Shown here: in pieces, positions 1 to 64,000 of the stretch
How positions within the stretch are numbered: position 1 is the first letter of the stretch
How the letters are laid out: the number at the start of each line of letters is the position of its first letter
Sequence record: NC_134264.1
Direction: 5' to 3' (one strand)
From: Escherichia phage Lindwurm
DNA length: 64,000 nucleotides
Notes under the pieces: model-generated
What the model saw: only the letters and a program-made list of their open reading frames with translations
What the model was told of the DNA's origin: nothing
Databases searched by the model: none
Position numbers and translations under genes: made by a program

Positions 1-577
1 TACTACTTTCGTTGATAGATGTAAATAAGAATTTGATTTGACCCTGAGTTACTTTAACATTAGATTCTAGTATTAAGTGCATTCGGATACCTGGTTTTAG
101 CCCAGCCGAAGACGATGCATGAGCGATAAACCCTGCATCAAGGGGAAACATGTCCTCACTAATACTATTTAACATTCTAATAATATGTCGAGCCATGCCA
201 ACAAGATCAAACTTGTTACAACCACCTGTATCTACAATACCATCCACATCCATTGCAATTATATGACTTGGGTTAGATACATTAAAGTTGCCCTTCTTAC
301 GTCGCACATTATTTTTAGGTGCAAGACATCGACCTCGTACCGCAACGATATGAGGGTCAGACGTTAAACGTCTCATAAGAGGAAGCATTTCTACTAGGGT
401 TTGAGGATCAACTTCATCAATTACATCAAACTTGAAGGGCATTGAAGCTGGTTTACCTTCAGGATGCTTTGAAGAAAATCTTTTAGCAAAAAGATAGTCT
501 TCTGCTTTAACTTCTCGCCAATTGCCTGTGGCTAAATCGCGATGAAATCCTGCATGACCTTGTAGGATTGAGAACAC
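1..577 (-). CDS. hypothetical protein, C-terminal part beyond window edge
   Basis: Open reverse frame from GTG at 577 (AGGAG 7 nt upstream) to window start; contains IIAMDVDGIVDTGG motif; not in ORF track because it runs off the edge. Confidence 0.4.
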   Translation of the reverse strand, partial: MFSILQGHAGFHRDLATGNWREVKAEDYLFAKRFSSKHPEGKPASMPFKFDVIDEVDPQTLVEMLPLMRRLTSDPHIVAVRGRCLAPKNNVRRKKGNFNVSNPSHIIAMDVDGIVDTGGCNKFDLVGMARHIIRMLNSISEDMFPLDAGFIAHASSSAGLKPGIRMHLILESNVKVTQGQIKFLFTSINESS

Positions 578-1139
578 AACAATACTCCTGTGTTGGAAAT
601 GAAATAAGTTTTCTTTAGGACTATTCAGAAAGAATAGAACAACTGTTACTGTCAATTTCTCAACAAATTAATTGCAAATACTGAAGTGGGGTGGCAACTT
701 CCACTTTCACGCTGCGCTGCTGCTTTGCTATACCGCACAAATCCTTGAGGATGGCCGCTAAGCCAGATTTGCTCACCTAATGCTTCATATACTAGCTCAT
801 ACTAGATGCAATATAACTTACAGAATCACGTCTCGGAGTTTTTCACTCCTCCCGTCTCACTTCACAACCACCTCTATCTAGGTTGCTTCGAGGCCTTACC
901 AGGGTTCCTACGGGACGCAGATCGCTAAGTATTCTATTAACTATTTGTTTAAAAACTAACACGTAACAGTTAAAACAACCCTTAATGGGGCAGCCTAACT
1001 GTTCCGTATCGCGGATTGTAAACAAGAAAAATTAGCAAAATCAATTTTTACTAATGTCTCTCAATTCAATATAAATATTATATCAAGATTTTGGGCATCC
1101 TGCAAGTAAAATTTTCCGGATGGTGCTATCATTGGTCTT

Positions 1140-1172
1140 GAGTACGGATAAAACCGAGCCAAAATGACTCGG
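1140..1172 (-). terminator. rho-independent terminator of the minus-strand nrdD operon
   Basis: ACCGAG/CTCGGT stem read on minus strand followed by T-run. Confidence 0.5.
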
Positions 1173-1196
1173 TAATCAGAGTTCAGCTAATAAAAA

Positions 1197-1589
1197 TCAT
1201 TCATCATTTAATCCCGGAACATAGATCCCAACACGGTTTAATTGTTCTTTAGCTTCTTTGAGAATATCTGGAGTGTACTCCCAAATATCATCTTCCACCT
1301 GTAAAAGATGGGGCGAACAACCATCATCCGGCACACGACATATGGCCAAACCACGTGGATGGAACAAAGAGAAGTTTAGGGCAACAATCAAGCCCATAGC
1401 AGACAATTCATTCCAATCCAATTCCCATTCCCCCGCGTAGCCGGATAGGAAAACACCAACACAGGGATCATCTGTTTGCTGCTCAGGAAAAGTGAAGGAG
1501 GCTTGTCTTACCCCCAACCAACGTTGTAGCAGCTTCTCCGCACGTTTCACCAAACTAGGGTCAATCTGACGCCAATATACTTGTTCCAT
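1197..1589 (-). CDS. hypothetical protein, paralogue of adjacent 142-aa ORF
   Basis: 130-aa ORF; shares WxELDxMGL(I/V)xALN and G(I/Y)xxPGL blocks with 1599..2027. Confidence 0.55.
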   Translation of the reverse strand: MEQVYWRQIDPSLVKRAEKLLQRWLGVRQASFTFPEQQTDDPCVGVFLSGYAGEWELDWNELSAMGLIVALNFSLFHPRGLAICRVPDDGCSPHLLQVEDDIWEYTPDILKEAKEQLNRVGIYVPGLNDE

Positions 1590-1598
1590 TATGCCTCC

Positions 1599-2027
1599 TT
1601 AGGCAGTTAAACCTGGGATCATATACCCGAAACGTCGAAGTTTCTGAATCCCCTCATTTACTTCTTCCGGTGAGTAAGACCAACCATAACGTTCATTAAT
1701 CTGAAAACCAGGAGATTCACTAGTTTTATAGTTAACAACTAGGCGATGCTTAGCAGGCATAAACAGCTTATAGTTTAACGCAAAAACTAAGCCCATTTCG
1801 TCTAACTCTTTCCAGCCCACAATCTCTTCAAGATCCTCCTCTACCTGAACAATTAAACCAATACAGGGAGCCTCATCAATATCATCTTTAAAAGCAAAGG
1901 AGATTTCGTTATTCTCACACCATATTTTCAAAGAGTTAATAGCCTCATTATACAGGCTAGCCGGGAGAGTACGCCAAAAGTTAACTAAAATTGGGTTAGC
2001 TTCTTTAGAGAATACATTATTGAACAT
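1599..2027 (-). CDS. hypothetical protein, paralogue of adjacent 130-aa ORF
   Basis: 142-aa ORF, tandem with and similar to 1197..1589. Confidence 0.55.
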   Translation of the reverse strand: MFNNVFSKEANPILVNFWRTLPASLYNEAINSLKIWCENNEISFAFKDDIDEAPCIGLIVQVEEDLEEIVGWKELDEMGLVFALNYKLFMPAKHRLVVNYKTSESPGFQINERYGWSYSPEEVNEGIQKLRRFGYMIPGLTA

Positions 2028-2029
2028 AT

Positions 2030-2542
2030 TTACACCTTAAATTGTTGCAAGGATTTACACATTTCAAGATTTGGGCTAAATTCTAGCATATAGCTAACAG
2101 CTTTTAAATCTTGAAGATTTATCCCAGTCCTACCGTTGACTATAACCGTTGGATACTGATACATCATAGCACCCGCATCATCAAGCACACACCAATGTTT
2201 GAGCTTATGCTTTTCAACGAAGCGAAGAACAGAATTACCCCTAGATAATCCACCCCCAGTAAAATCCGTTGTACCAAGAAAACGATCGATAAGACCTAAT
2301 CCGGTCATAATCTGAATGTTCTCCATCTCATTTCTGACAGAGAACCAAGATGATACTCCAACAATCATTATTGGAGAAGGACGAATAAAGTCCTGAAAAG
2401 CCTTGAGAAGCGGTTTGAAAACCCAATCACTTCCAAAGAAAATCTTTTCATCATCAGGCGCATGATATTGGGAGATGCTCGAATTGAGCACCCCATCAAT
2501 GTCTAGAAAAATAATTGGAGTATTACTTATTTCCTGACACAT
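2030..2542 (-). CDS. HAD-superfamily phosphatase-like protein
   Basis: N-terminal FLDIDGVL (DxDGx) motif typical of HAD hydrolases. Confidence 0.55.
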   Translation of the reverse strand: MCQEISNTPIIFLDIDGVLNSSISQYHAPDDEKIFFGSDWVFKPLLKAFQDFIRPSPIMIVGVSSWFSVRNEMENIQIMTGLGLIDRFLGTTDFTGGGLSRGNSVLRFVEKHKLKHWCVLDDAGAMMYQYPTVIVNGRTGINLQDLKAVSYMLEFSPNLEMCKSLQQFKV

Positions 2543-3338
2543 AAGGTCTACCCTCTAAATGAGCTTCTACACGAGCAATAAAATCAGGATCACTGAAAGC
2601 ATCTACCGCACCTTTACTCCAGTAAGGGATACCGCGTTCTTCCAGCTGGTACATCTCACTACGAGTCATACCTTGATAGCTCGGTTCCGCCGCTAGGGCA
2701 CTATCATAGTAGTTAACAACCATTAGCTTGGCAGCAGTCAAATTAAGAACAGGAAATAATTCCCAGTAGAAGTTAATTACTTGGTTAGAGCAACCAACCA
2801 CAACGATCATATCTTGACTGGTAATACCATCAAAAACATTGTACATTTCTGCGTACGCTGGAGCATGCTCCCCAAAAAAGATTACATTAGGTTTAACCCA
2901 TTTATAATCGTCTGGATCAATAGAATTGTACCCTACATCAATAATCCGTTTATTGCTACTATTGTAGCTATCAGCTACAACAACCTCTTTTAAATATCCG
3001 TGAATGTGCAGAATGTCACTATGTGGAACGCCAGCACGCTCAATAAGGTCATCAACGTTGGTAGTCAAGTTTACTACTTGGCCTGGATATTGTTTATACC
3101 ATTCACCAATACGCAAATGCGCAAGATTGGGTTCAACAGTTTTTAGCTCTTCACGACGCTTGTTGTAAAACATATGGGTTTTATGATAAAAATTACCACG
3201 AAAGGCATGAATATTACATACCTCTTCTAGATCATAATCATCCCACAATGCTTTACCGCTAGCAGTATCAGTACGAAAAGCTCGTACACCACTTTCAACA
3301 CTCAAACCTGCACCACTAATAATAATTAATCTACGCAT
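2523..3338 (-). CDS. Sir2-family (sirtuin-like) NAD-dependent enzyme
   Basis: GAGLSVESGVRAFR, TTNVDDLIERAG, HIHG, PNVIFFGE and VVVGCS blocks match sirtuin core; no CxxC zinc ribbon. Confidence 0.7.
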   Translation of the reverse strand: MRRLIIISGAGLSVESGVRAFRTDTASGKALWDDYDLEEVCNIHAFRGNFYHKTHMFYNKRREELKTVEPNLAHLRIGEWYKQYPGQVVNLTTNVDDLIERAGVPHSDILHIHGYLKEVVVADSYNSSNKRIIDVGYNSIDPDDYKWVKPNVIFFGEHAPAYAEMYNVFDGITSQDMIVVVGCSNQVINFYWELFPVLNLTAAKLMVVNYYDSALAAEPSYQGMTRSEMYQLEERGIPYWSKGAVDAFSDPDFIARVEAHLEGRPYVSGNK

Positions 3339-3552
3339 TTTTCACCTGTTCTCTGAAGTTTTGCCCAATACTGTCTAATAGCTCAGCTAATTCTTTATTG
3401 CCTTTCTCCATTAAGGTATTAGCAATAACTTCTAGCATAGTAGCACAGGATTCAACACCATCCTTATAGCCAGTTTCCCACTGCTGCATTAATGCGTTTT
3501 CCAAAGCGTCGTTTAAACCCTTATCTGGTAGCATCGGCTTCGAGAATGCCAT
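3331..3552 (-). CDS. hypothetical protein
   Basis: 73-aa ORF in minus-strand operon, overlapping neighbours. Confidence 0.4.
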   Translation of the reverse strand: MAFSKPMLPDKGLNDALENALMQQWETGYKDGVESCATMLEVIANTLMEKGNKELAELLDSIGQNFREQVKNA

Positions 3553-3745
3553 AAAGTTTCTCCTCTAGTTCCATAACACGATTTTCATAAGAGGCACGCA
3601 ACTTTTCAATTGCCAGCGCACGCACTGTAACCTCATTAGAATTAATAGCTAATTGGGCCAGATCTTCTGTTTCCATACGTCCGTTGTAAATTAAGCGATA
3701 TTTAAGGTGTTTCACATTCTTAGTCATTATTAAACTCCACTGCAA
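3521..3745 (-). CDS. hypothetical protein
   Basis: 74-aa ORF in minus-strand operon. Confidence 0.4.
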   Translation of the reverse strand: MQWSLIMTKNVKHLKYRLIYNGRMETEDLAQLAINSNEVTVRALAIEKLRASYENRVMELEEKLYGILEADATR

Positions 3746-4100
3746 CTGTTTCTAGGTCTTCATCAGAAAAATTAGAGTATACATCTTTAAGGTATTGTTT
3801 AATGTCTTCAGTAATATCTTCGTATCCCTCAGGAATACGTTGGTATACTTTTAGTACTCTATTATAAACAAATTCAATATCATACTTTATTTCACCCTCA
3901 TCCTCGTCAAACAAGCAATCTGAGTTATACGGTGATACATCTAGATTTGTTTCTACCCAATCACCAATAATTGATGGATATCCAATACCCTCTAGATGGG
4001 AATAATCTCCAGTAGATGCAAAAATAGCTTCTCTAAGATCGTCTACGCCAAGATGGAAACCACCACATGTAGACTCAACTATATAGGGCTTTAATTCCAT
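3720..4100 (-). CDS. hypothetical acidic protein
   Basis: 126-aa ORF immediately downstream of nrdD; no radical-SAM CxxxCxxC so not NrdG. Confidence 0.45.
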   Translation of the reverse strand: MELKPYIVESTCGGFHLGVDDLREAIFASTGDYSHLEGIGYPSIIGDWVETNLDVSPYNSDCLFDEDEGEIKYDIEFVYNRVLKVYQRIPEGYEDITEDIKQYLKDVYSNFSDEDLETVAVEFNND

Positions 4101-4199
4101 ACCTTTCTCCTCTCAAATTTATAAATCTATTATATATAAATTTTTGGCTGAAAGCAAATAAAATAAAAGCCAGGTCGACTAGCAACCCGGCTGATTAGC

Positions 4200-6074
4200 T
4201 TATTTAGCTCGAATATCCTGATGTTTCACTCTGCCCATCACCTCGTGCTGTTTACCGGGGTTAAATGGACGAGCACCCGGATTTCCAAGATACCCACAAA
4301 CTCGACGAGTTACTTCAAGAGTTTCGGGGTCATGATTACCACAGATAGGGCACTTAAATCCATCTTCGGATGCTATTGTTTCACCTAAGAATCCACATTT
4401 ACCACAAGAATCCACCGGAGTATTAATACCGAAGTAATGAACCTTACTAGCAGCATAATTAATAACCCATTCCAATGCATCTGGGAATCGTTTCATATCC
4501 GGTAATTCTACATAGGAAATACACCCACCAGAAGCAATCGGAGTAAAGTTAGATTCATAATCAAATTTGACGTTAGGAGCAACTTTACGTTCCACATCAA
4601 GGTGGTGAGAGTTAGTGTAGTATCCTTTGGACAGAATATCTTCATGCTCCGGGAAATATTCACGGTCTAGACGACAAAAACGGTCACATAGGGATTCTGA
4701 TGGTGTAGCATACAGGCTATAACCTAACTTAGTCTCTTCCTTCTTTTGATCGACCCTATCTCGCATGTACTGCAATACACGCTGAACAAACTTGATGCAG
4801 GTCTCGGACATTGTATCTACATCTTTGCCAAACATGAACTGTAGCATTTCATGGCAACCAATATACCCTAGAGATACAGAAGCACGGTTATAGAAATGAT
4901 CGAATACATATTCATCAGGCCCCAAGCGTAACCCAAAGGCTCCTGACATATAGAGGATGGGTGCAGCTTTAGCTTGAATGTATTTTAAGCGATCAACTCT
5001 CCACTCCAACGCTTTTAATGCTGTATCCACACGTAGCTCAAGCAAATCAAAGAATAGGTCAATATTTCCCTCAGCTTCGATAGCAATTCTAGGCAAGTTT
5101 ACAGAAACAACACCTAAGTTATTACGACCGGCAGTTTCACCATCTTCTGTAGCAGCTAGGAATGAACGACAGCCCATAGAAACTTTATAGTCTCCAGTAA
5201 CTTCTACAACCTTGTCATAACTGATATAATCTGGATACATACGTTCAGCAGTACATTTCATAGCTAATTTCTTGATGTCATAATTAACATCTCCTGGTTT
5301 CATATTTACGCCATCACGAAGTACAAATACCAGTTTCGGGAAGATAGCTGTACGTTTATTGATACCTAAACCATCCATGCGTACTTTCAGTATTGCCCTC
5401 TGTACTAGACGTGCTTCCCAAGAAGTTCCTAGACCAAAACCAAAGGTAATAAATGGACTCTGACCATTAGAGTTGAACATGGTATTGATTTCATATTCTA
5501 AACCCTGACAAGCGTCATAGACTTCTTTTTCAGTCATCTCCGTAGCCATTACGGATGCTTTGGCTTCATCCTTAGTCCAACGTTTTGCAAACGCATGATT
5601 TTTATCATAGGATTTACGAACATAAGGGGCTAATACTTCATCAAGGCGATCTACAGAAGTACCACCATACTGATGGGAGCTAACCTGAGTGATAATCTGA
5701 GCAGTAATAGCCGCCGCAGTAGTAATAGAGTTTGGAGTGCTAATTTCAGCATTACCAACCTTCATACCATTCTTCAACATATCTTCCAGAGCTACCAGAC
5801 AACAGTTAGTCATGCCTAATGCAGCATAATCAGCATCATGGAAATGAATATCCCCAATCATATGAGCATTTCGAATCTGAATTGGCATTTCTTCTAGAAT
5901 CAGATACTTACTCAATTCACCTGCAAGCATATCCCTTTGTGTAGGGAAACGTTCTGAGGGTTTATTGGCATTATTAAATAGCAGCTCTTCATCTGCTGAC
6001 CCTTCGATAATCTCTTTGCAGTTTCTAATTAACGCCTGCATTTCTTTATATTTTAGTTCTTCGTTACGATTCAT
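4200..6074 (-). CDS. nrdD: anaerobic ribonucleoside-triphosphate reductase (class III)
   Basis: 624 aa; C-terminal glycyl-radical motif RVCGYLG and CxxC zinc site (CGKC...CPIC). Confidence 0.9.
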   Translation of the reverse strand: MNRNEELKYKEMQALIRNCKEIIEGSADEELLFNNANKPSERFPTQRDMLAGELSKYLILEEMPIQIRNAHMIGDIHFHDADYAALGMTNCCLVALEDMLKNGMKVGNAEISTPNSITTAAAITAQIITQVSSHQYGGTSVDRLDEVLAPYVRKSYDKNHAFAKRWTKDEAKASVMATEMTEKEVYDACQGLEYEINTMFNSNGQSPFITFGFGLGTSWEARLVQRAILKVRMDGLGINKRTAIFPKLVFVLRDGVNMKPGDVNYDIKKLAMKCTAERMYPDYISYDKVVEVTGDYKVSMGCRSFLAATEDGETAGRNNLGVVSVNLPRIAIEAEGNIDLFFDLLELRVDTALKALEWRVDRLKYIQAKAAPILYMSGAFGLRLGPDEYVFDHFYNRASVSLGYIGCHEMLQFMFGKDVDTMSETCIKFVQRVLQYMRDRVDQKKEETKLGYSLYATPSESLCDRFCRLDREYFPEHEDILSKGYYTNSHHLDVERKVAPNVKFDYESNFTPIASGGCISYVELPDMKRFPDALEWVINYAASKVHYFGINTPVDSCGKCGFLGETIASEDGFKCPICGNHDPETLEVTRRVCGYLGNPGARPFNPGKQHEVMGRVKHQDIRAK

Positions 6075-6103
6075 TACACCCTCCTTCTCTAACTAAGACT
6101 ACT

Positions 6104-6132
6104 ATTATAACTCATTCGAGGGCGGATGTCAA
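6104..6132 (-). promoter_or_regulatory. consensus sigma70 promoter for nrdD operon
   Basis: Minus strand reads TTGACA-17 bp-TATAAT upstream of nrdD start. Confidence 0.6.
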
Positions 6133-6183
6133 CAATATTTTACTATAAAGTTCTGTAACATGATCTGAGTCAAAAAATTTTAT

Positions 6184-6212
6184 TTGCCAACCTCTATTAA
6201 AAATTGTATAAT
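6184..6212 (+). promoter_or_regulatory. T5-type early promoter
   Basis: TTGCCA-17 bp-TATAAT with A/T-rich upstream tract. Confidence 0.5.
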
Positions 6213-6324
6213 CACGCACTCGTGTATGCGATATAAAATGATTATCTAGTATCACACATCTCCCGTTAAAAGCAAGCAAATTTTTTATTTAAATGCAATA
6301 TCATAGGCTTATTTAAAATTGTAG

Positions 6325-6353
6325 TTGCTTTTTACTGTATATATTGGTATAAT
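6325..6353 (+). promoter_or_regulatory. T5-type early promoter upstream of phoH
   Basis: TTGCTT-17 bp-TATAAT. Confidence 0.6.
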
Positions 6354-6426
6354 ATATTTGTAAGTTGATAAACAAGATCTTTTTGTTGATCCTCTGTTAG
6401 CGAAGTACACTATAGGAGTGTTATTT

Positions 6427-7179
6427 ATGGGAAAAGCACGTCAAAAAAGAGAGAACCGCAATGGTTCAAGAAAGTGTGGCAACAAATATGAGAATAACGT
6501 AATTCAGGCTGATTTTTCTAATGATTACGCTAACCCAGTTGCTAAATCCCTAGTAGGTAAAAACCGCGAGCAAAAATCATATATCAATATGATCAAGAAC
6601 AACACAGTGACTGTGGGTATCGGTGAGCCAGGTACTGGTAAAACCTTTATTCCGTCCGTTCTTGCAGCTCAGGAACTCGTAGACATTCACTCAGATATTG
6701 AGCAAGTGATCCTCGTACGTCCTAATGAACCTCTAGGTAAGTCTCTTGGTATGCTTCCTGGTGATCTAGCGGAAAAGCTAGAGCCTTGGTTGGAGCCAAT
6801 AGCTGATGGTATGAAATGGGCCATCGGCGATCATGCATATAAGGGATATGTCGAACGTCAGAAAATTAAATTTTTGGCTATCGAACATGCTCGTGGCAGA
6901 ACTTTCAACAACTCCTATGTAATTGTCGATGAAGCTCAGAATATTTCCGTTGAGGCAATGATTTGTCTCCTAACTCGTGTAGGACAAGACTGCCGTTTAA
7001 TTATCTGCGGAGATATAGCTCAGAAAGACATTAAAGGTGACTCAGGTCTAGCACTCCTTATGGAAGTCTATGAGAAATACGAAAATGCCCCATTCTCAAT
7101 GATCGAATTGATTGATAACGTTCGTTCTGTTGAGTCTAAAGCATTCTATGATATTTTTAAAGACATGGGGAAGGTGTAA
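6427..7179 (+). CDS. phoH: PhoH-like ATPase
   Basis: Walker A GEPGTGKT; PhoH-like length; AGGAG 8 nt upstream of ATG 6427. Confidence 0.8.
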   Translation: MGKARQKRENRNGSRKCGNKYENNVIQADFSNDYANPVAKSLVGKNREQKSYINMIKNNTVTVGIGEPGTGKTFIPSVLAAQELVDIHSDIEQVILVRPNEPLGKSLGMLPGDLAEKLEPWLEPIADGMKWAIGDHAYKGYVERQKIKFLAIEHARGRTFNNSYVIVDEAQNISVEAMICLLTRVGQDCRLIICGDIAQKDIKGDSGLALLMEVYEKYENAPFSMIELIDNVRSVESKAFYDIFKDMGKV

Positions 7180-7180
7180 T

Positions 7181-7402
7181 ATGGGAAACGTCGTTCATCT
7201 GAGCCGTAAAACTAAAATACATCGTACTTCACTGAGTGCTGCTAATATGATTACACGTAAGGAAGGGGAAGAAAGTCCTAAGACAACCCTAGCGTGGAAA
7301 ATTGTAACCTCAAATCCAAATAAACCATTCAATTATAACGAGCTGAGCACCTCCATAGATATTCTATTAAAAGAAGTAGCTAGAGCTAAAGTAATTGAAT
7401 AA
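7181..7402 (+). CDS. hypothetical protein
   Basis: 73-aa ORF from ATG 7181 with GGAAGG RBS; track ORF 7112 trimmed to this start. Confidence 0.4.
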   Translation: MGNVVHLSRKTKIHRTSLSAANMITRKEGEESPKTTLAWKIVTSNPNKPFNYNELSTSIDILLKEVARAKVIE

Positions 7403-7429
7403 GCTAAAAAGCTAGACTGGTAGTATACA

Positions 7430-7462
7430 GGGCCTGAGTATGAAAATACTCGGGCCTTTTCT
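7430..7462 (+). terminator. rho-independent terminator
   Basis: GGCCTGAGTA/TACTCGGGCC stem followed by TTTTCT. Confidence 0.6.
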
Positions 7463-7477
7463 ATCAGAAAATTTTAT

Positions 7478-7506
7478 TTGCCTAATGACCGATAATAAAG
7501 TAGAAT
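7478..7506 (+). promoter_or_regulatory. promoter upstream of nrdA
   Basis: TTGCCT-17 bp-TAGAAT. Confidence 0.5.
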
Positions 7507-7544
7507 ATTCCTTAAATCCTGATAACTATAAAAAGGAAAGCCAA

Positions 7545-9875
7545 ATGAGCCATCGCATTGAAAAAGTAATTAAACGTGACGGTACTGTAGAAGACTTTGC
7601 TCCTGAAAAACTCAATGGTTGGGCAGAGTATGGTTGCAAAACAGTTGATGTAAGTTGGTCAGCCATTACTATGGCTGCTCAAAAAACTCTGCCTAAAGGG
7701 GTTGTAGATTCCGACACTCTGATGGATGCATTAATTAAAGCTGCTGAAAGTCTTATCAAAGATAACCCAGCATACGATGTACCAGCAAAGGAATTACGTC
7801 TTGCGCAAATGCGTAAACGCCTTTATGACTCTTTCGAACCACCTTCTCTACGCTTCTTCCATGACCATATGGTTAGCGTAGGTGCATGGGAAGACATGAG
7901 TGCATGGATTACAGATGAGCAATTTGAAGCTCTGAATCAGGTTATCGACCATGATCGTGACCGTCTTTTTACTAGTGGTGGACTGAAGCAGTTCTTTGAT
8001 AAGTATTCCCGTCGTAACATAGCCACTGGTGAAATTTACGAAACTCCGCAGTTTGCCTACATGGGTATGGCAATGGCGATGCTATCTCAACCTAACTGGA
8101 CAATTCTAGATGCAATCGATCTCTACAACGCAATGTCACTCCACAAAATCAACGTTCCTACGCCGCCACTGGTTGGTCTGCGCTCTAGTGACCGTGGATT
8201 TGCTAGTTGCTGCCTCGTGGATTCCACTGACACGTTGGATTCAATCGACACCGCCGAGCACATCGTCTTCAAAATGGTCGCAGCCAGAGCGGGAATCGGG
8301 TATCATCTTGAAAGCCGATCAATTGCTGATCCGGTGCGAAATGGGGCATTCCCGCATTCCGGAAAACTGCCATATTATCGACACATTGACCGCTCAGTAA
8401 AGGCCAATACTCAGCAAACTCGTGGTGGTTCTGCTACAGTGTCTTATCCATACTTCGACCCTGAAATCATTCAATTGATGCAGGTTAAGCAACAACGTGC
8501 TACAGATGAGAATAAAATCGATAAGATGGATTATTCTCTGAGCTTTAACAATCTTTTGTTAAAACGTTATCTTAAAAACGAAGATATTACGCTAATGTCA
8601 TACTTCTATGCTCCAGAAGTTCATGAAGCGTTTTATAGTGATGACGAGGCTAAATTTGAAGAAATCTACGTGGCAGCGGAGAAACGTGTGGCATCTCTTA
8701 CAAAGATCGACCACGAAGGAAGAACAGTTCCTGCAGCTCCTAAAGTCTCTGCAAAAGAAATCCTAGATACTTGGCTACGTATCCGAATGGAAACAGGACG
8801 TATGTATGCTCATCACATCGGGGAATCTAACCGTCACGGTAACTTCCTTGATCCGATCCGTATGACAAACCTTTGTGTTGAAATTACTCAGCCTACACGC
8901 CCGTTCCATCATATCACGGAACTGTATAAGACAAAAGAGCAGCTTGATCAAATGAAGCCGGAGGATATCGGTGAAGTATCTCTGTGTAACTTAGGTGGTG
9001 TTGTACTTGGACGCATGGAATCTCTGGCTGAGTGGGAAAAAACTTGCTACATCCTTCTGAAATTCGTTGATACAATTATTGAAATTCAGGATTATCCATT
9101 CCCAACTATGGAGTATACGGCTAAGAAACGTCGTAATGTTGGTATTGGCCTGATGAACGCAGCAGGTGCAATGGCAGCAGAAGGTCTGGCTTACGAAGGT
9201 ATTGAAGCTCGTAACTGGATCCACCGTGAGGCTGAAAAACTGTCTTACTTCCTGCATAAAGCCTCTGTACGCCTAGCTAAAGAACAGGGCGCATGTGAGT
9301 GGTTTGATCGTACTAAACCGTCTAAAGGAATTCTGGTAATCGACACGTACAAGAAAACTGTTGATGAACTGGTATCCGTAGGTCTAGAAATGGATTGGGA
9401 GTCTCTGCGTGCAGATATTCTGAAATATGGTATGCGTAACTCTGTTCTGACTGCTCAGATGCCAGGAGAAAGTTCTTCTGTTCTGTTAGGTGTTACTAAC
9501 TCTATCGAACCACCTCGTAAGATTGTATCTATCAAGGGTAGTGCAGTAAATAAAGTAATTGCAATTGCTCCGGGTGCAACCGATTGGGAAACGTTAATGA
9601 GCTATAAACTGGCTTATGATGTAGATCGTATCGAGTGGATCAAGTGGGTAGCAACTATGCAGAAATTCTTCAGTCAGTCTATCAGTACGAATATGTATTA
9701 TGACTACACCAAGTTTGAGAATGAAATCATTCCTGGCCCAGTAGTAGTTCGTGATTTCATGACTGCTGTTAAGTATGGGTGGAAAACTTGGTATTATGCT
9801 AACTTCAATACCGCAAATGGTGGAGGTGCTGGAGAAGAAGCAGCCGGTTGTGCATCCGGTGGTTGTACTATTTAA
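7545..9875 (+). CDS. nrdA: ribonucleoside-diphosphate reductase alpha subunit
   Basis: ATP-cone start MSHRIEKVIKRDG; NLCVEI active-site block; ~776 aa; RBS AAAGGAAAG. Confidence 0.9.
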   Translation: MSHRIEKVIKRDGTVEDFAPEKLNGWAEYGCKTVDVSWSAITMAAQKTLPKGVVDSDTLMDALIKAAESLIKDNPAYDVPAKELRLAQMRKRLYDSFEPPSLRFFHDHMVSVGAWEDMSAWITDEQFEALNQVIDHDRDRLFTSGGLKQFFDKYSRRNIATGEIYETPQFAYMGMAMAMLSQPNWTILDAIDLYNAMSLHKINVPTPPLVGLRSSDRGFASCCLVDSTDTLDSIDTAEHIVFKMVAARAGIGYHLESRSIADPVRNGAFPHSGKLPYYRHIDRSVKANTQQTRGGSATVSYPYFDPEIIQLMQVKQQRATDENKIDKMDYSLSFNNLLLKRYLKNEDITLMSYFYAPEVHEAFYSDDEAKFEEIYVAAEKRVASLTKIDHEGRTVPAAPKVSAKEILDTWLRIRMETGRMYAHHIGESNRHGNFLDPIRMTNLCVEITQPTRPFHHITELYKTKEQLDQMKPEDIGEVSLCNLGGVVLGRMESLAEWEKTCYILLKFVDTIIEIQDYPFPTMEYTAKKRRNVGIGLMNAAGAMAAEGLAYEGIEARNWIHREAEKLSYFLHKASVRLAKEQGACEWFDRTKPSKGILVIDTYKKTVDELVSVGLEMDWESLRADILKYGMRNSVLTAQMPGESSSVLLGVTNSIEPPRKIVSIKGSAVNKVIAIAPGATDWETLMSYKLAYDVDRIEWIKWVATMQKFFSQSISTNMYYDYTKFENEIIPGPVVVRDFMTAVKYGWKTWYYANFNTANGGGAGEEAAGCASGGCTI

Positions 9876-9883
9876 TAAAAACA

Positions 9884-9910
9884 AGGAGATCTTCGGGTCT
9901 CCTTTTTCTT
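9884..9910 (+). terminator. rho-independent terminator
   Basis: GGAGATC-TTCG-GGTCTCC hairpin plus TTTTTCT. Confidence 0.65.
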
Positions 9911-9921
9911 TGAAATTTTAC

Positions 9922-9950
9922 TTGCTAATCGCTACCAGATTTGCTATAAT
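9922..9950 (+). promoter_or_regulatory. T5-type early promoter upstream of nrdB
   Basis: TTGCTA-17 bp-TATAAT. Confidence 0.6.
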
Positions 9951-9981
9951 ATTCCTGAAATAGTGAGAAAGAGGAAAATCA

Positions 9982-11127
9982 ATGACTACTTTACTAAACC
10001 TGAATTGGGATCATACTAACGCTGACCTTTTCCTGGGAGATTCTCTCGGTATCGCAGATTATGTACGTGTAGCACATCCAGAACTAGAGCGTCTGGCACT
10101 TCTGCAACGCTCTCAATTTTGGACTGAAACTGAAATCAGTCTGGAAGCAGATAAGAAACAATGGCCTAATCTCCCACGGGAAATTCAGGAAATTACACTC
10201 CTGAACTTAGCCTGGCAGACTCAAACAGATTCCTTTATCAGTCGTGCTCCTGAAGCAGCTATTATGCCGCTTGTAAGTCGTCCAGAATTGGAAGGTATGC
10301 TCAAGCAGTGGAGCTACTTCGAAGATCTGCATAGTCGTGCTTATAGCAATATTATTCGTAATGTGCTAACTGATCCAGCAGAATTTATTGATTCTGTAAC
10401 CAAAAACCAAGAAGCATTCGCACGCATCGCTGATTCTGTTGAACTATTCGATGAACTGTACCAGTTAGGTCAGTATTTCATCGCAGTACGCGATCATCGT
10501 GGCGACAATACATATCCAGAAACTGAGTTCCCTGAAGTTAAACGTGAAACTCAGGCTAAGCTATTAGATGCTTACTTTGCGATCTACGGTCTGGAAGCAA
10601 TGCAGTTTTACGCATCCTTTGCATGTACCTTTGCACTAGCAGAGAACGATATTCTGCAAGGTATTGCTAAAAATCTGCAATTAATCGCTAAAGATGAAGC
10701 TCTGCACACTCAGATGTCCAAAGCAATCATCCAGATTATGTTCCAGCAGTTTGACAAAGATCTGGTGGATGAAGCAGTGGCTAAAGCACCAGCACAGCTC
10801 CTGAAAACTCTGAAAACTGAAATTGAATGGGGTCATTTCATTTTCAAAGGTCGTAGTCTGATTGGCTTGAATGCAGAACTTCTAGAAGAATATCTGTACT
10901 TTGTGGGGCGTAATGCGTTTATGCACATTGGTGTAGAATGGCCTAGTCATTTACCAGTAATCACCAAAAACCCTATTCCGTGGATCATGAACTGGTTGGA
11001 TACCACTTCTTTACAGCCTGCTCCACAAGAAATCCAGATTGGTGCAGCCTACCGTGTAGGTCAGGTAACTGAGACCTCTACGGATACTCTAAAAGATCTG
11101 GGCAATGAATTTGGAGATTTCTTATGA
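9982..11127 (+). CDS. nrdB: ribonucleoside-diphosphate reductase beta subunit
   Basis: 381 aa; EALHTQ-type di-iron ligand blocks. Confidence 0.85.
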   Translation: MTTLLNLNWDHTNADLFLGDSLGIADYVRVAHPELERLALLQRSQFWTETEISLEADKKQWPNLPREIQEITLLNLAWQTQTDSFISRAPEAAIMPLVSRPELEGMLKQWSYFEDLHSRAYSNIIRNVLTDPAEFIDSVTKNQEAFARIADSVELFDELYQLGQYFIAVRDHRGDNTYPETEFPEVKRETQAKLLDAYFAIYGLEAMQFYASFACTFALAENDILQGIAKNLQLIAKDEALHTQMSKAIIQIMFQQFDKDLVDEAVAKAPAQLLKTLKTEIEWGHFIFKGRSLIGLNAELLEEYLYFVGRNAFMHIGVEWPSHLPVITKNPIPWIMNWLDTTSLQPAPQEIQIGAAYRVGQVTETSTDTLKDLGNEFGDFL

Positions 11128-11657
11128 TAACGGCATTATATGCAGTTGGGCCGAATGGGGAGTTCGGCCTCCGAGGTAAACTCCCCTGGGGTTCCTTCAG
11201 AGAAGAACTAGATGCTTTCTACTCTCAACTGGACGTGTTGAACCCAGATAACATCATCATTGGTGCGGGTACTTATTTAGCACTTCCAGAAGTTGTTCGG
11301 CAACGTATGATTGGAGAATCTGACCTCTTTATTCGTGCGGATCGTCCTCTGCCTGATGATATTAAACATGGTATCTATACCCCAATTTCAAAGATTGGGG
11401 ATACATTACCTACGTTCTTAAAAGATCAGCAGACAGTGGTTTTAGGTGGTGCAACATTACTGTACGAAATGTATATTCATGGACATATTGAAAGTGCTTT
11501 TGTATCCACAATCTTTAGTACTCAAAAACTAGAGGCAGATGTATATCTGGATAATACGATTCTAGATTACAACTATGAATCTACTCGTTTAGTTTACGCA
11601 ACTGGCGCAAACAGTGATAACAGCCTGCGATTTGTACAGGAATTGGTTACTTATTAA
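11124..11657 (+). CDS. dihydrofolate reductase-like protein
   Basis: N-terminal MITALYAV...GKLPW and GGATLLYE resemble DHFR; sits next to thyA. Confidence 0.6.
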   Translation: MITALYAVGPNGEFGLRGKLPWGSFREELDAFYSQLDVLNPDNIIIGAGTYLALPEVVRQRMIGESDLFIRADRPLPDDIKHGIYTPISKIGDTLPTFLKDQQTVVLGGATLLYEMYIHGHIESAFVSTIFSTQKLEADVYLDNTILDYNYESTRLVYATGANSDNSLRFVQELVTY

Positions 11658-12496
11658 TGCAACAATATTTAAAAATTCTAACAGATGTAATTTTACTGGG
11701 TGAACCACGTAACGATCGTACAGGGACAGGCACGGTTTCAATTTTTGATTCCTATGCTAAGTTCGACCTACGTGAAGGATTTCCCGCCGTAACCACTAAA
11801 CGTCTAGCTTGGAAATCAGTAGTTGGAGAACTCCTATGGTTTTTATCTGGATCTACAAATCTCCATGATCTGCGAGTATTCACATTTGGGCGTGACGAAG
11901 GACAGTGGACTATCTGGACTCCAAATTATGAAGACCAAGCTATAAGTATGGGCTATGACAACGGTAATCTAGGACCAGTATATGGTAAACAGTGGCGTAA
12001 CTTTGGCGGACGAGATCAGATTCTAGAACTCATTGAGGGTCTCAAGAATAATCCACATGGTCGTAGACACCTAGTATCTGCATGGAACGTAGCTGAACTG
12101 GATAAGATGGCATTACCACCATGTCACTATGGTTTCCAATGTTACGTAAGTAATGATGGATACTTAGACCTTAAATGGACACAACGTTCTGTAGACTGTT
12201 TTCTAGGCCTACCTTTCAATATTGCTAGTTATGCTTTATTAACACATATCCTAGCAAAATTGACTGGATTAAAACCTCGTTATCTCATCTTTAGTGGTGG
12301 AGATACACATATCTACAGTGATCATATAGAGCAAGTAGAGGAGCAAATGAAACGTAAACCACGTCCTTTGCCAACTCTAGTAATGCCAGAGTTTGTAGAT
12401 CTCTATGATTTATTAGAGAATAATACTGCGGCTTGGTCTTTCAAGCTGGAAGGGTATGATCCGCATCCAGCTCTTAAAGCTAAAATGTCCTCTTAA
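11657..12496 (+). CDS. thyA: thymidylate synthase
   Basis: PPCHYGFQCYV active-site block; 279 aa. Confidence 0.85.
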   Translation: MQQYLKILTDVILLGEPRNDRTGTGTVSIFDSYAKFDLREGFPAVTTKRLAWKSVVGELLWFLSGSTNLHDLRVFTFGRDEGQWTIWTPNYEDQAISMGYDNGNLGPVYGKQWRNFGGRDQILELIEGLKNNPHGRRHLVSAWNVAELDKMALPPCHYGFQCYVSNDGYLDLKWTQRSVDCFLGLPFNIASYALLTHILAKLTGLKPRYLIFSGGDTHIYSDHIEQVEEQMKRKPRPLPTLVMPEFVDLYDLLENNTAAWSFKLEGYDPHPALKAKMSS

Positions 12497-12502
12497 CTTA
12501 AG

Positions 12503-12526
12503 TAGCCCTTCGGGGCTATTATATTT
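12503..12526 (+). terminator. rho-independent terminator
   Basis: TAGCCC-TTCG-GGGCTA hairpin plus T-rich tail. Confidence 0.6.
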
Positions 12527-12536
12527 GAAATTGTAC

Positions 12537-12566
12537 TTGCTTATTAAGTACAATTTCAAATATAAT
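12537..12566 (+). promoter_or_regulatory. T5-type early promoter
   Basis: TTGCTT-18 bp-TATAAT. Confidence 0.55.
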
Positions 12567-12647
12567 ATACTCAATAAGTACAAAAGGATAATAAAATGAG
12601 TAGAGAAATTGAATTAGAACAAGCCCTTCTGAATTTACTCCAATTAC

Positions 12648-12980
12648 TTGCAGGGTGATAAAGAAACTATTACTAAGGAACAGGTATTATTAATACTAGA
12701 CTCTATCACTTCTAAATTCAGGACTTTAGAAGACTACTACTCTGTAGGCAATGGAGATGAGAAGGTAGAGTTATGTCTAAATCTCCTAGAAGATATGGGT
12801 TGGGATGAGGAAGATCAAGTAGGATATTTAGGTATATCTACAGAAATTCTAGAAAATACAGAGCATGAAAATATACTTGAAGTAAAGAGCAGAAGTGCTA
12901 TTCGGTATAATACTTATGGTACAGGTATTACAGGAATAAAAGCATTACTTAGTATAGATATAGGATGGTTAGATGAATAA
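12648..12980 (+). CDS. hypothetical protein (possible frameshifted 5' extension from ATG 12596)
   Basis: 110-aa ORF; good RBS+ATG at 12596 is in another frame and stops at 12658. Confidence 0.35.
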   Translation: MQGDKETITKEQVLLILDSITSKFRTLEDYYSVGNGDEKVELCLNLLEDMGWDEEDQVGYLGISTEILENTEHENILEVKSRSAIRYNTYGTGITGIKALLSIDIGWLDE

Positions 12981-13521
12981 AAAGTTACCTAGCCAAGAAA
13001 GATTAAAAGAATTATTAATCTATGATCCAGATACCGGTATATTTACTAATAAGGTAAGTCGTGGTAGGGGAGGAAAAGCAGGTTCACCCGCTGGATACCT
13101 AAGAAAAGATGGCTATATAACTATTAAGATAGATAAAATAGATTATTTAGCACATAGACTAGCCTTTCTATACATGACAGGATCAATACCAGATTTAATA
13201 GACCACAAAAATAGGATTAGGTCAGATAATAGGTGGATAAACCTAAGAGAAGCTACAAGCCAGTCTAATAATAGAAACTGTACCGCATCGAGTAAATCTG
13301 GATATCTAGGTGTACACTGGAACAAACAATTACAGAAATGGCAAGTACAGGTGATTGATAATAAAGGTAAAAATATTTATGGGGGTGTTTTTGACTACTT
13401 AGACCTAGAAAGTGCGGTCATAAAGGCTAATGAACTGAGAAAAACACTTCATGGTAGCGAAGCAGTTATAGAAGATTTCTATACTAACTATTACCCACCA
13501 GTAGAGGAACTTAATAAGTGA
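12973..13521 (+). CDS. HNH homing endonuclease with AP2-like DNA-binding domain
   Basis: IDHKNRIRSDNRWINLREATSQSNNRN HNH motif; GYLGVHW AP2-like block. Confidence 0.7.
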   Translation: MNKKLPSQERLKELLIYDPDTGIFTNKVSRGRGGKAGSPAGYLRKDGYITIKIDKIDYLAHRLAFLYMTGSIPDLIDHKNRIRSDNRWINLREATSQSNNRNCTASSKSGYLGVHWNKQLQKWQVQVIDNKGKNIYGGVFDYLDLESAVIKANELRKTLHGSEAVIEDFYTNYYPPVEELNK

Positions 13522-13994
13522 GCGTTTTCCACATTTACACAGATGGTGCTTGTAAGTCTAACCCAGGTCCAGGTGCTTGGGGTTTTATTGTCTATGATGA
13601 TAACGACGATCGTTTAGGTTCTAAATCTGGTTATAATCCTAAAACTACAAATAATGAGATGGAACTCACAGCTATTGTAGAAGCTCTACGTTGGTCTGTT
13701 AAAAAAGATAATAGACCAATTGCTATCTATACTGACTCTGCTTATTGCAAAAACGGCATGGAAAGTTGGATGTTTTCTTGGCAAAGGAAAGGCTGGAAGA
13801 AAGCAGATGGTGAAGTTCCTCTTAATCTAGAACTTTGGCAGGAAGCATTTAAATTAACACAGCAGTATATCAACTTTCATAATACTAATCCTACCTTTAT
13901 TAAGGTTAAAGGACATTCTGGTATTAGTGGTAATGAAGCTGTAGATGCATTGTGTAATACTGTTATTACTGAGCAAGAACTTGCCGAGATGTGA
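13518..13994 (+). CDS. rnh: ribonuclease H
   Basis: YTDGACKSNPGPGAWG, ELTAI, YTDS and HSG blocks of RNase HI. Confidence 0.85.
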   Translation: MSVFHIYTDGACKSNPGPGAWGFIVYDDNDDRLGSKSGYNPKTTNNEMELTAIVEALRWSVKKDNRPIAIYTDSAYCKNGMESWMFSWQRKGWKKADGEVPLNLELWQEAFKLTQQYINFHNTNPTFIKVKGHSGISGNEAVDALCNTVITEQELAEM

Positions 13995-14014
13995 TAAATA
14001 AATTAAAAATTTTC

Positions 14015-14043
14015 TTGCTTAAAGCCCTCTAATTTAGTATAAT
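14015..14043 (+). promoter_or_regulatory. T5-type early promoter
   Basis: TTGCTT-17 bp-TATAAT. Confidence 0.6.
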
Positions 14044-14070
14044 ATTCGTATTGAAAGTGAGGAGGGCTTT

Positions 14071-14355
14071 ATGCGGATTTATAACTCAAATTCATTAGGA
14101 TTTAAACCATTGAGAAAACGTGCACAATCACCTCGTCAAATAAGAAAGGCTAATATTGGTGAGCCAGAGACACGACTTCCACCTCCTCCAGAACAACGTT
14201 TAGTTTATCTGGACGAAGAATTAGCGGAACGCGAAAGAAAAGCTCAAGAAGAGATTGAGCGTAAGAAAATGTGTACTGCTCCAGCCTACTCCAAAGGGGC
14301 TTATCAGTATATCTATACAGCCGAGGAGGCTAAAGATGCGGGGCGTAAAAAATGA
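14071..14355 (+). CDS. hypothetical protein
   Basis: 94-aa ORF with GAGGAGGG RBS. Confidence 0.5.
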   Translation: MRIYNSNSLGFKPLRKRAQSPRQIRKANIGEPETRLPPPPEQRLVYLDEELAERERKAQEEIERKKMCTAPAYSKGAYQYIYTAEEAKDAGRKK

Positions 14356-14801
14356 AGATTACCGAATTTAAAGGTACTTATAGTTTCTTATCTAACTTTT
14401 ATTTATCACCAATCACTTTCGAATACCTAAACGAGATATGGCATGCTGATACTGTAGAACATGCTTTTCAGGCTATGAAATCCGACCAAAAAGATGATGT
14501 AGCTCATGTACTGCGCTCCCTAAATGCAGGAGTTGCCAAACGTAGAGGACGTAAATTAACTCTACGCTCTGACTGGGATAAGGTAAAAGATGATGTAATG
14601 CTAGAGCTTTTACGGTTAAAGTTTGCAATACCTGATTTGAGAGACAAACTGTTAGCAACAAAAAATGCAACTTTGATCGAAGGAAATACCTGGGGAGATA
14701 CATATTGGGGTGTTTGTCGAGGCATCGGGGATAATACTCTAGGTGTTCTTTTGATGCAGGTAAGGTCTGAAATTAAAAGAAGCTTACAGTTAATAAATTA
14801 A
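14352..14801 (+). CDS. NADAR (YbiA-like) domain protein
   Basis: YSFLSNFY, EHAFQAMK and GNTWGDTYWG blocks typical of NADAR/DUF1768. Confidence 0.65.
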   Translation: MKITEFKGTYSFLSNFYLSPITFEYLNEIWHADTVEHAFQAMKSDQKDDVAHVLRSLNAGVAKRRGRKLTLRSDWDKVKDDVMLELLRLKFAIPDLRDKLLATKNATLIEGNTWGDTYWGVCRGIGDNTLGVLLMQVRSEIKRSLQLIN

Positions 14802-14809
14802 AAATTCAT

Positions 14810-14838
14810 TTGCTAAACGCTTCAAATTCTCGTATAAT
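14810..14838 (+). promoter_or_regulatory. T5-type early promoter
   Basis: AAAAATTCATTTGCTA...CGTATAAT; TTGCTA-17 bp-TATAAT. Confidence 0.65.
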
Positions 14839-14876
14839 ATACTTCATAAATTGATAAACAAAAAGGAAAACAAATA

Positions 14877-15392
14877 ATGGCTAAGCAGAAAAACGCAAAA
14901 ACTCAAGCAGCTCCGGCAGTTAAAACTTTCCCGCAGACCGAGGCTAATCGCAAAGCTCGCCTGGAACGTCACCTGCGTAAGCATCCTACCGATACCCAGG
15001 CTGCGCAAGCACTGAATAATCCGGCTCCGATTCGTAAGAAGCCTAAAGCTAAAAATGCCGCCCGTAAATCCTACAAAATGGTTATGTATGTAGAAAATTA
15101 CGGACACAAATCTGTCCCAGTTTCCCTGAGCTTCAACGCTGGGGCTGAATTGTTCTCTCGTAATGGTATGTCTATGAAAGACTATGAGAAGGCAGTTAAC
15201 CAGAAGCGTAAACCAACAGCAGATGTATTGCGTGATACTCGTGGACAGTTTGGTTCTGTTAAGCCAAATATCCTTGGCGTAGAGTATAGTAAAGATAATG
15301 TTCGTGCTCTGTGTTACGGTGTAGGCATTAAATTCACTGGTGATTCTGCTCGTAAATCTGCTAAACCAGCTCGCAAGCGTAAAGCGAAGTAA
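14877..15392 (+). CDS. hypothetical basic protein
   Basis: 171 aa with Lys/Arg-rich termini; AAAGGAAAAC RBS. Confidence 0.55.
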   Translation: MAKQKNAKTQAAPAVKTFPQTEANRKARLERHLRKHPTDTQAAQALNNPAPIRKKPKAKNAARKSYKMVMYVENYGHKSVPVSLSFNAGAELFSRNGMSMKDYEKAVNQKRKPTADVLRDTRGQFGSVKPNILGVEYSKDNVRALCYGVGIKFTGDSARKSAKPARKRKAK

Positions 15393-15455
15393 CAGGTAAA
15401 TAGGGGCGAAAGCCCCTACAATCGACTAATTCTCTAACTAATCAAGGATATTTTT

Positions 15456-15671
15456 ATGTTCTCTAAGAAACCACGTTCTGTTACTGAAATCGTTGCTTCC
15501 TTTACCACTATCACTGATGAGCTTCAAGCTCGTATTGAGGCTGATCAAAAAATCGCTGCTGATATTCAGAAACAGCAGGAAGAACTCGCTTTAAAGTTGG
15601 CTGAAACCAACAAGAGTGAAAAATCTGCCCAAACTATTAAGGAAAATATCCTTAAACTGCTGGGCAAGTGA
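15456..15671 (+). CDS. hypothetical protein
   Basis: 71-aa ORF with AAGGA RBS. Confidence 0.5.
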   Translation: MFSKKPRSVTEIVASFTTITDELQARIEADQKIAADIQKQQEELALKLAETNKSEKSAQTIKENILKLLGK

Positions 15672-15712
15672 TTTAGATCAGGGGGCGAAAGCCTCTCTTA
15701 TTTGGAGAAACT

Positions 15713-15934
15713 ATGCGTAATTTTGTAGCAAAGAATGATTTTAACCGTGCTAGCACCCATAAGTCAGCTAGGGATTATACACGACTTTCTAGTCATGAGG
15801 TAATGGATCTAGCAGTGGATGAGTTAGACTTAGATGACCTCTATATGGAAGAAAACTGGGATGTCAGTGAGGATATGCTTCCTGGTTTTAAAGACCCCAA
15901 GAAGTGGGAGTCTATTAAAGAGACAGCTCTTTAA
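15713..15934 (+). CDS. hypothetical protein
   Basis: 73-aa ORF with GGAGA RBS. Confidence 0.5.
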   Translation: MRNFVAKNDFNRASTHKSARDYTRLSSHEVMDLAVDELDLDDLYMEENWDVSEDMLPGFKDPKKWESIKETAL

Positions 15935-15962
15935 TAGTTTTCTACACAATAAAGGATAAGTT

Positions 15963-16664
15963 ATGAAAGTAAAACCATTTGGTATGCTAGATATTGAATC
16001 TCTAGGAACTCCAGGAGATTGTGGTACTACTCATATCGCAATGCCTTCTTTCGCTTTTGTGGCTATGCATGGAATTGATAAAGACCCTGACTTAGTATTT
16101 GTTACTTTGGATGTGCAGGATCAGCTTAATTCTGGTGCCAAAGTTACAGCATCTACTCTAGCATTCTGGATGGATCAGGCTAAACATAGCCCGTCTGCTA
16201 TCCACATTATGGAAGCTATGAATGAGCGTAATCCAAAACTGATTGCCTTCCAAAATGGTAAACATCATTGCACTAATAAACTTGGCTCTAACCATGCTGC
16301 CTTCTCTATGGCTCAAAATATTATGGAGTTGGCTCTAGGCGAAAATGCTTTGTATTATGGCAATGGCCCAGAGTTTGATATGACTATCTACTCTGCAAAC
16401 ACTTTCCATGCTGGAACCAATGAAGAAATAGTTCCGTGGAAATTCTGGAACTTGGGTAATGTTAGATCTCTTCGTAATCTCTGGATGCAAACTGGCTATA
16501 GTTATAAAGCTCTAGAAACCGAAGGTATTAGCTGGGCAATAGCTAAAATGGAGAAGATGGACACCATTCGTTATGGGATCTATCCGGTTAAGCACGATCC
16601 AGCATTCGATGCCCTAGTTGAGAGCTATTGTGTTGCAGCTATGATCGAAAAAGTGAAAATTTGA
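15963..16664 (+). CDS. hypothetical protein with DEDDh 3'-5' exonuclease-like motifs
   Basis: LDIESLG (DxE) near N-terminus and HDPAFDAL (Hx4D) near C-terminus. Confidence 0.45.
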   Translation: MKVKPFGMLDIESLGTPGDCGTTHIAMPSFAFVAMHGIDKDPDLVFVTLDVQDQLNSGAKVTASTLAFWMDQAKHSPSAIHIMEAMNERNPKLIAFQNGKHHCTNKLGSNHAAFSMAQNIMELALGENALYYGNGPEFDMTIYSANTFHAGTNEEIVPWKFWNLGNVRSLRNLWMQTGYSYKALETEGISWAIAKMEKMDTIRYGIYPVKHDPAFDALVESYCVAAMIEKVKI

Positions 16665-16693
16665 TTTGCTTCCGGCTCCAAAATTCTGTATAA
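16665..16693 (+). promoter_or_regulatory. T5-type early promoter
   Basis: TTGCTT-17 bp-TATAAT. Confidence 0.65.
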
Positions 16694-16734
16694 TATATTC
16701 ATAAATTTGAGAAAACAATAAAAGGAAAACAAAT

Positions 16735-16917
16735 ATGCCAGTATCTAAAAATGTTCGTAAAAATGGTAAGAAAGCTACTCGTAATCTGGGTATCCGTCGT
16801 ATGGCTGAACGTCAATCAGGTATCCAGAAAATCTTTGATCTGCTAAATCGTGCTAATCCTAAAATTGATAACAGTAACGATACTGTTCTGCGCACTCTGC
16901 TGGCAATTGGTCTGTAA
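16735..16917 (+). CDS. small basic hypothetical protein
   Basis: 60-aa ORF with AAAGGAAAAC RBS. Confidence 0.5.
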   Translation: MPVSKNVRKNGKKATRNLGIRRMAERQSGIQKIFDLLNRANPKIDNSNDTVLRTLLAIGL

Positions 16918-16970
16918 TAGACCAAATTTAAACAAATTCAAATCTCAAACTTCATATAAGGAAGCAAATA

Positions 16971-17609
16971 ATGACTACTCGTATCTCTAAAACTCGCGCT
17001 CTGGCAACTATCAAATCTCTGGAAGCTAAAATCCGTAAAGCTACTGAACAGCAGCTTCTGATTGCTGTTGGTGAAGGTAAGGATAAAAACCAGGTTGTAG
17101 TTGGCGCTGCAATCGAAGTAGCTGATCTGTCTACCCGTATTAAGACTGATTTCCAATCTCTACTGGATATGATGTCTCAGCGTGATCGTATCAAATCTGC
17201 TCTGATTAAGAGCAATGCAGAAACAATCGTTAAGATTGGTTCTCGTAAAATGACTGTTGCGGAAGCAATTGAAGCTAAGCGTTCTATGGAGCTTAAAGCT
17301 CAACTGCTGGCTAACATGCGTAAGCAGTTCCATGCCGCTACGGTTAAATTTAATACGCAGAAAGCACAGTTTGATGCTAAATATGAGCGTTTACAGGATA
17401 GCATGGCTACCCGCGATAAGAAAACTTCCGAAGATGAAGTTAAAATGCAGCTCAACCTGCTGGAACTCAAGAATACTCCATTCTTGATTGATCCGCTGGA
17501 ACTGGAGAAGCTGATTAAGCAGCATGACGAGGAATACCAGGACTTTGCAACAAATGTTGACTTTGTTCTGTCCGAGTCTAACGCTTCTACCTTCATTGAA
17601 GTAGAGTAA
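16971..17609 (+). CDS. hypothetical protein
   Basis: 212-aa ORF with AAGGAAG RBS. Confidence 0.55.
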   Translation: MTTRISKTRALATIKSLEAKIRKATEQQLLIAVGEGKDKNQVVVGAAIEVADLSTRIKTDFQSLLDMMSQRDRIKSALIKSNAETIVKIGSRKMTVAEAIEAKRSMELKAQLLANMRKQFHAATVKFNTQKAQFDAKYERLQDSMATRDKKTSEDEVKMQLNLLELKNTPFLIDPLELEKLIKQHDEEYQDFATNVDFVLSESNASTFIEVE

Positions 17610-17992
17610 TAATTTAAAAGCTAGTAAATCGGTAGACGAAAGCCCAAGCATCTTACCTCGCACCAGTGGTTGAAATACGAGGTTAAATAAGACCGCTGAC
17701 CATACTATAAAGTATAATCTATTGGAGATTATGTTTATTACACCAGCCTTTTAAGCTGACACGTAAAAACAAAGCGTCGTTGATATTACCGACACAACTT
17801 CAAAGATCAACATTTAAGTATGAAAGCTGAAAAGTTTAAAGAACTCAAACTTCTAAACTTCTAAAGCTAAAAGATGCAAAGTATTCGTTGATGATTCAAA
17901 CCCTAGATCAAAGGTACATGGCTCATAAGATATGGCCTGTGGCGCCTCTAGGCTGTTTATCGGTTTACTAGTTTCACAATTTAAAAATGTAT

Positions 17993-18021
17993 TTGCTAAT
18001 CTACTAAATTATATGTATAAT
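17993..18021 (+). promoter_or_regulatory. T5-type early promoter
   Basis: TTGCTA-17 bp-TATAAT. Confidence 0.6.
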
Positions 18022-18051
18022 ATATTTTTAAATTGATGAAACGAGGCTATT

Positions 18052-18369
18052 ATGACTTTTCATATTTTGATTGATGATGTGCGTAATCTTCATGGAATGG
18101 ACATTATCATTCGAACCCCAGAAGCCGCTGTAGAGTTTCTGAATAAAACTGATACCACAGGCCATTTCGTTTATATGGATAATGACTTGGCTGTAGATGG
18201 TATGGAAGGTTATCAAATTCTTCGTTTACTCTTAGAATTTGGGCAGAGACCAAAGAAAGTGGTACTAGTAACCTCGAACCCAGTAGCTAAGCAAAATATG
18301 CGTAATGATTTGCTTGACTTAGGGTATAAAGAAAATCCCAATCGTGTTGAATATGATTGGCAGGAGTAA
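18052..18369 (+). CDS. hypothetical protein
   Basis: 105-aa ORF with GAGG RBS. Confidence 0.5.
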   Translation: MTFHILIDDVRNLHGMDIIIRTPEAAVEFLNKTDTTGHFVYMDNDLAVDGMEGYQILRLLLEFGQRPKKVVLVTSNPVAKQNMRNDLLDLGYKENPNRVEYDWQE

Positions 18370-18374
18370 AAAGA

Positions 18375-18824
18375 ATGAAGGCAGCTTTGCTTTTAGTAGC
18401 TGCCCTTACCTTCAGCTTTAGTAGTCAGGCATCGCACGATGCAAAAGAAATAGATTGCATTGCTAAAAATATCTATTTCGAGAGTCGTGGTGAGGGCATA
18501 AAGGGAATGACGGCGATTGCACATGTTACTAAAAACCGTGTAAACTCCGGTAAATTCCCAGATTCCTACTGTAAAGTAGTATATCAGTCTAACCAGTTCT
18601 CTTGGGTATCTAAGAGACCAAAAGTTGATAAAACTGATGAGGCTTGGCAAACCGCTAAGAATTTAGCTAGAGTGATATACTACGTTGATTTACCACAAGA
18701 TCCTACATATGGAGCACTATACTTCCATAGTGGTAAAGATAAACCTTACTGGACAAAGAAGTTTAAGAAAACAACTAAGATTAAGGGACATACGTTTTAT
18801 AAACCTGTTGTCACTAAAACTTAA
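18375..18824 (+). CDS. secreted cell-wall hydrolase (SleB-like)
   Basis: Signal peptide MKAALLLVAALTFSFSSQA; NIYFESRGEG...AIAHV...NR hydrolase block. Confidence 0.6.
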   Translation: MKAALLLVAALTFSFSSQASHDAKEIDCIAKNIYFESRGEGIKGMTAIAHVTKNRVNSGKFPDSYCKVVYQSNQFSWVSKRPKVDKTDEAWQTAKNLARVIYYVDLPQDPTYGALYFHSGKDKPYWTKKFKKTTKIKGHTFYKPVVTKT

Positions 18825-18832
18825 AAATTTAC

Positions 18833-18861
18833 TTGCTTAAATACTTAAATTTCCGTATAAT
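18833..18861 (+). promoter_or_regulatory. T5-type early promoter
   Basis: TTGCTT-17 bp-TATAAT. Confidence 0.65.
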
Positions 18862-18892
18862 ACTTCCATAAATTAATGAGAGGAAGCGAAAT

Positions 18893-19063
18893 ATGAAATC
18901 AGTTGTAATTATTGGTGTTAACACTCGCGGTATTCGTACTACGAAAACTGTTAAAACTTCTAACGTTGCTGAAATCACTACGAACCCTAAAAAGTTTGAT
19001 TTCGCCAAAGTCTCAGCAGTTATGACAGAACAATCTTTTAACCAAGCGTTAGGAATGAAATAA
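18893..19063 (+). CDS. small hypothetical protein
   Basis: 56-aa ORF (below track cutoff) with GAGAGGAAG RBS; stop overlaps next start (TAATG). Confidence 0.4.
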   Translation: MKSVVIIGVNTRGIRTTKTVKTSNVAEITTNPKKFDFAKVSAVMTEQSFNQALGMK

Positions 19064-19617
19064 TGGAAGAGAATATTTTAGATGTTTTGCGTAGAGCTTT
19101 GCAGGATTCTAAGTTTAATGGTTCTGATAAAGAAGTCGCTAAAAGCTATCAGACCATAGTTGGGGATCTTCAGCGTATTGATAAAGACTTCATCACTTCA
19201 GAACAATTTGTGTCTTATCTCAAAGCTCAACTAAAAAGCATTAACCAGATGAAAGCTAAACTTCATGGTCAAGATCTTGATAGTTATAGCTTGCAGTCTG
19301 CTCAGTATGAATACATTCTAAATAAGTGGTTGCAGGAGTATCTGCCCCCTCAGTTGTCTGATACTGAGATTCGTAAATACTTTGCAGAATTAGTTAAGCT
19401 AAACCCCGGAATTACAAAGGGTATGCTGATGAAAGCGATTAAGGAAGAATTTCCTGGGCGTTATGATGGTGGTACTGCTGCTCAGATTGCTGGCGAATTT
19501 AACCAAGCAGATAGTTTAGTAAACTTAATAAAAGTTGCTAAACAGGATATTTCAGAAGGTAAATCATATACGCAAGAAGAAGCACTTGCTAAATTAAAGT
19601 CCGATAGATTAAACTAA
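19063..19617 (+). CDS. GatB/YqeY-domain protein
   Basis: EYLPPQLSDTEI and GMLMKAIKEEFPGRYDG resemble the YqeY C-terminal domain. Confidence 0.5.
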   Translation: MEENILDVLRRALQDSKFNGSDKEVAKSYQTIVGDLQRIDKDFITSEQFVSYLKAQLKSINQMKAKLHGQDLDSYSLQSAQYEYILNKWLQEYLPPQLSDTEIRKYFAELVKLNPGITKGMLMKAIKEEFPGRYDGGTAAQIAGEFNQADSLVNLIKVAKQDISEGKSYTQEEALAKLKSDRLN

Positions 19618-19625
19618 AAATTTAT

Positions 19626-19654
19626 TTGCTAAATGCCTTTAAATTCTGTATAAT
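19626..19654 (+). promoter_or_regulatory. T5-type early promoter driving ORF-free RNA region
   Basis: TTGCTA-17 bp-TATAAT; no ORF follows for ~0.8 kb. Confidence 0.6.
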
Positions 19655-20451
19655 ATATTCATAAATTAGAGAACAGCGAGCCGATTACGCTGAGTGCAGA
19701 ATCCCAACCGGAGCGCATTGAATAGAGTCGGTGGGTTAGTTGTAAAACTAGTACACAGGGGGCGGCAATCCCGGTTAGTGGCTAGAACGTGTAAAATGAG
19801 GCGTCTGAAACCTCTCCCCTAAACTCTTCTCTAATTTATAAATAGTGGGGTGTGGAAATCACTTATGTAGTAACACTGCCGTACTAGTATAATTGGTATT
19901 ATCAAGCCGTAACTGGTGGAAGATGTAGGTTCGAATCCTACGGTCGGTAAGAACTGGATAACTGGTGCTTTTAATGTAAAAGCTTCCGAGGTTAGTTGCG
20001 CACTGCCTAAACCACGCGGTAGTTGGTTCCAGACTAACCAACCAGTCTGCTGAATAGTTTTATTACGATTTAACTATGTCCAGGCTAAAGAAGAACTTTA
20101 GAAGGTATTCTAGGATAGTGAAGTTCTTTCTCCATATCGGAGTAGTTTTTCAAGCTATCCCCAAAGTGGGAAATGCTGACATGAGAGATGTCACTAATGG
20201 TGCACAATAGCACAGGTAATTCGCGATAACTCCTGTTGAGTAGCAGCAAAAGGCGGGAAGTCATGACCCCAAGCCTAACCGAGTCCTCAATATACCGCAG
20301 GACATAACCACTAAGTCACCCTGACTTAAACTGGAAAATAATAGACGTTACCGTATTTTGTCTTGAAATACTTAATGAGTGAGACTTATGACTCTCCCGG
20401 TATCGTCTGTATTTTTAAGAGTTTTTACAAGAGTTCTTAAAAATACTTAAA

Positions 20452-20525
20452 CGGGGTGTAGTCTAAGGGAGAGGCAGGAGTCTTCTAAATTCCTTTATGC
20501 AGGTTCGAATCCTGTCACCTCGGCC
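20452..20525 (+). tRNA. tRNA-Arg (anticodon TCT)
   Basis: 7-bp acceptor CGGGGTG/CACCTCG; T-arm GCAGG-TTCGAAT-CCTGT; loop cTTCTaa; CCA encoded. Confidence 0.75.
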
Positions 20526-20560
20526 AATTTTATTAACTGTAACTAAAACAAAGGAAACAT

Positions 20561-21508
20561 ATGTTTAATACTAAAAATATGAAAGAACTGACTTCTGAGC
20601 AGAAAGTAATTCGTACTATTAAACGTTGGGGTATTGGTGCTGTAGTTGGTTTAGCAGGCTTGATTCTAGCTTTTAATTCGTATACCATTGTTTCTGATGG
20701 TACGGTTAAAACCCAGACTTTCCTGGGTAAAGTAGACCCTAATCCAGTATTACCTGGTTTCCATCTTGTAAACCCGTTTGCATCTTTCGATACTTTTAGT
20801 ACAAAAGATATTGCTGTAAAATTAGATAAACTTCAGGTTCCTAGTCAGGATAAGTTTAAATCCACTGTTGACCTGACTGTTATGTTGCAGTTTGATGGTT
20901 CTAAGGCACCGATTAACCGTATTAACGCAGGTACTCAGGATCAGGCACTAGACAAGTATGTAACTGAAAAATTACTGTCTACTATTCGTGAGTTTGGTAA
21001 GTCTGTACCTAAAGCACAAGATTTGTTTGATGCTAAAATTCAGGCTCAATTGCAAACTGCAATTCAACAAGAAGTTGAAGAGTATGCACGCCCATATGGT
21101 TATACAGTTAAGCAGGTATTCCTTCAGGATATTACTTTGCCACCGGTAATCATGGAACAGGTACAGAATACCAAAGTTCGTGAAGAGCAAGTTAATGCTG
21201 CGAAAGCTGAACTGGCTCGTGTTGAACAAGAAGCACAGCAGAAGGTTAAACAAGCAGAAGCAGATCGTGAAGCTCGCAACAACCAAGCTATTGCTAATGA
21301 ACGTGACGCAGATGCTAAACTGTACGCAGCTAAGAAAGAAGCTGAAGCTAACGCCGCATTGCAACGTACCATTACTCCTGAGATGATTCGTTGGAAACAA
21401 CTGGAAGTTGAGATGATTCGTGCTCAGAAATATCAAGGTGGTGTACCTCAGACTGTGGTAGGTACTGGCTACGATGGTCAAATGATCATGGATATGCGTA
21501 ACAAATAA
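20561..21508 (+). CDS. SPFH/band-7 (prohibitin/HflK-like) membrane protein
   Basis: N-terminal TM helix, SPFH-like core and long Ala/Gln/Glu-rich coiled coil. Confidence 0.6.
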   Translation: MFNTKNMKELTSEQKVIRTIKRWGIGAVVGLAGLILAFNSYTIVSDGTVKTQTFLGKVDPNPVLPGFHLVNPFASFDTFSTKDIAVKLDKLQVPSQDKFKSTVDLTVMLQFDGSKAPINRINAGTQDQALDKYVTEKLLSTIREFGKSVPKAQDLFDAKIQAQLQTAIQQEVEEYARPYGYTVKQVFLQDITLPPVIMEQVQNTKVREEQVNAAKAELARVEQEAQQKVKQAEADREARNNQAIANERDADAKLYAAKKEAEANAALQRTITPEMIRWKQLEVEMIRAQKYQGGVPQTVVGTGYDGQMIMDMRNK

Positions 21509-21531
21509 TAGTTACACGTAATCTTCGAACC

Positions 21532-21568
21532 AAGCCCGCGTTTCCTCCGAGAGCGCAGGCTTTTCTGT
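21532..21568 (+). terminator. rho-independent terminator
   Basis: AGCCCGCG...CGCAGGCT stem followed by TTTTCTG. Confidence 0.5.
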
Positions 21569-21582
21569 ATTTAAGGCAAAAT

Positions 21583-21622
21583 AAAAAGCCCCTAAGTCTT
21601 TCGACTAGGGGCTTTATTGTTT
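21583..21622. terminator. bidirectional terminator
   Basis: Perfect 9-bp stem AGCCCCTAG/CTAGGGGCT flanked by A-run and T-run. Confidence 0.65.
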
Positions 21623-21628
21623 GGTTCC

Positions 21629-21823
21629 TTAGAACCATATACTCTTGTTACAGCAACCACCCATACGGGAGGCCAATCTTGACTGAAAATCTACTCTAGG
21701 GGGCAGGATAAGAGTAGGCTTAAAGGCAAACGGATTGAACGCCGGTATTTGCGTAAACATTGCTGGAGAGCAACAACGTGCTACAGGCATTGGGCAGCAC
21801 GAAACAGGTTTTCTGCAACACAT
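21629..21823 (-). CDS. small Cys-rich protein
   Basis: 64 aa with CC pairs (MCCRKPVSCC...ARCC...GGCCNK); strong AAGGAG RBS. Confidence 0.5.
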   Translation of the reverse strand: MCCRKPVSCCPMPVARCCSPAMFTQIPAFNPFAFKPTLILPPRVDFQSRLASRMGGCCNKSIWF

Positions 21824-21832
21824 AATTTCTCC

Positions 21833-22249
21833 TTAGGAGTTATTACCACCATTTTGAGCTTTTGCAATTTGGCTTTGGCAGAAGCTATTAAACTTACCCA
21901 TAAGTGATACAAGCTGTTTCCCATCCTCTGTCTTTGCGAAGTCTTCGAAAAGGGCTAGTACTGCCTGTCCTTCCGCGGAAACCTGTGGTTGTTGGGTTTG
22001 TTGCTGAACTTGCTGCTGAGGCACCTGTTGCTGCATTTGTTGGGGCATTTGCGACTGCCCGCTCATTTGCTGCATCATTTGCATAGGACTCACACTTCCA
22101 GGGTTTTGCTGGAGTTGTTGCTGCATCTGTTGCGCTTCTGCTAAACGCTGTTGCAATTGTTGTAAGTAGGGGTTATCCAGACCCGGAATGGGCTGCTGGG
22201 AGCCCATACTTTGATTAAGTCCGTTATTTACAAAACCATATTTACTCAT
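21833..22249 (-). CDS. Gln-rich low-complexity protein
   Basis: 138 aa with long Q-rich tracts. Confidence 0.5.
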   Translation of the reverse strand: MSKYGFVNNGLNQSMGSQQPIPGLDNPYLQQLQQRLAEAQQMQQQLQQNPGSVSPMQMMQQMSGQSQMPQQMQQQVPQQQVQQQTQQPQVSAEGQAVLALFEDFAKTEDGKQLVSLMGKFNSFCQSQIAKAQNGGNNS

Positions 22250-22270
22250 AATGGGCTCCTCCCCTTAATA

Positions 22271-23257
22271 TTAAGCCGGCAGTTTAGCCTGCAGACCAGC
22301 CAGAGTCTGAGTGATAGTACCAAGACTTAAAGCGATTTGATTAATTACCTGACCGTTAGCACCGCTACCCGCAGCGATTGCTTCACGTAGGCGACACGCA
22401 TCTAACTCATCCTGGATACGCGCAGTAGTTACACCGGCGATCGCAGTCTGAAGTTCACAGCAACATTCAGCAATCTGACGTTCCAGAGAGTTCTGGTTAG
22501 CACACATCTGAGCCTGAACAGCGGCAAACTGGTTATTAGTTTGTAAAGTCTGCTGGAAAGCGATCTGTGCAGAATCAAACTTATCTTGTGCACGAGCTAT
22601 CTGATTAGCTGCGAAAGATTGATCAATCTGGCGAGAAAGATCGAACTGGCCCTGAATAACGTTGCGAGTTTCCTGGCAGATCTGATTAGACAGATTAGCA
22701 CCTGTACCATAGATCGTAGTTAGTACAGACTGAGTATCACGGCTCTGGTTTTGGGATGTCTGGCTAAAACCATTGTTAACTGCGCTTAAAACAGCTCCAG
22801 TGCCCTGGTTAGCTTCTGTACGAGTAGTGTTAATAGCTGCTAGAATACTAGCGGTATCTTGGTTCTGAAGTACTGCATCAACTGCGGTACCTTCACCAAC
22901 TACACCACGCCCACCGAATCCACCGAAACCACCGAATCCGCCTGTTAATAGAGCACCGATTAGGATAGCTCCGAATAGTCCCATACCTTCACCACCGAAA
23001 GCACCTGCGTTTGCTGGGTAACCACCCAGTAGGCCAGGAAAGCCACTAGTGAATACGTTTACTGGTTCTTGCATTTTATGTTTTCCATATTTATGACAAT
23101 GTTCATCATCGTCATCTTCTTCATCGTCGTGTTCGCGATGTTTCTCTTCGTAGGCTCTGACCTTCTCCCACTTTTTCTTATCTGATTCCTCGTGACGGTG
23201 CAGTTCTGCTGCAACGCTAGCGACGGTCTCAGGACTCTTAGCTACTTCTTCTGTCAT
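22271..23257 (-). CDS. acidic / Gly-rich / Gln-Asn-rich protein
   Basis: Start MTEEVAK at 23257 with AGGAGG RBS; DDEEDDDDE tract, GGFGGFGGFGGRG tract, Q/N-rich C-terminus. Confidence 0.55.
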   Translation of the reverse strand: MTEEVAKSPETVASVAAELHRHEESDKKKWEKVRAYEEKHREHDDEEDDDDEHCHKYGKHKMQEPVNVFTSGFPGLLGGYPANAGAFGGEGMGLFGAILIGALLTGGFGGFGGFGGRGVVGEGTAVDAVLQNQDTASILAAINTTRTEANQGTGAVLSAVNNGFSQTSQNQSRDTQSVLTTIYGTGANLSNQICQETRNVIQGQFDLSRQIDQSFAANQIARAQDKFDSAQIAFQQTLQTNNQFAAVQAQMCANQNSLERQIAECCCELQTAIAGVTTARIQDELDACRLREAIAAGSGANGQVINQIALSLGTITQTLAGLQAKLPA

Positions 23258-23464
23258 TTTTTGACACCTCCTAGTATATAGAAAATGTGTGTCTCTTTGA
23301 TCACTCATCCATAACATATACTTTACACTACCCCAGCGAAAATGTCAAGGGGTCTTTAAAAATTGCCCCCGGATTTTTAGTGGGGTCACAAATTTTGGTC
23401 CTCACTACTTATCTGCTACCCTTAAATGCCCTATGATTTTCCTCTAAAAAGTTAAAAAATTTAA

Positions 23465-23493
23465 TTGCTTGAATGCTATATTCTCTGTATAAT
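23465..23493 (+). promoter_or_regulatory. T5-type early promoter
   Basis: TTGCTT-17 bp-TATAAT. Confidence 0.65.
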
Positions 23494-23523
23494 ATATCTA
23501 TAAATTTGAGAGAGGAACCAAAT

Positions 23524-24042
23524 ATGAATGTTGATGAGCTAACACAGCACCTCTTATCTAGAGGATTTGATACAGATAAATATCATTGCTGGTTAAGTAC
23601 GGAAGGATGGCTAACAGTCCCGTTGTATGACTTCTCTGGGATGTTGAGGGGCTATCAAACTTATAATCCTTCTGCTCCAAAAGGTCATGGTAAGTGCCCC
23701 TTTGAAGCTAAATACTTTACTTATTCTACTACCCAGTGTGTATGGGGACTAGAAACTCTCAATGGAGATGAAAAAGTAGTATTGATTGCTGAATCTGTAT
23801 TTAAGGCAGTTGCGTTACATAACGCTGGTTATCCAGCCCTAGCAATGTTGGGTTCTTCTCCAGGAAAAGCGTTATTAAAGCAACTGAAATTACTACCTTT
23901 TAAATTGATAGCTGTCGGGGACAATGATCCTGCGGGTGAAAAATTTGCTAGAAAATTAAACGGCTTTGTTTCTCCTGTAGATGTAGATGAGATGTCTACC
24001 GAAAACTTGAAAAATTTTCTTGCTATGAAGCTAAATTTCTAA
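23524..24042 (+). CDS. TOPRIM-domain protein (DnaG-primase-like)
   Basis: VVLIAESVFKAVALHNAGYPALAMLGSS and LIAVGDNDPAGEKFARKL match TOPRIM E...DxD motifs. Confidence 0.5.
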   Translation: MNVDELTQHLLSRGFDTDKYHCWLSTEGWLTVPLYDFSGMLRGYQTYNPSAPKGHGKCPFEAKYFTYSTTQCVWGLETLNGDEKVVLIAESVFKAVALHNAGYPALAMLGSSPGKALLKQLKLLPFKLIAVGDNDPAGEKFARKLNGFVSPVDVDEMSTENLKNFLAMKLNF

Positions 24043-24048
24043 TATAAT
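24020..24048 (+). promoter_or_regulatory. T5-type promoter preceding tRNA genes
   Basis: TTGCTA-17 bp-TATAAT overlapping 3' end of preceding ORF. Confidence 0.55.
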
Positions 24049-24063
24049 ATATCTTATAAATTC

Positions 24064-24152
24064 GGAAGAATAGCATAACGGTATTGCAGCAGATTGCTAA
24101 TCTGTCGGTTTGAAATATAGCCTTGTGGGTTCGATTCCCACTTCTTCCGCCA
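24064..24152 (+). tRNA. tRNA-Ser (anticodon GCT)
   Basis: Acceptor GGAAGAA/TTCTTCC; T-arm GTGGG-TTCGATT-CCCAC; loop ttGCTaa; long variable arm; CCA. Confidence 0.8.
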
Positions 24153-24158
24153 GATTTT

Positions 24159-24236
24159 GGTTCTCAAGCTCATATGGTATGAGCACCCAGCTCATAACTG
24201 GAAGGTACGTAGGTTCGAATCCTCGGGGAGCCACCA
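24159..24236 (+). tRNA. tRNA-Met-like (anticodon CAT), imperfect T-stem
   Basis: Acceptor GGTTCTC/GGGAGCC; D-stem GCTC/GAGC; loop ctCATaa; T-stem has 2 mismatches; CCA. Confidence 0.5.
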
Positions 24237-24254
24237 ATTAAATAGAGGTCACAA

Positions 24255-24443
24255 ATGGATCTATATATAGTTTATGTTGTGTTTATTCAAGATAGAGAAT
24301 ACCCGGATGAATATAAAAAAGGATATAGGTTAGCCAGAGCTACCTCTGAAGCCCAAGCTATGGATAAAGTGGCAGATTATATGATTACGGTAGAAAACGT
24401 ACACTATATCGACTACCTTGAAGCCTCAAAAGTAATTGACTAA
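24255..24443 (+). CDS. hypothetical protein
   Basis: 62-aa ORF after tRNA pair. Confidence 0.4.
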   Translation: MDLYIVYVVFIQDREYPDEYKKGYRLARATSEAQAMDKVADYMITVENVHYIDYLEASKVID

Positions 24444-24452
24444 GGAGACTAT

Positions 24453-24638
24453 ATGTCCAAGTTTCAAGAACTCAAGCAAGAGCTAGAAGAGTGTGCCTGC
24501 CCTGAGTGTAGGGGAATTGGTGAAAGTTCTGATGCAGAAGCAGGAGATACTTTTTGCAATATCTGGGTTTGCCCAAATTGCAATGGTACAGGTATTAATC
24601 CTAACTGTGGTATTTCCCTAGATATTGAACGAGGATAA
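24453..24638 (+). CDS. small Cys-rich zinc-ribbon-like protein
   Basis: CACPEC...CNIWVCPNC pairs; AAGGAG RBS. Confidence 0.45.
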   Translation: MSKFQELKQELEECACPECRGIGESSDAEAGDTFCNIWVCPNCNGTGINPNCGISLDIERG

Positions 24639-24738
24639 TACCTGTGAAACTAAAAGATTACTATATTGGTTGGTTTGTGGGACTAGTAGTAGGATTTTCA
24701 CTAGGCTATAATATGTATCAACTAATAAACTGATTACA

Positions 24739-24815
24739 TGGGGGTGTAATCGAATTGGCATAGGTACTGGACTTAAAATTCAGGTTTTGTGGGTTCGAAT
24801 CCCACCACCCCTACC
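24739..24815 (+). tRNA. tRNA-like gene (anticodon TAA, weak D-arm)
   Basis: Acceptor GGGGGTG/CACCCCT; T-arm GTGGG-TTCGAAT-CCCAC; loop cTTAAaa; no clean D-stem; CCA. Confidence 0.5.
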
Positions 24816-24991
24816 AAATTAAGGAAATAAGATGTATAGACATCCACCTCCGCCAACACGTCGTTCTAGAGAAGTTATTCTCATGGAGTTGACTAAAAAC
24901 TTCAAGGCAACTCTTGAAGATAGAGATCTAGGCACGGATGAAGACATTGATTTTATTTGTAGACTATTAAAGATGAAACTGGAGAAACAAC

Positions 24992-25198
24992 ATGGCTAAT
25001 CCTGAAATTACCGCACAACGTTTCATGCTTAAAGGTATGATTGCTGAGGCGGGTTTAACTCAAGAGGTTGCAGATTTTCATAAGCAATTTCTTGATATTA
25101 TAACTCTAGCTAAAGAAACTGGAGAAAAAGAACATGGAGCGGCAATTATGGCTATATCTCTTATTAGTCTAGACTTGGCTGAAGAATCTGGAGTTTAG
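24992..25198 (+). CDS. hypothetical protein
   Basis: 68-aa ORF. Confidence 0.45.
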   Translation: MANPEITAQRFMLKGMIAEAGLTQEVADFHKQFLDIITLAKETGEKEHGAAIMAISLISLDLAEESGV

Positions 25199-25228
25199 AT
25201 CCTCCAAACAGAATTTTTAAAAATGTAC

Positions 25229-25258
25229 TTGCCTTTTGCTTTAAATTTCTGGTATAAT
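25229..25258 (+). promoter_or_regulatory. T5-type early promoter
   Basis: TTGCCT-18 bp-TATAAT. Confidence 0.55.
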
Positions 25259-25288
25259 AGTTATATAAATTGATGAAGGAGTTAACGA

Positions 25289-25564
25289 ATGCAAAATCGT
25301 GTTATAGCAGCTGGTATTGAAAGTGCAATCTGTAAATCCTGGGAAGGCTGGGAAGGTGAGATTGAATGGCTTTATTTCTACGATGTAGAGCTTCTGCCGG
25401 AAATTAAAGCTAAATGTGTTGAAGCTGGCATGTCTCCAGATGCAAGAGCTGATATTGATATTTCAATGTCTGAACTTAAAGGTCGTGTAATCACTGTTAG
25501 TGATGAGGGCGAAGAAGTTTTTGAACTTCCGTTCTCCTTAACTGTCACTCCTAAGTTCGACTAA
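25289..25564 (+). CDS. hypothetical protein
   Basis: 91-aa ORF with AAGGAG RBS. Confidence 0.45.
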   Translation: MQNRVIAAGIESAICKSWEGWEGEIEWLYFYDVELLPEIKAKCVEAGMSPDARADIDISMSELKGRVITVSDEGEEVFELPFSLTVTPKFD

Positions 25565-25600
25565 CTAATACAGCATTGGGCAAGTTCTTTAAAATTTGAC

Positions 25601-25629
25601 TTGCCCAATACTATAAAACTTGGTATAAT
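25601..25629 (+). promoter_or_regulatory. promoter preceding tRNA cluster
   Basis: TTGCCC-17 bp-TATAAT. Confidence 0.5.
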
Positions 25630-25762
25630 ATTTATCTAATTTGGAAAGTTCTTTTTAAGGTAGTTCTTACTTTAGCAGAGTAAATTTTTGGCAGATGGCC
25701 CCCACCATTTTACCGATAACTCCTAGTCAGTGCGGTAACACTGGCTACCTTAAAGAGAATTT

Positions 25763-25850
25763 GGGCGTTTATTCCGTAAGTGGTAGCGGAGGGGACTGTA
25801 AATCCCTGGTCATTGCGACTCGAGTGGTTCGACTCCATTAACGCCCACCA
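25763..25850 (+). tRNA. tRNA-Tyr (anticodon GTA)
   Basis: Acceptor GGGCGTT/AACGCCC; stem GGGGA/TCCCT; loop ctGTAaa; long variable arm; CCA. Confidence 0.8.
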
Positions 25851-25857
25851 ATTTAAT

Positions 25858-25932
25858 GCACCTATCGTCTAGCGGTTAGGACACCACTCTTTCACAGTGG
25901 GAACACGAGTTCGATCCTCGTTGGGTGTGCCA
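25858..25932 (+). tRNA. tRNA-Glu (anticodon TTC)
   Basis: T-arm ACGAG-TTCGATC-CTCGT; stem CCACT/AGTGG; loop ctTTCac; CCA. Confidence 0.8.
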
Positions 25933-25941
25933 ATTAATAAT

Positions 25942-26012
25942 TGGGGTACGCATAGGTTGCAAATGGGCCTCCAAAACCCATGAAAAGGTTTCGAATACCT
26001 TTACCCCTGCCA
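25942..26012 (+). tRNA. tRNA-Trp-like (anticodon CCA), compact
   Basis: T-arm AAGGT-TTCGAAT-ACCTT; loop ctCCAaa with C-A closing mismatch; 3-bp D-stem; CCA. Confidence 0.5.
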
Positions 26013-26018
26013 AAATTT

Positions 26019-26093
26019 GCACCTTTAGCTGAGATGGATTAGCGCTTGCCTGAAGAGCTTGAGAGGTTCGTTCGATTCGAACAGGGTGCACCA
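26019..26093 (+). tRNA. tRNA-Phe-like (anticodon GAA)
   Basis: Acceptor GCACCTT/AGGGTGC; D-stem GCTG/TAGC; T-arm GTTCG-TTCGATT-CGAAC; loop ctGAAga; two U-U in anticodon stem. Confidence 0.55.
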
Positions 26094-26110
26094 ATTTGAG
26101 GGAGCTGCTG

Positions 26111-26383
26111 ATGCATCCTGAAAACTTCTTTATTTACTGCGCTGATAAGTCGCTGAAACGTAGAATTAACAAAGTCTATCATTATCGTGCTAGTCAACAG
26201 CCTTATGTATATGCTTTTGATGATGATCACATTCCACTAGAACAATTATCTTGTGATTACATGATATTGAAGAACTTTGACGAGACAAAGATCTCAAGCG
26301 TTCATAATCGACAGAATCCATTAACGTGGAAATATAAGAAGAAAAAGAAAGGCATCAAATTTTTAAAAAATGTAGTTGCTTAG
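26111..26383 (+). CDS. hypothetical protein
   Basis: 90-aa ORF from ATG 26111 with GAGGGA RBS. Confidence 0.45.
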   Translation: MHPENFFIYCADKSLKRRINKVYHYRASQQPYVYAFDDDHIPLEQLSCDYMILKNFDETKISSVHNRQNPLTWKYKKKKKGIKFLKNVVA

Positions 26384-26404
26384 TTTCCAAAAGTTCTGTA
26401 TAAT
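26376..26404 (+). promoter_or_regulatory. T5-type promoter preceding tRNA genes
   Basis: TTGCTT-17 bp-TATAAT. Confidence 0.6.
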
Positions 26405-26452
26405 AATTACATAAATTGAACTGGAGAAGCAACATGATAGAATAAGATAAAT

Positions 26453-26528
26453 CGACCGTTGGCTGAATGGCTTAGGCGAAGGATTGCAAATCCTTTTTAT
26501 GTGAGTTCAAATCTCATGCGGTCGTCCA
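26453..26528 (+). tRNA. tRNA-Cys (anticodon GCA)
   Basis: Acceptor CGACCGT/GCGGTCG; stem AAGGA/TCCTT; loop ttGCAaa; T-arm GTGAG-TTCAAAT-CTCAT; CCA. Confidence 0.8.
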
Positions 26529-26536
26529 AATTTTTA

Positions 26537-26619
26537 GGGTCGTTAGCCAAGTGGTTTGGCGGCGGATTGTTAATCCGTGTCGAAAGACAACGTAGGTTCG
26601 AATCCTACACGGCCCGCCA
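26537..26619 (+). tRNA. tRNA-Asn (anticodon GTT) with 13-nt variable region
   Basis: Acceptor GGGTCGT/ACGGCCC; D-stem GCCA/TGGC; loop ttGTTaa; T-arm GTAGG-TTCGAAT-CCTAC; CCA. Confidence 0.6.
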
Positions 26620-26721
26620 AATTCTGTGTAGAGTTAAGTAAACCGGTAGCCAACCAGCTATCATTGCTGATATCGAATTCAGCCACAGATACCGTTTTCA
26701 TTAATAACTGAGGAAACAAGC

Positions 26722-26907
26722 ATGTCCAAGAATGTAATTGCGCAGCTAGAAGTTCATCGTGATAGCACTATCAACAATATTGAAGTTGAGAAGAAATACA
26801 TCGAAGAACTTAAACATGATATACTGGTAAGTCTCAACCGTCTTAACGTACGAAAAGAGTTTCTTAAGGAACTTAATGCAGCTATTGAAAAACTCAAAGC
26901 TGAGTAA
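26722..26907 (+). CDS. hypothetical protein
   Basis: 61-aa coiled-coil-like ORF with GAGGAAAC RBS. Confidence 0.45.
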   Translation: MSKNVIAQLEVHRDSTINNIEVEKKYIEELKHDILVSLNRLNVRKEFLKELNAAIEKLKAE

Positions 26908-26916
26908 ATGAATTAT

Positions 26917-26993
26917 GCGACCGGGGCTGGCTTGGTAATGGTACTCCCCTGTCACGGGAGGGAATGTGGGTTCAAATCCCATCGGTCGCGCCA
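26917..26993 (+). tRNA. tRNA-Asp (anticodon GTC)
   Basis: Acceptor GCGACCG/CGGTCGC; stem CTCCC/GGGAG; loop ctGTCac; T-arm GTGGG-TTCAAAT-CCCAT; CCA. Confidence 0.8.
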
Positions 26994-27019
26994 AACTAAA
27001 CTAGCACGAGAAATATGCT

Positions 27020-27367
27020 ATGATTAATGCTAAAGAAGAATTGTTACTTGCCCTAAAGAATACTAATTCTGAAGTTAAGTGTATTAAGATAGAATTCGGT
27101 TATTATGGTGACAAAGAAGTTTGGGTATTGCCCGTAGGTTATACAGAAAAAGATATTGAAGATTTTCTAAATAATCTAGACTTTAAATATGATTCTGGTT
27201 ATGGTGGGCAATTGCTTTATGGTAACGTGTGGTTTACTGATGGAACTTGGTTAGAACGTGGTGAATACGACGGTTCTGAGTGGTGGGAATATAAGGCTAC
27301 GCCAGCAATCCCAGAAGAATGCCGAACAATTAATGGTGAAGTAGATCGTACTTTACTATTAAATTAA
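27020..27367 (+). CDS. hypothetical protein
   Basis: 115-aa ORF. Confidence 0.5.
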   Translation: MINAKEELLLALKNTNSEVKCIKIEFGYYGDKEVWVLPVGYTEKDIEDFLNNLDFKYDSGYGGQLLYGNVWFTDGTWLERGEYDGSEWWEYKATPAIPEECRTINGEVDRTLLLN

Positions 27368-27489
27368 CAAAATTTCAGTGCAGAACACGGAGCTAGCAAT
27401 TCGGAAGTGCTGACTCATGATAAGCTGCCTATGTACTTGCGAAGCGGTCGTGTCCAAGACTCGGACTCTTGCACTGAAAACAATCAAAC

Positions 27490-27610
27490 ATTCTAGCGTG
27501 GTTGATGGGGAAACCAGCTTGGCGAGGGCAGAAGCTCGTTCGATTCGAGTGAAAGAATGGTTCTCGTAAGTCCGCACAAGTGATAACAGGTTCGAGTCCT
27601 GTCTAGAATG
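27490..27610 (+). ncRNA. oversized tRNA-like element (~121 nt)
   Basis: Perfect 7-bp acceptor ATTCTAG/CTAGAAT and T-arm ACAGG-TTCGAGT-CCTGT enclosing ~95 nt with an inner T-arm-like hairpin. Confidence 0.4.
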
Positions 27611-27769
27611 ACACTATAAAGTTTACTTATTATGTAGGTTCCGGTAGACCGGCGGGTCTATTCTGGCATTTAAGAGAGGTCTCGCAAGCCTCTTTGTCAG
27701 CAGTGGGGTTGGTAGCCTCCAGGTGGCCTACACAATAAGTAAATTTATTAAAAATTCATTTGCTATTCT

Positions 27770-27798
27770 GCTTAATTCTCTGTATAATATATCTTATA
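27770..27798 (+). promoter_or_regulatory. T5-type early promoter
   Basis: TTGCTA-17 bp-TATAAT. Confidence 0.6.
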
Positions 27799-27820
27799 AA
27801 GTGAAGAGAAGGAAAGCTAA

Positions 27821-28018
27821 ATGAAGAAAGTTTTATTACTATCCGTATTCCTACTTACTGGTTGTTTTAAATTTGACTCAACCATTAATAAAGAGTATGA
27901 ATTTGCTAAAAATTTCTGTGGCGGAGAGAGTAATATAAAGAATTTCTACATATATAGTACGATTCCTAGTACCGTTTATTGTGTAGACGGACGAATTATT
28001 AATATTCCTCCACAATAA
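27821..28018 (+). CDS. small lipoprotein
   Basis: MKKVLLLSVFLLTGC signal peptide with lipobox LTGC. Confidence 0.5.
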   Translation: MKKVLLLSVFLLTGCFKFDSTINKEYEFAKNFCGGESNIKNFYIYSTIPSTVYCVDGRIINIPPQ

Positions 28019-28027
28019 AAGAATTAA

Positions 28028-28103
28028 CAGTGCGTAGCGCAGTTGGTAGCGTGGGAGCCTTGGATGCTTCGGGTCGCAGGTTCGAGTCCTGCCGCACTGA
28101 CCA
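28028..28103 (+). tRNA. tRNA-Pro (anticodon TGG)
   Basis: Acceptor CAGTGCG/CGCACTG; T-arm GCAGG-TTCGAGT-CCTGC; loop ctTGGat; CCA. Confidence 0.8.
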
Positions 28104-28109
28104 AACAAT

Positions 28110-28187
28110 TGCGGGTTAGATCTCTGGTAGAGATCACTAGTCTCATAAGCTAGAAAGAGGTAGGTTCGATTCCTGCACCCGCTTCCA
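28110..28187 (+). tRNA. tRNA-Met/Ile2 (anticodon CAT)
   Basis: Stem CTAGT/GCTAG; loop ctCATaa; T-arm GTAGG-TTCGATT-CCTGC; first acceptor pair mismatched; CCA. Confidence 0.65.
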
Positions 28188-28207
28188 TTTTAATAGAGGA
28201 TTTCGAA

Positions 28208-28375
28208 ATGAAAGTATTTCGATTAGTAGTAAGTGACAAACGTTCAGGTAAGAATACATCAAAATCCTTACTTGCTCATTACGGTAAAAATTGGGATGAA
28301 GTAATGGTAGAGTTTAGTACTAATCACCCTTACTTAAAAGTCCACTCTATTAAAGAAGTGTATAATGGTTACTAA
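28208..28375 (+). CDS. small hypothetical protein
   Basis: 55-aa ORF between tRNAs, hand-translated, AGAGGA RBS. Confidence 0.4.
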   Translation: MKVFRLVVSDKRSGKNTSKSLLAHYGKNWDEVMVEFSTNHPYLKVHSIKEVYNGY

Positions 28376-28376
28376 T

Positions 28377-28455
28377 AGATCGCTAGCTCAATAGGTTTAG
28401 TAGCATCCGACTTTTAATCGGAAGGTTCTGGGTTCGAGTCCCAGGCGATCTACCA
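28377..28455 (+). tRNA. tRNA-Lys (anticodon TTT)
   Basis: Acceptor AGATCGC/GCGATCT; stem TCCGA/TCGGA; loop ctTTTaa; T-arm CTGGG-TTCGAGT-CCCAG; CCA. Confidence 0.8.
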
Positions 28456-28473
28456 ATTTCAAGAAAAATGCAG

Positions 28474-28502
28474 TTGCTTAATGCTTAATTTCTTGTTATA
28501 AT
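28474..28502 (+). promoter_or_regulatory. T5-type promoter driving ORF-free segment and tRNAs
   Basis: TTGCTT-17 bp-TATAAT. Confidence 0.6.
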
Positions 28503-28834
28503 ATTTATATAAATTGATGCGAAAATAGCTGCCTAGATATCAGGTGTATGACGTCTACACTAGCAGAGCTACCGAAAAAGAGATCCTCAGGATAAACGTC
28601 GTAGCAAAATTAGTCTGATATCCATCAATTTAGTTCACTAAGGTATTAGCTTGACCTAGGACTGGCTGCCAAAAAGCACGATCCCTACGATTCGGGAGAA
28701 GTTCTAGATTAGTCCACTAGATTCAGCGGCAACTGAATAGTGTATCGGGTTTGCGAGATGACGCGGTTCCTTCCGCTCGAAGCGAAGGTGCTGTAGTTAC
28801 GCCGAGCTAATAGCCTTAGTAAACTAAAGAATTT

Positions 28835-28908
28835 GGGGATATAGTTTAATGGTAGAACATCTGCTTTGCACGCAGAAGACGAGGGTTCAACTCCCTCTTT
28901 CTCCACCA
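28835..28908 (+). tRNA. tRNA-Ala (anticodon TGC)
   Basis: Stem TCTGC/GCAGA; loop ttTGCac; T-arm GAGGG-TTCAACT-CCCTC; one acceptor mismatch; CCA. Confidence 0.7.
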
Positions 28909-28913
28909 AATTT

Positions 28914-28998
28914 GGGGCTATGCTGGAACTGGTAGACAATACGGCCTTAGATTCCGTAGCTTAAATGCGTGGGAGTTCGAGTCTCCCTAGCCCCACCA
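28914..28998 (+). tRNA. tRNA-Leu (anticodon TAG)
   Basis: Acceptor GGGGCTA/TAGCCCC; loop ctTAGat; long variable arm; T-arm GGGAG-TTCGAGT-CTCCC; CCA. Confidence 0.75.
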
Positions 28999-29014
28999 AC
29001 TTATAGGGTAATGT

Positions 29015-29599
29015 ATGCAGTTTGTACCAATAAAAGATGCACCAGGGTATTTAGTAAATGAAACAGGGGATGTGTTATCTACATTTACTAATAAAATTTT
29101 ATCAAGATATATAGTTGATGGATACCCTGCTGTAAAATTACAGATAAATGGTAAGCAAACTTCGGTACTTATACACCGAATTATTTCTCATGTATTTGGG
29201 GACTTATATAATCTATTTGACCCTGAATTAGAAGTAGATCACAAGGATAGAGATAGGCTGAATCTATCTAAAGATAATCTTCAAGTTTTGTCAAAAATAG
29301 AACATCAGAAGAAAACTAATAAAGATAATGGATGGTCTGATAGTAGAGTACCTTGCCCCTTATGTGGAAATCTAATGCTTCAGAGATCAGTAACATGTAC
29401 AAATTGTAAGCCAAAACCTACAGGAAAGTTAATAAAACCAGAATTGTCCTTAGAAGACATAACTGAAAAGGTTTTATTAATGGGGTGGGTTAAGGCAGCT
29501 AAAGATCTAGAAGTATCAGAGTCCACTTTACGTAGACGATATACTAAACTAACCGGATTAAGCCCAAAAGTATTAACAGAACAACGGAAAAGCAAATAG
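29015..29599 (+). CDS. HNH homing endonuclease
   Basis: IKDAPGYLVNETGDV N-terminal motif; VDHKDRDRLNLSKDNLQVL...EH HNH core; C-terminal HTH-like segment. Confidence 0.7.
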   Translation: MQFVPIKDAPGYLVNETGDVLSTFTNKILSRYIVDGYPAVKLQINGKQTSVLIHRIISHVFGDLYNLFDPELEVDHKDRDRLNLSKDNLQVLSKIEHQKKTNKDNGWSDSRVPCPLCGNLMLQRSVTCTNCKPKPTGKLIKPELSLEDITEKVLLMGWVKAAKDLEVSESTLRRRYTKLTGLSPKVLTEQRKSK

Positions 29600-29679
29600 A
29601 CTGGTGACTAAACCCGATTGGAAATCGGTTGAGTGGTAGCAATACCGCCTTATGGGTTCAACTCCCATCTTTTCCGCCA
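29586..29679 (+). tRNA. tRNA-Ser (anticodon GGA)
   Basis: Acceptor GGAAAAG/CTTTTCC; stem CCGA/TCGG; loop ttGGAaa; long variable arm; T-arm ATGGG-TTCAACT-CCCAT; CCA. Confidence 0.7.
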
Positions 29680-29691
29680 AACAATTTATAC

Positions 29692-29786
29692 GGTAGGTCA
29701 ATCCAACGGCTGGCGCTGGACTCCGACTTGAAATCGGTTGATCGTAGTGATACGGTGTAAGGGTTCGATCCCCTTACCTACCTCCA
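29692..29786 (+). tRNA. tRNA-Ser (anticodon TGA)
   Basis: Acceptor GGTAGGT/ACCTACC; loop ctTGAaa; long variable arm; T-arm AAGGG-TTCGATC-CCCTT; CCA. Confidence 0.75.
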
Positions 29787-29791
29787 AATCT

Positions 29792-29923
29792 TGAAGTATG
29801 CCGGAATCGGTAGACGGGGCTGCCTAAAAGGTTTATAGAGAACATCCACTCTCTACAACATACCTCATAAAGCGGCTGAGATAAATGGTCTATCTCGTGA
29901 AGGTTCAAGTCCTTCTGCTTCTT
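29792..29923 (+). ncRNA. oversized tRNA-like element (~132 nt)
   Basis: Perfect T-arm GAAGG-TTCAAGT-CCTTC and 6/7-bp acceptor enclosing hairpins AGAG..CTCT and GAGATA..TATCTC; no CCA. Confidence 0.35.
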
Positions 29924-30152
29924 GATACACCTATGGCTCAAAGTGTAACGGTGCTATTTGATACTCTTAGTAAGACTTTCCCGACATGCGTTCGGGAGTA
30001 AGCTGCTAAGGCTAGAGTAGAAGAGTTTCGGAGAGCCGCCACAATTGAAAATTCGTACTCGTCTTGAGCTGCGTGCAATAGGAGATAACTTGATTAGTAT
30101 TCTAGAACATGCTAATTGAGGAAGGTTTCGCTAACCCTGCGAGTTTTCAATT

Positions 30153-30229
30153 GTGGCTATATCATAATTGGTTAATGATCCTGATTGTGAATCAGGCCTA
30201 TGTGGATTCGAATTCCACTAGCCACCCCA
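30153..30229 (+). tRNA. tRNA-His (anticodon GTG)
   Basis: Acceptor GTGGCTA/TAGCCAC; D-stem TCAT/ATGA; stem CCTGA/TCAGG; loop ttGTGaa; CCA. Confidence 0.8.
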
Positions 30230-30287
30230 AATTAACTTAAATAGGGAATAAAATATAGCTGATTTCTGCAAACAATGCTCCGTTGAT

Positions 30288-30452
30288 ATGTGGGGTAGAG
30301 ATACTGGTGATCTTTCTGGTTTGATTACAGAAGCTGAGGTCAAAGAAGGTTATGGTGCAGTTGTGATTTGCGAAGGATGCGGAGTTATTCGAGTAGATCA
30401 TGAAGGCAAACGTTTAGAAGAACAGGAAAACTTAGGAGAAACAAATGAGTAA
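30288..30452 (+). CDS. small hypothetical protein
   Basis: 54-aa hand-translated ORF; no clear RBS. Confidence 0.3.
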   Translation: MWGRDTGDLSGLITEAEVKEGYGAVVICEGCGVIRVDHEGKRLEEQENLGETNE

Positions 30453-30681
30453 TGCTTTAATTAGTGAAATTATGTTAACACGTCTTGCAGAACTGCAAAC
30501 TCTTCGAGATGAATCTCAGAATAACTTAGCGTACCATAAACAAATGGTAGATACTCTTACTACTCGTATTGATACTTACGAGCGTGATATTGCAGCATTA
30601 CAAGCTCTATTCTCTGTACCAGCACCAGATACGTTAGAACAGCCTGCTGTTTCTCAGCCAGTAGAAACAGCATCTAGTTAA
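30445..30681 (+). CDS. hypothetical protein
   Basis: 78-aa ORF with GGAGAAAC RBS. Confidence 0.45.
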   Translation: MSNALISEIMLTRLAELQTLRDESQNNLAYHKQMVDTLTTRIDTYERDIAALQALFSVPAPDTLEQPAVSQPVETASS

Positions 30682-30690
30682 TAGCATTCT

Positions 30691-30766
30691 TGGGATGTAG
30701 ATCAATTGGCAGATCGTCGGCCTCTGACTCCGAAGGTTCCACGTTCGATCCGTGGCATCCCAGCCA
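30691..30766 (+). tRNA. tRNA-Gln (anticodon CTG)
   Basis: Acceptor TGGGATG/CATCCCA; D-stem GATC/GATC; loop ctCTGac; T-arm CCACG-TTCGATC-CGTGG; CCA. Confidence 0.7.
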
Positions 30767-30772
30767 AACAAT

Positions 30773-30848
30773 TGGAGAGTAGTGTAACGGTTAGCACAAC
30801 GGCCTTTGACTCCGTTAATGGTAGGTTCGATTCCTCCTTCTCCAGCCA
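30773..30848 (+). tRNA. tRNA-Gln (anticodon TTG)
   Basis: Acceptor TGGAGAG/TTCTCCA; loop ctTTGac; T-loop TTCGATT; CCA. Confidence 0.7.
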
Positions 30849-30856
30849 AGTAATAA

Positions 30857-30932
30857 GCGGTTAAGCACACGGGTTGTGTCGCAGGCCTTCCAAGCCTAGC
30901 TGAGTAGGGTTCGATTCCCTCTAGCCGCTCCA
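30857..30932 (+). tRNA. tRNA-Gly (anticodon TCC)
   Basis: Acceptor GCGGTTA/TAGCCGC; stem AGGC/GCCT; loop ctTCCaa; T-loop TTCGATT; CCA. Confidence 0.65.
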
Positions 30933-30948
30933 ACTTTAAGGAAACATT

Positions 30949-31200
30949 ATGCACGTTTTTGAGTTTCGTAATAAAAGTACCGATAAACGAGTTATTGTTA
31001 TTGGAGAAACATACCGAGCATACGAACAAACTGACGGATCTGTTATACTGAATGATGAGAAAGGGGGTTTTAGCTTTTATCCAGAAGAACCTTATGAAGA
31101 GTTTCGAAAACAATTTAACCTAGACTGGAGAAAGCATTTAAACACTGTTGCTTCATCTGTAGTATTGCCAACTACCAGTACTGTGCTCTCTAATGGCTGA
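30949..31200 (+). CDS. hypothetical protein
   Basis: 83-aa ORF with AAGGAAAC RBS. Confidence 0.45.
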   Translation: MHVFEFRNKSTDKRVIVIGETYRAYEQTDGSVILNDEKGGFSFYPEEPYEEFRKQFNLDWRKHLNTVASSVVLPTTSTVLSNG

Positions 31201-31357
31201 TAACCTAAAAGTCAAGATCGATAAACAAAAGAAACGTGTAGAAGTAGAGATTGGTGAAGAACGTGTAGCCTTCACCTTTGAATTTCTACAACAAATGGCA
31301 ATGACAGTTATGACTGATAAGTCTCCTGTTATTGAAAAAGAAATCCCGTTGAAATAA
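31193..31357 (+). CDS. small hypothetical protein
   Basis: 54-aa hand-translated ORF, start overlapping stop of preceding gene. Confidence 0.35.
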   Translation: MADNLKVKIDKQKKRVEVEIGEERVAFTFEFLQQMAMTVMTDKSPVIEKEIPLK

Positions 31358-31365
31358 CGGGTTCT

Positions 31366-31452
31366 GCTGGGTTGGCAGAATGGTTGAATGCACCTGATTT
31401 GTAATCAGGAGGAGTAATCCCACTGCAGGTTCGAATCCTGTGCCCAGCACCA
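31366..31452 (+). tRNA. tRNA-Thr (anticodon TGT) with ~15-nt variable region
   Basis: Acceptor GCTGGGT/GCCCAGC; stem CCTGA/TCAGG; loop ttTGTaa; T-arm GCAGG-TTCGAAT-CCTGT; CCA. Confidence 0.6.
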
Positions 31453-31466
31453 ATTTAAGGACTAGT

Positions 31467-31634
31467 ATGTTTAAACTACTAGTAGTTATCTGGTATAGTC
31501 AATCAAACAGAGCTAATACCTCCCACGTTATAGACTTTAATACTAAAAACGAAGCTGAAAAAGCATACGCTAATTTAATAGAACGTAATAAAGAATCTCG
31601 TAGTATAGTTTATGAAGTGACTAAACTCTATTAA
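31467..31634 (+). CDS. small hypothetical protein
   Basis: 55-aa ORF from ATG 31467 with AAGGA RBS. Confidence 0.35.
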   Translation: MFKLLVVIWYSQSNRANTSHVIDFNTKNEAEKAYANLIERNKESRSIVYEVTKLY

Positions 31635-31642
31635 AAATTCAT

Positions 31643-31671
31643 TTGCTTTCTCTCTTATTTCTTGTTATAAT
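31643..31671 (+). promoter_or_regulatory. T5-type early promoter
   Basis: TTGCTT-17 bp-TATAAT. Confidence 0.65.
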
Positions 31672-31701
31672 ATTTATATAAATTAATGAGAGGGAAACCA
31701 A

Positions 31702-31995
31702 ATGAAACGTTATCTTTCTGTTGTGTTCCAAACTGGTGGTCAACGCTATACCTATGAATTTCCTAGCTCTTGGAAGATCAAAGAAGGTGATCAAGTAGTA
31801 GTGTTAACACCGCGTGAGGGTTTCAAGGTAGTAACGGTTAAGCAAGTATTTCCAAAAGAGCATGAACCAGCTAAAGGCATTCGCTATAAGATGATTCATG
31901 GTGTAGTTCGTCAAGTACCACGAGCGGAAGTCGAAATCAAAGTAGATAAAGATGGTAAACTTAAATATACCTCTTGCTTAGACGAGTTGCTATAA
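31702..31995 (+). CDS. hypothetical protein
   Basis: 97-aa ORF with GAGAGGGAAAC RBS. Confidence 0.5.
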   Translation: MKRYLSVVFQTGGQRYTYEFPSSWKIKEGDQVVVLTPREGFKVVTVKQVFPKEHEPAKGIRYKMIHGVVRQVPRAEVEIKVDKDGKLKYTSCLDELL

Positions 31996-32201
31996 TGAGG
32001 ATTACTTTCACAGAAAAGATCATGAGTAATGGTGTTATGATCATTACCGCATGGGATGGTAGTCAGTGGTGTAGTGTTTCAGGTATTAAGCCTGAAAAAC
32101 AAACACTAGAAAATATCTCAAAGATTAAGCGAATAATGGCAGAACGTGCACGACTTCCAGGTGCGCCTAGAAATGGCAAACGTTCTGCTGTAAAATGTTA
32201 A
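31995..32201 (+). CDS. hypothetical protein
   Basis: 68-aa ORF; ATG overlaps preceding stop (TAATG). Confidence 0.45.
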   Translation: MRITFTEKIMSNGVMIITAWDGSQWCSVSGIKPEKQTLENISKIKRIMAERARLPGAPRNGKRSAVKC

Positions 32202-32202
32202 T

Positions 32203-32279
32203 ACTTCGGTAGCTTAGCGATCTAAAGCACTCGGCTGATAACCGAGAGATCGGGGGTTTAAATCCCTCCCGGAGTACCA
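32203..32279 (+). tRNA. tRNA-Ile (anticodon GAT)
   Basis: Acceptor ACTTCGG/CCGGAGT; stem CTCGG/CCGAG; loop ctGATaa; T-arm GGGGG-TTTAAAT-CCCTC; CCA. Confidence 0.8.
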
Positions 32280-32375
32280 AATTTAGGAATTAAGACTATG
32301 CGTCCAGGAAAGTTTAAAAAAGCTAATTGGACTAAAGAGTATAAAGAATACTTACTTAGTCTAGTAAAACATAAT

Positions 32376-32451
32376 AGTTAGTTGGCAGAGCGGTTATGCA
32401 CCTCCTTCATACGGAGCGATTACAGTGGTTCAAATCCACTACTAACTACCA
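32376..32451 (+). tRNA. tRNA-Met (anticodon CAT)
   Basis: Acceptor AGTTAGT/ACTAACT; loop ttCATac; T-arm AGTGG-TTCAAAT-CCACT; CCA. Confidence 0.75.
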
Positions 32452-32488
32452 TTAAAATAGCTAGAGATAGCTAAATTTAGGAGCAGCT

Positions 32489-32683
32489 ATGTTAACAATT
32501 AAAATAATGTCAGCCAAGAATGGGGAACAGATTCATACAGGCAAAAGTGTAAGCTTTAATCCTAGAAATAAAAGATTGGCTATAGTTGGAGTAGACCAAG
32601 CCATCTTTTTAAAAGAAGATGAAGTAGCATATGTCATGAACCAAACTGGTAAGACAGTTTCCGTATACTATGGAAAAGTATAA
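32489..32683 (+). CDS. hypothetical protein
   Basis: 64-aa ORF with AGGAG RBS. Confidence 0.45.
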   Translation: MLTIKIMSAKNGEQIHTGKSVSFNPRNKRLAIVGVDQAIFLKEDEVAYVMNQTGKTVSVYYGKV

Positions 32684-32725
32684 AGAATAAAAAGCTGAGC
32701 CAAATTCTAACATCGGGGAGATCTA

Positions 32726-33094
32726 ATGAAAGCATATCAAAATCTTAAATCTGGCGTAATTAACCTTGTTCATGAAAATCAGATTATTCAGCTATACTCC
32801 GACAACGGTGAACTTAAACAGAAAGTTCTAGTTGAAGATCTAGAAGGTATCACACCGCAATTCGATCCTGAATCCTTCCGTGAAGTTAAGGTGGAAGTCG
32901 TCCCTCAAATCGAAGGTGGTCAGCACCTAAATGTCAATGTGTTAAGCCGTGATCAGCTTTTGGATGCGCAGAAACATCCTGAAAAATATCCTCAGTTGAC
33001 CATCCGTGTCTCTGGCTACGCTGTTCGATTTAATGCACTGACTCGTGAACAACAGAACGACGTTATTAGTCGTACATTTACTCAGGCAATGTAA
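32726..33094 (+). CDS. autonomous glycyl-radical cofactor (GrcA/YfiD-like)
   Basis: [11 protein letters not shown] and [27 protein letters not shown] match the GrcA glycyl-radical domain. Confidence 0.75.
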
Positions 33095-33175
33095 TGGGGT
33101 TTGGATACGATTTCTCCCAGCTACGCAAGGTAGTCGAGCAAACTCCGTTTATCTCCCAAGTTTTAGGAGAAATGT

Positions 33176-33481
33176 GTGGATCGAGCATTAAGACGCCATC
33201 ACCGGCAACGTGTGAAGAACAACCGTAAGAAGTATTGGACAGTCTTTCCACATGAAGAAAGCCCTAAGCGGTTAGGTATTATCACTACTACTCCTTGCAT
33301 CTGTTCTTGTTGGATGTGTGGGAACCCTCGCAAATATTATAAGAATAGTAAAGCAGGTATGAAAACCTCGGAGATCAGGAAAATGGAAGCGATGATTGCG
33401 GACATCACCTATACTGGTGGTATTTCAAATGATGAATTTGATGGCTTCGTAGCGTTCGAAGATGAACGCCCCGATCTGTAA
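33176..33481 (+). CDS. Cys-rich hypothetical protein
   Basis: 101 aa with CICSCWMCGNP cluster. Confidence 0.45.
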   Translation: MDRALRRHHRQRVKNNRKKYWTVFPHEESPKRLGIITTTPCICSCWMCGNPRKYYKNSKAGMKTSEIRKMEAMIADITYTGGISNDEFDGFVAFEDERPDL

Positions 33482-33492
33482 TTAATAACAAA

Positions 33493-33526
33493 CCCCAGCT
33501 ATTGAATAAGTAGTCTGGGGTTTTTC
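33493..33526 (+). terminator. rho-independent terminator
   Basis: CCCCAG...CTGGGG stem followed by TTTTT. Confidence 0.65.
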
Positions 33527-33602
33527 TGTATAAAGGTACATAATATATGTATAATAAAATTCATCCACATTAGGTTAATTTAAAAGACTTAATGGAGGTA
33601 AT

Positions 33603-33950
33603 ATGAGCCGTACTTATCGTAAACAATCTGGTGATCAGTGGTGGAAGTCTAAAGAACAATTCTCTCAAGAATATTCTTTCCTCAAAGAAAATGGCTACTG
33701 GATTCGTGTTATTTATGCCAAATCCTGGGACGACATCAAAAAAGAAATGAAGGAAGCAACCATTCGTAATGAGAAAAAGGATGGTTATAACTGGAATTCT
33801 ATTAGTAAGAATGTTAAGTGGCATTCTAATAAAATGGTTCGTCAAGGGAATCGTCAAGAACTCCACCGCGTGATGAAAGATCCAGAAAATTATGATTATA
33901 ATCGCGATCATGACATGCGTAAACGTGGGTTATGGTGGTGCTATGACTAA
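33603..33950 (+). CDS. hypothetical protein
   Basis: 115-aa ORF with GGAGG RBS. Confidence 0.5.
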   Translation: MSRTYRKQSGDQWWKSKEQFSQEYSFLKENGYWIRVIYAKSWDDIKKEMKEATIRNEKKDGYNWNSISKNVKWHSNKMVRQGNRQELHRVMKDPENYDYNRDHDMRKRGLWWCYD

Positions 33951-33966
33951 ATTCTGAAATAATTCA

Positions 33967-33995
33967 TTTGCTAAACCTCTCTTTTCTTGCTATAA
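33967..33995 (+). promoter_or_regulatory. T5-type early promoter
   Basis: TTGCTA-17 bp-TATAAT. Confidence 0.65.
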
Positions 33996-34026
33996 TATGT
34001 TTATAAATTGATGAGAGAGGTTTGAA

Positions 34027-34308
34027 ATGAAAACTCGTCTAGACTGTGCTGTTCATGTTCTTGAACATGATGTTGCGGGAACCTGTATGTCTTACCACGA
34101 AGCAGGTCGTTTAATTAAAGAACGTGTGGCAGATGTGTGCGGATTGAAGATTACTGCTGAGGAAGCTGATGATCTTTTAGGTCAAGCACTGGAGAAAACC
34201 GAAATGTTTCTCTGTGATTCTTGTTCTTGGTGGTGTGAAGCCCACGAACGTTCTTTCAACGATTATGATGTATGTCGTGATTGTAGTGGGGAGGATGAAG
34301 ATGAATAA
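34027..34308 (+). CDS. Cys-rich hypothetical protein
   Basis: 93 aa; CDSCSWWC...CRDC; acidic tail GEDEDE overlaps next gene's RBS. Confidence 0.5.
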   Translation: MKTRLDCAVHVLEHDVAGTCMSYHEAGRLIKERVADVCGLKITAEEADDLLGQALEKTEMFLCDSCSWWCEAHERSFNDYDVCRDCSGEDEDE

Positions 34309-34600
34309 GTTTATTATTGCACTGATGATATCCGCAGTTAGTTTCGGTTCTCTGGCGTCTACCAAAGTTTCTATGAAAAATGGTAATGTTAAAGTCCAAC
34401 AGAACGGCATTATTACCGAGTATGGTAAAGTTCGTGATGTTAAGGAACGTAATGGTAAAGTAGAAATATATACTAATAAAAACTTCTCTACTCCAGCCGT
34501 TACTATTAGCAAACGCGGTGAAATAACCACTCAACGTACTAATAGTTCTGATTCTTTTACTTGTCGTTATGATTGCGACTTTGAAGGTGAAGATGAATAA
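34301..34600 (+). CDS. secreted small protein
   Basis: Signal peptide MNKFIIALMISAVSFGSLAST; acidic tail EGEDE overlaps next start. Confidence 0.5.
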   Translation: MNKFIIALMISAVSFGSLASTKVSMKNGNVKVQQNGIITEYGKVRDVKERNGKVEIYTNKNFSTPAVTISKRGEITTQRTNSSDSFTCRYDCDFEGEDE

Positions 34601-35012
34601 TTTAGACCCTAGAATTAAATTTGCAATTACAGAAATCCAAGATCAAATTGATGAGGACTTCACTGTTTGGTCAAGGTCTGGTAATGGAGAATATTGCCAG
34701 CTTTATAGCATGAAAATGGGTATTTCAATTGAGCTTAACATCAACTCTGAAGGTAGAGTAGAAGCCCAACCCATGTTCAGTATTCCAGGCTTCTCAGGAT
34801 TTGTTGCAGGTATAAAATTGTGTCTACCAAATAACCATCTTCATCGAGTTATTTGTCAGTTAGAGACTATTAAGCATTTCTTGCCAGAAGGTAACATTAA
34901 TGACTACTACCATGAAGTTGTAGCAGCTCATATGATGAAAGAAAGTAAACGTCGGAGAGAAGAACGTGAAAAGACTAAACATCAACAGCACAGTGCAGAT
35001 CCCAGCAACTAA
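34593..35012 (+). CDS. hypothetical protein
   Basis: 139-aa ORF from ATG 34593 with GAAGG RBS. Confidence 0.5.
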   Translation: MNNLDPRIKFAITEIQDQIDEDFTVWSRSGNGEYCQLYSMKMGISIELNINSEGRVEAQPMFSIPGFSGFVAGIKLCLPNNHLHRVICQLETIKHFLPEGNINDYYHEVVAAHMMKESKRRREEREKTKHQQHSADPSN

Positions 35013-35358
35013 GGATGTTTTAACATTCCTACGTAGTGAGAATACTCAGTTTTGGCATGACTATATTCAGGAAAATAAAAATAACCCAGATGTAGTTGCC
35101 TTTGCCAAAAAACGTATTGGTGAATATAAAGATCCAGAGATTAAAGATGGGATGATTACCATGCAGTTATGGGTAGCTATGAAAACCTTTGGACCCACTA
35201 TGAGTCTAGGATTTACTCCACTGTTTACTAATATTCTAATTAATGAAAAGGATCTGAAATTATTATCTCTCCATTTGCTCTTTGGTTCGTCATTGGATCT
35301 GTGGTTGCTATTTACAGCTTGGTTGATGATCTGTATATTTCTAAGAATAAAGATGTAA
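34966..35358 (+). CDS. hypothetical protein (3' part uncertain)
   Basis: 130-aa ORF; hydrophobic C-terminus may be a frame artefact. Confidence 0.35.
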   Translation: MKRLNINSTVQIPATKDVLTFLRSENTQFWHDYIQENKNNPDVVAFAKKRIGEYKDPEIKDGMITMQLWVAMKTFGPTMSLGFTPLFTNILINEKDLKLLSLHLLFGSSLDLWLLFTAWLMICIFLRIKM

Positions 35359-35653
35359 TATTATACGTTATACATAAAACTCGACCGTTAGATCTGCCCC
35401 CTCTTGATGATAAAACATTACTCAGATGTGCTAGATCTATGATATTTATTGTGGATATTCTTCTAGGCCCAACATCTGTGTTTTTCTTTTATAGAAAGAC
35501 TCGTAATATGAAAAAATTTAAAGCTGAAATGCAGAATACCTAAAGAACTCGCGTAGGACCGAGTTGCGTCACCTGCAACTGTTACGGATAAGGGAGTCGT
35601 GCCCCTTAGTGCGGTAAGTGGTGAGTTGGTCGCTGACCTTAACTGGAGATTAT

Positions 35654-35998
35654 ATGACTATAGTACTAATTCTTGTTACCACCTGGTTTTTAATCGGCGC
35701 TGTGTATGCAGTAGCTATACTTAGACACTTAGATGAATATTCTGCTGAATGGTTCATTAAACACCTTCGTATAGACAACAAAGAGCACGAGTTTGAAAAC
35801 GAAAAACAAAGAAAAGCAGTTGAAGAAATGACAGGCGAAGAATGTTTATTCTACATGCGTGCAATAGGATTCTTAGGATTATTTGGTGCTGGCCCACTAG
35901 GTTTTACCATAGCCCCTTATAAAGAAACAGTAGACGATATTAAGTTATGGAGAAATGCAGGGGTACTACGCAAAGCTAGAGAAACCAATATTACATAA
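35654..35998 (+). CDS. membrane protein
   Basis: Start MTIVLILVTTWFLIGAVYAVA (TM helix) with GGAG RBS. Confidence 0.5.
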   Translation: MTIVLILVTTWFLIGAVYAVAILRHLDEYSAEWFIKHLRIDNKEHEFENEKQRKAVEEMTGEECLFYMRAIGFLGLFGAGPLGFTIAPYKETVDDIKLWRNAGVLRKARETNIT

Positions 35999-36042
35999 GA
36001 TTGATACTAAATCAACTTACTAGCAAAAGCAAATAATGACAA

Positions 36043-36078
36043 AGCCCAGCCTGCACTTTTGCGACTGGGCTATTTTTA
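36043..36078 (+). terminator. rho-independent terminator
   Basis: GCCCAG...CTGGGC stem followed by TATTTTTA. Confidence 0.6.
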
Positions 36079-36092
36079 TAATAAAATTTTAG

Positions 36093-36121
36093 TTGCTTAG
36101 ATGCCCAAACTTTTGTATAAT
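36093..36121 (+). promoter_or_regulatory. T5-type early promoter
   Basis: TTGCTT-17 bp-TATAAT. Confidence 0.65.
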
Positions 36122-36152
36122 ATGTTTATAGATTGAGGCAAGAGGATTAAAT

Positions 36153-36851
36153 ATGAGGATTATTTCTAAGTTCGCCGATGTGTATGATTTGCAGAACAGT
36201 TTGTTCGACCCAGATCGTGTGTGGGAACGTAAAACTGAGGAGTTACTGGTTAAAGTAACTGATGATGCAGAAAAGAACATTGTGCATACTCGCCAGGTAT
36301 TTCGTGATGGTTCGCTATCTTTTCGTGGTGATTTCGAATATTTTGTAAACCCACTATTTGTTGCAGGTGAAGTTTACTGGTTACACGAGCTGTACTGCTG
36401 GCATCCAGCGTTTAGCTTCAAAACGTTCAACCTCGACACTATGTTCGATAAAATGGAAGAGATGGGATTGCATGCTCGCTCTTACTTAATGGATAAGAGT
36501 CGTGGAGATGTTCGTGAAACAATGCGTGATTTGCTCGCTGAAGCAAAACCTAAAGCAGAACGTATCTTATCCGAACTGCGTGTACCGATTGCATATGTGA
36601 AAGGTATTAAAAAGAACGATAACGATGATGTTCGTAACTTCGTGATTCAGACTAACATTCGTTTCCATCAGTCAGGTATTCCGTGGCAGGAAATTGAAAG
36701 TAACTTATACCGTTTACACCAAGTTCTCGAACAGTATATCTTCGGTGTACTAGGAACTGGTGAGCCTGATATGATTAAAGTATCAGATAAAGACAGGTTA
36801 GCAGCGCATGGATTTGATACAAAAACTTCTTTCAGGAATATGGCACGGTAA
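36153..36851 (+). CDS. hypothetical protein
   Basis: 232-aa ORF with AGAGGA RBS. Confidence 0.55.
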   Translation: MRIISKFADVYDLQNSLFDPDRVWERKTEELLVKVTDDAEKNIVHTRQVFRDGSLSFRGDFEYFVNPLFVAGEVYWLHELYCWHPAFSFKTFNLDTMFDKMEEMGLHARSYLMDKSRGDVRETMRDLLAEAKPKAERILSELRVPIAYVKGIKKNDNDDVRNFVIQTNIRFHQSGIPWQEIESNLYRLHQVLEQYIFGVLGTGEPDMIKVSDKDRLAAHGFDTKTSFRNMAR

Positions 36852-37257
36852 GTGGTATATCCTGGGAGCAGGTCTAGCGATAGGCATCGGGTTCGGTGCT
36901 TATCACTTAGTAGATAAAGTGGAGACTTTAGCGGGAGATCTTGCAGTAGCTACTAAAAAGATTTCTTCTCTAGAGACTTCCCTTAATAATGTGAAAGCTG
37001 AAAGCGAACTTCGTGAGACTAGAATGAATCAGTATTTCACGATGAATAATATTTCTCAAGCAGACTTAGATAAGAAAATTGGTCAGCTTGATAAAGCACT
37101 TAACCGCCAAGATATTATAGCTGCAAAGCCTGGATTGGTAACATTAATTGCTAAAAAGCAGAGTAAGGAGTTCGAGGAAAGATTAGCATGTTTAACTGGA
37201 AACTTGGAATACTGCTCGCAGCCGCAATCACAATCACAGGCTGTGCACAAGAAATAG
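36808..37257 (+). CDS. i-spanin-like membrane protein
   Basis: N-terminal TM helix then coiled-coil periplasmic domain. Confidence 0.4.
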   Translation: MDLIQKLLSGIWHGKWYILGAGLAIGIGFGAYHLVDKVETLAGDLAVATKKISSLETSLNNVKAESELRETRMNQYFTMNNISQADLDKKIGQLDKALNRQDIIAAKPGLVTLIAKKQSKEFEERLACLTGNLEYCSQPQSQSQAVHKK

Positions 37258-37541
37258 AGCCAGAACCCACACACGAGTTACCAACAGCTCATGTAGATTG
37301 GCCTAAAGGACTTCAACCTTGTAGCTTTGACTTTAAGTTTGAAAAGAAATTAGCTACAAATGGAGAAGATGGCGTAGTAGTTGTTGTACCATATAAAGAT
37401 TGGAATATGTTGGCAAAATGCCGTGAGGCAGAATATTCATATATTTCACGACTGACAAGTATGGTTTGCTTCTATCGTCAAGATTTGCAAGAAAAACGTT
37501 GTTTAGTATATTATCCACCAATTAACAATAGGAAAGATTAA
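37188..37541 (+). CDS. lipoprotein (o-spanin-like)
   Basis: Lipobox LAAAITITGC; start overlaps 3' end of preceding TM/coiled-coil gene. Confidence 0.4.
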   Translation: MFNWKLGILLAAAITITGCAQEIEPEPTHELPTAHVDWPKGLQPCSFDFKFEKKLATNGEDGVVVVVPYKDWNMLAKCREAEYSYISRLTSMVCFYRQDLQEKRCLVYYPPINNRKD

Positions 37542-38293
37542 TGTCAGTATTAGTCGGTTTACATGGTGAAGCTGGTTCGGGAAAAGATACAGTTGCAAAA
37601 TTAATTATCGATTGGTGTAATGACACGTATCCAACGTGTTTATCCCGTCGTTATAGTTTTGCTAAGCCCGTTTATGAACTTGCATCCGTAATCCTCGGTG
37701 TAACTCCAGAGTTTCTAGGAGAGCGCAGAGGAAAAGAGATTGACCAATGGTTTACGGTCACACAATCTCAATTGGAGCGAGCCAGAGATGTGTGGTTTAA
37801 GTACGGTATCGATAAGTTTGAAGACTTCTCGTACGTTTGGCCTATTTTTGAGGAAAAATATCTTAATCCTCAACAACTTATCTCAGAGAGTAAAGAAGAT
37901 GGACTTTATAGTTTATTTATTTCTCCGAGAAAAATGTTACAGCTCGTAGGAACAGAGCTAGGAAGGCAGCTGGTGCATGAACGCATTTGGCTCATAATTC
38001 TGGAGCAATCCATCGCTAAAGACGACCCAGACGTCGCCGTAATAACAGATGTTAGATTCCCCAATGAAGGAGAGTTACTCAGAGAAACAAACCATTTAGA
38101 TATGGATTCTTTGATAGTAAATGTAGTACCCGCTGAGCAGAAGTTCACTATTAAATCAGATCATCCATCTGAAAGTGGTATTCCTGCAAAATATATTACT
38201 CACGAATTAGTTAATAAATTCGATGGTATCAATAACCTTAAACTAGAAGTTTATAACTTCTGTGACTTAGAGCTAGAACCACTAGTTGGATAA
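37541..38293 (+). CDS. deoxynucleoside monophosphate kinase
   Basis: P-loop GLHGEAGSGKDT; 250 aa, the size of the T5 dNMP kinase. Confidence 0.7.
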   Translation: MSVLVGLHGEAGSGKDTVAKLIIDWCNDTYPTCLSRRYSFAKPVYELASVILGVTPEFLGERRGKEIDQWFTVTQSQLERARDVWFKYGIDKFEDFSYVWPIFEEKYLNPQQLISESKEDGLYSLFISPRKMLQLVGTELGRQLVHERIWLIILEQSIAKDDPDVAVITDVRFPNEGELLRETNHLDMDSLIVNVVPAEQKFTIKSDHPSESGIPAKYITHELVNKFDGINNLKLEVYNFCDLELEPLVG

Positions 38294-38305
38294 TCAAGGA
38301 TCGCT

Positions 38306-38905
38306 ATGACTAATAAAAAAGAAGAAAAGACTAACCTGTTTCACTCCATTCGCCAATCTAACGAGTATACCTTTTTCTTTGATGAAGAATTAGGCCCGCC
38401 GGATGAATACCGTGATTTATCAATGGTACTTATGCAGGCACATGAGGATGACGAAATTAATCTGATGATTAATGGCCCGGGTGGTTATGTTGATACTGCT
38501 GCACAGTTATCTAACTTAATTGCTAATTGCCGTGGAACAGTTATAGGACATCTGGTTGGTCCTAGTGCTTCTGCTTACTGCACAATTTTCCTATCCTGCC
38601 ATGGGTGGGTAGTACATCCACATGCTACGCTAATGGGACACACGTTCTCTGGCGGATTCTGTGAGAAGGGTCAAGAAATCAAGAAAGCCTATGAATCTTA
38701 CAACAAGTTCGTAGAAGATATGATGCTAGATGTCTACTATCCGTTCTTCTCAATAGACGAAATCGACGAGATGGTAAAAGACAACAAAAATATCTATCTA
38801 GATAGCAAAGAAATTCATAAGCGTATTGAAATCTTGGCAAAATATCGATCTGAGCAATATAATAAAGCCCAGTTACCTCAATCAGAAGAGCATAACGAAG
38901 AGTAA
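38306..38905 (+). CDS. ClpP-like serine protease
   Basis: NGPGGYVDTAAQ and GPSASAYC...H blocks resemble ClpP Ser/His. Confidence 0.6.
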   Translation: MTNKKEEKTNLFHSIRQSNEYTFFFDEELGPPDEYRDLSMVLMQAHEDDEINLMINGPGGYVDTAAQLSNLIANCRGTVIGHLVGPSASAYCTIFLSCHGWVVHPHATLMGHTFSGGFCEKGQEIKKAYESYNKFVEDMMLDVYYPFFSIDEIDEMVKDNKNIYLDSKEIHKRIEILAKYRSEQYNKAQLPQSEEHNEE

Positions 38906-38914
38906 GTAATTTTA

Positions 38915-38946
38915 AGCCAGGGTTTAACGACCCTGGCTTTTCTTTT
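38915..38946 (+). terminator. rho-independent terminator
   Basis: GCCAGGG...CCCTGGC stem followed by TTTTCTTTT. Confidence 0.65.
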
Positions 38947-39061
38947 ATCTAAAATTCTTCTTGACAACGACAAAATTTTATGCTCCAGAAGTGATCTTTA
39001 AAAACACATTGTAATTTTCCTCCAAAATTAGTATAATGGTACTGGTTAGAGGAGGTTACAA

Positions 39062-39718
39062 TTGGAAAAGTTCTTACAATTATTAACGGTACTGCTCCAA
39101 GAAGCGAAAGATCCAGCATCGCTTCTTAAACGTCTGCTAACTATCTTAGTTGCTGTCATTATTTTCTTATTTGTTAGTAATACTAGCGAGGTGATGTCAT
39201 TCTTAAAGACTTTCTCCACGTCTGCGGTTCTACAGGATGTTCAAACTCAAAGGATAGATAACTTTCCTAATGTAGCTAGAGAGAAGAGCATGGTACTCTT
39301 TTCTCAAACGGGTGCGGATGCTGTTTTTGTCGTCAAGTATAAACCCGATGCCATTAATGATTATTCTAACATTATTGCATGGGAAAGCAATGCGCAATTA
39401 GATAGGGCTGACTTGGCCGATAAAGCGGTAAATAAAACGTCTGAGCTATATAGACGTCACTTGGAAGGCTTTAACTACGCATCGGATTTAAGTGTAAAAG
39501 TAAATAAATACATGGGGTTAAATATACCTGCGTTTAAGAACGTTACTTTTAATTACATATACACTTGTCCGTATTTCAATCTAAACAATATCTATGCTGG
39601 ATATATTGGTATTGCTTGGAAAGATAATCCTGTAGATGCAGCCGATTCTGAGAAATTTAACGAGTATTTAACAAAGCTCTGTTCCCCACAACAGAGATCT
39701 TTAGGTAGATCAATATGA
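39062..39718 (+). CDS. holin-like membrane protein
   Basis: TTG start after AGAGGAGG RBS; N-terminal TM; directly upstream of endolysin; 218 aa. Confidence 0.55.
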   Translation: MEKFLQLLTVLLQEAKDPASLLKRLLTILVAVIIFLFVSNTSEVMSFLKTFSTSAVLQDVQTQRIDNFPNVAREKSMVLFSQTGADAVFVVKYKPDAINDYSNIIAWESNAQLDRADLADKAVNKTSELYRRHLEGFNYASDLSVKVNKYMGLNIPAFKNVTFNYIYTCPYFNLNNIYAGYIGIAWKDNPVDAADSEKFNEYLTKLCSPQQRSLGRSI

Positions 39719-40128
39719 GTTTTAAATTTGGTAAAAATAGCGAAAAACAATTAGCTACTGTTAAGCCAGAGCTACAAAAAGTAGCTCGTAGAGCTTTAGA
39801 ATTATCTCCATATGATTTCACGATCGTACAGGGTATTCGTACAGTAGCACAAAGTGCCCAGAATATTGCTAATGGTACTTCATTTTTAAAAGATCCTAGT
39901 AAAAGCAAGCATATTACTGGGGATGCCCTTGATTTTGCTCCATACATTAATGGCAAAATTGATTGGAATGATTTAGAAGCATTTTGGGCAGTTAAAAAGG
40001 CTTTTGAACAAGCTGGTAAAGAACTGGGCATTAAACTTCGCTTTGGTGCTGATTGGAATGCTTCGGGAGATTATCACGATGAAATAAAACGTGGTACCTA
40101 TGATGGCGGTCATGTCGAACTAGTTTAA
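39715..40128 (+). CDS. endolysin (L-alanyl-D-glutamate peptidase type)
   Basis: 137 aa; HITGDALDF and C-terminal GGHVE resemble Zn-binding H/D/H of T5-type endolysin. Confidence 0.65.
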   Translation: MSFKFGKNSEKQLATVKPELQKVARRALELSPYDFTIVQGIRTVAQSAQNIANGTSFLKDPSKSKHITGDALDFAPYINGKIDWNDLEAFWAVKKAFEQAGKELGIKLRFGADWNASGDYHDEIKRGTYDGGHVELV

Positions 40129-40138
40129 TTAATAACTG

Positions 40139-40163
40139 AGGCGGGAATATTCCCGCCTTTTTA
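40139..40163 (+). terminator. rho-independent terminator
   Basis: GGCGGGA-ATAT-TCCCGCC hairpin plus TTTTT. Confidence 0.7.
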
Positions 40164-40205
40164 GGCAAAGGGGGCTTTAATAATTTTTGAAGATAGGAGA
40201 AAGCC

Positions 40206-40622
40206 ATGTTTGCAGAACTATTCACTATGATGCTGCTAGGTATCTGGAAAATAAGTCTAGTAGTATTCGTTTTAATGATAGTCTTTACTATCCTTGCATT
40301 AACTACCCGAAATAGCTTATTAATAAAGGTTATTCACGGACTAGAGTATATAATTATGGGTTCATTCGGCGTTTGTAAATGCAATTGCCATAGAGATACG
40401 AAATATTGTTGGTTATGGATGGAACTAGAGAATCCTATATCCATAGCTTTGGCTGTTTCATTCGGTATGATTCTTATGGCCCTTACTCTAGCATTAATAC
40501 CTTTGATGTTAGCTGGGGGAGTTACAGCGTATTTCACCCTTTTCTCCCCGATACTTATGTACTCAATTTACCCAATAACTATGTATCTAGTTAGGAAAAG
40601 ATTTATACATGTAGTAGATTAA
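40206..40622 (+). CDS. multi-pass membrane protein
   Basis: 138 aa with several hydrophobic segments. Confidence 0.5.
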   Translation: MFAELFTMMLLGIWKISLVVFVLMIVFTILALTTRNSLLIKVIHGLEYIIMGSFGVCKCNCHRDTKYCWLWMELENPISIALAVSFGMILMALTLALIPLMLAGGVTAYFTLFSPILMYSIYPITMYLVRKRFIHVVD

Positions 40623-40635
40623 GATAAAAAAGTAG

Positions 40636-40664
40636 TTGACTTTTAGCCCTAGTTATTATATAAT
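40636..40664 (+). promoter_or_regulatory. sigma70-type promoter
   Basis: TTGACT-17 bp-TATAAT. Confidence 0.6.
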
Positions 40665-40697
40665 ATATACATAAATTAGTTAAGAGAGGTATATATT

Positions 40698-41129
40698 ATG
40701 TCTGATCGCTTCTATACTCAAATGGCGGAACATTTTCGTATACCACATTACGAGCTAAACATTGCACTCCGTGATCATGACTCTCCTGAGTACAAAAAGC
40801 TCGAAAAGAAAGCGGAAAAATCTATTGATACAAAGGTAGGTGCATCTATGTCTAAGGGCAAAAAGTTAACTCGTCTTGATCTTAATAAAATTTTAACTGA
40901 ACTTTTGGGTACTGATATTGAAGGTGCTAAATTACCACTTCTTGTACTAGAGACTATGATTAAAAAGGTCAAAAATAAAGAATATAAGAAGGTAGAAGTC
41001 CCGGAAGGCAGATTAAAGGCTCCTTATCAGGAAGCATTAACCGAGTGTTTGGGTGTAAATCTTGATCTGAGCACCGCAACCGTAAAAACTATGAAAAACT
41101 TCTTAGAGGCCATTAATAACTATGAGTAA
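40698..41129 (+). CDS. hypothetical protein
   Basis: 143-aa ORF with AGAGAGG RBS. Confidence 0.5.
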   Translation: MSDRFYTQMAEHFRIPHYELNIALRDHDSPEYKKLEKKAEKSIDTKVGASMSKGKKLTRLDLNKILTELLGTDIEGAKLPLLVLETMIKKVKNKEYKKVEVPEGRLKAPYQEALTECLGVNLDLSTATVKTMKNFLEAINNYE

Positions 41130-41412
41130 ATTAGTATATCTATTGAAAGGTTCCACTTGCAATCCTTGCAAAATGTTTGAGCCAGTATTTGATAAAGTAG
41201 TCAATGACTATAATTTGGAAATCCATAAAGAGACTGATAATACAGAATTAATGCAGAAATTTGGTGTGCGCCAAGTTCCTGTAGTAGTTCTGGCGGATCG
41301 CTTACCTAATGGTCGAGTAGAAGCCAATCATATTCTGATTGGACGTCAGCTTCGTAAAGAAACTATGCACGAAGCTATTAAAAATTTCCTGGATGATAAT
41401 CCAGAGGACTAA
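41122..41412 (+). CDS. thioredoxin/glutaredoxin-like protein
   Basis: CNPC redox motif near N-terminus; 96 aa. Confidence 0.55.
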   Translation: MSKLVYLLKGSTCNPCKMFEPVFDKVVNDYNLEIHKETDNTELMQKFGVRQVPVVVLADRLPNGRVEANHILIGRQLRKETMHEAIKNFLDDNPED

Positions 41413-41419
41413 TAAACAA

Positions 41420-41450
41420 AGCCTGATCTTAGCTGATCAGGCTTTTATTT
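41420..41450 (+). terminator. rho-independent terminator
   Basis: GCCTGATC...GATCAGGC stem followed by TTTTATTTT. Confidence 0.65.
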
Positions 41451-41453
41451 TAC

Positions 41454-41482
41454 TTGCTTTTTGCTAAAAATTTTGGTATAAT
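41454..41482 (+). promoter_or_regulatory. T5-type early promoter
   Basis: TTGCTT-17 bp-TATAAT. Confidence 0.6.
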
Positions 41483-41509
41483 ACTTATATAAATTGATCG
41501 GAGGATTAA

Positions 41510-41755
41510 ATGTTAGCGGAACAAGCAAAGCGTTTAGCCAGGATAAATAGAGCTGCACTTCTTAAGAGCAGAAAGAAACCATATAAGTATGTTAAAAAGA
41601 GAATAGTTTCTTCTGTGGAGATTGGAGGTTCTTTTGTACAGTTTAATCGTGATGAAATTAGTTATGAAGCTATAAAAGCCCTCTATAAGGAGGGTTATAC
41701 TCTCCAACTATCTAATGATTATGGCACAACTATTTTAACTGTTATTTGGGAATAA
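41510..41755 (+). CDS. hypothetical protein
   Basis: 81-aa ORF with GGAGGA RBS. Confidence 0.45.
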   Translation: MLAEQAKRLARINRAALLKSRKKPYKYVKKRIVSSVEIGGSFVQFNRDEISYEAIKALYKEGYTLQLSNDYGTTILTVIWE

Positions 41756-41757
41756 TT

Positions 41758-42621
41758 ATGAAAAAAGAATTTAATGTACATAAAACTCTAGTAGTGCCTG
41801 ATGATGCCAACCTGTTTTTCGTTGGTGATATTCATGGATGCAATGATTTGCTAGAAGATGCGTTGAAATTAGCAGGGTATAATGGCAAAAAAGATTGCTT
41901 AGTATGTGTTGGTGACTTAATTGACCGAGGCACACAAAACCTACAAGTTTTAGCCAAATTCCTGTATAATCCACATTTTATCAGTGTCCGTGGTAATCAT
42001 GACCAATTTATGATTGCAGGAGATTGGGCTAATTGGATGTATAATGGTGGTCTGTGGGCCATGAATGAGCTGGATGCAGACACCATTAAAAATATTGCCG
42101 AAGATATGGCTGAAAAAATGCCAGTATTCCTAACTGTTAGACATCGTGGTAAGAAGTATGGTGTTGTTCACGGTGGCGTACCTTTTACGTACAAAGAATG
42201 TGGTAATGAAGTAGAAACCCCAGTATGGGATAATCTTATTGCACAAGTAGAAGCAGCTAAGGAAGACCCACATGACCACCCTGGATACCATGTTGAACCA
42301 TATTTATGGGATCGAGATGTAATCCAAGAAATAGGCTTCCACTTGTCCAAAAATGGCGAGGAACACCCATATTTCCAGCGTTACGCAGGATTTAAAGAAA
42401 AATACACGGTAGAAGTACCAGAAGTTAAGGGGGTAGATTTCGTATTTCACGGACATACTGGAGTTCCTTACCCACTTCTTTATAAAAACCGTGTCTATCT
42501 TGATACCGGCGGTGTTTTCAACGGGCAGTTGACGGTTGCGCAAGTTAATGATGAAACGGGCAAAATCACCACATTTACTACACTCCGGGAAGATAGCTGT
42601 GGTGTACAGAGGATTCTATAA
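41758..42621 (+). CDS. Ser/Thr protein phosphatase (calcineurin-like metallophosphoesterase)
   Basis: GDIHG, GDLIDRG and GNHD signature blocks. Confidence 0.75.
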   Translation: MKKEFNVHKTLVVPDDANLFFVGDIHGCNDLLEDALKLAGYNGKKDCLVCVGDLIDRGTQNLQVLAKFLYNPHFISVRGNHDQFMIAGDWANWMYNGGLWAMNELDADTIKNIAEDMAEKMPVFLTVRHRGKKYGVVHGGVPFTYKECGNEVETPVWDNLIAQVEAAKEDPHDHPGYHVEPYLWDRDVIQEIGFHLSKNGEEHPYFQRYAGFKEKYTVEVPEVKGVDFVFHGHTGVPYPLLYKNRVYLDTGGVFNGQLTVAQVNDETGKITTFTTLREDSCGVQRIL

Positions 42622-42863
42622 TGGAACGTGAAGAACGTTATGTAGTTATAAAGCTGTCTGATATTGAGAAAGCCATAGAATTAGGGCATATCACTCAAAG
42701 CAACTTTACCACTTTGGAACATATCCTATCTAAACTACAGTATAGTCGAGCGCAACGTGGTAAGGAGGATCTCAAAACCGTCGTGGTAGAGCATGATTGG
42801 CCAGAGTACGAAGAAGTCTGGAAGATGCTGGAGAATCGTGTTGAATTTGAACAAGCACGATAG
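42621..42863 (+). CDS. hypothetical protein; TAG followed in-frame by 41 further codons
   Basis: 80-aa ORF ending TAG at 42861; same frame stays open to 42989. Confidence 0.5.
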   Translation: MEREERYVVIKLSDIEKAIELGHITQSNFTTLEHILSKLQYSRAQRGKEDLKTVVVEHDWPEYEEVWKMLENRVEFEQAR

Positions 42864-43096
42864 GAAGAGATTAACAAAGGCTACCAAGAAGCGAAAGAGC
42901 ACTATGAGGTTTATGATGAAATATTCAAACTTCGTGGTATTAGTAGTTATTGTCAGGGTTGGAATAAATATGCGGAGGAAGTTCTGTAATGAGAAGGACA
43001 CGCTAAGAAATTGATGCCGAAGTTCTTCATGGCATTGCAGTTTGTGTTGGGCTAGCTTTGTTGATGGCCTTACCGTTTATTTTATAAGGATTAAAT

Positions 43097-43687
43097 ATGA
43101 AAGTTAAATTCTGGTCAGACTTGCATCTAGACCACCCTGGAGCGTTACGTTTCCGTCCGTGGTTTAAGAACATGAAAGAGCACGATGAGTATATTCTAGA
43201 CACTTTGTCCAAGCATATTGGTAAACGAACAAAACTTATTTTGCTAGGAGATATTGCAGTAGGCCGTGAGGGACTGGCTAAATTAAAGTCAGTTATCCAC
43301 AATGTTCCTAATCAACTCATTATGGGTAATCATGATGCGGAACGTCAAGGACTGAGCATTAGGGACTTAGCAGAAGTTTATGATGATATTCAGGCTCTAG
43401 GTAAACAGACTGGAGGTGGCAAAAAGTTTTGGCTATCTCACTGCCCTTTGCATCCTAATGAACTTCGTGGCAAACTAAATATCCACGGACACGTACATAC
43501 TACTTCTTTACGTGATCCACGTTATATCAATGTCTCATTTGAAATGAGTAAAACTCCAATTCCACTAGAGGATATTGTGTCTGGTAAGTTTACTAGCTAT
43601 GATAGAGTAGTTAATTGTACTACCGGCGAAGTATTACAAATAGGGGAAGATGTAGCTGCTGTATTACGTGGTGATATAAATGTCTGA
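43097..43687 (+). CDS. metallophosphoesterase
   Basis: DLHLD, GDIAVG, GNHD and GHVH blocks. Confidence 0.65.
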   Translation: MKVKFWSDLHLDHPGALRFRPWFKNMKEHDEYILDTLSKHIGKRTKLILLGDIAVGREGLAKLKSVIHNVPNQLIMGNHDAERQGLSIRDLAEVYDDIQALGKQTGGGKKFWLSHCPLHPNELRGKLNIHGHVHTTSLRDPRYINVSFEMSKTPIPLEDIVSGKFTSYDRVVNCTTGEVLQIGEDVAAVLRGDINV

Positions 43688-43802
43688 GTATATAGCTGAG
43701 GCTATTATTAAACGAATCATACAAGCGATAGCAATACTTATAATCATTTGTATTGCTGTTGGCGCAGGATTAGGCATTTTAATTAAAAGTTTTATTTGCT
43801 AA
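43680..43802 (+). CDS. small membrane peptide
   Basis: 40-aa hydrophobic hand-translated ORF. Confidence 0.3.
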   Translation: MSEYIAEAIIKRIIQAIAILIIICIAVGAGLGILIKSFIC

Positions 43803-43824
43803 AATGCTTAAGTTTCTGTATAAT
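43796..43824 (+). promoter_or_regulatory. T5-type early promoter
   Basis: TTGCTA-17 bp-TATAAT. Confidence 0.65.
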
Positions 43825-43854
43825 TACTTTATAAATTGATGAGAAGGAATCAAA

Positions 43855-44286
43855 ATGAACAAAGTTGATAAAGCTCTAGTTTTCGCAGCAGCAGATAAGT
43901 TTGAACAAGTTAAGGCAACTTTCCGAACCTTGTTCCAGTCTTACGTTCAGGATAAGTCTAATCCTATCTCTGAACGTTTGATGGTCTGGGAATGTCATGC
44001 TTGCAATGCCCTATTAATTGCGGATTATCGTAGCGATATAGATAAAGATCTGTGCGAAATCCTTATCGCTGAGGAGGCAGAACGTTATCAGTTAATATCT
44101 TTCCAAGATTTGGCGGACCATATCATTCCTGATGATCTTTGGGATAAATACTACGGTGATCCTGAAGATGAAGGAATGACTCCAGAAGCCTGTATTGAGC
44201 TGATCTGCAAAGATCATCCTGAAATTGCAGAGAAATTTGAAAAAGTTTTTGCTTCTGAGTTCTCCGGCGTTGTTAACGATTGGTAA
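43855..44286 (+). CDS. hypothetical protein
   Basis: 143-aa ORF with GAAGGAA RBS. Confidence 0.5.
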   Translation: MNKVDKALVFAAADKFEQVKATFRTLFQSYVQDKSNPISERLMVWECHACNALLIADYRSDIDKDLCEILIAEEAERYQLISFQDLADHIIPDDLWDKYYGDPEDEGMTPEACIELICKDHPEIAEKFEKVFASEFSGVVNDW

Positions 44287-44303
44287 GTAATTAAAAAATT
44301 CAG

Positions 44304-44332
44304 TTGCTTTAAGCCTTAAAATTCTGTATAAT
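44304..44332 (+). promoter_or_regulatory. T5-type early promoter
   Basis: TTGCTT-17 bp-TATAAT. Confidence 0.65.
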
Positions 44333-44364
44333 AAGTTTATAAATTAATGAGAGAGGAAATTCTA

Positions 44365-44616
44365 ATGGAAAACATGACTAAAAATGAAATGGCTAACGTT
44401 CTGGCAATTCTCCTCGACATGCAGGGTTTTGAGGGTCAGCTCATGAAGATGTCTATTCCGGCAATGAAAAAGATGTATGATTCTCTGAATAAGAATGCTA
44501 TGGCGTTCAACCTTGCAAAACAGGAAGCACGTTTTGCGAAAGAACATCAGGCAACTGCTGAACGTCGTGCAGCATCTTTTGAGCGTGAAGTTAAGCAACT
44601 GAAAGGTAAGAAATAA
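44365..44616 (+). CDS. hypothetical protein
   Basis: 83-aa ORF from ATG 44365 with GAGAGAGG RBS. Confidence 0.45.
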   Translation: MENMTKNEMANVLAILLDMQGFEGQLMKMSIPAMKKMYDSLNKNAMAFNLAKQEARFAKEHQATAERRAASFEREVKQLKGKK

Positions 44617-44777
44617 TGGAGAATAAACTAGCATTAGTAGCAATAATGGTAGTTTTTCAGGCGATATTTTTGGGACTTATTCACAATAAAGTTTCTAAAC
44701 TAGAAAACTCAGCAAAAGAACTGAAAGTAGAAATGTGTAAATTAGTCCCGGATAACGAAAAATGTAGGGGTATTTAA
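44616..44777 (+). CDS. small membrane protein
   Basis: 53-aa hand-translated ORF, overlapping both neighbours. Confidence 0.35.
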   Translation: MENKLALVAIMVVFQAIFLGLIHNKVSKLENSAKELKVEMCKLVPDNEKCRGI

Positions 44778-45058
44778 TGTTAACTGAAATTCTCATTGGA
44801 CTACTAGTTCTTATGACACTAGTAGCGATTGGTGGGGTTATTGGTATTGTAAGCATACGAAAAAACATGGAGAGTATGCTTACTACTAATAGTGGACTTC
44901 ACTGCCGCTTAATAGAACAAGAACAGGATATTGAACTAGCACAAAGACGCTCAGATATTCTAAAAGAAAAACTAAACAATATTGAAGCAATAGCTGGGAA
45001 TACAAAATTACCTAATAAAGTAATGCGTGCACAGATAATTACGGAGATTAAAAAATGA
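44777..45058 (+). CDS. membrane protein
   Basis: 93 aa, N-terminal TM helix. Confidence 0.45.
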   Translation: MLTEILIGLLVLMTLVAIGGVIGIVSIRKNMESMLTTNSGLHCRLIEQEQDIELAQRRSDILKEKLNNIEAIAGNTKLPNKVMRAQIITEIKK

Positions 45059-45300
45059 TGATGTTTATTCTAGCGTTTTATCTAATTGTGGTTGGCGTAC
45101 TGGTTACTAAATACCACACATGGACGCCAAAGAATGTTGTTAAGGTAGCTTTATTTGTTATTCCAGTTCCACTTATTATCTTTTCTATGTTACTGGTGAT
45201 GTTAGTTGGTAAAGTAACAAAAACCGATATTAAACGTATTGCCGATGAATTGCAACAGTCTTGTGACATGGTAGAGGACATTCTTAAAGATGAAGCTTAA
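45055..45300 (+). CDS. membrane protein
   Basis: 81 aa, two hydrophobic segments. Confidence 0.45.
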   Translation: MMMFILAFYLIVVGVLVTKYHTWTPKNVVKVALFVIPVPLIIFSMLLVMLVGKVTKTDIKRIADELQQSCDMVEDILKDEA

Positions 45301-45616
45301 TTTTAATGAATTAAATACCTTACATGAGATATTACAGTTTGTGAATAATAATATTAGTATTCCAGATGATACACTAGAAGTTCTCATGTTAATCGAGAAA
45401 AAGGTAGGGATTGAAATTGAGGACTCTTGGAAACCACTTTCTGTATTAACACCTCTTAATATGAAAGTGATAGTTAAAAATATTGATACTGGTGAAGAGT
45501 GTGAAATGATTCGTAAAGAACTAGCTGATAGCTATTCACCAAAGTCTGTAGTAATGTATCATAATGACATACCTAAGATCCTACAGACAGCTAATTACGT
45601 ATGGCGTCTCCCATGA
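45290..45616 (+). CDS. hypothetical protein
   Basis: 108-aa ORF. Confidence 0.45.
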   Translation: MKLNFNELNTLHEILQFVNNNISIPDDTLEVLMLIEKKVGIEIEDSWKPLSVLTPLNMKVIVKNIDTGEECEMIRKELADSYSPKSVVMYHNDIPKILQTANYVWRLP

Positions 45617-45715
45617 TTGATTTAGTACCAATTACTGCAGGGCTAATAGCACTATTAGTGCTTGCAGTTTTTATTATTGTGGAGCAGGCCAAAGTAATAA
45701 GGAGACTTAAAAACA

Positions 45716-45916
45716 ATGATAAAACGTCTTGTTTATCAGGCACCAAAGATTGTAACTGAGTATTTTGTATTACTGCCTCAGATTGTATTTCTAACAGCAT
45801 TATTTAATATACTTTTTCGACATCTAGGAATAACGGAAAATATCTTCTACACTTCTGAACTACTTCCTTTTATGTACGAAGGCATTATCGTGGCAATTAA
45901 CGGAGTTCGTAAATGA
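45716..45916 (+). CDS. small membrane protein
   Basis: 66-aa hydrophobic ORF. Confidence 0.35.
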   Translation: MIKRLVYQAPKIVTEYFVLLPQIVFLTALFNILFRHLGITENIFYTSELLPFMYEGIIVAINGVRK

Positions 45917-46374
45917 CAGCATTACAACAACTACAGAATTACTGGTTTGATAATCAATTTAACGATCTCTTCATCCAGTTGTTTGTCGAAACGAACGGAC
46001 GCTTCAACTACCGATTCTTTAATAAGTTTCACGAAACAAAATTCTCGCATACAGAAATTAATGCAGCAATCCAAGACCTAACTGGTTCTAAAGTAATTCA
46101 ATATCGTGAAGTAGACTTCACACCAGATTGTTTTGGATTTGAATTGTTTAAGAAAGCATATAAATTTGGTAAGTTTGAGGATGCTCGTCAATGGGTTCAT
46201 GATTTCTGGTACAACACTGATATTGTTCCTAGTCGTGTACTGATTCTTAACTGGATTGCTAAACAACATCCACCTAAAGCTCAATCGTCCTTCTTACCAA
46301 CTGACACAGGAAACCTCTACCATGACAGAAAAGAAAAATCCATTGCTGGAGCAGATGAAGGAATGGGAGAGTAA
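45913..46374 (+). CDS. hypothetical protein
   Basis: 153-aa ORF. Confidence 0.5.
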   Translation: MTALQQLQNYWFDNQFNDLFIQLFVETNGRFNYRFFNKFHETKFSHTEINAAIQDLTGSKVIQYREVDFTPDCFGFELFKKAYKFGKFEDARQWVHDFWYNTDIVPSRVLILNWIAKQHPPKAQSSFLPTDTGNLYHDRKEKSIAGADEGMGE

Positions 46375-46693
46375 TATTGAATCTGGTCTAGTAGACGGTG
46401 AAGATATTGTTAACTCCATGTTAGAAGTAACAATAGATAATGTTAACCCTATTTTGGCTGGGGAAGCTTCTGATCTTATAGGACTTTCTAGTACTTTCGA
46501 TTCTTTGGCTAGATTAGCTTTAGATGATGAAGAGATAACCAAAGAAGATCTCGCCTCAGCTATGAATATGGCTATTAACGCTTACATTGGCAAACGTACC
46601 GATGAACTCGACAAACAAATCAAAAAGCGTGATACAACATTAAATCTTATGGAAACGGCCACTATTTTAAGAAGTGGTAAACAACTTCATTAA
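46322..46693 (+). CDS. hypothetical acidic protein
   Basis: Start MTEKKNPLLEQ at ATG 46322 with AGGA RBS. Confidence 0.45.
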   Translation: MTEKKNPLLEQMKEWESNIESGLVDGEDIVNSMLEVTIDNVNPILAGEASDLIGLSSTFDSLARLALDDEEITKEDLASAMNMAINAYIGKRTDELDKQIKKRDTTLNLMETATILRSGKQLH

Positions 46694-46699
46694 TTCTAG

Positions 46700-46731
46700 G
46701 GGCCAGGACTTAATTGTTCTGGCCTTTTGTG
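46700..46731 (+). terminator. rho-independent terminator
   Basis: GGCCAG...CTGGCC stem followed by TTTTGTG. Confidence 0.6.
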
Positions 46732-46747
46732 TATCAAGGAATATAAT

Positions 46748-46945
46748 ATGAAAGCACTAGATAATTACTTAAAGGCTAAATATAGTCCTATAGAAGATCA
46801 ATCTGCTGTAACTTGTGAAATAAGTCGAGATAATACAGTACGATTAGCTCAAAAAGGCGGAGGAACATCTGCCAGTATTATTTGGCTATCCGAAGAACAA
46901 GCAAAAGACTTGTACCATAAACTAGACAAGTTATTTAACAAGTAG
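46748..46945 (+). CDS. hypothetical protein
   Basis: 65-aa ORF with AAGGA RBS. Confidence 0.4.
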   Translation: MKALDNYLKAKYSPIEDQSAVTCEISRDNTVRLAQKGGGTSASIIWLSEEQAKDLYHKLDKLFNK

Positions 46946-46946
46946 T

Positions 46947-47393
46947 ATGAGAGAAAAAGTAAATGAATTACTAATCGAGGAAGCTAACAACTTCCCAATA
47001 AATAGGTTCATCAAATCTGATGGATCTATTAATAGAACTAAGATTAAGCAGCTACATCCCGACTTTCAGCAAGAAGCACTAAACCTTATATTTATCAAGA
47101 AAGCTGTTGCAGTTCATGGAGCTTTCTTTGGGTATGAGCGTGTAAATTATAAAACAATGCAACAGCAAGTCGAGATCTACTGTCCAGATCATGAAGGGTA
47201 TTATTGGCAAACTGCTAGATCTCATTTAGAAGGGCATGGTTGTAGACTGTGTGCACACAAGGTTGTGCAGCGTGTCACGGATTATGGAACTTATACCGTG
47301 CCAGCATGTTATCATAAATTTGTAATTGACGATAATCATATAGTTTGGTATAATAAGTTTTCAAAGTTAAGAATGGAGATAAATAGTGAGTAG
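46947..47393 (+). CDS. hypothetical Cys/His-rich protein
   Basis: 148 aa with CPDHEGYYW...HLEGHGCRLCAH cluster. Confidence 0.5.
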   Translation: MREKVNELLIEEANNFPINRFIKSDGSINRTKIKQLHPDFQQEALNLIFIKKAVAVHGAFFGYERVNYKTMQQQVEIYCPDHEGYYWQTARSHLEGHGCRLCAHKVVQRVTDYGTYTVPACYHKFVIDDNHIVWYNKFSKLRMEINSE

Positions 47394-47667
47394 CTATATT
47401 ATATGGTCAAATCCATTGGCAGCACTTAGTAACAAACTATTTAAAACAACGTGGGGCTATAATGAAATAGAATTAAGCAGTCGCCCAATACCAAATACAT
47501 GCTCTCTAGTCCCAGATCTGTATAAAGTAGTAATAAATAACGTAGAATATTTGGTTGACGAATTTGATAGAAGGTATATACTAGAGAGTATTTATGATAA
47601 CAATACATCAATGAATGAACTGATAGATCATGCCCAAATGTGTGATAAAAGCTGGATGTTAATATGA
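47386..47667 (+). CDS. hypothetical protein
   Basis: 93-aa ORF. Confidence 0.45.
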   Translation: MSSYIIWSNPLAALSNKLFKTTWGYNEIELSSRPIPNTCSLVPDLYKVVINNVEYLVDEFDRRYILESIYDNNTSMNELIDHAQMCDKSWMLI

Positions 47668-47897
47668 AAATCATAGCAATTATTTTAGTAGTTATGTTAT
47701 TCATCGTAGTACTTGTATCTTTTGCTATTATGCGTAGAGCTAGAGAACTAGCAGAAGATCTAATAAAATTACGTGGTGAGTTAGCTGCTCTTAAACTACA
47801 ACGAGAGAGCTTAAAAGTATTCGTAGCTCAAGGTAGCGTAGAGCATACAGCGGAAGACTTCATCGTATATCTTAAACGTTACATTGGAATTAAATAA
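47664..47897 (+). CDS. small membrane protein
   Basis: 77 aa, N-terminal TM helix. Confidence 0.4.
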   Translation: MKIIAIILVVMLFIVVLVSFAIMRRARELAEDLIKLRGELAALKLQRESLKVFVAQGSVEHTAEDFIVYLKRYIGIK

Positions 47898-48082
47898 TGG
47901 AAACTCTTTTTCTTTTAATGCTCGTAGGTTCCTTGCTGGTTATACTAGCACTTCTACTAATCTGCAATATCCTTAATAATAAGAATCTAGAGCTAAAGTG
48001 TGAGAACCAAATCCTTAATCGTGAACTTAAACAATATAATCTAGCAGCCCATAAACTGTTAGACAAACTGGAGAATATATAA
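47897..48082 (+). CDS. small membrane protein
   Basis: 61 aa, N-terminal TM helix. Confidence 0.4.
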   Translation: METLFLLMLVGSLLVILALLLICNILNNKNLELKCENQILNRELKQYNLAAHKLLDKLENI

Positions 48083-48696
48083 TGTTTACACAACAACCTA
48101 TTCAAGTAGTACTAGACCATGAACTGAACACATGGGATTATAGCTTTAAAGATTTAACTGCTACTGTACAATTCAAATCTATGAAGCTAACATTTGCGCA
48201 CACTGACCTTAGAGCCTGTAAAGATCTTGAGGATAAGCTCGAAGATGCTCGTAAGATTTTTGGTAAGGCTCGCATCCCAGCTGATAATCTAATTAACGCA
48301 TTAATCGATGCAGGGTACAAACTTGTGAAGACTGAGGTGAACCGCCCTAGTACTCCAGTAACTATTAGAGATCCGTGGCAGTCAGGGACAATCTCAATGC
48401 TGAATAACTCGGATAAAAGATTAATGTCGGATATGCACAATGTTCCCTGTGGGGGTGTGGTAAGTAGTACGCAGTCATATAAGTTTGTGGAAGATTACGG
48501 CCCTTCTGTGCAGTTGAAACATACTCAAGAAGCCTTTGAATCTGATATGCGGAGCGTAGCACCTGTGGATGCTGGAGTTTCTAGAAGTTCTGTTTGTACT
48601 ATTCATTTTAATAATCCTAGTAAACATGGAAGTCTAGAAGATGCTATTATGGAGGCGTTGGGAGCTGCTATTAATGAAGATAAGAGGGATAATTAA
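48082..48696 (+). CDS. hypothetical protein
   Basis: 204-aa ORF. Confidence 0.5.
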   Translation: MFTQQPIQVVLDHELNTWDYSFKDLTATVQFKSMKLTFAHTDLRACKDLEDKLEDARKIFGKARIPADNLINALIDAGYKLVKTEVNRPSTPVTIRDPWQSGTISMLNNSDKRLMSDMHNVPCGGVVSSTQSYKFVEDYGPSVQLKHTQEAFESDMRSVAPVDAGVSRSSVCTIHFNNPSKHGSLEDAIMEALGAAINEDKRDN

Positions 48697-49427
48697 TGAA
48701 AGATTTGGCTGTAAAGTTTAAGAATATTCTAGCCCTCGCTAAGGGGGCTGATCATCGCTGTTTCTCTGATTTAACCACTGAAGAGAAACATGCAGTAATG
48801 TTTGTTTGCGAAATGTTCCCAGCTAGATGGGAGGGTGGTAAGATTAAGTATGATAACAAAGCAGCAAAAGCTGACCTTGCTTATTCTTACGTTGATATGA
48901 ATAAACTCCTCAAGTCTTTAGACCCCACTGCTAAAGGTCACATGGGAAACTATATTCATGTTATCATTGATGAACCTCTCCCGGCTTATAGAGAAACATC
49001 CGCTAGAGAAGCATTAGAAGCATATCCAGAACAATTATACATCCCACCTAAGAAATGTAAGTTCGATTATCTTCCGGCGTTAGCATTTGAAACTAGTATC
49101 ACGTTTGAAGATATTTATAGAACGATTGGAGCTGTAGTAGCACGGATTGCAGTGGCACATCATCGTGGCATAGAACTTACTACAGCGGAAGATTATATCC
49201 TATACGCTATCCATGATGAAAAGGACTCCTTCAAACGTCTAATGGATGCTCTAGGATTAGGCAGTCTCACTGCGCTTGTGCTTAACCAGGCTCCTAGAAC
49301 CAAGCGTTATGCAAAGGGATCTATTACTCTTGAAGAAACAGGATCTACATCTTCATTCCTTGCTACATATATTTATTTAGCATCTAAAGGAATCTATCTA
49401 AAGGCTAGAAAGAATGTCACTATATAA
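48696..49427 (+). CDS. hypothetical protein
   Basis: 243-aa ORF. Confidence 0.5.
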   Translation: MKDLAVKFKNILALAKGADHRCFSDLTTEEKHAVMFVCEMFPARWEGGKIKYDNKAAKADLAYSYVDMNKLLKSLDPTAKGHMGNYIHVIIDEPLPAYRETSAREALEAYPEQLYIPPKKCKFDYLPALAFETSITFEDIYRTIGAVVARIAVAHHRGIELTTAEDYILYAIHDEKDSFKRLMDALGLGSLTALVLNQAPRTKRYAKGSITLEETGSTSSFLATYIYLASKGIYLKARKNVTI

Positions 49428-49770
49428 AGTATATATTCTTGCGAACAGGGATCTGACAAAGATCCCTAAGAGAACAAAGATCGGTATTAGCATGAATCCA
49501 CATAATAGGATTCAAACTCTAAACTTAGATAAGATAGTCTATCGAGGTTTTGACGATTTATACGTATATGGGATCTATGAAACCCATAACCCTAGAGATC
49601 TAGAAGCCGCTGCTCATATCTACTTTAAGAAATACCGCTGTAATTTAAAGGGATTCGAAGGATGTACAGAGTTCTTTGATATTCACCCACAACTTGCAGA
49701 ACGATTCCTATTAAATACAGGAGCCAAAAAGATTTACGATCCCAATACCAATCTCGAAGGAGATGTATAA
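49414..49770 (+). CDS. T5orf172 / GIY-YIG-like nuclease-domain protein
   Basis: KVYILANRDL...KIGISMNPHNR resembles the GIY-YIG-like T5orf172 signature. Confidence 0.5.
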   Translation: MSLYKVYILANRDLTKIPKRTKIGISMNPHNRIQTLNLDKIVYRGFDDLYVYGIYETHNPRDLEAAAHIYFKKYRCNLKGFEGCTEFFDIHPQLAERFLLNTGAKKIYDPNTNLEGDV

Positions 49771-49787
49771 ACATTAACAAAATCTTC

Positions 49788-49817
49788 TTGACAACTCATT
49801 GCGGCACATGTTATAAT
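49788..49817 (+). promoter_or_regulatory. consensus sigma70 promoter facing ORF-free repeat region
   Basis: TTGACA-18 bp-TATAAT; nothing coding for ~1.7 kb downstream. Confidence 0.55.
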
Positions 49818-50120
49818 AATCTCATAGATTAAAAACAACTCTTGTTTTGAACTCTAGGGGCGATGATTATTACACTTAGTATTACGTCTATACGTTGCGA
49901 CAGCATGAGTATAGATCTAATTACTAAGTCTTCAGTAATACTCACGCGCCCCACGAGTAAGCTCTCATGAAATGGGGCTACTTTACTTTTAATTTACCTT
50001 ATAATATTTAAAGACAATATCTGTGTTCAAGATGATACACCTGTTGCCACCCTCCATCTCTAGGATCACATACACTTTCCTAGAAACTCCAGAGTTCTCA
50101 CGAAATATCACACTTCTAGT

Positions 50121-50191
50121 GGGCGGTTCTCCTAAGTTTCTAGGAACATATACTAGGCGGTTAATACAGGGCGGTTATGGGGAGGGCGGTT
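50121..50191. repeat. four direct copies of GGCGGTT
   Basis: GGGCGGTT at 50121, 50156, 50169 and 50184. Confidence 0.7.
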
Positions 50192-50235
50192 ATTTCTAGG
50201 AGACATTTTTTGAAAACACTTTTCCAGAAATTACT

Positions 50236-50836
50236 GTCGGATTTGCACATTGTGTTTCTAGAAATTTATGGTCGGATTTGCACAATTGCCTAAGTTTTTA
50301 GGAACATATAATCTCCTGAAAATGGCAGCATTATTTCGGGCCGAAGGCCCATGATTGCCTGAGTTTTTAGAGCCACAAGAATTTTCACTTGTCAAGCTAT
50401 TTTGCCCCATTTTGCTAATAAAATTTTACTTTATCTCGCCCCAAGCCCAATTAACCTAAATTATCTCAACTCTTCCCCAAAAACGCAGCAAATCAGGCGT
50501 TGCACGCCACACATGCTGCCCCCCTAGCTTCTCCCCTAATTTTCTCTCGCTCTCTCAACTTCTCCCCAAATCCACACAACCCACACCCTCCAATCGAAGT
50601 CACAAAAATCTTGTCGGTTTCGCACATCTTAATCCTAGAAAAACCATGTCGGATTTGCACATACCCCACAGGATTCGAACGCAGTTCGAGATTGCTGGAG
50701 TTTTTGGGAAAACTCCTTGTCGGATTTGCACACTATAAAAATTTTTCGGGTCGGATTTGCACACTACCAAAAATTGTCGGATTCGCACATACACGCCCGC
50801 ACGTAACACCCGTGGAGCAATGTCGGTTTTGCACAA
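50236..50836 (+). repeat. eight dispersed copies of 14-mer GTCGG(A/T)TT(T/C)GCACA
   Basis: Copies at 50236, 50270, 50612, 50647, 50718, 50749, 50775 and 50821. Confidence 0.8.
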
Positions 50837-50838
50837 AA

Positions 50839-50860
50839 GCGCAGGGCAATTGCCCTGCGC
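50839..50860. repeat. perfect 22-bp palindrome GCGCAGGGCAATTGCCCTGCGC
   Basis: Read directly; self-complementary. Confidence 0.8.
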
Positions 50861-50867
50861 TAAATAC

Positions 50868-51040
50868 GAATGATAATAAGAATCAATCTCATTTAGAAAG
50901 TGGAATGAGAATGATAATAATTCGCATTTAGAAAATGAAATGAGAATCAATCTCATTTAAGAAGTGAAACGATTCTCATTTAGAAAGTGGAATGCAAATG
51001 ATAATGATTTGCATTTAAGAATGGAAGTGAGAAACACTGT
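50868..51040. repeat. array of AATGAGAAT / ATTCTCATT-type palindromic half-sites
   Basis: Repeated TCTCATTTAGAAAGTGGAATG and ATGCAAAT...ATTTGCAT units. Confidence 0.65.
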
Positions 51041-51048
51041 TATTTAAG

Positions 51049-51141
51049 TTATCCACAGACTTATTAACAGCACGATTTGACTTGACAAAATCCTAGCCAT
51101 TTTGAGGCGTTATCAACAGACTTATCCACAGCTTATCCTAC
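51049..51141 (+). promoter_or_regulatory. DnaA-box cluster
   Basis: Perfect TTATCCACA at 51049 and 51122; 8/9 TTATCAACA at 51110; 7/9 at 51133. Confidence 0.65.
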
Positions 51142-51158
51142 TGTATAAATATACAGTA
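51139..51158. promoter_or_regulatory. LexA (SOS) box-like palindrome
   Basis: TACTGTATAAATATACAGTA, 19/20 to consensus TACTGTATATATATACAGTA. Confidence 0.6.
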
Positions 51159-51348
51159 GTCCTATGTAGTGAATAATTCTAATATAGCGTTAAAACGTCC
51201 TAGATCGCATTCTAACGCGTTTAATTTTGGTGGGGATACTAAAACAAGGGCAAAATTGGAGGAGGCTTGAAAATTAGTTAGCCCGCTAACGATCACACAA
51301 GGCGACACGTAACACCCTAACCATTAGCAGGCTAACCATCGCGGGCGC

Positions 51349-51369
51349 GGTTAAATGAGAATGATTCTC
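51349..51369. repeat. 21-bp palindrome AAATGAGAAT-G-ATTCTCATTT
   Basis: Perfect 10-bp arms; same half-site family as the 50868-51040 array. Confidence 0.7.
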
Positions 51370-51524
51370 ATTTGAGAGTTGGGGGCACTTCCTGATAGTT
51401 GCGCCCCGTGATTATTATAGTAGTGGGCAACCGTTACGCTTTGCCCACTCCCGCCACTCATCTTGATGCCTAGACTTGCGACGGCGTACTAAAAACCGCT
51501 TGTACCAGTGATTAAACCATCGTT

Positions 51525-51728
51525 TCATAAACCCTCCTCCGGTAGTCGATGCGTGATTTTTTCCTCTTCCCCGTAGGAATCCACCAAATGCTGATAATAA
51601 CCATCGTGATCATAAATCACTTTATCATACTCGCCACGCTCGACCGCTCGCCGATTCTCCGGCGTATCAGGCACGTAAAAAACGTCAACCATTGTACTAG
51701 TTTTGGTCACAACAATTTTATTGCTCAT
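51525..51728 (-). CDS. hypothetical protein
   Basis: 67-aa ORF, last gene of minus-strand operon. Confidence 0.45.
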   Translation of the reverse strand: MSNKIVVTKTSTMVDVFYVPDTPENRRAVERGEYDKVIYDHDGYYQHLVDSYGEEEKITHRLPEEGL

Positions 51729-51782
51729 AATAACTCCTAGTAAATATATATAATCTCATTGCAATACGCCAAAACTATATAG

Positions 51783-51998
51783 TTACTCATATTCTAGCTC
51801 GAAAATACTCTCACCATATAATTTGATTAAATCAATTAAATAAAACGCTGTGCCAGTATTATTATTTCTTCTTATAAATCTATGATGCGCGTCTTTAAAT
51901 ACAGTGAATACATCACCTGTTTTACCTACTCCCCATAAATCCTGTGTTAATTTTACCCGTTTAACCTTTAGCAACATATTCCAAGTAATTTCATTCAT
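51783..51998 (-). CDS. hypothetical protein
   Basis: 71-aa ORF; overlaps upstream stop. Confidence 0.45.
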   Translation of the reverse strand: MNEITWNMLLKVKRVKLTQDLWGVGKTGDVFTVFKDAHHRFIRRNNNTGTAFYLIDLIKLYGESIFELEYE

Positions 51999-52339
51999 TG
52001 CGCCACCTTTCGAAACGCTGTTTCAATACTATCCGCAGTGGATTGAATATATGCGCCTTTCATTATCAGGCGCTCAGTACATACCTTGCGGAAAATATTA
52101 ATAAAATCATCTTCATTTTCTGCAATTAATGCTTCCCCCATAACTTGAACGTCACAAGATGCAAAGGTCAAAAATTGAAACGCTAGTTCACGGGCAACGA
52201 CCGCATTGATTTTATAATGCGCCTTGCCCTCATAAATATTAATAACGCCCTTATAAGCTGGTGAAAGCTGATTTAAATAGTTTGCTAATAATGCCGGGCG
52301 GCAATTAGCAACAAAACGATTGCCCTCATAAATAACCAT
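51995..52339 (-). CDS. hypothetical protein
   Basis: 114-aa ORF. Confidence 0.5.
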   Translation of the reverse strand: MVIYEGNRFVANCRPALLANYLNQLSPAYKGVINIYEGKAHYKINAVVARELAFQFLTFASCDVQVMGEALIAENEDDFINIFRKVCTERLIMKGAYIQSTADSIETAFRKVAQ

Positions 52340-52466
52340 TCGACAACCTCCCGATTAGGTATCCAGATAAAAGCATAAAAATCCCCAATGAAATGGGGTC
52401 ATTTTTGAATAAGGTGGCGGTAAAACCGCCAACCATTGCAAGGGCAATAACGATAACGCTTTTCAT
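52326..52466 (-). CDS. small membrane peptide
   Basis: 46-aa hydrophobic hand-translated ORF; ATGA overlap with upstream stop. Confidence 0.35.
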   Translation of the reverse strand: MKSVIVIALAMVGGFTATLFKNDPISLGIFMLLSGYLIGRLSNGYL

Positions 52467-52675
52467 AGTACCCCACGAAACGCAGCGTAAAAGGTGGCAA
52501 AATGTTTAACCGTTTCAGCGATCACGTTGCCGCGCTTATCAAATTTTTTCTCGGTAACACGAAAAGCGTTTTTATTACGTGCTACATATTCGATTTTACA
52601 ATCTTCCCGCTCGAACGTGTTAGCATCCACCAGCTTAAAGCCTTTCGAACGTGCAAGAGAAACGTTGCGGATCAT
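52463..52675 (-). CDS. hypothetical protein
   Basis: 70-aa ORF with AGGAGAA RBS. Confidence 0.45.
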   Translation of the reverse strand: MIRNVSLARSKGFKLVDANTFEREDCKIEYVARNKNAFRVTEKKFDKRGNVIAETVKHFATFYAAFRGVL

Positions 52676-52677
52676 TT

Positions 52678-52827
52678 TTATTCTCCTTTACCAGTCATGC
52701 AGCCCAGCAGATAAGAAAATACAGCGATACCCGCGCCGATAATAACCGCGTGAACGCCGAAAGCTATTGCAAACAAAGATAAAATAGCGCCCAAGATACC
52801 CGCTAAAATAGCTCGAAAAATAACCAT
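52678..52827 (-). CDS. small membrane peptide
   Basis: 49-aa hydrophobic hand-translated ORF with AGGAGG RBS. Confidence 0.35.
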   Translation of the reverse strand: MVIFRAILAGILGAILSLFAIAFGVHAVIIGAGIAVFSYLLGCMTGKGE

Positions 52828-52876
52828 TTGTGATAGCCTCCTAGTTAGTGGGGCGAAAGTAACGCCCCGTTATTAA

Positions 52877-53107
52877 TTACATTAAAACAATTTTTGCCGC
52901 TTGTTTTTTGGTACAGTGTTCCGCTTTCAGGGTATCCAGCAAAAAGCCAGCCGTTTGCTGATCGATTTTATCGGCGTTATATAGTTCCTGTATGGTGTTA
53001 TAAGTTTTAGCAATACCGAACTCCTGCACCATTTCATGAATGATGACGCGGTTAGATACCCAGCCTTGCGCGGTAAACAGATGACTAGCAGAAGAATAAG
53101 CAACCAT
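52877..53107 (-). CDS. hypothetical protein
   Basis: Start MVAYSSASHL at 53107 with GGAGG RBS; track ORF extends to 53140. Confidence 0.4.
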   Translation of the reverse strand: MVAYSSASHLFTAQGWVSNRVIIHEMVQEFGIAKTYNTIQELYNADKIDQQTAGFLLDTLKAEHCTKKQAAKIVLM

Positions 53108-53213
53108 TTTAAGCCTCCAAATTTTTGGGAAAATTTTCAACCGTCCTCAAACGGTGTAAAGGCATTATAGCAAAAAAGGCCACCATAAAAGGCGACCTTT
53201 ACAAAACTTTACA

Positions 53214-53732
53214 TTAAACTACTTGTAAGGATTCAACATTGAAACATCGTTTCAATTCGTCATGTAAAACAGCGTATTCATCCCATCGGGTACTATCAGG
53301 GATATAAACAAGCTGTTTTAATCGGTTTGCATATATTACCGCTTTGTTATCAATTATCTCGACGCCACCATATTTAATAATTAATTTCATGACGGAATTA
53401 ATAGGATCGCCGCCGTTTACATATGTGCCGGATTTACTTAGCTGATAATGATAAAGGCTCGCATATACGTTTTCATTTTCATACCATTCGCCAGTTTCTT
53501 CGTCTTCGTAACCATCGCTACCAAAACGAGAAGCGTTATCAATAGCCATTTCATGGGCGAAAGCGTCCAGATCACAACCAGCGGGAACAAAATGTTCTTC
53601 CGTCCAACCTTCCCCGCAATAGCCAGTATGACAATCGACTAAAATGATCATATCGTGTTTAGCCGTGCTCACTTCCCCTAGCGAGAAGCCGTATTTTTCT
53701 TCTAACATAATTAGTCTTCTATTAATTAACAA
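53214..53732 (-). CDS. hypothetical protein
   Basis: 172-aa ORF with Cys/His cluster DCHTGYCGEGW. Confidence 0.5.
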   Translation of the reverse strand: MLINRRLIMLEEKYGFSLGEVSTAKHDMIILVDCHTGYCGEGWTEEHFVPAGCDLDAFAHEMAIDNASRFGSDGYEDEETGEWYENENVYASLYHYQLSKSGTYVNGGDPINSVMKLIIKYGGVEIIDNKAVIYANRLKQLVYIPDSTRWDEYAVLHDELKRCFNVESLQVV

Positions 53733-53772
53733 GGGAATAGTAAAGCGGGGAAATAATCCCCGCTAGATATTA

Positions 53773-54759
53773 TTACTCGTTTTCGGTGTTAGTGGTAAAA
53801 GTAGAGATATCGATACCTTTTACCATTTCATCGATCATCTCAGCGATGTTAAAACTTTGCACCATTTCTAACATTGCCGCTTCCATAGCCGCCCCTGCTA
53901 CCGCTTTCGCTTTCTGGTTAGTCGGGGCGTACTGGTCAACCGCTACACTCAGCAGGTTAGCGATCACTACACGACCAATCGGCGTATCAATATAGCCTTT
54001 GATCATAAACGGTGCTTTTTTAGCCGCTACTTTCGTGATTTGAGTTAGTGCAATTTTACCAGCTTCCAGTTTTGCAGCGTTTACAACAGCGGATTTATTA
54101 GCGGCAACGATATTAGCGATCTTGGTCATGGTATTTTTTCCTTTGTTTTCAGTAGTTTGAGTATTAACGCTTTGAGTGTTAGAGCTTACAACCTGTTTTT
54201 CAATATTGTCAATACTTTCTTCCCTTTCGAAAGAAAATCCGGCGTCAACAATATCGCCTTCATATACACGATCATATAATTCCGGTGGCAATAAAAAATT
54301 ACCGTTATCATCAAAAGCCAATATAGCTGCATAACGATAGCCATCATAATCTGAACGATTCCACCCAACTGATAAATGACGCCAAAATGAATCGAGAAAA
54401 TTTTCTACATCATAAAGATCATTATCATTAGCCTTATAGTTTTCTATCGAGAAAACTTCTAAGCCCGCCCCAGTATCGTAGGCTTTTACTGTGCTACCTT
54501 TTACTATTACAAAATCAGCGTCCGGCCCCCGACTAGTGAGCAATTGATAATCCTGATTATATAAAACAAGCGTTGCCCCTTGTTTATATAACGGTAGAAA
54601 ACTATTCATATTATATGCATCATAATCATCAAGAAAATTATGATGAATAGTTTCAACCTTGTTAATAAAATGTTTAATGCTGGTTGACTTGCTACCATCC
54701 AGCAGGTTGCGCAATGCACCTTTTAAAACGGTGGCGTTATCAGGTTTATACAGCCTCAT
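53773..54759 (-). CDS. hypothetical protein
   Basis: 328-aa ORF, first gene of minus-strand operon. Confidence 0.55.
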   Translation of the reverse strand: MRLYKPDNATVLKGALRNLLDGSKSTSIKHFINKVETIHHNFLDDYDAYNMNSFLPLYKQGATLVLYNQDYQLLTSRGPDADFVIVKGSTVKAYDTGAGLEVFSIENYKANDNDLYDVENFLDSFWRHLSVGWNRSDYDGYRYAAILAFDDNGNFLLPPELYDRVYEGDIVDAGFSFEREESIDNIEKQVVSSNTQSVNTQTTENKGKNTMTKIANIVAANKSAVVNAAKLEAGKIALTQITKVAAKKAPFMIKGYIDTPIGRVVIANLLSVAVDQYAPTNQKAKAVAGAAMEAAMLEMVQSFNIAEMIDEMVKGIDISTFTTNTENE

Positions 54760-55023
54760 TTGTTCGGCCTCCTCGTTAATCGGTGAGTGAATGATAAAGG
54801 TAATTTTCTAGCATAGGCAAATATTATTTTACCTTTTTATTTTCCTTGCCTAGCGCCTATTTTTATGATAACCGCGCAGCGATGTAGTAAAGAGCAAAAC
54901 ACGGCGAAGCCACCAGGCCGTCGCATTGAGGCTTTGCTTTAATATTACCTAACAGCGTTTAGCTCGTTAGAACGCGATTTAGGCCGCTTAAAATTGATTG
55001 CAGTCGTTAACACTACCTTTTTA

Positions 55024-55043
55024 CCCTGTATATTTATACAGTA
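55024..55043. promoter_or_regulatory. LexA (SOS) box-like palindrome
   Basis: CCCTGTATATTTATACAGTA fits CTGT-N8-ACAG with AT-rich spacer. Confidence 0.55.
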
Positions 55044-55051
55044 GGATAACC

Positions 55052-55133
55052 TGTGGATAAGTCTGTGTAAAAGTCCTTATATTGCCGCCTATCGTGTCAA
55101 GTTATTTTGTGCTGTGGATAACATTGTGGATAA
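55052..55133 (-). promoter_or_regulatory. DnaA-box cluster
   Basis: Three perfect TGTGGATAA boxes at 55052, 55113 and 55125. Confidence 0.65.
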
Positions 55134-55174
55134 CTTAAATGATAGTGGTTCTCACTTAGGCCGATAGTTTCTTA

Positions 55175-55222
55175 TAGTTATTATTTACTGTAGTTATTAT
55201 TTATTATAATTATTATTTCTCA
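55175..55222 (+). repeat. three tandem 16-bp AT-rich iterons
   Basis: TAGTTATTATTTACTG / TAGTTATTATTTATTA / TAATTATTATTTCTCA. Confidence 0.65.
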
Positions 55223-55416
55223 TTAATTTATAGGTATATTATATATCATTAAATAGTTAGCTGGCTAATGAGATTTTCCGTGATTAATAGTCTGCTAATA
55301 ATTTAATCCGGTACAATCCACCAGCATGATTATCATCCTAGCAATTATTAGTCTGCTATCTTTCCGATACACACTAACAAATAAAAGTCAATTAATTTAT
55401 TTCATAAAATAAGTAG

Positions 55417-55502
55417 TTATCCACTGGAAAACAAAAGTCAAGTGGATAACTAGGAAAATTTCATTTTTGCTTTTGGGGATAAGTTATCAACAAGGCTAGA
55501 AT
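55417..55502. promoter_or_regulatory. additional imperfect DnaA boxes
   Basis: TTATCCACt at 55417, AGTGGATAA at 55441, TTATCAACA at 55494. Confidence 0.45.
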
Positions 55503-55895
55503 GCGCCTAAAACGCTCCAGAACGCGATAAAGTTTTTAGCCATCCCATCATAAGGGGATAAGCCGTTTATCGCTACCACGAGCTTTTTAGATTTTGTCAA
55601 GTAGGGCAAAGCAAATATAAATGAAAAAATTACTTGCCTATATGCTATGTTTTGTGGTATTCGCGCGCCCGTTTCTTTTAATTTTAGGCCGTCGCCGGAC
55701 GTGGTGCGGTGGATCGTGTCTTTACGTTTCTTTACAAAAATAAGGTTGCGCCATTTTTAGTATTTGCTATTATTTATCTCGTAGGGCGGCAATGACGAAC
55801 TACACGGCGGGAAGTTTACCGCCACGCTCTTTAAAAATTGGGTATATCTTAAAGCCTATCGGCGGTAAACTTATACATTATAAGGAATCGACGAT

Positions 55896-56099
55896 ATGAA
55901 ACAAACGCTTTTGATCACTGGCAAGCCTAGCAAGGCACTAGATAGCAAAACAAAAAATTTGTTGACAGTAGCGCAAAGATCGGTAAAATATCGATTTAAG
56001 CAATACAAGAAAGGCCGCCAGCAAGGTCTAGAAATGATCTGGCGAAACATTATGATTGACTTGAAAGAAAATCATAAAAAATCTCAAAAAATTGTTTGA
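55896..56099 (+). CDS. small basic hypothetical protein
   Basis: 67-aa ORF with AAGGAA RBS. Confidence 0.4.
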   Translation: MKQTLLITGKPSKALDSKTKNLLTVAQRSVKYRFKQYKKGRQQGLEMIWRNIMIDLKENHKKSQKIV

Positions 56100-56326
56100 C
56101 ACCCTAGCCGATAGGCTTTAAGATGTACCCAGTTCGATAAGAGCGATAACTTGATAAAATTTGACGGTCGGTGCTTACCATAATGCATCCCGCCCCCTAA
56201 CTGGGATATAGCGGCCTACGTGGAGTTCTTTAAATTGGTTAAACTGGCGAGCGGATTGTTACTTATTACCTGCTACTTTCTAGCAGGTAATGCGGAACAA
56301 TCCCCAAATAACTAGGAGTTTATACT

Positions 56327-56578
56327 ATGCAAAACGTTATTACCGCGCCGAAAGTTGGTCAATCCGTCTTCATTCCTTTCGTTACTAAAACGGATGAATT
56401 AACCGGAAAAGCCGAACGTATTAAAGGTGCGGCGCTTATGCCGTTCGATACAATCGACGCGGTATATGCTGAAAATGAACGCAGTAACAACGGCAAGCCG
56501 ATTTATAACGTTCGCGTTAAATCCGGCGACGTTGTAAAGGTTGTTCAACGCAACGAAAAATGGGAAGCTGTATTGTAA
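56327..56578 (+). CDS. hypothetical protein
   Basis: 83-aa ORF with TAGGAGTTTATACT RBS context. Confidence 0.5.
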   Translation: MQNVITAPKVGQSVFIPFVTKTDELTGKAERIKGAALMPFDTIDAVYAENERSNNGKPIYNVRVKSGDVVKVVQRNEKWEAVL

Positions 56579-56679
56579 TGTAGTGTTAACTTTATATTCC
56601 CCTGAAATATGGGGAATATATGGATTAACATTTAGTTAATCATTAAATCCCTTAAATTAAACTAATAGGAGTTTTTACC

Positions 56680-57087
56680 ATGACTAACGCTAAAACCGCA
56701 AAATTTGCATGGAATGAAGAAAATACCCAAAAAGCTGTTTCTATGTACCAGCAGTTAATCAATGAAAACGGTTTAGATTTTGCAAATAGCGACGGCTTAA
56801 AAGAGATTGCGAAAGCAGTAGGCGCGGCTTCTCCCGTATCCGTTCGGTCAAAATTGACCAGTGCAAAAGCCTATCAAAAAAGCGATAAGCCGCGCAAAGT
56901 TGGCGGCGGTAGTTCTATTCGTAAGGCTCACTATGTGCGCGTTATTGCAAAACACGCTATCGATTCCGGCATTATCAAAGACGCCGATGATCTGGCAAGC
57001 CTTGAAAGTGCTAAACTTGAAACGCTGGACGCCGTAGCGCAACTGTTAGGCGTTGCCGATGAAGTGAAACAGGCCGCAGGGGAATAA
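56680..57087 (+). CDS. A2: A2-like pre-early DNA-binding protein
   Basis: 135 aa (size of T5 A2); sits immediately upstream of A1-like gene. Confidence 0.5.
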   Translation: MTNAKTAKFAWNEENTQKAVSMYQQLINENGLDFANSDGLKEIAKAVGAASPVSVRSKLTSAKAYQKSDKPRKVGGGSSIRKAHYVRVIAKHAIDSGIIKDADDLASLESAKLETLDAVAQLLGVADEVKQAAGE

Positions 57088-57465
57088 TAGTTATATCTTG
57101 CCCCCTTCTAGTTAGGGGGCAATAATATAACTGTTTAGCGATAGTTATTTTCTTCCCTTAAATCAGGAGTTTTAAAAATGATTTTCTTCCCTACTGAATC
57201 CTTAATTCTAGGCTTATTTATTATGGCGGCCTCGTTATTGTTCTCTTATTTTCAAAATGATTTAGATTCATATTATTTTAAACGTAAATCTAAATTAGCG
57301 AAGCGTTTAGGTCTGATTTGTTTTATTGCCGCCGTTGCTTGTGGTGTTAGTTCTAGCCTAGTGCCTTTAAATTAATGTTGCAAATTATAACGCCTATTAT
57401 TCGAGGCGTTATATTTGGCAATATTGCCGTTATTAACCTAATCCCTTTAATGGAGTTTTATTACT

Positions 57466-59136
57466 ATGATTATTTCCGCAGAAAAACAAACCGTTATCCT
57501 GAAAATGGCCGCTGATTTCAATTTCTACGGTAAACGCCTGCGCGCCACTAAATTGGAAGTTTGTGACGATATTTCGAAAGCGGTATACGATACTACTAAA
57601 CACTCCACCGCTATCTGCGACTGGCTGGAAGCAAATAAACCAGCGAAACCAAAAGTAGCAAAAGTAGCAAAAGCCATTAAAAACGATGAGCGCCCCGAAG
57701 CGGCTGGGATTGTTTCTAGTACCGTGGAACAGTGGGAAGTAAAACAAGGTAAACGTTTTATTATTACGTCGATTCAGAATAATACTTTCCCGCATAAAAA
57801 CTTTTTAGCCTCACTGGAGCAATTTGCTAAATATATCGGCGCTGATTTGCTTGTTTCTAAGTATATTTATAATAAAAACGGCTTTCAAAATGGGGAAGGT
57901 GCCGACGGAATCATATTTGATTCCGTGTTTGATAAATATATTTGCAGCAAAAACGTGTTTTTGAATAACCGCCGTTTCGCTTTCATGGCTGAAATTAATG
58001 TTTTGCCCACCGCAGATTATCCGCTTTCAGGATTCGCAGAAACTGCAACGGCTTTAAATATTGAGGGGCTGGCAATTGGTCACGCTAAAATTACCGCTGA
58101 AAGCGTGCCAGCTTTAAAAGGTGAAGTAGTGCGCCGTATGTATTCAACCGGAACGGCAACACTCAAAAACTACATTCAGCAGAAAGCAGGACAGAAAGCG
58201 GAAGCACTTCATAATTTTGGTGCGCTGATTGTCGAGTTTGACGATGATGGTGAGTTTTTTGTTCGCCAGCTTGAAACAATGGACGAAAGCGGCATGTTTT
58301 ACGATTTGAATATTTGCGCCACTCCTTCAGGATGTTTTGAAACGTCGGGGCATGTTTTAGGCTTGCAGTATGGCGATATTCATGCAGAAAAACTAGATGA
58401 GGCTTGCGCTCAAGCGTCTTGGGGTCATGGGGATACTTATGGGCTTGTGGATATTCTCAAACCAAAATATCAGTTTGTACATGATGTGCATGATTTTACA
58501 TCCCGCAATCACCATAACCGCGCATCCGGTGTATTCCTAGCGAAACAGTATGCCGCCGGACGTGATAAGGTTATTGATGATCTTATCGATACGGGTCGCG
58601 TGCTGGAATCGATGGAACGTGATTTTAGTCAAACGATCATTGTCGAATCGAATCACGATTTGGCGCTATCCCGTTGGCTTGATGATCGTAATGCTAACAT
58701 TAAGGACGATCCCGCAAACGCGGAACTATATCACCGCCTGAATGCGGCTATTTACGCGGCAATCGGTGAACACGACGAAACGTTTAACGTGCTAGATTAT
58801 GCGCTGCGCAAGGTTGCAGGTTGTGAATTTAACGCCATTTTCCTGACAACTGACCAATCGTTTAAAATTGCAGGCATTGAATGCGGCGTACACGGTCACA
58901 ACGGCATTAACGGCAGTCGTGGCAATCCTAAGCAGTTTAAGAAACTGGGTAAATTGAACACGGGGCACACCCATACCGCTAGCATTTATGGCGGCGTATA
59001 TACCGCTGGCGTAGCTGGTAGTCTGGATATGGGTTACAACGTTGGCGCGTCAAGCTGGACGCAGACGCATTTAATTACCTATGCAAACGGTCAGCGCACT
59101 TTGATTGACTTTAAGAATGGTAAATTCTTTGCGTAA
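57466..59136 (+). CDS. A1: A1-like pre-early protein with metallophosphoesterase motifs
   Basis: 556 aa (size of T5 A1); GDIH and VHDVHD blocks. Confidence 0.65.
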   Translation: MIISAEKQTVILKMAADFNFYGKRLRATKLEVCDDISKAVYDTTKHSTAICDWLEANKPAKPKVAKVAKAIKNDERPEAAGIVSSTVEQWEVKQGKRFIITSIQNNTFPHKNFLASLEQFAKYIGADLLVSKYIYNKNGFQNGEGADGIIFDSVFDKYICSKNVFLNNRRFAFMAEINVLPTADYPLSGFAETATALNIEGLAIGHAKITAESVPALKGEVVRRMYSTGTATLKNYIQQKAGQKAEALHNFGALIVEFDDDGEFFVRQLETMDESGMFYDLNICATPSGCFETSGHVLGLQYGDIHAEKLDEACAQASWGHGDTYGLVDILKPKYQFVHDVHDFTSRNHHNRASGVFLAKQYAAGRDKVIDDLIDTGRVLESMERDFSQTIIVESNHDLALSRWLDDRNANIKDDPANAELYHRLNAAIYAAIGEHDETFNVLDYALRKVAGCEFNAIFLTTDQSFKIAGIECGVHGHNGINGSRGNPKQFKKLGKLNTGHTHTASIYGGVYTAGVAGSLDMGYNVGASSWTQTHLITYANGQRTLIDFKNGKFFA

Positions 59137-59203
59137 TTAAATTGATAAGCTGGGAATATTCCCAGCTTAAATACCTTATTAAATTAATTGGAGTTTTATA
59201 GAT

Positions 59204-59596
59204 ATGAAAAAGCAAAATATTCCATTCGATCGCGCTCAGTCCTCAATTGTTCTAGTTTATTCTAATGGCGAACGTTACCACGTCGAGGCGGGGCACGTTA
59301 TTGATGAATTATTAGATTTCAATGATGCGATGCAGGTTACAACATTTGCATATATGCAGGGCAAACTAACCAGCCATATTAAAGCAAAAGGCGTTTATGT
59401 TGACACGATGAAACAAGAAACAATCATTATTGACGCAGTAAAATCCGGCCTAGCCTTTGCAGTTGTCGCGCCTTGCCCCGCTTGCCTTGATGATCAATTG
59501 ATTTCTGCAAAAGTATATACTTGTGCGGGGATTCGTTCCAGCGTATCCGGCGAAGATATTAGTTTTATCGCTGATGCGTTGGCTTATGGTCTTTAA
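59204..59596 (+). CDS. hypothetical protein
   Basis: 130-aa ORF with TTGGAGTTTTA RBS context. Confidence 0.5.
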   Translation: MKKQNIPFDRAQSSIVLVYSNGERYHVEAGHVIDELLDFNDAMQVTTFAYMQGKLTSHIKAKGVYVDTMKQETIIIDAVKSGLAFAVVAPCPACLDDQLISAKVYTCAGIRSSVSGEDISFIADALAYGL

Positions 59597-59676
59597 TAGT
59601 TGATTTATTATTACCCGCTTATAAATAGCGGGTAATGCTGGATAAACTAAATCCCTTTAATGGAGAACGTAACAAA

Positions 59677-60411
59677 ATGAATCAAGTTAAAACGAATATT
59701 ACCCGTAATTTCCCGCATATTTCCCGCGTCATGATTTGGGATCTGGACGGCACTATCATTAATTCTTTCCATCGTGTAGCGCCTTGCTTTGATAGCGAGG
59801 GCAATTTAGATTTAAATAAGTATAAAAATGAGGCTTGCAAACATCATTTAATAATGCAAGATACCTTATTGCCATTAGTTGAATATATGCGCCAGTGCAT
59901 GAATGATGCAAATACTTTAAACGTTATTTGTACCGCTCGACTGATGAGCAAGTCAGACTATTATTTCTTGCGCAAACAAGGCTTGCGCGGTCGTGATAAA
60001 AGCAATATCCGTGTATTTTCCCGCGATACACTACACAAGTATTTTGAGGCTGATAAAGTTAGCGAGATATACCACAGCAAAGACGCAGTATACAAATCTT
60101 ATTATTTTGAATTATTTAAACAGCTATATCCGAACGCTGATTTCACAATGATTGATGATCATAAAGGTGTGCTATCAGCGGCGGCGTCATACGGATTTAA
60201 AACGCTGGACGCACAAGCCGTTAACGATATTCTATCAATCGGCGTGGCATTGATAGGCGGAACCTTTATTGATGAATCTCTCGATGATGATAATGATTAT
60301 CAGTTCCTAGCTGACCGATTGAAATTATGTTGGGAAAGTATGACCGAGGAAGAACGCGCAGAATATAGTTGCAGCCCTCAACAATATATTGAGAAATTAA
60401 AAGTTGCGTAA
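59677..60411 (+). CDS. dmp: HAD-family 5'-deoxynucleotidase (Dmp-like)
   Basis: 244 aa from ATG 59677; WDLDGTII HAD motif; RBS context AATCCCTTTAATGGAG shared with A1. Confidence 0.6.
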   Translation: MNQVKTNITRNFPHISRVMIWDLDGTIINSFHRVAPCFDSEGNLDLNKYKNEACKHHLIMQDTLLPLVEYMRQCMNDANTLNVICTARLMSKSDYYFLRKQGLRGRDKSNIRVFSRDTLHKYFEADKVSEIYHSKDAVYKSYYFELFKQLYPNADFTMIDDHKGVLSAAASYGFKTLDAQAVNDILSIGVALIGGTFIDESLDDDNDYQFLADRLKLCWESMTEEERAEYSCSPQQYIEKLKVA

Positions 60412-60568
60412 TAATTAAAGTTGAAATAGTCACGGTGTGTAATGATAACATGCCGTGACTATTAGCTTGCTAAGTACCGGGCGGTAATGAGACTCATTCT
60501 CATCTGGGAGGCCACTGGACACACCTCCATGTGTAATCTTATGAAATTTGGCAAAAGTCAAATTAGCG

Positions 60569-60778
60569 CTATTTACGGACTGACTGCCTGAGAATGGACT
60601 GCCATAGAGGGTCAGTCTTAACAAGATTATTGATGTACTCAATAGCTTCATCAAATCTCATAAATCCTTCTGGGATTTCCGAAGACTTAGGAAAAACTGA
60701 GAGCATCTCCTGGGTGAGACCTCTCTTTTCAATTTCTTCCTTAGTTAATTTAAACTGCTCATAGTTATTCTTCACCAC
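60569..60778 (-). CDS. hypothetical protein
   Basis: 69-aa ORF. Confidence 0.4.
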   Translation of the reverse strand: MVKNNYEQFKLTKEEIEKRGLTQEMLSVFPKSSEIPEGFMRFDEAIEYINNLVKTDPLWQSILRQSVRK

Positions 60779-60989
60779 TCACCTTAGCCCGAAATCTCTT
60801 CCGCGACGCCCGAGATCCATCCGACCACTCCCGCTCAAACTCCGCACGTTTCTCGTCAAACTTCCGCTCCCTTTCCGCAATCTCCCGCGTCACCCCCGCA
60901 ATATATTCCCGATGCTTGTTAATTGCCGCAGTCGTCCCGAAAACTCCCGCGAGTATCCCGATAATAAAAGCAATTATAATACTAAACAT
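60765..60989 (-). CDS. small membrane protein
   Basis: 74 aa, N-terminal TM helix. Confidence 0.4.
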   Translation of the reverse strand: MFSIIIAFIIGILAGVFGTTAAINKHREYIAGVTREIAERERKFDEKRAEFEREWSDGSRASRKRFRAKVSGEE

Positions 60990-61398
60990 TATTTATATTC
61001 CCGCAACTTACGTTCAATACGAGCTAAGTGGTTATCCAAGACACACTGCCCTAGAATTACCACAACTAATAAAACAATAATTATTACTCCCATTAAATCC
61101 ACCCCGCCATAGCTGCTAACCAAAAACCTACGAAGATTAGGAATAATACAAAACCAAATCCGTAAATATTAATCCACGCTTCGTACACTTCTCCGCGTCT
61201 GTTCTTTCTTTTATTTGACATATCTTTCGTGCCCCCGTAAATGTGGTATTTTAAAATATTTTATAATTTGTGCATAACCAACCATGCTTGTGACTTCCTA
61301 GAAGGACTTCTACTTTTCTTACATAGTGGTTTCTGCCAATATACCATCCAAGAAATAAAAAATTTAGTTTACTTGGATGTCTTTTTGCTTTATACTAA

Positions 61399-61665
61399 TT
61401 ACAGGTAGTTAGATTGCTCTAGTTTAAATTTACAATCACCATATTTAAGGTCAAACTGACTGAGATCCCACCACCCAAACTTAGTACGGAGCTGTACTAC
61501 TGGGAAGCGATCTCCCTTAATACGAACTTTTTGAACCTTGAGACCGTAATGTTCTTCTCCCGCACCACCAAAAGATTTTACAAATCCCGTGCAAAATGGT
61601 TTGGGAGCAGGTGCACAACCAGATAACATAACTGCGGCAACTAGTGCAATAACAAACTTTTTCAT
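61399..61665 (-). CDS. llp: lipoprotein (Llp-like receptor-blocking lipoprotein)
   Basis: Lipobox MKKFVIALVAAVMLSGC; divergent from and adjacent to receptor-binding protein gene. Confidence 0.55.
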   Translation of the reverse strand: MKKFVIALVAAVMLSGCAPAPKPFCTGFVKSFGGAGEEHYGLKVQKVRIKGDRFPVVQLRTKFGWWDLSQFDLKYGDCKFKLEQSNYL

Positions 61666-61750
61666 ATTTATCTCTCCATTTCTAATTTATGAATCTATTA
61701 TAGCAAAATAGAGGGATGAAAGCAAATACATTTTTATAATAGGAGATTAT

Positions 61751-63508
61751 ATGGGTTTTTTCGCTGGAAAATATAGCGATGGTAAGACCGTACTATCTTT
61801 AAATACTGAATCTGGTGGTGACATTAATCGTCACTATAGTCCAAATAATAATAGTATTTTTCATAGTGATATGCCATTTGTCCTAGTTGATGGTACTTAT
61901 GAGGCTGGGTTAGGCGATGCCGGAAATGGGTTTTTTGTATGTCAGATGCCCTCTGACATAATAAATATTAAATCTAATGACCCAGGTAGAGTTATACTAA
62001 CTGCCATTGAGATTAATGGTACTCATAGGGCTTTTCTTAATGGTACTCAGAGTAAGGTGGGTCAAACTATAGTTGCCACTCAAGCAGACCCCTTTAGATC
62101 TTTTGCTAGCGTTTCCCAGACTAGTGGATTTGCATTTGGTAATAGCCTGGCATCTGGAACATATAACTATAACTCATCTATAGGTCATGAAGAATCTATC
62201 TCTAGAAACGGTACTGGTGGAACCACCCTACATAGCACTTATCATGGTATAGTTAGGCCAGGTGCAGGAGCTCCAGTAGGTATTACTGTTGCAGAAGCTT
62301 TTGCACAGCTGGGTTTTCCTACTAATAGTAGTACAGTACCCATAGATGGTAATAACCAATATTACTGGGACCCAGGATGGATGTCTCCTTTAGGATCAGC
62401 ATACAGAGGACACGATTGGTTTTATGTTTGTAGCTCTAACATACGTGGGTATGGTGGAGTAAGACAAGGTCTTCCTGGTAATGTAAACACTATGTATCAT
62501 GATGGGGGTAATAGATTTGTTTGTAGGGGTTCTACAACCAATTTAGCTAATCAATCTGGTAATGCTACAATATTACAGGATTGGTATAACATAACTCCTA
62601 CTAAGGTTATTTGGTACGTTTTGAATTTAAGATATTCTAATGGTAATATGGGTATCTCTGGTAATCCTTTTACTGGTTCAGATATTCTTATCTCTCCCTC
62701 TAATTTTACTATAAAAGGGGTTAGTCTTCCTAATACTGGGTATAAGTTTATTAACCAGAATGCTTTTGGTAACTTAGGTTATAGGCCAGATATGGAATAC
62801 GTCGGAAATAACGCAGCGTACACTGGAGCCTTCGGAGATACCACTGCAAGGTGTGAACTTGTAGGCTCTAGTAATGGAAGTTTATGGTCTCCTGTAGACT
62901 ATGGAGGGGCTAAGTCTCAAATTAGTATTTACAAATTCGGAGCAGGTAAGCAATGGTACGTAAACTCAAGTAATAACACTATTGGTAACGAACATGGTAT
63001 TGTTTGGGGGCCTTCTTCAGTTCCTCTGAGACTTTTTAGTGGAAATGTTGGTAGTTCTTACATGGGGGATGATATTACTCCTTACTATCCAGGAACTGGA
63101 GATAGATATGTGGCTTTATCTACTATTGGACTAGGAATTCCAGGAGGTAATGCTACCATTATTCTTACTACTGAAGTTATATCTGGTAATCTTAATTGTG
63201 CTGGTGTTCCAGCTAATACATGGAATAACGGTGTATTTCAGGTGCAGGGAAGAAGGGCTTATATCTATAGTAATGGAGATGCAATATTCCACCAGATTTT
63301 AACATTACCTGTAGGTTACTTAGTACCCTTTCATACTACATCTGCATTTAGATACACACCTAATAATGCACTAAGTAGAAATAGTTTCATATATACAGTT
63401 AAAAATCTAGGAAATGGAAATGTAGAGTTAGGGGTAGTTATGCACGTAAGTTTAGGTAGTGCAGTTTTCCTACCTAGATTAAGAGTAACAGTTCAACGCC
63501 TTACCTAA
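61751..63508 (+). CDS. oad: receptor-binding tail protein (pb5/Oad-like)
   Basis: 585-aa Gly/Asn/Ser/Thr-rich protein next to divergent lipoprotein gene; AGGAGA RBS. Confidence 0.5.
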
Positions 63509-63518
63509 AGGAGGAAAT

Positions 63519-64000
63519 ATGGCAAATGATGTATTAGTACCAGATCTTATGTCCCCTGAAGGGATGGATGTAATTGAAGCTTATTTACAGTGTGGCAGCG
63601 ATGTGCCTTCTGCCGCACGTAGTCTTGGGATGTCCGAAATTGCCTTCCGAGATATTATGAATCGTAGTGAAGTTAAGAACTACTTAAATGATATTTTTAT
63701 GGAGAGTGGATTCCGTAACAGAGATCGTTTGTTTGGTGTTCTAGATGAAGTTATCAAGCGTAAGCTGGAGGAACTAGAAGAAACCGGCATGGGTTCTGAC
63801 CAGGATATTATGGACATTCTCTGGAAGGCACACAAGATGAAGATGGAAGAAATGAAAATGATGGTAGAACTGGAGAAAGTGAAGGCAGCAGCCCGTACTC
63901 CAGCCAATCAGACCAACATCCAGAATAATATTATTGCTGGAGCTGGGGATCAAAACTACATGGACTTAATTACTTCCCTAGCTACTGGAGGTAAGAAGTA
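63519..64000 (+). CDS. terminase small subunit-like protein, N-terminal part
   Basis: AAGGAGG RBS; HTH-like region then coiled coil; runs off window end. Confidence 0.4.

What the first reader, a model, noticed from the sequence alone, without database searches (positions are those of the whole stretch)
21629..23257. Minus-strand island of three low-complexity proteins inside a plus-strand region
Between a bidirectional terminator (21583-21622) and the promoter at 23465, three co-oriented minus-strand genes encode a 328-aa protein (acidic tract, GGFGGFGGFGG repeat, Gln/Asn-rich C-terminal half), a 138-aa poly-Gln protein and a 64-aa protein with four Cys-Cys pairs. Such composition is unusual for phage enzymes and suggests a structural, condensate-forming or metal-binding role.
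Basis: seen in the sequence. Interest (0 to 1): 0.5.

Follow-up and report, generated by a model that had tools for sequence, protein, structure and literature searches.

The report
Dispensable T5 membrane coiled-coil operon
The three minus-strand genes are real, conserved but dispensable genes of T5-like phages (T5.077-T5.079); the largest encodes a membrane-anchored, very long single helix with an invariant Cys-Cys-Cys motif, a protein type found in many phages, and what the three genes do is still unknown.

Summary
The window is a T5-like phage, and the three ORFs are orthologues of T5.077, T5.078 and T5.079. They form their own unit: a sigma-70-type promoter (T5 "P12"), three strong ribosome-binding sites and a bidirectional terminator. 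BF23 and T5 records have annotated this since about 2004, always as "hypothetical".

All three ORFs are under purifying selection (dN/dS 0.13-0.30). The same gene order recurs in divergent T5-likes and in Pseudomonas phage KPP23.

The unit is dispensable:
- CRISPRi-ART scored all three genes "Not Fit".
- The viable mutant T5 st0 lacks them.
- About half of T5-like genomes carry one shared deletion allele that keeps both ends of the 64-aa ORF.

The unit lies in the tRNA-rich "anti-defence" region, next to the anti-retron gene Rad.

The 328-aa protein is not merely low-complexity. It has a His/acid-rich head, a glycine-zipper membrane segment and one ~190-residue helix with an invariant AECCCE motif. 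About 100 distant relatives share this motif; every contig I examined was phage-like or prophage-like. No Pfam, PDB, PADLOC or NCBIfam match exists.

Best guess (0.35): a membrane-tethered, thiol- or metal-locked coiled-coil complex serving phage-host conflict. A virion role and a spanin role are disfavoured. Metal binding is untested.

The parts
23320..23348 (-). Sigma-70-type promoter of the island (TTGACA-17-TAAAGT), equivalent to T5/BF23 promoter P12
   Evidence: Consensus scan. T5 and BF23 records annotate promoter P12 at the same position relative to T5.077 / ORF 326aa. The 23261-23410 stretch is 94-96% identical among island-bearing relatives, more conserved than the coding sequence.
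22271..23257 (-). Gene A (328 aa), orthologue of T5.077 / BF23 ORF 326aa / PHROG 8119. It has a His/acid-rich N-terminal region with a confident helix (residues 12-41), a glycine-zipper hydrophobic segment, and a single long helix (residues 135-325).
   Evidence: ORF and AGGAGG Shine-Dalgarno sequence. PHROG 8119, E = 6e-204. dN/dS 0.16. AlphaFold2 with a 59-sequence alignment gave pLDDT 74.5 overall and 83-96 over residues 140-270.
22910..22990 (-). Codons for residues 90-116 of A (GMGLFGAILIGALLTGGFGGFGGFGG): the glycine-zipper membrane anchor plus the Gly-Phe linker
   Evidence: Maximum Kyte-Doolittle (19-residue window) is 1.72 at residue 93, and this is the only hydrophobic segment. G91, G93, L99, G101, L103, G107, G110 and G112 are invariant in 15 homologues. 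Among relatives with such a segment ahead of the CCC motif, the C-terminal flank is the more positive in 25 of 31.
22457..22465 (-). Codons for the invariant Cys265-Cys266-Cys267 of A (motif QIAECCCELQ)
   Evidence: Invariant in 15 homologues. Nearly invariant (at least 90%) in a 53-sequence alignment. CCC is present in 93 of 117 superfamily members, with consensus N.NALSRQ[LI]AECCCE[LI]KE.I.
21833..22249 (-). Gene B (138 aa), orthologue of T5.078 / PHROG 7894. It has a conserved N-terminal helix motif (PYLQQLQQRLAEAQ), a variable Gln/Pro/Met linker, and a conserved C-terminal domain (EGQAVLALFE.FAKTEDGKQLV..GKFN.FCQS).
   Evidence: dN/dS 0.13. Homologues occur only in T5-like and KPP23-like modules.
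21629..21823 (-). Gene C (64 aa), orthologue of T5.079 / BF23 ORF 64aa. A small Pro- and Cys-rich protein that always starts with MCC and carries 2-4 vicinal Cys pairs.
   Evidence: ORF with TAAGGAG overlapping the stop codon of B. An ORF starting MCC directly follows B in L009, L010, L011 and KPP23. dN/dS 0.30, with unusually low dS.
21583..21622 (.). Bidirectional intrinsic terminator shared by the island and the convergent SPFH gene
   Evidence: Folding gave -25.9 and -26.7 kcal/mol with z = -5.6 and -5.0, and U-runs on both strands. Annotated as ter1 or 'efficient bidirectional terminator' in BF23 and T5.
21658..23409 (.). The span missing in the common island-less allele. It comprises two deletions, 21658-21774 and 21785-23409, joined at GCAAC and TGCTAC microhomologies.
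   Evidence: DT57C, S116 and bobsandoy have identical junctions that keep the 3' end and an N-terminal piece of ORF C. The microhomology coordinates were read from the sequence.

Best explanation
The island is a self-contained accessory transcription unit: its own sigma-70-type promoter, three translationally well-signalled genes, and a bidirectional terminator. It lies in the dispensable tRNA-rich / anti-defence region of T5-like phages.

Proposed workings of the products:
- Protein A is tethered to the inner membrane by a glycine-zipper helix. It projects a ~190-residue (roughly 28 nm) alpha-helix, most likely into the cytoplasm. This helix oligomerises as a coiled coil.
- The invariant CCC motif places thiols in or next to the core of that coiled coil. 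There they lock the oligomer or bind a soft metal.
- B (conserved helical ends, variable Gln/Pro/Met spacer) and C (MCC... with vicinal Cys pairs) are clade-specific partners of A.

The complex is not needed for replication, assembly or lysis. I infer that it is a conditionally useful host-interaction device acting at the membrane, either in counter-defence or in exclusion of competitors. That would explain why an intact allele and a deletion allele coexist.

Shown here: the gene anatomy, conservation, dispensability, genomic context and family distribution.
Inferred: the topology, oligomerisation, the A-B-C interaction, the role of the cysteines, and the biological role.
For: Anatomy and reality of the genes.

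Membrane anchor and long helix.

Cytoplasmic orientation of the helix:
- 57 of 117 relatives have a TM-like segment by my hydrophobicity threshold.
- Among the 31 with such a segment ahead of the CCC motif, the C-terminal flank is the more positive in 25 and the N-terminal flank in 1.
- Relatives occur in phages of Firmicutes and Bacteroidetes as well as Proteobacteria.

A, B and C as a module:
- The same order recurs in relatives at 36-46% identity and in Pseudomonas phage KPP23.
- B is never found outside this module.
- 11 of 93 A-like proteins carry a CC or CxC motif in their last 30 residues, including C-like CC-Pro tails such as ...QCCTPAQIRVP.

Dispensability:
- T5.077, T5.078 and T5.079 are 'Not Fit' in CRISPRi-ART (PMC11879866 supplement).
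- The T5 st0 deletion mutant lacks the island.
- One deletion allele is shared by DT57C, S116 and bobsandoy.
- 216 of 417 T5-like records carry the island.

Context:
- The island lies within the span deleted in T5 st0. An approximately 8-kb region of the same kind is spontaneously lost in T5n and SP15m (10.1101/2023.03.15.532788 and PMC11555353). I did not confirm that those two deletions cover the island.
- That region holds tRNA-Tyr (anti-retron-Eco7) and ORF75/Rad. Rad is the 189-aa neighbour at 23473-24042.
Against: - No experiment links these genes to any defence or exclusion phenotype.
- In the fragment screen of Azam et al., only fragments F6 and F8 (plus F7 in the preprint) rescued phages from retrons. 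If the island was on another fragment, it had no anti-retron activity.
- There is no PADLOC hit.
- Guilt by association is weak in a region that is mostly tRNAs, homing endonucleases and small ORFs.
- In Firmicutes-type phage contigs the A-like gene sits inside the head-morphogenesis block and is co-oriented with late genes. That fits an assembly or virion role at least as well.
- The topology rests on the positive-inside rule with very few charges. The 90-residue charged N-terminus of the T5-type protein would then have to cross the membrane or stay on the same side.
- The AlphaFold2 model is a monomer (pTM 0.30), so oligomerisation is assumed, not shown.
Confidence: 0.35

Rival explanations
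1. Soft-metal or thiol-redox module. The His/acid-rich head of A captures divalent or thiophilic metal ions. The glycine-zipper oligomer and the CCC ring pass or hold them. The small protein C, with vicinal Cys pairs, acts as a thiolate sink or chaperone. The result changes metal or redox state in the infected cell.
For: - His-rich acidic tracts lie N-terminal to the anchor in T5-likes (for example HHYHHHHHEH in P0013) and recur in distant members P0034 and P0035.
- The CCC motif is invariant.
- C has 2-4 vicinal Cys pairs.
- Some relatives end in HHHHCC or CC-Pro tails.
- From general knowledge: vicinal Cys pairs handle Hg(II) in MerT, MerF and MerA, and His plus Cys-Cys tracts bind Ni in Helicobacter Hpn.
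Against: - There is no sequence or profile similarity to any metal-binding family.
- Only the MCC start and one further CC pair are conserved in C.
- The His tract is variable and is absent from the relatives at 36-46% identity.
- The Met-rich linker of B is not conserved.
- No metal-related genes lie nearby.
Confidence: 0.12
2. Membrane scaffold for phage development. A anchors and organises phage DNA replication, transcription or early assembly at the inner membrane, in the manner of phi29 p16.7. It improves efficiency without being essential.
For: - Location in the early region, with a membrane anchor plus a long coiled coil.
- Non-essential, like p16.7 (general knowledge).
- A-like genes lie next to terminase, portal or head genes in other phages.
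Against: - No DNA-binding or other recognisable domain is present.
- CRISPRi-ART saw no fitness cost.
- Half of natural T5-likes lack the island.
Confidence: 0.12
3. Virion-associated or ejection protein resembling the phiX174 H pilot protein. A would be a glycine-zipper transmembrane helix plus a long Gln/Asn-lined coiled-coil tube that helps DNA cross the envelope, or a head fibre.
For: - The architecture parallels protein H: an N-terminal glycine-zipper transmembrane helix, a long coiled coil, and 328 aa. This comes from my knowledge of Sun et al. 2014 and was not tested by alignment.
- Hydrophobic periodicity of about 3.6-3.7 in residues 135-246 hints at hendecads, but the signal is weak.
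- A-like genes lie between Phage_min_cap2 and the scaffold gene in Firmicutes-type phages, next to a BclA_C-like protein.
Against: - In T5 the unit is on the opposite strand to its annotated neighbours, in the early region, behind a sigma-70-type promoter.
- It is dispensable.
- KPP23 virion mass spectrometry lists nine proteins, none of them KPP23_072-074.
- There is no sequence match to any solved structure. Foldseek gives only generic long helices at E > 1.
Confidence: 0.08
4. Lysis-related envelope device: a spanin-like pair or a lysis-timing factor. A would be an inner-membrane coiled coil and C a Pro-rich partner, disulfide-linked in the periplasm.
For: - A transmembrane segment plus coiled coil plus conserved Cys recalls Rz.
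- C is small and Pro-rich, like Rz1.
- One relative lies about 2 kb downstream of a holin and an endolysin.
Against: - C has no signal peptide or lipobox; it starts MCCRKP.
- T5-like phages already have inner- and outer-membrane spanins in their lysis cassette (PMC4342426 and PMC6256483).
- The island is dispensable.
- The family occurs in phages of Gram-positive hosts, and about half of its members lack a hydrophobic anchor.
- Flank charges favour a cytoplasmic C-terminal domain.
Confidence: 0.04

Closest known systems
T5.077 / T5.078 / T5.079 of phage T5 (NC_005859), and ORF 326aa / 138aa / 64aa of BF23 (AJ604530)
   Same: Direct orthologues at about 90% DNA identity, with the same promoter P12, ribosome-binding sites, bidirectional terminator and flanking genes. 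They belong to PHROG 8119 and PHROG 7894.
   Different: Nothing substantive differs. The length of the N-terminal His/acid tract and residues ~150-200 of A vary. Every record calls them hypothetical, apart from spurious 'cAMP-dependent protein kinase catalytic subunit' labels on B.
Accessory cargo of the T5 tRNA-rich region / 'anti-defense island' (tRNA-Tyr, ORF75/Rad; Azam et al., PMC11555353 and 10.1101/2023.03.15.532788)
   Same: Same dispensable region, which is spontaneously deletable. The island is adjacent to Rad, has a sigma-70-type promoter of its own in the early region, and is variably present.
   Different: No anti-defence activity has been shown for these three genes. They are membrane-associated and form a three-protein unit, unlike the small soluble proteins or tRNAs characterised there.
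phiX174 DNA pilot protein H
   Same: Resemblance in architecture only: an N-terminal glycine-zipper membrane helix followed by a very long Gln/Asn-rich helix that must oligomerise (my knowledge of the H structure).
   Different: No detectable homology. H is an essential virion protein, whereas A is dispensable and, in KPP23, was not detected in virions. A has the CCC motif and a charged N-terminal domain.
phi29 p16.7 (membrane-anchored coiled-coil organiser of phage DNA replication)
   Same: An early, non-essential protein with a single membrane anchor and a coiled coil. This comparison rests on general knowledge.
   Different: p16.7 is about 130 aa with a defined DNA-binding C-terminal domain. 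A is 328 aa and has no such domain, and there is no homology.
Lambda Rz/Rz1 two-component spanin
   Same: A membrane-anchored coiled coil with conserved Cys, plus a small Pro-rich partner.
   Different: There is no lipobox in C. The predicted orientation is the opposite. The unit is not in the lysis cassette, is dispensable, and T5-likes have separate spanins.

Membership tests
PHROG 8119 / PHROG 7894 (T5.077-like and T5.078-like phage proteins of unknown function) | Full-length profile match | tested here: met
   E = 5.9e-204 over residues 1-328 and E = 1.5e-80 over residues 1-138. The 64-aa protein matches no PHROG and is listed as a singleton in the CRISPRi-ART re-annotation.
'CCC' coiled-coil phage protein superfamily (defined here; overlaps PHROGs 8119, 9288 and 16490) | A long helical Gln/Asn/Ser/Thr/Ala-rich region containing [LI]A[ED]CCC[ED][LI]K, often preceded by a glycine-zipper hydrophobic segment | tested here: met
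   A profile search found 100 proteins at E <= 1e-3. Of 117 members, 93 have CCC. PHROGs 9288 and 16490 are hit by 16 and 13 of 53 members. There is no Pfam family.
Two-component spanin (Rz/Rz1 type) | The outer-membrane subunit is a lipoprotein with a signal peptide and lipobox Cys | tested here: not met
   C starts MCCRKPVSCC and has no hydrophobic signal sequence. Its maximum Kyte-Doolittle (19-residue window) is 0.85.
Two-component spanin (Rz/Rz1 type) | Needed for lysis, and normally the only spanin set in the genome | tested here: not met
   The genes are dispensable. Separate inner- and outer-membrane spanins are reported in T5-like lysis cassettes.
Two-component spanin (Rz/Rz1 type) | Inner-membrane subunit with N-in / C-out topology and a periplasmic coiled coil | tested here: inconclusive
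   Flank charges favour C-in in 25 of 31 relatives, and anchor-less relatives exist.
phiX174 H-type DNA pilot protein | Sequence or fold homology to protein H | tested here: not met
   No PDB sequence hit at E <= 1. Foldseek against PDB gave only vimentin-like long helices at E > 1.
phiX174 H-type DNA pilot protein | Packaged virion component | tested here: inconclusive
   KPP23 virion mass spectrometry does not list KPP23_072-074. AKFV33 proteomics identified only four major proteins. No deep T5 virion proteome could be consulted.
Anti-defence gene (cargo of the T5 tRNA-rich / anti-defence island) | Located in the accessory region that carries proven counter-defence genes | tested here: met
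   The island lies within the span deleted in T5 st0 (T5.068..T5.081) and next to Rad/ORF75.
Anti-defence gene (cargo of the T5 tRNA-rich / anti-defence island) | Neutralises a defined defence system | not testable with these tools
   Published rescue from retrons maps to tRNA-Tyr, ORF71-73 and ORF75, not to these genes. No homology to known anti-defence or defence proteins was found, including none in PADLOC.
Moron-like autonomous accessory unit / superinfection-exclusion gene | Own promoter and terminator, opposite orientation to neighbours, present or absent among close relatives | tested here: met
   (signals). (presence or absence with a clean junction).
Moron-like autonomous accessory unit / superinfection-exclusion gene | Blocks infection by a second phage | not testable with these tools
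   No data found.
Metal-binding Cys/His proteins (metallothionein, Hpn or Mer-type) | Homology, or a conserved Cys/His spacing typical of those families | tested here: not met
   No Pfam or NCBIfam hits. The 328-aa and 138-aa proteins have no PDB sequence hit; the 64-aa protein was not searched against PDB. In C, only the MCC start and one further CC pair are conserved. The His tract is variable.
Intrinsically disordered / condensate-forming low-complexity proteins | Predominantly disordered, with no stable fold | tested here: not met
   A has a confident continuous helix at residues 135-325 and another at 12-41. B has conserved terminal segments, and only its central linker varies in length and sequence. 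No disorder predictor was available.

The most novel reading that the evidence does not exclude
A, with its partners B and C, is the founding, T5-accessible example of a widespread and so far unrecognised class of phage proteins. The class is defined by a glycine-zipper membrane tether carrying a ~28-nm coiled coil, whose core holds a ring of cysteines that binds a soft metal or forms a redox-sensitive lock. In this reading the assembly works at the cytoplasmic face of the membrane as a new kind of counter-defence or exclusion device. One possible target is a membrane-based defence machine. The intact and deleted alleles would be kept as a balanced polymorphism in T5-like phages.
Probability: 0.12. 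Interest if true: 0.75.

Novelty: new member of a known kind. Interest (0 to 1): 0.4.

Why it matters
T5 is a classic model phage, yet these three conserved genes have been called "hypothetical" for twenty years.

This work adds the following points:
- They form an autonomous, selected, but dispensable operon.
- They lie in the same deletable region that recently yielded anti-retron functions.
- Natural T5-like populations carry both an intact allele and one specific deletion allele. This pattern is expected for conditionally useful host-interaction genes.
- The largest protein links T5 to about a hundred unannotated phage proteins from Proteobacteria, Firmicutes and Bacteroidetes hosts. All share an invariant Cys-Cys-Cys motif in a very long helix.

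Isogenic T5 strains with and without the region already exist (wild type versus st0, T5j versus T5n, SP15 versus SP15m). The function of a large dark-matter family is therefore directly testable in a tractable system.

If the genes turn out to do nothing measurable, the finding is an ordinary piece of phage accessory DNA.

Tried and rejected
- Pfam, NCBIfam, PADLOC and PDB-sequence searches of the island proteins (the 64-aa protein was not searched against PDB) found nothing beyond chance low-complexity hits such as RIFIN, TFIIA and apolipoprotein.
- The first AlphaFold2 run, with a shallow 15-sequence alignment, gave pLDDT 48 and was unusable.
- The second run (59 sequences, pLDDT 74.5) gave a single long helix. 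Foldseek against PDB then returned only vimentin-type helices at E > 1. I ran no further fold searches, because a lone helix cannot discriminate between folds.
- I tested whether the Gln-rich 147-aa and 83-aa proteins that precede A-like genes in Firmicutes-type phage contigs are homologues of B. hhalign gave probabilities of 0.6% and 1.8%, so this was rejected; the resemblance is compositional only.
- An HMM of B against all ORFs of the fetched loci hit only T5-like and KPP23-like modules.
- A fused Cys-rich tail as a general feature of A-like proteins: only 11 of 93 have CC or CxC in the last 30 residues, so this is weak Rosetta-stone evidence.
- Heptad/hendecad analysis: periodicity is weak (power about 1), so I make no claim about oligomer type.
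- An Rfam scan of 21300-23700 gave only sub-threshold hits on the terminator hairpin.
- The search for related loci with the broad alignment failed because no stretch was conserved enough. With the close alignment it returned only T5-likes.
- No plasmid carries A.
- Literature: no paper in the library names T5.077-079 in its main text. HIDEN-SEQ does not cover T5-likes. The PNAS 2026 T5 paper's supplements do not list these genes. AKFV33 virion proteomics was too shallow to be informative.
- The spanin idea was rejected.
Full report
**Identity of the window and check of the observation**

The region 21400-23700 is 98% identical to Salmonella phages S130 and S131, and matches several hundred T5-like phage records (Demerecviridae, Markadamsvirinae).

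The three minus-strand ORFs are present exactly as described:
- 22271-23257, 328 aa
- 21833-22249, 138 aa
- 21629-21823, 64 aa

Each has a strong Shine-Dalgarno sequence: AGGAGG, GGAGGAG and TAAGGAG. The last overlaps the stop codon of the 138-aa gene.

The compositional statements hold:
- The 328-aa protein has an acidic tract, GGFGGFGGFGG and 7 Cys.
- The 138-aa protein is 28% Gln.
- The 64-aa protein has four Cys-Cys pairs.

The hairpin at 21583-21622 folds at about -26 kcal/mol on both strands, with z-scores of -5.6 and -5.0 and U-runs on both sides.

Every annotated neighbour is on the plus strand.

One correction is needed. The promoter near 23465 drives the plus-strand neighbour. The island's own promoter-like site is TTGACA-17-TAAAGT at 23348-23320 on the minus strand.

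**Already annotated, never explained**

In phage T5 (NC_005859) the orthologues are T5.077, T5.078 and T5.079. They are flanked by "promoter P12" and by an [quoted passage not shown]. One of T5's major nick sites lies just beyond.

The BF23 tRNA-region record (AJ604530) annotates ORF 326aa, ORF 138aa and ORF 64aa with their ribosome-binding sites, P12 and ter1.

Every record I looked at calls them hypothetical. The exception is a recurrent and clearly spurious label on the Gln-rich protein, "cAMP-dependent protein kinase catalytic subunit".

PHROGs places the two larger proteins in families 8119 and 7894, both of unknown function. The 64-aa protein has no family.

No paper in the searchable library names these genes in its main text.

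**They are real genes and act as a module**

Across nine T5-like genomes, dN/dS is 0.16 for A (328 aa), 0.13 for B (138 aa) and 0.30 for C (64 aa).

Homologues of A at only 36-46% identity, on T5-sized metagenomic contigs, are again followed by a B homologue and then by a small ORF that begins MCC.

The same three-gene order occurs in the unrelated 63-kb Pseudomonas siphophage KPP23 and in a KPP23-like contig. There the C-terminal half of A is still 59% identical to the T5-type protein, which suggests horizontal exchange of the module.

In KPP23 the deposited ORF072 is in the wrong frame. The conserved MCC frame is L012:4981-5163.

B homologues are found only in this module.

In C, only the MCC start, one further Cys-Cys pair and a Pro/Phe-rich middle are conserved across the distant copies.

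**Anatomy of the proteins**

A has a single hydrophobic segment, GMGLFGAILIGALLTGGFGGF, with a Kyte-Doolittle value of 1.72. Its glycines are invariant.

With a 59-sequence alignment, AlphaFold2 (mean pLDDT 74.5) predicts:
- a confident helix at residues 12-41
- a low-confidence Gly-rich and hydrophobic region
- one uninterrupted helix from 135 to 325, with pLDDT 83-96 over residues 140-270

That helix is about 190 residues, or roughly 28 nm. As a monomer this is not a fold, so the protein must oligomerise as a coiled coil. This step is inferred.

Cys265-Cys267 within QIAECCCELQ are invariant.

The N-terminal 60-90 residues are acidic and His-rich, and their length varies. Some relatives carry HHYHHHHHEH.

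B has three parts:
- a conserved N-terminal helix motif (PYLQQLQQRLAEAQ)
- a Gln/Pro/Met linker that varies in length and sequence
- a conserved C-terminal segment with one invariant Cys

**A wider, unrecognised family**

A profile of A searched against 1.8 billion representative proteins found 100 hits at E <= 1e-3.

Of 117 collected members, 93 contain CCC. The consensus is N.NALSRQ[LI]AECCCE[LI]KE.I. By my hydrophobicity threshold, 57 have a TM-like segment. In 31 of the CCC-bearing members that segment precedes the motif.

All ten members looked up are unnamed metagenomic proteins.

They match no Pfam family. The only PHROG matches are the unknown-function families 8119, 9288 and 16490.

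Every context I could inspect is a phage or prophage:
- divergent from terminase and portal genes
- downstream of holin and endolysin genes
- in many gut Firmicutes-type contigs, including a Coprococcus comes isolate, inside a conserved block between the Phage_min_cap2 gene and the scaffold gene, next to a weakly BclA_C-like protein (below Pfam's threshold)

A scan of reference genomes found members in Rhodoferax, Bacilli, Lachnospiraceae, Clostridia, Bacteroidales and Alistipes assemblies.

**Likely topology**

Among the 31 members with a TM-like segment ahead of the CCC motif, the flank on the C-terminal side is the more positive in 25. The N-terminal flank is the more positive in only 1.

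Many members have no anchor and no signal peptide, and many come from hosts without a periplasm.

The most economical reading is therefore that the CCC helix is cytoplasmic. This is inference. For the T5-type protein it leaves open where the 90-residue charged N-terminus sits.

**Dispensability and population pattern**

Four lines of evidence agree:

1. In the CRISPRi-ART screen of T5, knock-down of T5.077, T5.078 and T5.079 scored "Not Fit". The authors list their function as unknown (PMC11879866, supplementary files 8 and 16).
2. The viable heat-stable deletion mutant T5 st0 (AY692264) lacks the whole island. Its deletion runs from T5.068 to T5.081, and BLAST finds no trace of the island.
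3. Azam et al. describe an approximately 8-kb region, spontaneously lost in T5n and SP15m, that they called an "Anti-Defense Island" and later the tRNA-rich region. They mapped retron evasion to tRNA-Tyr, ORF71-73 and ORF75/Rad. Rad (189 aa) corresponds to the window ORF 23473-24042, directly beside the island's promoter region.
4. Only 216 of 417 T5-like records that match the flanks carry the island.

The island-less genomes DT57C (Tequintavirus), S116 and bobsandoy (both Epseptimavirus) share an identical junction. Window 21657 joins 21775 at a GCAAC microhomology, and 21784 joins 23410 at TGCTAC. This retains the last ~30 bases and a short N-terminal piece of ORF C.

The island is therefore ancestral. 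One deletion allele has spread across two genera, presumably by recombination. Intact copies remain under purifying selection. That is the pattern expected for a conditionally useful gene set.

**What it most likely is**

I read it as an accessory, autonomously transcribed operon encoding a membrane-tethered coiled-coil assembly. A would be the tether, and B and C its clade-specific partners. The invariant cysteines would lock the oligomer or bind a thiophilic metal. The assembly would serve phage-host or phage-phage conflict at the membrane, not replication, assembly or lysis.

- Confidence in the anatomy is fairly high.
- Confidence in the biological role is low (0.35 overall), because it rests on context and population pattern only.

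**Rivals**

- *Metal or redox module (0.12).* His-rich tracts, the CCC motif and vicinal Cys pairs fit. However, there is no homology to metal-binding families, and the Cys and His features outside CCC are poorly conserved.
- *Membrane scaffold for phage development, like phi29 p16.7 (0.12).* The architecture and non-essentiality fit, but there is no DNA-binding domain and no measurable fitness cost.
- *Virion or ejection protein like phiX174 H (0.08).* The architecture and the head-module context in Firmicutes phages fit. Against it stand early-region placement, dispensability and absence from the KPP23 virion protein list.
- *Spanin or lysis device (0.04).* C has no lipobox, T5-likes have separate spanins, and the predicted orientation is wrong.

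The proteins are indeed non-enzymatic and compositionally odd. However, the key feature is a transmembrane-anchored long helix, not low complexity.

"Structural" and "condensate" roles are not supported. "Metal-binding" remains open.

**Novelty and interest**

As sequence features the genes, promoter and terminator are already known.

New here are:
- the recognition of the CCC coiled-coil superfamily
- the three-gene module shared with KPP23
- the shared deletion allele
- the link to the anti-defence region

Function remains unknown. I score interest at 0.4: a well-defined, experimentally tractable piece of phage dark matter, but not a demonstrated new mechanism.

Noticed in passing
window 23473-24042 (+): This 189-aa Toprim/'DNA primase' ORF is the orthologue of T5.076 and SP15 ORF75, named Rad (retron anti-defense) by Azam et al. 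GenBank records still call it DNA primase. It has only weak Toprim matches (Pfam E = 2e-5).
   Followed up: partly
window 21530-21560 (between the SPFH gene stop at 21508 and the terminator): A GCGC at 21553-21556, inside a small hairpin, lies where T5 and BF23 annotate a major single-strand interruption of the virion DNA, with consensus Pu-pGCGC. So the island ends beside a T5-type nick site.
   Followed up: no
window 21629-21823 compared with 22271-23257: Synonymous divergence in ORF C is far lower than in A for the same genome pairs (dS 0.05-0.2 against 0.5-0.7). ORF C plus the terminator is 90-98% identical at DNA level even in Epseptimaviruses. This points to either a recombination mosaic or an extra nucleotide-level constraint. 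It remains unexplained.
   Followed up: partly
window 22661-22810 (residues ~150-200 of A): This is the most variable stretch of the island (68-71% DNA identity against 86-98% elsewhere). It is a hypervariable segment within the long helix.
   Followed up: no
L012 (Pseudomonas phage KPP23, AB910392) 4981-5163: The deposited KPP23_072 (GTG start, 64 aa, frame of 4983-5177) is probably the wrong frame. The overlapping ORF starting MCCNQPVPQCC matches the conserved third gene of the module.
   Followed up: yes
GenBank records of T5-like phages (e.g. Sepoy_121, HMD-P5, ESCO40): The 138-aa Gln-rich protein is repeatedly annotated as 'cAMP-dependent protein kinase catalytic subunit'. It has no kinase domain (no significant Pfam match), so this is a propagated low-complexity artefact.
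   Followed up: yes
L007 (Escherichia phage EscoHU1) 1569-2099: An HNH homing endonuclease gene is inserted between the SPFH gene and the island in this phage. This is a further sign that the junction is a hotspot for mobile DNA. The 64-aa ORF is intact there but not annotated.
   Followed up: partly
L046 (Coprococcus comes MSK.16.63 prophage) 3265-7047, and the similar L017, L044, L045, L048, L053 and L055: A conserved, entirely unannotated gene block lies between the Phage_min_cap2 gene and the scaffold gene. In order it holds a Gln-rich 147-aa protein, an 83-aa Gln/Met-rich protein, the CCC protein, a 68-aa coiled coil, a weakly BclA_C-like protein (Pfam E = 2.6e-4, below threshold) and a 197-aa protein. 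It is often preceded by a small HTH protein and by a 125-aa protein with a GDCTIRALC motif.
   Followed up: partly
window 20561-21508 (+): The convergent neighbour is an SPFH/Band-7 membrane protein (Pfam E = 2e-17), orthologous to T5.080. It is annotated variously as lipoprotein, protease regulator or PHB-domain protein. It is retained in island-less phages, so it is not obligatorily linked to the island.
   Followed up: partly
window 23287-23436 (+): A 49-aa ORF annotated in one record (PP429239) overlaps the island's promoter region on the opposite strand. It has no PHROG and is probably not a gene.
   Followed up: no

What the first reader, a model, noticed from the sequence alone, without database searches (positions are those of the whole stretch)
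24064..32451. Large tRNA set with duplicated isoacceptors and several atypical tRNAs
By hand I find about 25 tRNA genes (Arg, Ser x3, Met/Ile-CAT x3, Tyr, Glu, Trp, Phe, Cys, Asn, Asp, Pro, Lys, Ala, Leu x1-2, His, Gln x2, Gly, Thr, Ile), nearly all with encoded CCA. Asn(GTT) and Thr(TGT) carry 13-15-nt variable regions, Trp(CCA) is compact with a 3-bp D-stem, Phe(GAA) has two U-U pairs in the anticodon stem, and two CAT tRNAs have imperfect stems. No CTA/TTA/TCA suppressor anticodon was found.
Basis: seen in the sequence. Interest (0 to 1): 0.45.

Follow-up and report, generated by a model that had tools for sequence, protein, structure and literature searches.

The report
T5-type phage tRNA gene cluster

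Summary
The window is a Tequintavirus (T5-like) genome: 24000-32500 is 97.8% identical to Escherichia phage HK6. It holds 24 tRNA genes in 24064-32451, plus Arg(UCU) at 20452-20526, which lies outside the stated range. All 25 are on the + strand and all encode CCA. They cover 19 amino acids (no Val) and include no suppressor.

Sixteen are at least 95% identical to annotated T5 tRNAs. Nine or ten are non-orthologous alleles sitting in the same slots.

Every atypical feature is real:
- Asn(GUU) and Thr(UGU) have variable arms made of a 3-bp stem and a GNRA tetraloop.
- The 71-nt Trp is missed by ARAGORN and Rfam but is 99% identical to T5 T5t20.
- Phe has two U·U pairs.

The variable-arm Thr and Asn types covary and are widespread in phages. 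The Thr type is also native to some bacterial phyla. Neither occurs in 5,426 complete E. coli genomes.

Published work shows that T5 tRNAs counter tRNA-cleaving defences (PARIS: Lys, Thr, Asn; retron-Eco7: Tyr). In this window exactly those PARIS-relevant alleles differ from T5's.

Verdict: already known, with modest residual novelty in the variable-arm architecture.

The parts
   Evidence: ARAGORN; Rfam 49.3 bits; 100% identical to T5 T5t25
24064..24152 (+). tRNA-Ser(GCU), 89 nt, class II
   Evidence: 100% identical to T5 T5t24
24159..24236 (+). tRNA-Ile2(CAU), 78 nt, with two T-stem mismatches
   Evidence: Rfam 38.2 bits; relaxed ARAGORN; 100% identical to T5 T5t23, annotated Ile and convertible to a suppressor
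24740..24816 (+). tRNA-Leu(UAA), 77 nt, class-I format: it lacks the long variable arm but keeps a Leu-type D-loop (GAATTGG) and A73. T5 has no orthologue here; the hegA HNH gene occupies this slot in T5.
   Evidence: at least 99% identical in 291 phage records
25763..25850 (+). tRNA-Tyr(GUA), 88 nt, class II; 81% identical to the T5 allele
   Evidence: T5 and SP15 tRNA-Tyr counter retron-Eco7
25858..25932 (+). tRNA-Glu(UUC), 75 nt; allele not orthologous to T5's
25942..26012 (+). Compact tRNA-Trp(CCA), 71 nt: 3-bp D-stem, 5-nt D-loop, variable region of 3-4 nt, U1·U72
   Evidence: Not found by ARAGORN or Rfam. 99% identical to T5 T5t20. Minimum-free-energy fold is a cloverleaf. Present at 95% identity or more in 115 phage records and almost never annotated there
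26019..26093 (+). tRNA-Phe(GAA), 75 nt, with two U·U pairs in the anticodon stem
   Evidence: 99% identical to T5 T5t19. A cited study reports recognition of T5 tRNA-Phe by E. coli PheRS
26453..26528 (+). tRNA-Cys(GCA), 76 nt
   Evidence: 100% identical to T5 T5t18
26537..26619 (+). tRNA-Asn(GUU), 83 nt, with a variable arm GTC-GAAA-GAC followed by AAC. Positions 36-41 read UAAUCC, as in the host tRNA.
   Evidence: Not orthologous to T5's 78-nt Asn. The arm covaries across phage families. Comparison of positions 36-41
26622..26693 (+). Homologue of T5 RNA3 ('putative tRNA-like RNA')
   Evidence: Local blastn against T5, 98.6% identity; T5 annotation
26917..26993 (+). tRNA-Asp(GUC), 77 nt
   Evidence: 99% identical to T5 T5t16
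27489..27734 (+). Homologues of T5 stable RNAs RNA2 (27489-27613) and RNAIV (27632-27734)
   Evidence: 96.8% and 93.2% identity; T5 annotation
28028..28103 (+). tRNA-Pro(UGG), 76 nt; allele not orthologous to T5's
28110..28187 (+). Initiator tRNA-fMet(CAU), 78 nt, with a U1·U72 mismatch
   Evidence: 99% identical to T5 T5t14, annotated as initiator
28377..28455 (+). tRNA-Lys(UUU), 79 nt, with an enlarged D-loop. Positions 36-41 read UAAUCG. Only 71% identical to the T5 allele.
28644..28815 (+). Homologue of T5 stable RNA RNA2H. T5's tRNA-Val, which neighbours RNA2H in T5, is absent here.
   Evidence: 97.7% identity; no hit for Val
28835..28908 (+). tRNA-Ala(UGC), 74 nt; allele not orthologous to T5's
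   Evidence: (72.3 bits)
28914..28998 (+). tRNA-Leu(UAG), 85 nt, class II
   Evidence: 100% identical to T5 T5t10
29015..29599 (+). HNH homing-endonuclease gene (hegC homologue, 194 aa); overlaps the 5' end of Ser(GGA)
   Evidence: 94% identical to T5 hegC; Pfam HNH_3 and PHROG 59
29586..29679 (+). tRNA-Ser(GGA), 94 nt
   Evidence: 95% identical to T5 T5t09
29692..29786 (+). tRNA-Ser(UGA), 95 nt, U73; allele not orthologous to T5's; coordinates corrected here
   Evidence: Rfam Sec model, 38.3 bits at 29692-29782. Acceptor stem GGTAGGT/ACCTACC pairs 7/7. Annotated as 95 nt in T5_ev212 and Bas34
29790..30151 (+). Homologues of T5 stable RNAs RNA1, RNAI and RNAIII
   Evidence: 86-99% identity; T5 annotation
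30153..30229 (+). tRNA-His(GUG), 77 nt; the gene has T rather than G at position -1
30691..30766 (+). tRNA-Gln(CUG), 76 nt; allele not orthologous to T5's
30773..30848 (+). tRNA-Gln(UUG), 76 nt; allele not orthologous to T5's
30857..30932 (+). tRNA-Gly(UCC), 76 nt
   Evidence: Relaxed ARAGORN. 99% identical to T5 T5t04, annotated as convertible to an effective suppressor
31366..31452 (+). tRNA-Thr(UGU), 87 nt, class-II-like: 3-bp D-stem, 11-nt D-loop, and a variable arm A-GGA-GTAA-TCC-CACT. Positions 36-41 read UAAUCA, identical to E. coli thrU.
   Evidence: Not orthologous to T5's 75-nt Thr. Covariation. Comparison of positions 36-41
32203..32279 (+). tRNA-Ile(GAU), 77 nt
   Evidence: 100% identical to T5 T5t02
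32376..32451 (+). Elongator tRNA-Met(CAU), 76 nt, with C27·C43
   Evidence: 97% identical to T5 T5t01
19822..20451 (+). Homologue of T5 'RNAX'. It includes a weak tRNA-like element at 19877-19950 ('Ser(ACU)', no CCA, mismatched acceptor stem).
   Evidence: Rfam 29.9 bits; relaxed ARAGORN

Best explanation
What it is. The region is the tRNA-rich early region of a T5-like (Tequintavirus) phage. It holds 25 tRNA genes, all on one strand and all with encoded CCA. Small ORFs, an HNH homing-endonuclease gene and T5-type stable RNAs lie between them.

How the tRNAs are made (inferred). They are transcribed from several early promoters together with the small ORFs and are cut out by host processing enzymes. 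Because CCA is encoded, no CCA addition is needed.

What the set does. It gives the phage its own decoding capacity for 19 amino acids, with two uses. First, it replaces host tRNAs that are cleaved or depleted during infection by tRNA-targeting defences. This has been shown for T5 alleles: Lys, Thr and Asn against PARIS AriB, and Tyr against retron-Eco7. For the alleles in this window it is inferred. Second, it serves the A/U-ending codons that the AT-rich phage uses and E. coli rarely does (AGA, CUA, AUA, GGA, UUA).

Why the set is a mosaic (inferred). Individual slots are exchanged between related phages, probably helped by the homing endonucleases. As a result this phage carries non-T5 alleles of Lys, Thr, Asn, Tyr, Glu, Pro, Ala, Ser(UGA) and both Gln, gains Leu(UAA), and lacks Val.

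The atypical tRNAs are genuine, conserved variants. Thr and Asn have a short GNRA-capped variable arm, Leu(UAA) lacks the long arm, Trp is compact, and Phe has U·U pairs. Only Trp is of unproven function.
For: Identity and synteny:
- 97.8% identity over 98% of the region to phage HK6, and 633 phage records match.
- Gene order matches HK6, T5_ev212 and T5.
- 16 of 25 tRNAs are at least 95% identical to T5's.
- All eight T5 stable RNAs and hegC have homologues in the window.
- The HNH gene is confirmed by Pfam and PHROGs.

tRNA quality: Rfam and ARAGORN results. All genes end in CCA, and 23 of 25 are followed by an A/U-rich trailer.

Function of T5 alleles: GenBank notes record suppressor conversion. 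T5 tRNA-Lys, Thr and Asn neutralise PARIS. T5 and SP15 tRNA-Tyr neutralise retron-Eco7.

Codon usage: phage GC3 is 0.32 against 0.57 for E. coli. Codons read by the U34 tRNAs are enriched relative to the host: AGA 8.6x, CUA 4.9x, AUA 4.0x, GGA 3.1x, UUA 2.7x, ACA 2.3x, CCA 2.2x.

Variable-arm alleles are real:
- The stem covaries. In Asn it is GTC/GAC, GTTC/GAAC, GTCA/TGAC and ATCC/GGAT in different phages.
- 57 of 90 Thr variable regions form at least 3 bp plus a tetraloop, against 13.8 expected from shuffles.
- All three stem pairs show double changes in 14-18 of 30 sequences.

Indirect in vivo support: phage Bas33 carries the same 87-nt Thr and a variable-arm Asn but no Lys(UUU). According to PMC12409363 it is rescued from PARIS by T5 tRNA-Lys alone.
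Against: - No expression, charging or cleavage data exist for the alleles in this window.
- Overall, codons with a Watson-Crick cognate phage tRNA are not significantly enriched (Mann-Whitney p=0.19).
- GUA is 2.3x enriched, yet Val(UAC) is missing. Codon matching therefore cannot explain the composition of the set.
- The count of promoter-like sites is not above the shuffled expectation (29 against 35), so co-transcription rests on T5's annotation.
- The window's Thr and Asn keep the exact host sequence at the AriB cleavage site (UAAUCA and UAAUCC). Their resistance to PARIS is therefore not predicted by the published substitution rule.
- The T5 tRNA region is dispensable in the laboratory, as shown by the deletion mutants cited.
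- Trp is invisible to both detectors, and T5's record says it could not be made a suppressor.
Confidence: 0.82

Rival explanations
1. Codon-usage compensation only. The tRNAs exist solely to supply decoders for codons that the AT-rich phage uses and the host reads poorly, and they have no role against host defences.
For: Phage GC3 is 0.32 against 0.57 for the host. Every U34 tRNA in a four- or six-codon family matches a codon enriched 1.3-8.6x, including the classical E. coli rare codons AGA, CUA, AUA and GGA.
Against: - GUA is 2.3x enriched but there is no Val tRNA.
- The G34 tRNAs (Asn, Asp, His, Tyr, Phe, Cys) are cognate to C-ending codons that the phage under-uses (ratios 0.5-0.8).
- The overall test is not significant (p=0.19).
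- Experiments show that T5 tRNA-Lys, Thr and Asn defeat PARIS and that tRNA-Tyr defeats retron-Eco7.
Confidence: 0.12
2. The atypical members are pseudogenes or software mis-parses rather than working tRNAs. The candidates are Trp, variable-arm Asn and Thr, Phe, the CAU tRNAs and Ser(UGA).
For: - Trp is not detected by ARAGORN even when relaxed, nor by Rfam at E<=10.
- T5's note says Trp, Asn, Thr, Phe and Met could not be converted to amber suppressors.
- Relaxed ARAGORN drew Ser(UGA) with three acceptor-stem mismatches.
- The element at 19877-19950 does look degenerate.
Against: - The Ser(UGA) mismatches come from a 4-nt mis-registration. The true stem pairs 7/7.
- Asn and Thr score 60.0 and 58.6 bits and their extra arm covaries.
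- Failure to convert to a suppressor is expected where the anticodon is an identity element, as it is for ThrRS, AsnRS, PheRS, MetRS and TrpRS (established knowledge).
- A cited study reports recognition of T5 tRNA-Phe by E. coli PheRS.
- Trp is conserved at 95% identity or more in 115 genomes. It differs from T5's copy by one base, which turns a G·U pair into G-C in the acceptor stem, and it folds as a cloverleaf.
- The Bas33 rescue logic implies that the 87-nt Thr works in vivo.
Confidence: 0.08
3. The variable arm of Thr and Asn has no adaptive meaning in the phage. It is an inherited architecture acquired by horizontal transfer from lineages where such tRNAs are the native form.
For: - Variable-arm Thr(UGU) genes occur as chromosomal genes in conserved synteny in at least 8 Eremiobacterota genomes, in Spirosoma, in Kiritimatiellia and in Acetobacteraceae.
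- The type is common in environmental viral contigs unrelated to enterobacteria.
- In a small unbiased sample there is no clear association between arm presence and the sequence at positions 39-41.
Against: - The arm is maintained by compensatory change within phages.
- In T5-like phages it occurs in exactly the isoacceptors that AriB cuts.
- Arm-bearing alleles keep the host-like 36-41 sequence while the arm-less phage alleles (T5, Stubb) are substituted at position 39.
- The type is absent from 5,426 complete E. coli genomes.
Confidence: 0.5
4. The variable-arm tRNAs are identity-switched. They would be charged by SerRS, LeuRS or TyrRS because of the extra arm, so that ACA or AAY codons are recoded.
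For: A long variable arm is the main SerRS determinant (established knowledge). The Thr D-arm (3 bp, loop GAATGGTTGAA) resembles Leu-type class II D-arms, and Thr has A73, the LeuRS determinant.
Against: - G1-C72 and C2-G71 are near-invariant in 30 variable-arm Thr sequences, and the UGU anticodon is fixed. These are the ThrRS identity elements (established knowledge).
- Asn keeps GUU and G73, the AsnRS identity elements.
- The stems are only 2-5 bp, shorter than tRNA-Ser arms.
- The type is apparently a native chromosomal Thr(UGU) gene in several bacterial phyla.
Confidence: 0.04

Closest known systems
Bacteriophage T5 tRNA gene region (T5t01-T5t25, NC_005859 28.0-40.8 kb; also called the 'tRNA-rich region')
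   Same: Same genus, same gene order and same strand. 16 of 25 tRNAs are at least 95% identical. The window has the same stable RNAs (RNAX, RNA1, RNA2, RNA3, RNAI, RNAIII, RNAIV, RNA2H), the same hegC HNH gene and the same flanking Toprim-domain and lipoprotein genes.
   Different: - Nine or ten slots hold non-orthologous alleles: Tyr (81% identical), Glu, Asn, Pro, Lys, Ala, Ser(UGA), Gln(CUG), Gln(UUG) and Thr.
- Leu(UAA) replaces hegA.
- Val(UAC), hegA and hegD are absent.
- T5's Thr (75 nt) and Asn (78 nt) are ordinary class I tRNAs.
PARIS-evading T5 tRNAs (tRNA-Lys(UUU), Thr(UGU), Asn(GUU); Burman 2024, Belukhina 2025)
   Same: The same three isoacceptors are encoded at the same genomic slots, and they differ in sequence from the host tRNAs.
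   Different: - T5's alleles are substituted at positions 39-41 next to the AriB cut site: UAAACC, UAAGCA and UAAGUU.
- The window's Thr and Asn keep the host sequence (UAAUCA, UAAUCC) and instead differ in architecture (variable arm and D-arm).
- Its Lys differs only at position 41 (UAAUCG) and in the D-loop.
- Resistance has not been tested for these alleles.
Class II (long-variable-arm) tRNAs: bacterial Leu, Ser, Tyr and Sec
   Same: The variable region is 13-15 nt and forms a stem-loop between the anticodon and T arms. The Thr allele also has the 3-bp D-stem and large D-loop typical of class II.
   Different: - The isotypes are Thr and Asn, which are class I in textbooks and in E. coli.
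- The arm is short (2-5 bp) and usually capped by a GNRA tetraloop.
- Conversely, the window's Leu(UAA) has lost the arm.
Non-canonical variable-arm tRNAs (allo-tRNAs, Mukai 2017; nev-tRNAs, Hamashima 2016)
   Same: Both are tRNAs with a variable arm attached to anticodons that normally belong to class I isotypes. Some of the published ones were found in phages.
   Different: - Allo-tRNAs have 8/4 or 9/3 acceptor/T branches and Ser-type identity. The ones here are 7/5 and keep Thr or Asn identity elements.
- Nothing here points to recoding.
T4-type phage tRNA clusters with the SegB homing endonuclease
   Same: Both are clustered tRNA genes with an embedded homing endonuclease that promotes inheritance of the region. 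The T4-like phages Mineola and PX29 carry the same variable-arm Asn and Thr types.
   Different: The phage family is different, the endonuclease is GIY-YIG (SegB) rather than HNH, and the sets are smaller (8-20 tRNAs).

Membership tests
T5-type (Tequintavirus) tRNA gene region | Nucleotide similarity and conserved gene order with the tRNA region of T5 and its relatives | tested here: met
   97.8% identity over 98% of the region to HK6, and 633 matching phage records. Slot-by-slot synteny with T5, HK6 and T5_ev212. 16 of 25 tRNAs at least 95% identical to T5's.
T5-type (Tequintavirus) tRNA gene region | tRNA genes interspersed with small ORFs, HNH homing-endonuclease genes and T5 stable or tRNA-like RNAs | tested here: met
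   Small + strand ORFs belonging to PHROG families. HNH gene at 29015-29599. All eight T5 stable RNAs have homologues.
T5-type (Tequintavirus) tRNA gene region | Transcription from early promoters and production of mature tRNAs during infection | not testable with these tools
   Consensus promoter-like sites lie upstream of Ser(GCU), Tyr and Pro (24020, 25601, 27760), but their overall count is not above shuffles. There are no expression data.
Canonical tRNA (Rfam RF00005 / ARAGORN cloverleaf) | Score at or above the gathering threshold, or a default ARAGORN call | tested here: met
   Met for 22 of 25 genes. Ser(UGA) and Gly are found only at relaxed thresholds. Trp is not detected at all; this feature is not met for Trp.
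Class II (long-variable-arm) tRNA | Variable region longer than 10 nt that forms a base-paired arm | tested here: met
   Thr: A-GGA-GTAA-TCC-CACT. Asn: GTC-GAAA-GAC-AAC. The stem is supported by double compensatory changes.
Class II (long-variable-arm) tRNA | Isotype restricted to Leu, Ser, Tyr (bacteria) or Sec | tested here: not met
   The anticodons are UGU and GUU, with Thr-type (G1-C72, C2-G71) and Asn-type (G73) identity elements.
PARIS (AriB)-resistant phage tRNA | Isoacceptor is one of the AriB targets: Lys(UUU), Thr(UGU) or Asn(GUU) | tested here: met
   All three are present. Targets as described in PMC12409363.
PARIS (AriB)-resistant phage tRNA | Substitutions at positions 39-41 around the 40|41 cleavage site relative to the host tRNA | tested here: not met
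   Thr reads UAAUCA and Asn reads UAAUCC, both identical to E. coli thrU and asnT. Lys reads UAAUCG and differs only at position 41.
PARIS (AriB)-resistant phage tRNA | Not cleaved by activated AriB; rescues infection on PARIS+ cells | not testable with these tools
   The only evidence is indirect. Bas33 carries the same variable-arm Thr and is rescued by T5 tRNA-Lys alone.
Suppressor tRNA | Anticodon CUA, UUA or UCA | tested here: not met
   None is found in any ARAGORN run, including the relaxed ones.
allo-tRNA | 8/4 or 9/3 acceptor/T-stem configuration with Ser-type identity | tested here: not met
   The variable-arm Thr and Asn have 7-bp acceptor stems and 5-bp T stems.

The most novel reading that the evidence does not exclude
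The short GNRA-capped variable arm and class-II-like core of the phage Thr(UGU) and Asn(GUU) alleles act as a structural anti-determinant against nucleases that cut the anticodon stem, such as PARIS AriB. This would let the tRNA keep a fully host-like anticodon stem-loop, and therefore normal modification, charging and decoding, while escaping cleavage. It would be a second evasion strategy, distinct from the point substitutions used by T5's own alleles. The mirror-image loss of the arm in Leu(UAA) and Leu(UAG) would be the same trick against arm-dependent enzymes.

The reading is supported only by three things. The isoacceptors coincide with AriB's targets. In a few non-independent alleles, arm-bearing tRNAs keep the host 36-41 sequence while arm-less phage alleles are substituted. 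And Bas33 is rescued from PARIS by T5 tRNA-Lys alone.

It is weakened by the native occurrence of variable-arm Thr in several bacterial phyla.
Probability: 0.2. Interest if true: 0.6.

Novelty: already known. Interest (0 to 1): 0.3.

Why it matters
As a locus it adds little. T5's tRNA region has been studied since the 1980s, and near-identical sequences are already in GenBank.

Three points have some value.

First, standard annotation misses or mis-registers several genes. The 71-nt Trp is unannotated in almost all of 115 genomes, and Ser(UGA) is mis-placed by 4 nt. tRNA counts for T5-like phages are therefore systematically low.

Second, Thr(UGU) and Asn(GUU) tRNAs with a structured, GNRA-capped variable arm form large families. 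They covary and occur in phages of several families. The Thr type is also native to some bacterial phyla. This contradicts the textbook restriction of long variable arms to Leu, Ser, Tyr and Sec, and I found no description of it in the searchable literature.

Third, in T5-like phages these architectures sit in exactly the isoacceptors cut by PARIS AriB and keep the host cleavage-site sequence. That gives a direct experiment on what AriB recognises beyond the cut site, a question the PARIS authors left open.

Tried and rejected
- Finding Bas33 and Bas34. I guessed BASEL accession numbers to locate these phages. Searches returned unrelated phages, and one search returned the wrong part of the Bas33 genome. 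The supplement of the BASEL paper then gave the right accessions.
- Association between arm and cut-site sequence. I tested whether presence of the variable arm goes with retention of U39-C40, using tRNAs not selected by my search patterns. The sample was too small: 9 Thr and 27 Asn sequences. No clear trend appeared. The pattern-selected sets cannot be used because the patterns fixed positions 39-40.
- Prior description of variable-arm Thr or Asn tRNAs. Four literature searches (plus 78) and word searches in the PARIS, retron and eLife papers found nothing. This shows absence only in the open-access library.
- Link between the arm-less Leu tRNAs and bacterial Schlafen nucleases. The idea came from human SLFN11, which cuts class II tRNAs. 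The paper reports different targets, namely Lys, Met, Ala, Val, Phe and Ile(CAU). I rejected the link as unsupported.
- Is the small Toprim protein upstream of the cluster an RNase M5-like enzyme? The search against solved-structure sequences and NCBIfam gave no support. I did not pursue it by structure prediction.
- Promoter and terminator scan. Counts were not above shuffled expectation, so it gives no independent evidence for operon structure.
- Claim that the Eremiobacterota variable-arm Thr lies in a thrU-tyrU-glyT-thrT-tuf operon. On inspection it is on the opposite strand, next to a Tyr-Gly-Thr(GGU) cluster, and no tuf gene lies within the fetched 8 kb.

Full report
**1. Observation check**

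ARAGORN at default settings finds 21 tRNA genes in the window, all on the + strand and 20 of them inside 24064-32451. Rfam's tRNA model finds 21 at gathering score, 29.9-72.3 bits. The two lists differ. Relaxed runs reconcile them:
- ARAGORN -ps adds CAU at 24159, Ser(UGA), Gly(UCC) and a weak element at 19877.
- Rfam at relaxed threshold picks up Tyr, Ser(GGA), Ser(UGA) and Gly through the Sec model.

The 71-nt stretch 25942-26012 is nevertheless 70/71 identical to the annotated T5 tRNA-Trp, and its minimum-free-energy fold is a cloverleaf.

The census is therefore 24 tRNA genes in the stated range.

Every specific structural claim checks out:
- The variable regions are 13 nt (Asn) and 15 nt (Thr).
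- Trp has a 3-bp D-stem.
- Phe has two U·U pairs.
- The CAU tRNAs have imperfect stems.
- There is no suppressor anticodon.
- All 25 genes encode CCA.

Two corrections are needed. Ser(UGA) is 29692-29786, with a perfectly paired acceptor stem; relaxed ARAGORN was off by 4 nt. The 'duplicates' are distinct anticodons, or distinct identities that share CAU.

**2. What the locus is**

The 8.5 kb is 97.8% identical over 98% of its length to Escherichia phage HK6 and matches 633 phage records, nearly all of them T5-like Salmonella, Escherichia and Klebsiella phages. Gene order matches HK6, T5_ev212 and the T5 reference slot for slot.

The T5 record annotates 25 tRNAs (T5t01-25), eight 'stable RNAs', early promoters and several HNH endonuclease genes in this region. 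In the window:
- 16 tRNAs are at least 95% identical to T5's.
- All eight stable RNAs have homologues.
- The hegC HNH gene is present at 29015-29599 and overlaps Ser(GGA), as it does in T5.

The CAU genes can therefore be named by homology: Ile2 (24159), initiator fMet (28110) and elongator Met (32376).

The rest of the window is consistent with a T5-like genome. Positions 50-64 kb hold pre-early genes next to the receptor-binding protein gene, 92-94% identical to relatives.

**3. Mosaic alleles**

Nine or ten slots hold alleles that are not orthologous to T5's: Tyr (81% identical), Glu, Asn, Pro, Lys, Ala, Ser(UGA), both Gln and Thr. Leu(UAA) sits where T5 has hegA. Val(UAC), hegA and hegD are missing.

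Other T5-like phages carry other combinations. Spacing between genes also varies: Cys and Asn are 8 nt apart here and 152 nt apart in HK6. Exchange of slots helped by homing endonucleases is the likely cause. This is an inference by analogy with T4 SegB.

**4. The atypical tRNAs**

*Phe, Ile2, Gly and fMet.* These are 99-100% identical to T5 genes. T5's record states that Ile2 and Gly can be converted to amber suppressors. A cited study reports recognition of T5 tRNA-Phe by E. coli PheRS.

*Trp.* It is conserved at 95% identity or more in 115 phage genomes but is almost never annotated there. Its single difference from T5's copy turns a G·U pair into G-C in the acceptor stem. Its function is still unproven.

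It is only 77 nt, so it lacks the long arm that all bacterial Leu tRNAs have. It keeps a Leu-type D-loop and A73 and is at least 99% identical in 291 records.

*Asn (83 nt) and Thr (87 nt).* These are entirely different sequences from T5's class I Asn (78 nt) and Thr (75 nt). Their variable regions form a 3-bp stem capped by a GNRA tetraloop: GTC-GAAA-GAC in Asn and GGA-GTAA-TCC in Thr.

**5. The variable-arm family**

*Distribution in phages.*
- The Thr allele occurs in 101 phage records at 80% coverage or more. An Aeromonas T4-like phage has an 85-nt relative.
- The Asn type occurs in 524 records, including Novosibvirus and the T4-like Jiaodavirus and its relatives.

*Covariation.*
- The Asn stem is GTC/GAC, GTTC/GAAC, GTCA/TGAC and ATCC/GGAT in different phages. 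The Thr stem is GGA/TCC in this window and CC/GG in the Aeromonas phage.
ARAGORN on the fetched loci gave 58 distinct long Thr sequences and 22-24 distinct long Asn sequences.
- The variable region has a common plan: 1 nt, a 2-5 bp stem, a loop, the returning strand of the stem, then a 3-4 nt tail. The loop is GNRA in 54 of 90 Thr and 15 of 26 Asn sequences.
- At least 3 bp plus a tetraloop occurs in 57 of 90 Thr variable regions, against a shuffled mean of 13.8 and maximum of 25.
- On 30 Thr sequences of matching layout, all cells pair, and each of the three arm pairs shows double changes in 14-18 sequences. These 30 were chosen for having the hairpin, so the unselected 57/90 figure is the fairer measure.

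*Bacteria.* The architecture is not phage-specific. A scan of one genome per GTDB species found long Thr(UGU) in 41 of 80 fetched loci. It lies in conserved synteny next to a Tyr-Gly-Thr(GGU) cluster in eight Eremiobacterota genomes, and as single genes in Spirosoma, Kiritimatiellia and Acetobacteraceae.

*The host.* Neither the Thr nor the Asn allele matches anything in 5,426 complete E. coli genomes. E. coli's own thrU and asnT are class I.

**6. Function**

Published experiments show that T5 tRNA-Lys(UUU), Thr(UGU) and Asn(GUU) together neutralise the PARIS defence. Its AriB nuclease cuts the host versions between positions 40 and 41 in the motif U36AAUC|A/C. T5 and SP15 tRNA-Tyr neutralise retron-Eco7.

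Comparing positions 36-41:

| tRNA | E. coli | T5 | This window |
|---|---|---|---|
| Thr(UGU) | UAAUCA | UAAGCA | UAAUCA |
| Asn(GUU) | UAAUCC | UAAGUU | UAAUCC |
| Lys(UUU) | UAAUCA | UAAACC | UAAUCG |

The three isoacceptors relevant to PARIS are thus among the slots where this phage differs from T5. Its Thr and Asn keep the host cut-site sequence and differ instead in architecture.

Indirect evidence that the variable-arm Thr works and is enough under AriB attack comes from phage Bas33. It has the same 87-nt Thr, a variable-arm Asn and no Lys(UUU). It is reported to be rescued from PARIS by T5 tRNA-Lys alone, whereas T7, which has no tRNAs, also needs Thr.

Bas34 needed all three T5 tRNAs. 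Its annotated Asn turns out to be a deletion chimera: the 5' part of the variable-arm Asn is fused to the 3' part of fMet, leaving a broken acceptor stem.

Codon usage supports a second role. Phage GC3 is 0.32 against 0.57 for E. coli, and the codons read by the U34 tRNAs are enriched 1.3-8.6x (AGA, CUA, AUA, GGA, UUA, ACA, CCA). The overall test is not significant, however, and GUA is enriched although Val is missing.

**7. Rivals**

- *Codon compensation alone* is contradicted by the published defence experiments and by the Val gap.
- *Pseudogenes or mis-parses* is rejected for every gene except possibly Trp.
- *Identity switching* is unlikely, because the Thr elements (G1-C72, C2-G71, UGU) and the Asn elements (GUU, G73) are conserved.
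- *The variable arm is inherited baggage, not an adaptation.* I cannot separate this from the adaptive reading. The native bacterial occurrences favour it. The coincidence with AriB's targets and the small contrast between arm and substitution favour adaptation. An unbiased sample was too small to decide.

**8. Verdict**

The finding is real and correctly read, but it is the classical T5 tRNA region and near-identical sequences are already deposited. It is already known.

Residual interest lies in the variable-arm Thr and Asn and the arm-less Leu architectures. I could not find them described in the searchable literature. They suggest a concrete, testable question about how AriB recognises its substrates.

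Noticed in passing
L012 (Escherichia phage SelmaRatti / Bas34, MZ501103) 10598-10681: The gene annotated tRNA-Asn in Bas34 is a deletion chimera. The 5' part is the variable-arm Asn, identical to the window's up to GTAGGTTCGA. The 3' part is the T-arm and acceptor strand of fMet. The acceptor stem has three mismatches and ARAGORN does not call the gene. This would explain why Bas34 needed T5 tRNA-Asn for rescue from PARIS in PMC12409363.
   Followed up: yes
window 23473-24042 (+): A 189-aa ORF ends 22 nt before the first tRNA gene. It contains only a Toprim domain (Pfam Toprim_2, 25 bits; PHROG 'DNA primase') and is the homologue of T5.076. A similar gene sits next to the tRNA-Lys genes in Proteus phage Stubb. 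AriB and RNase M5 are also Toprim nucleases, so a role in tRNA processing or in countering AriB is conceivable. Sequence searches against solved structures and NCBIfam gave no support.
   Followed up: partly
window 24740-24816; also T5_ev212, Bas33 and Stubb Leu(UAG) of 77-78 nt (L002, L011, L006): Leu tRNAs in class I format, without the long variable arm. In the IMG/VR sample 10 of 19 Leu(UAG) and 5 of 26 Leu(UAA) sequences were short. Conversely, 9 of 16 Ile(UAU) and a few Met, Trp and His tRNAs were long. Exchange of tRNA architecture between classes seems common in phages.
   Followed up: partly
window 30152-30153: The tRNA-His gene has T, not G, at position -1. Its acceptor stem (GUGGCUA/UAGCCAC) and C73 are the same as in E. 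coli tRNA-His. E. coli tRNA-His carries a genome-encoded G-1 that matters for HisRS (this last point is from my own knowledge, not a tool result). T5's record annotates the gene as 78 nt, including this T.
   Followed up: no
window, 3' flanks of all 25 tRNA genes: In 23 of 25 genes the encoded CCA is followed by A and then an A/U-rich run (CCAAAUU, CCAAUUU, CCAAACAAU). This may be a conserved 3'-processing or RNase E-type signal.
   Followed up: no
window 19877-19950: A weak tRNA-like element ('Ser(ACU)'; Rfam 29.9 bits against a threshold of 29; no CCA; two acceptor-stem mismatches). It lies inside the homologue of T5 'RNAX', a 719-nt stable RNA of unknown function upstream of tRNA-Arg. HK6 annotates it as tRNA-Ser.
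   Followed up: partly
window 26622-26693, 27489-27734, 28644-28815, 29790-30151: These are homologues (86-99% identical) of the T5 'stable RNAs' RNA3, RNA2, RNAIV, RNA2H, RNA1, RNAI and RNAIII. T5's record calls several of them tRNA-like and gives no function for any. None reaches any Rfam threshold.
   Followed up: partly
window 50000-64000: Pre-early genes (A1/A2-type DNA transfer proteins and the dmp 5'-deoxynucleotidase) lie next to the receptor-binding tail protein and receptor-blocking lipoprotein genes. The window therefore crosses the junction of the genome ends, which indicates a permuted assembly or one with collapsed terminal repeats. This part is only 92-94% identical to the nearest relatives, against 97.8% for the tRNA region.
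   Followed up: partly
L253, L257, L270, L293, L297, L300, L324, L330 (Eremiobacterota genomes); L255, L264 and others (Spirosoma): Bacterial chromosomal Thr(UGU) genes of 81-88 nt carry a GNRA-capped variable arm. In Eremiobacterota they are always oriented divergently from a Tyr-Gly-Thr(GGU) cluster. This appears to be a native class-II-like tRNA-Thr in these lineages.
   Followed up: partly
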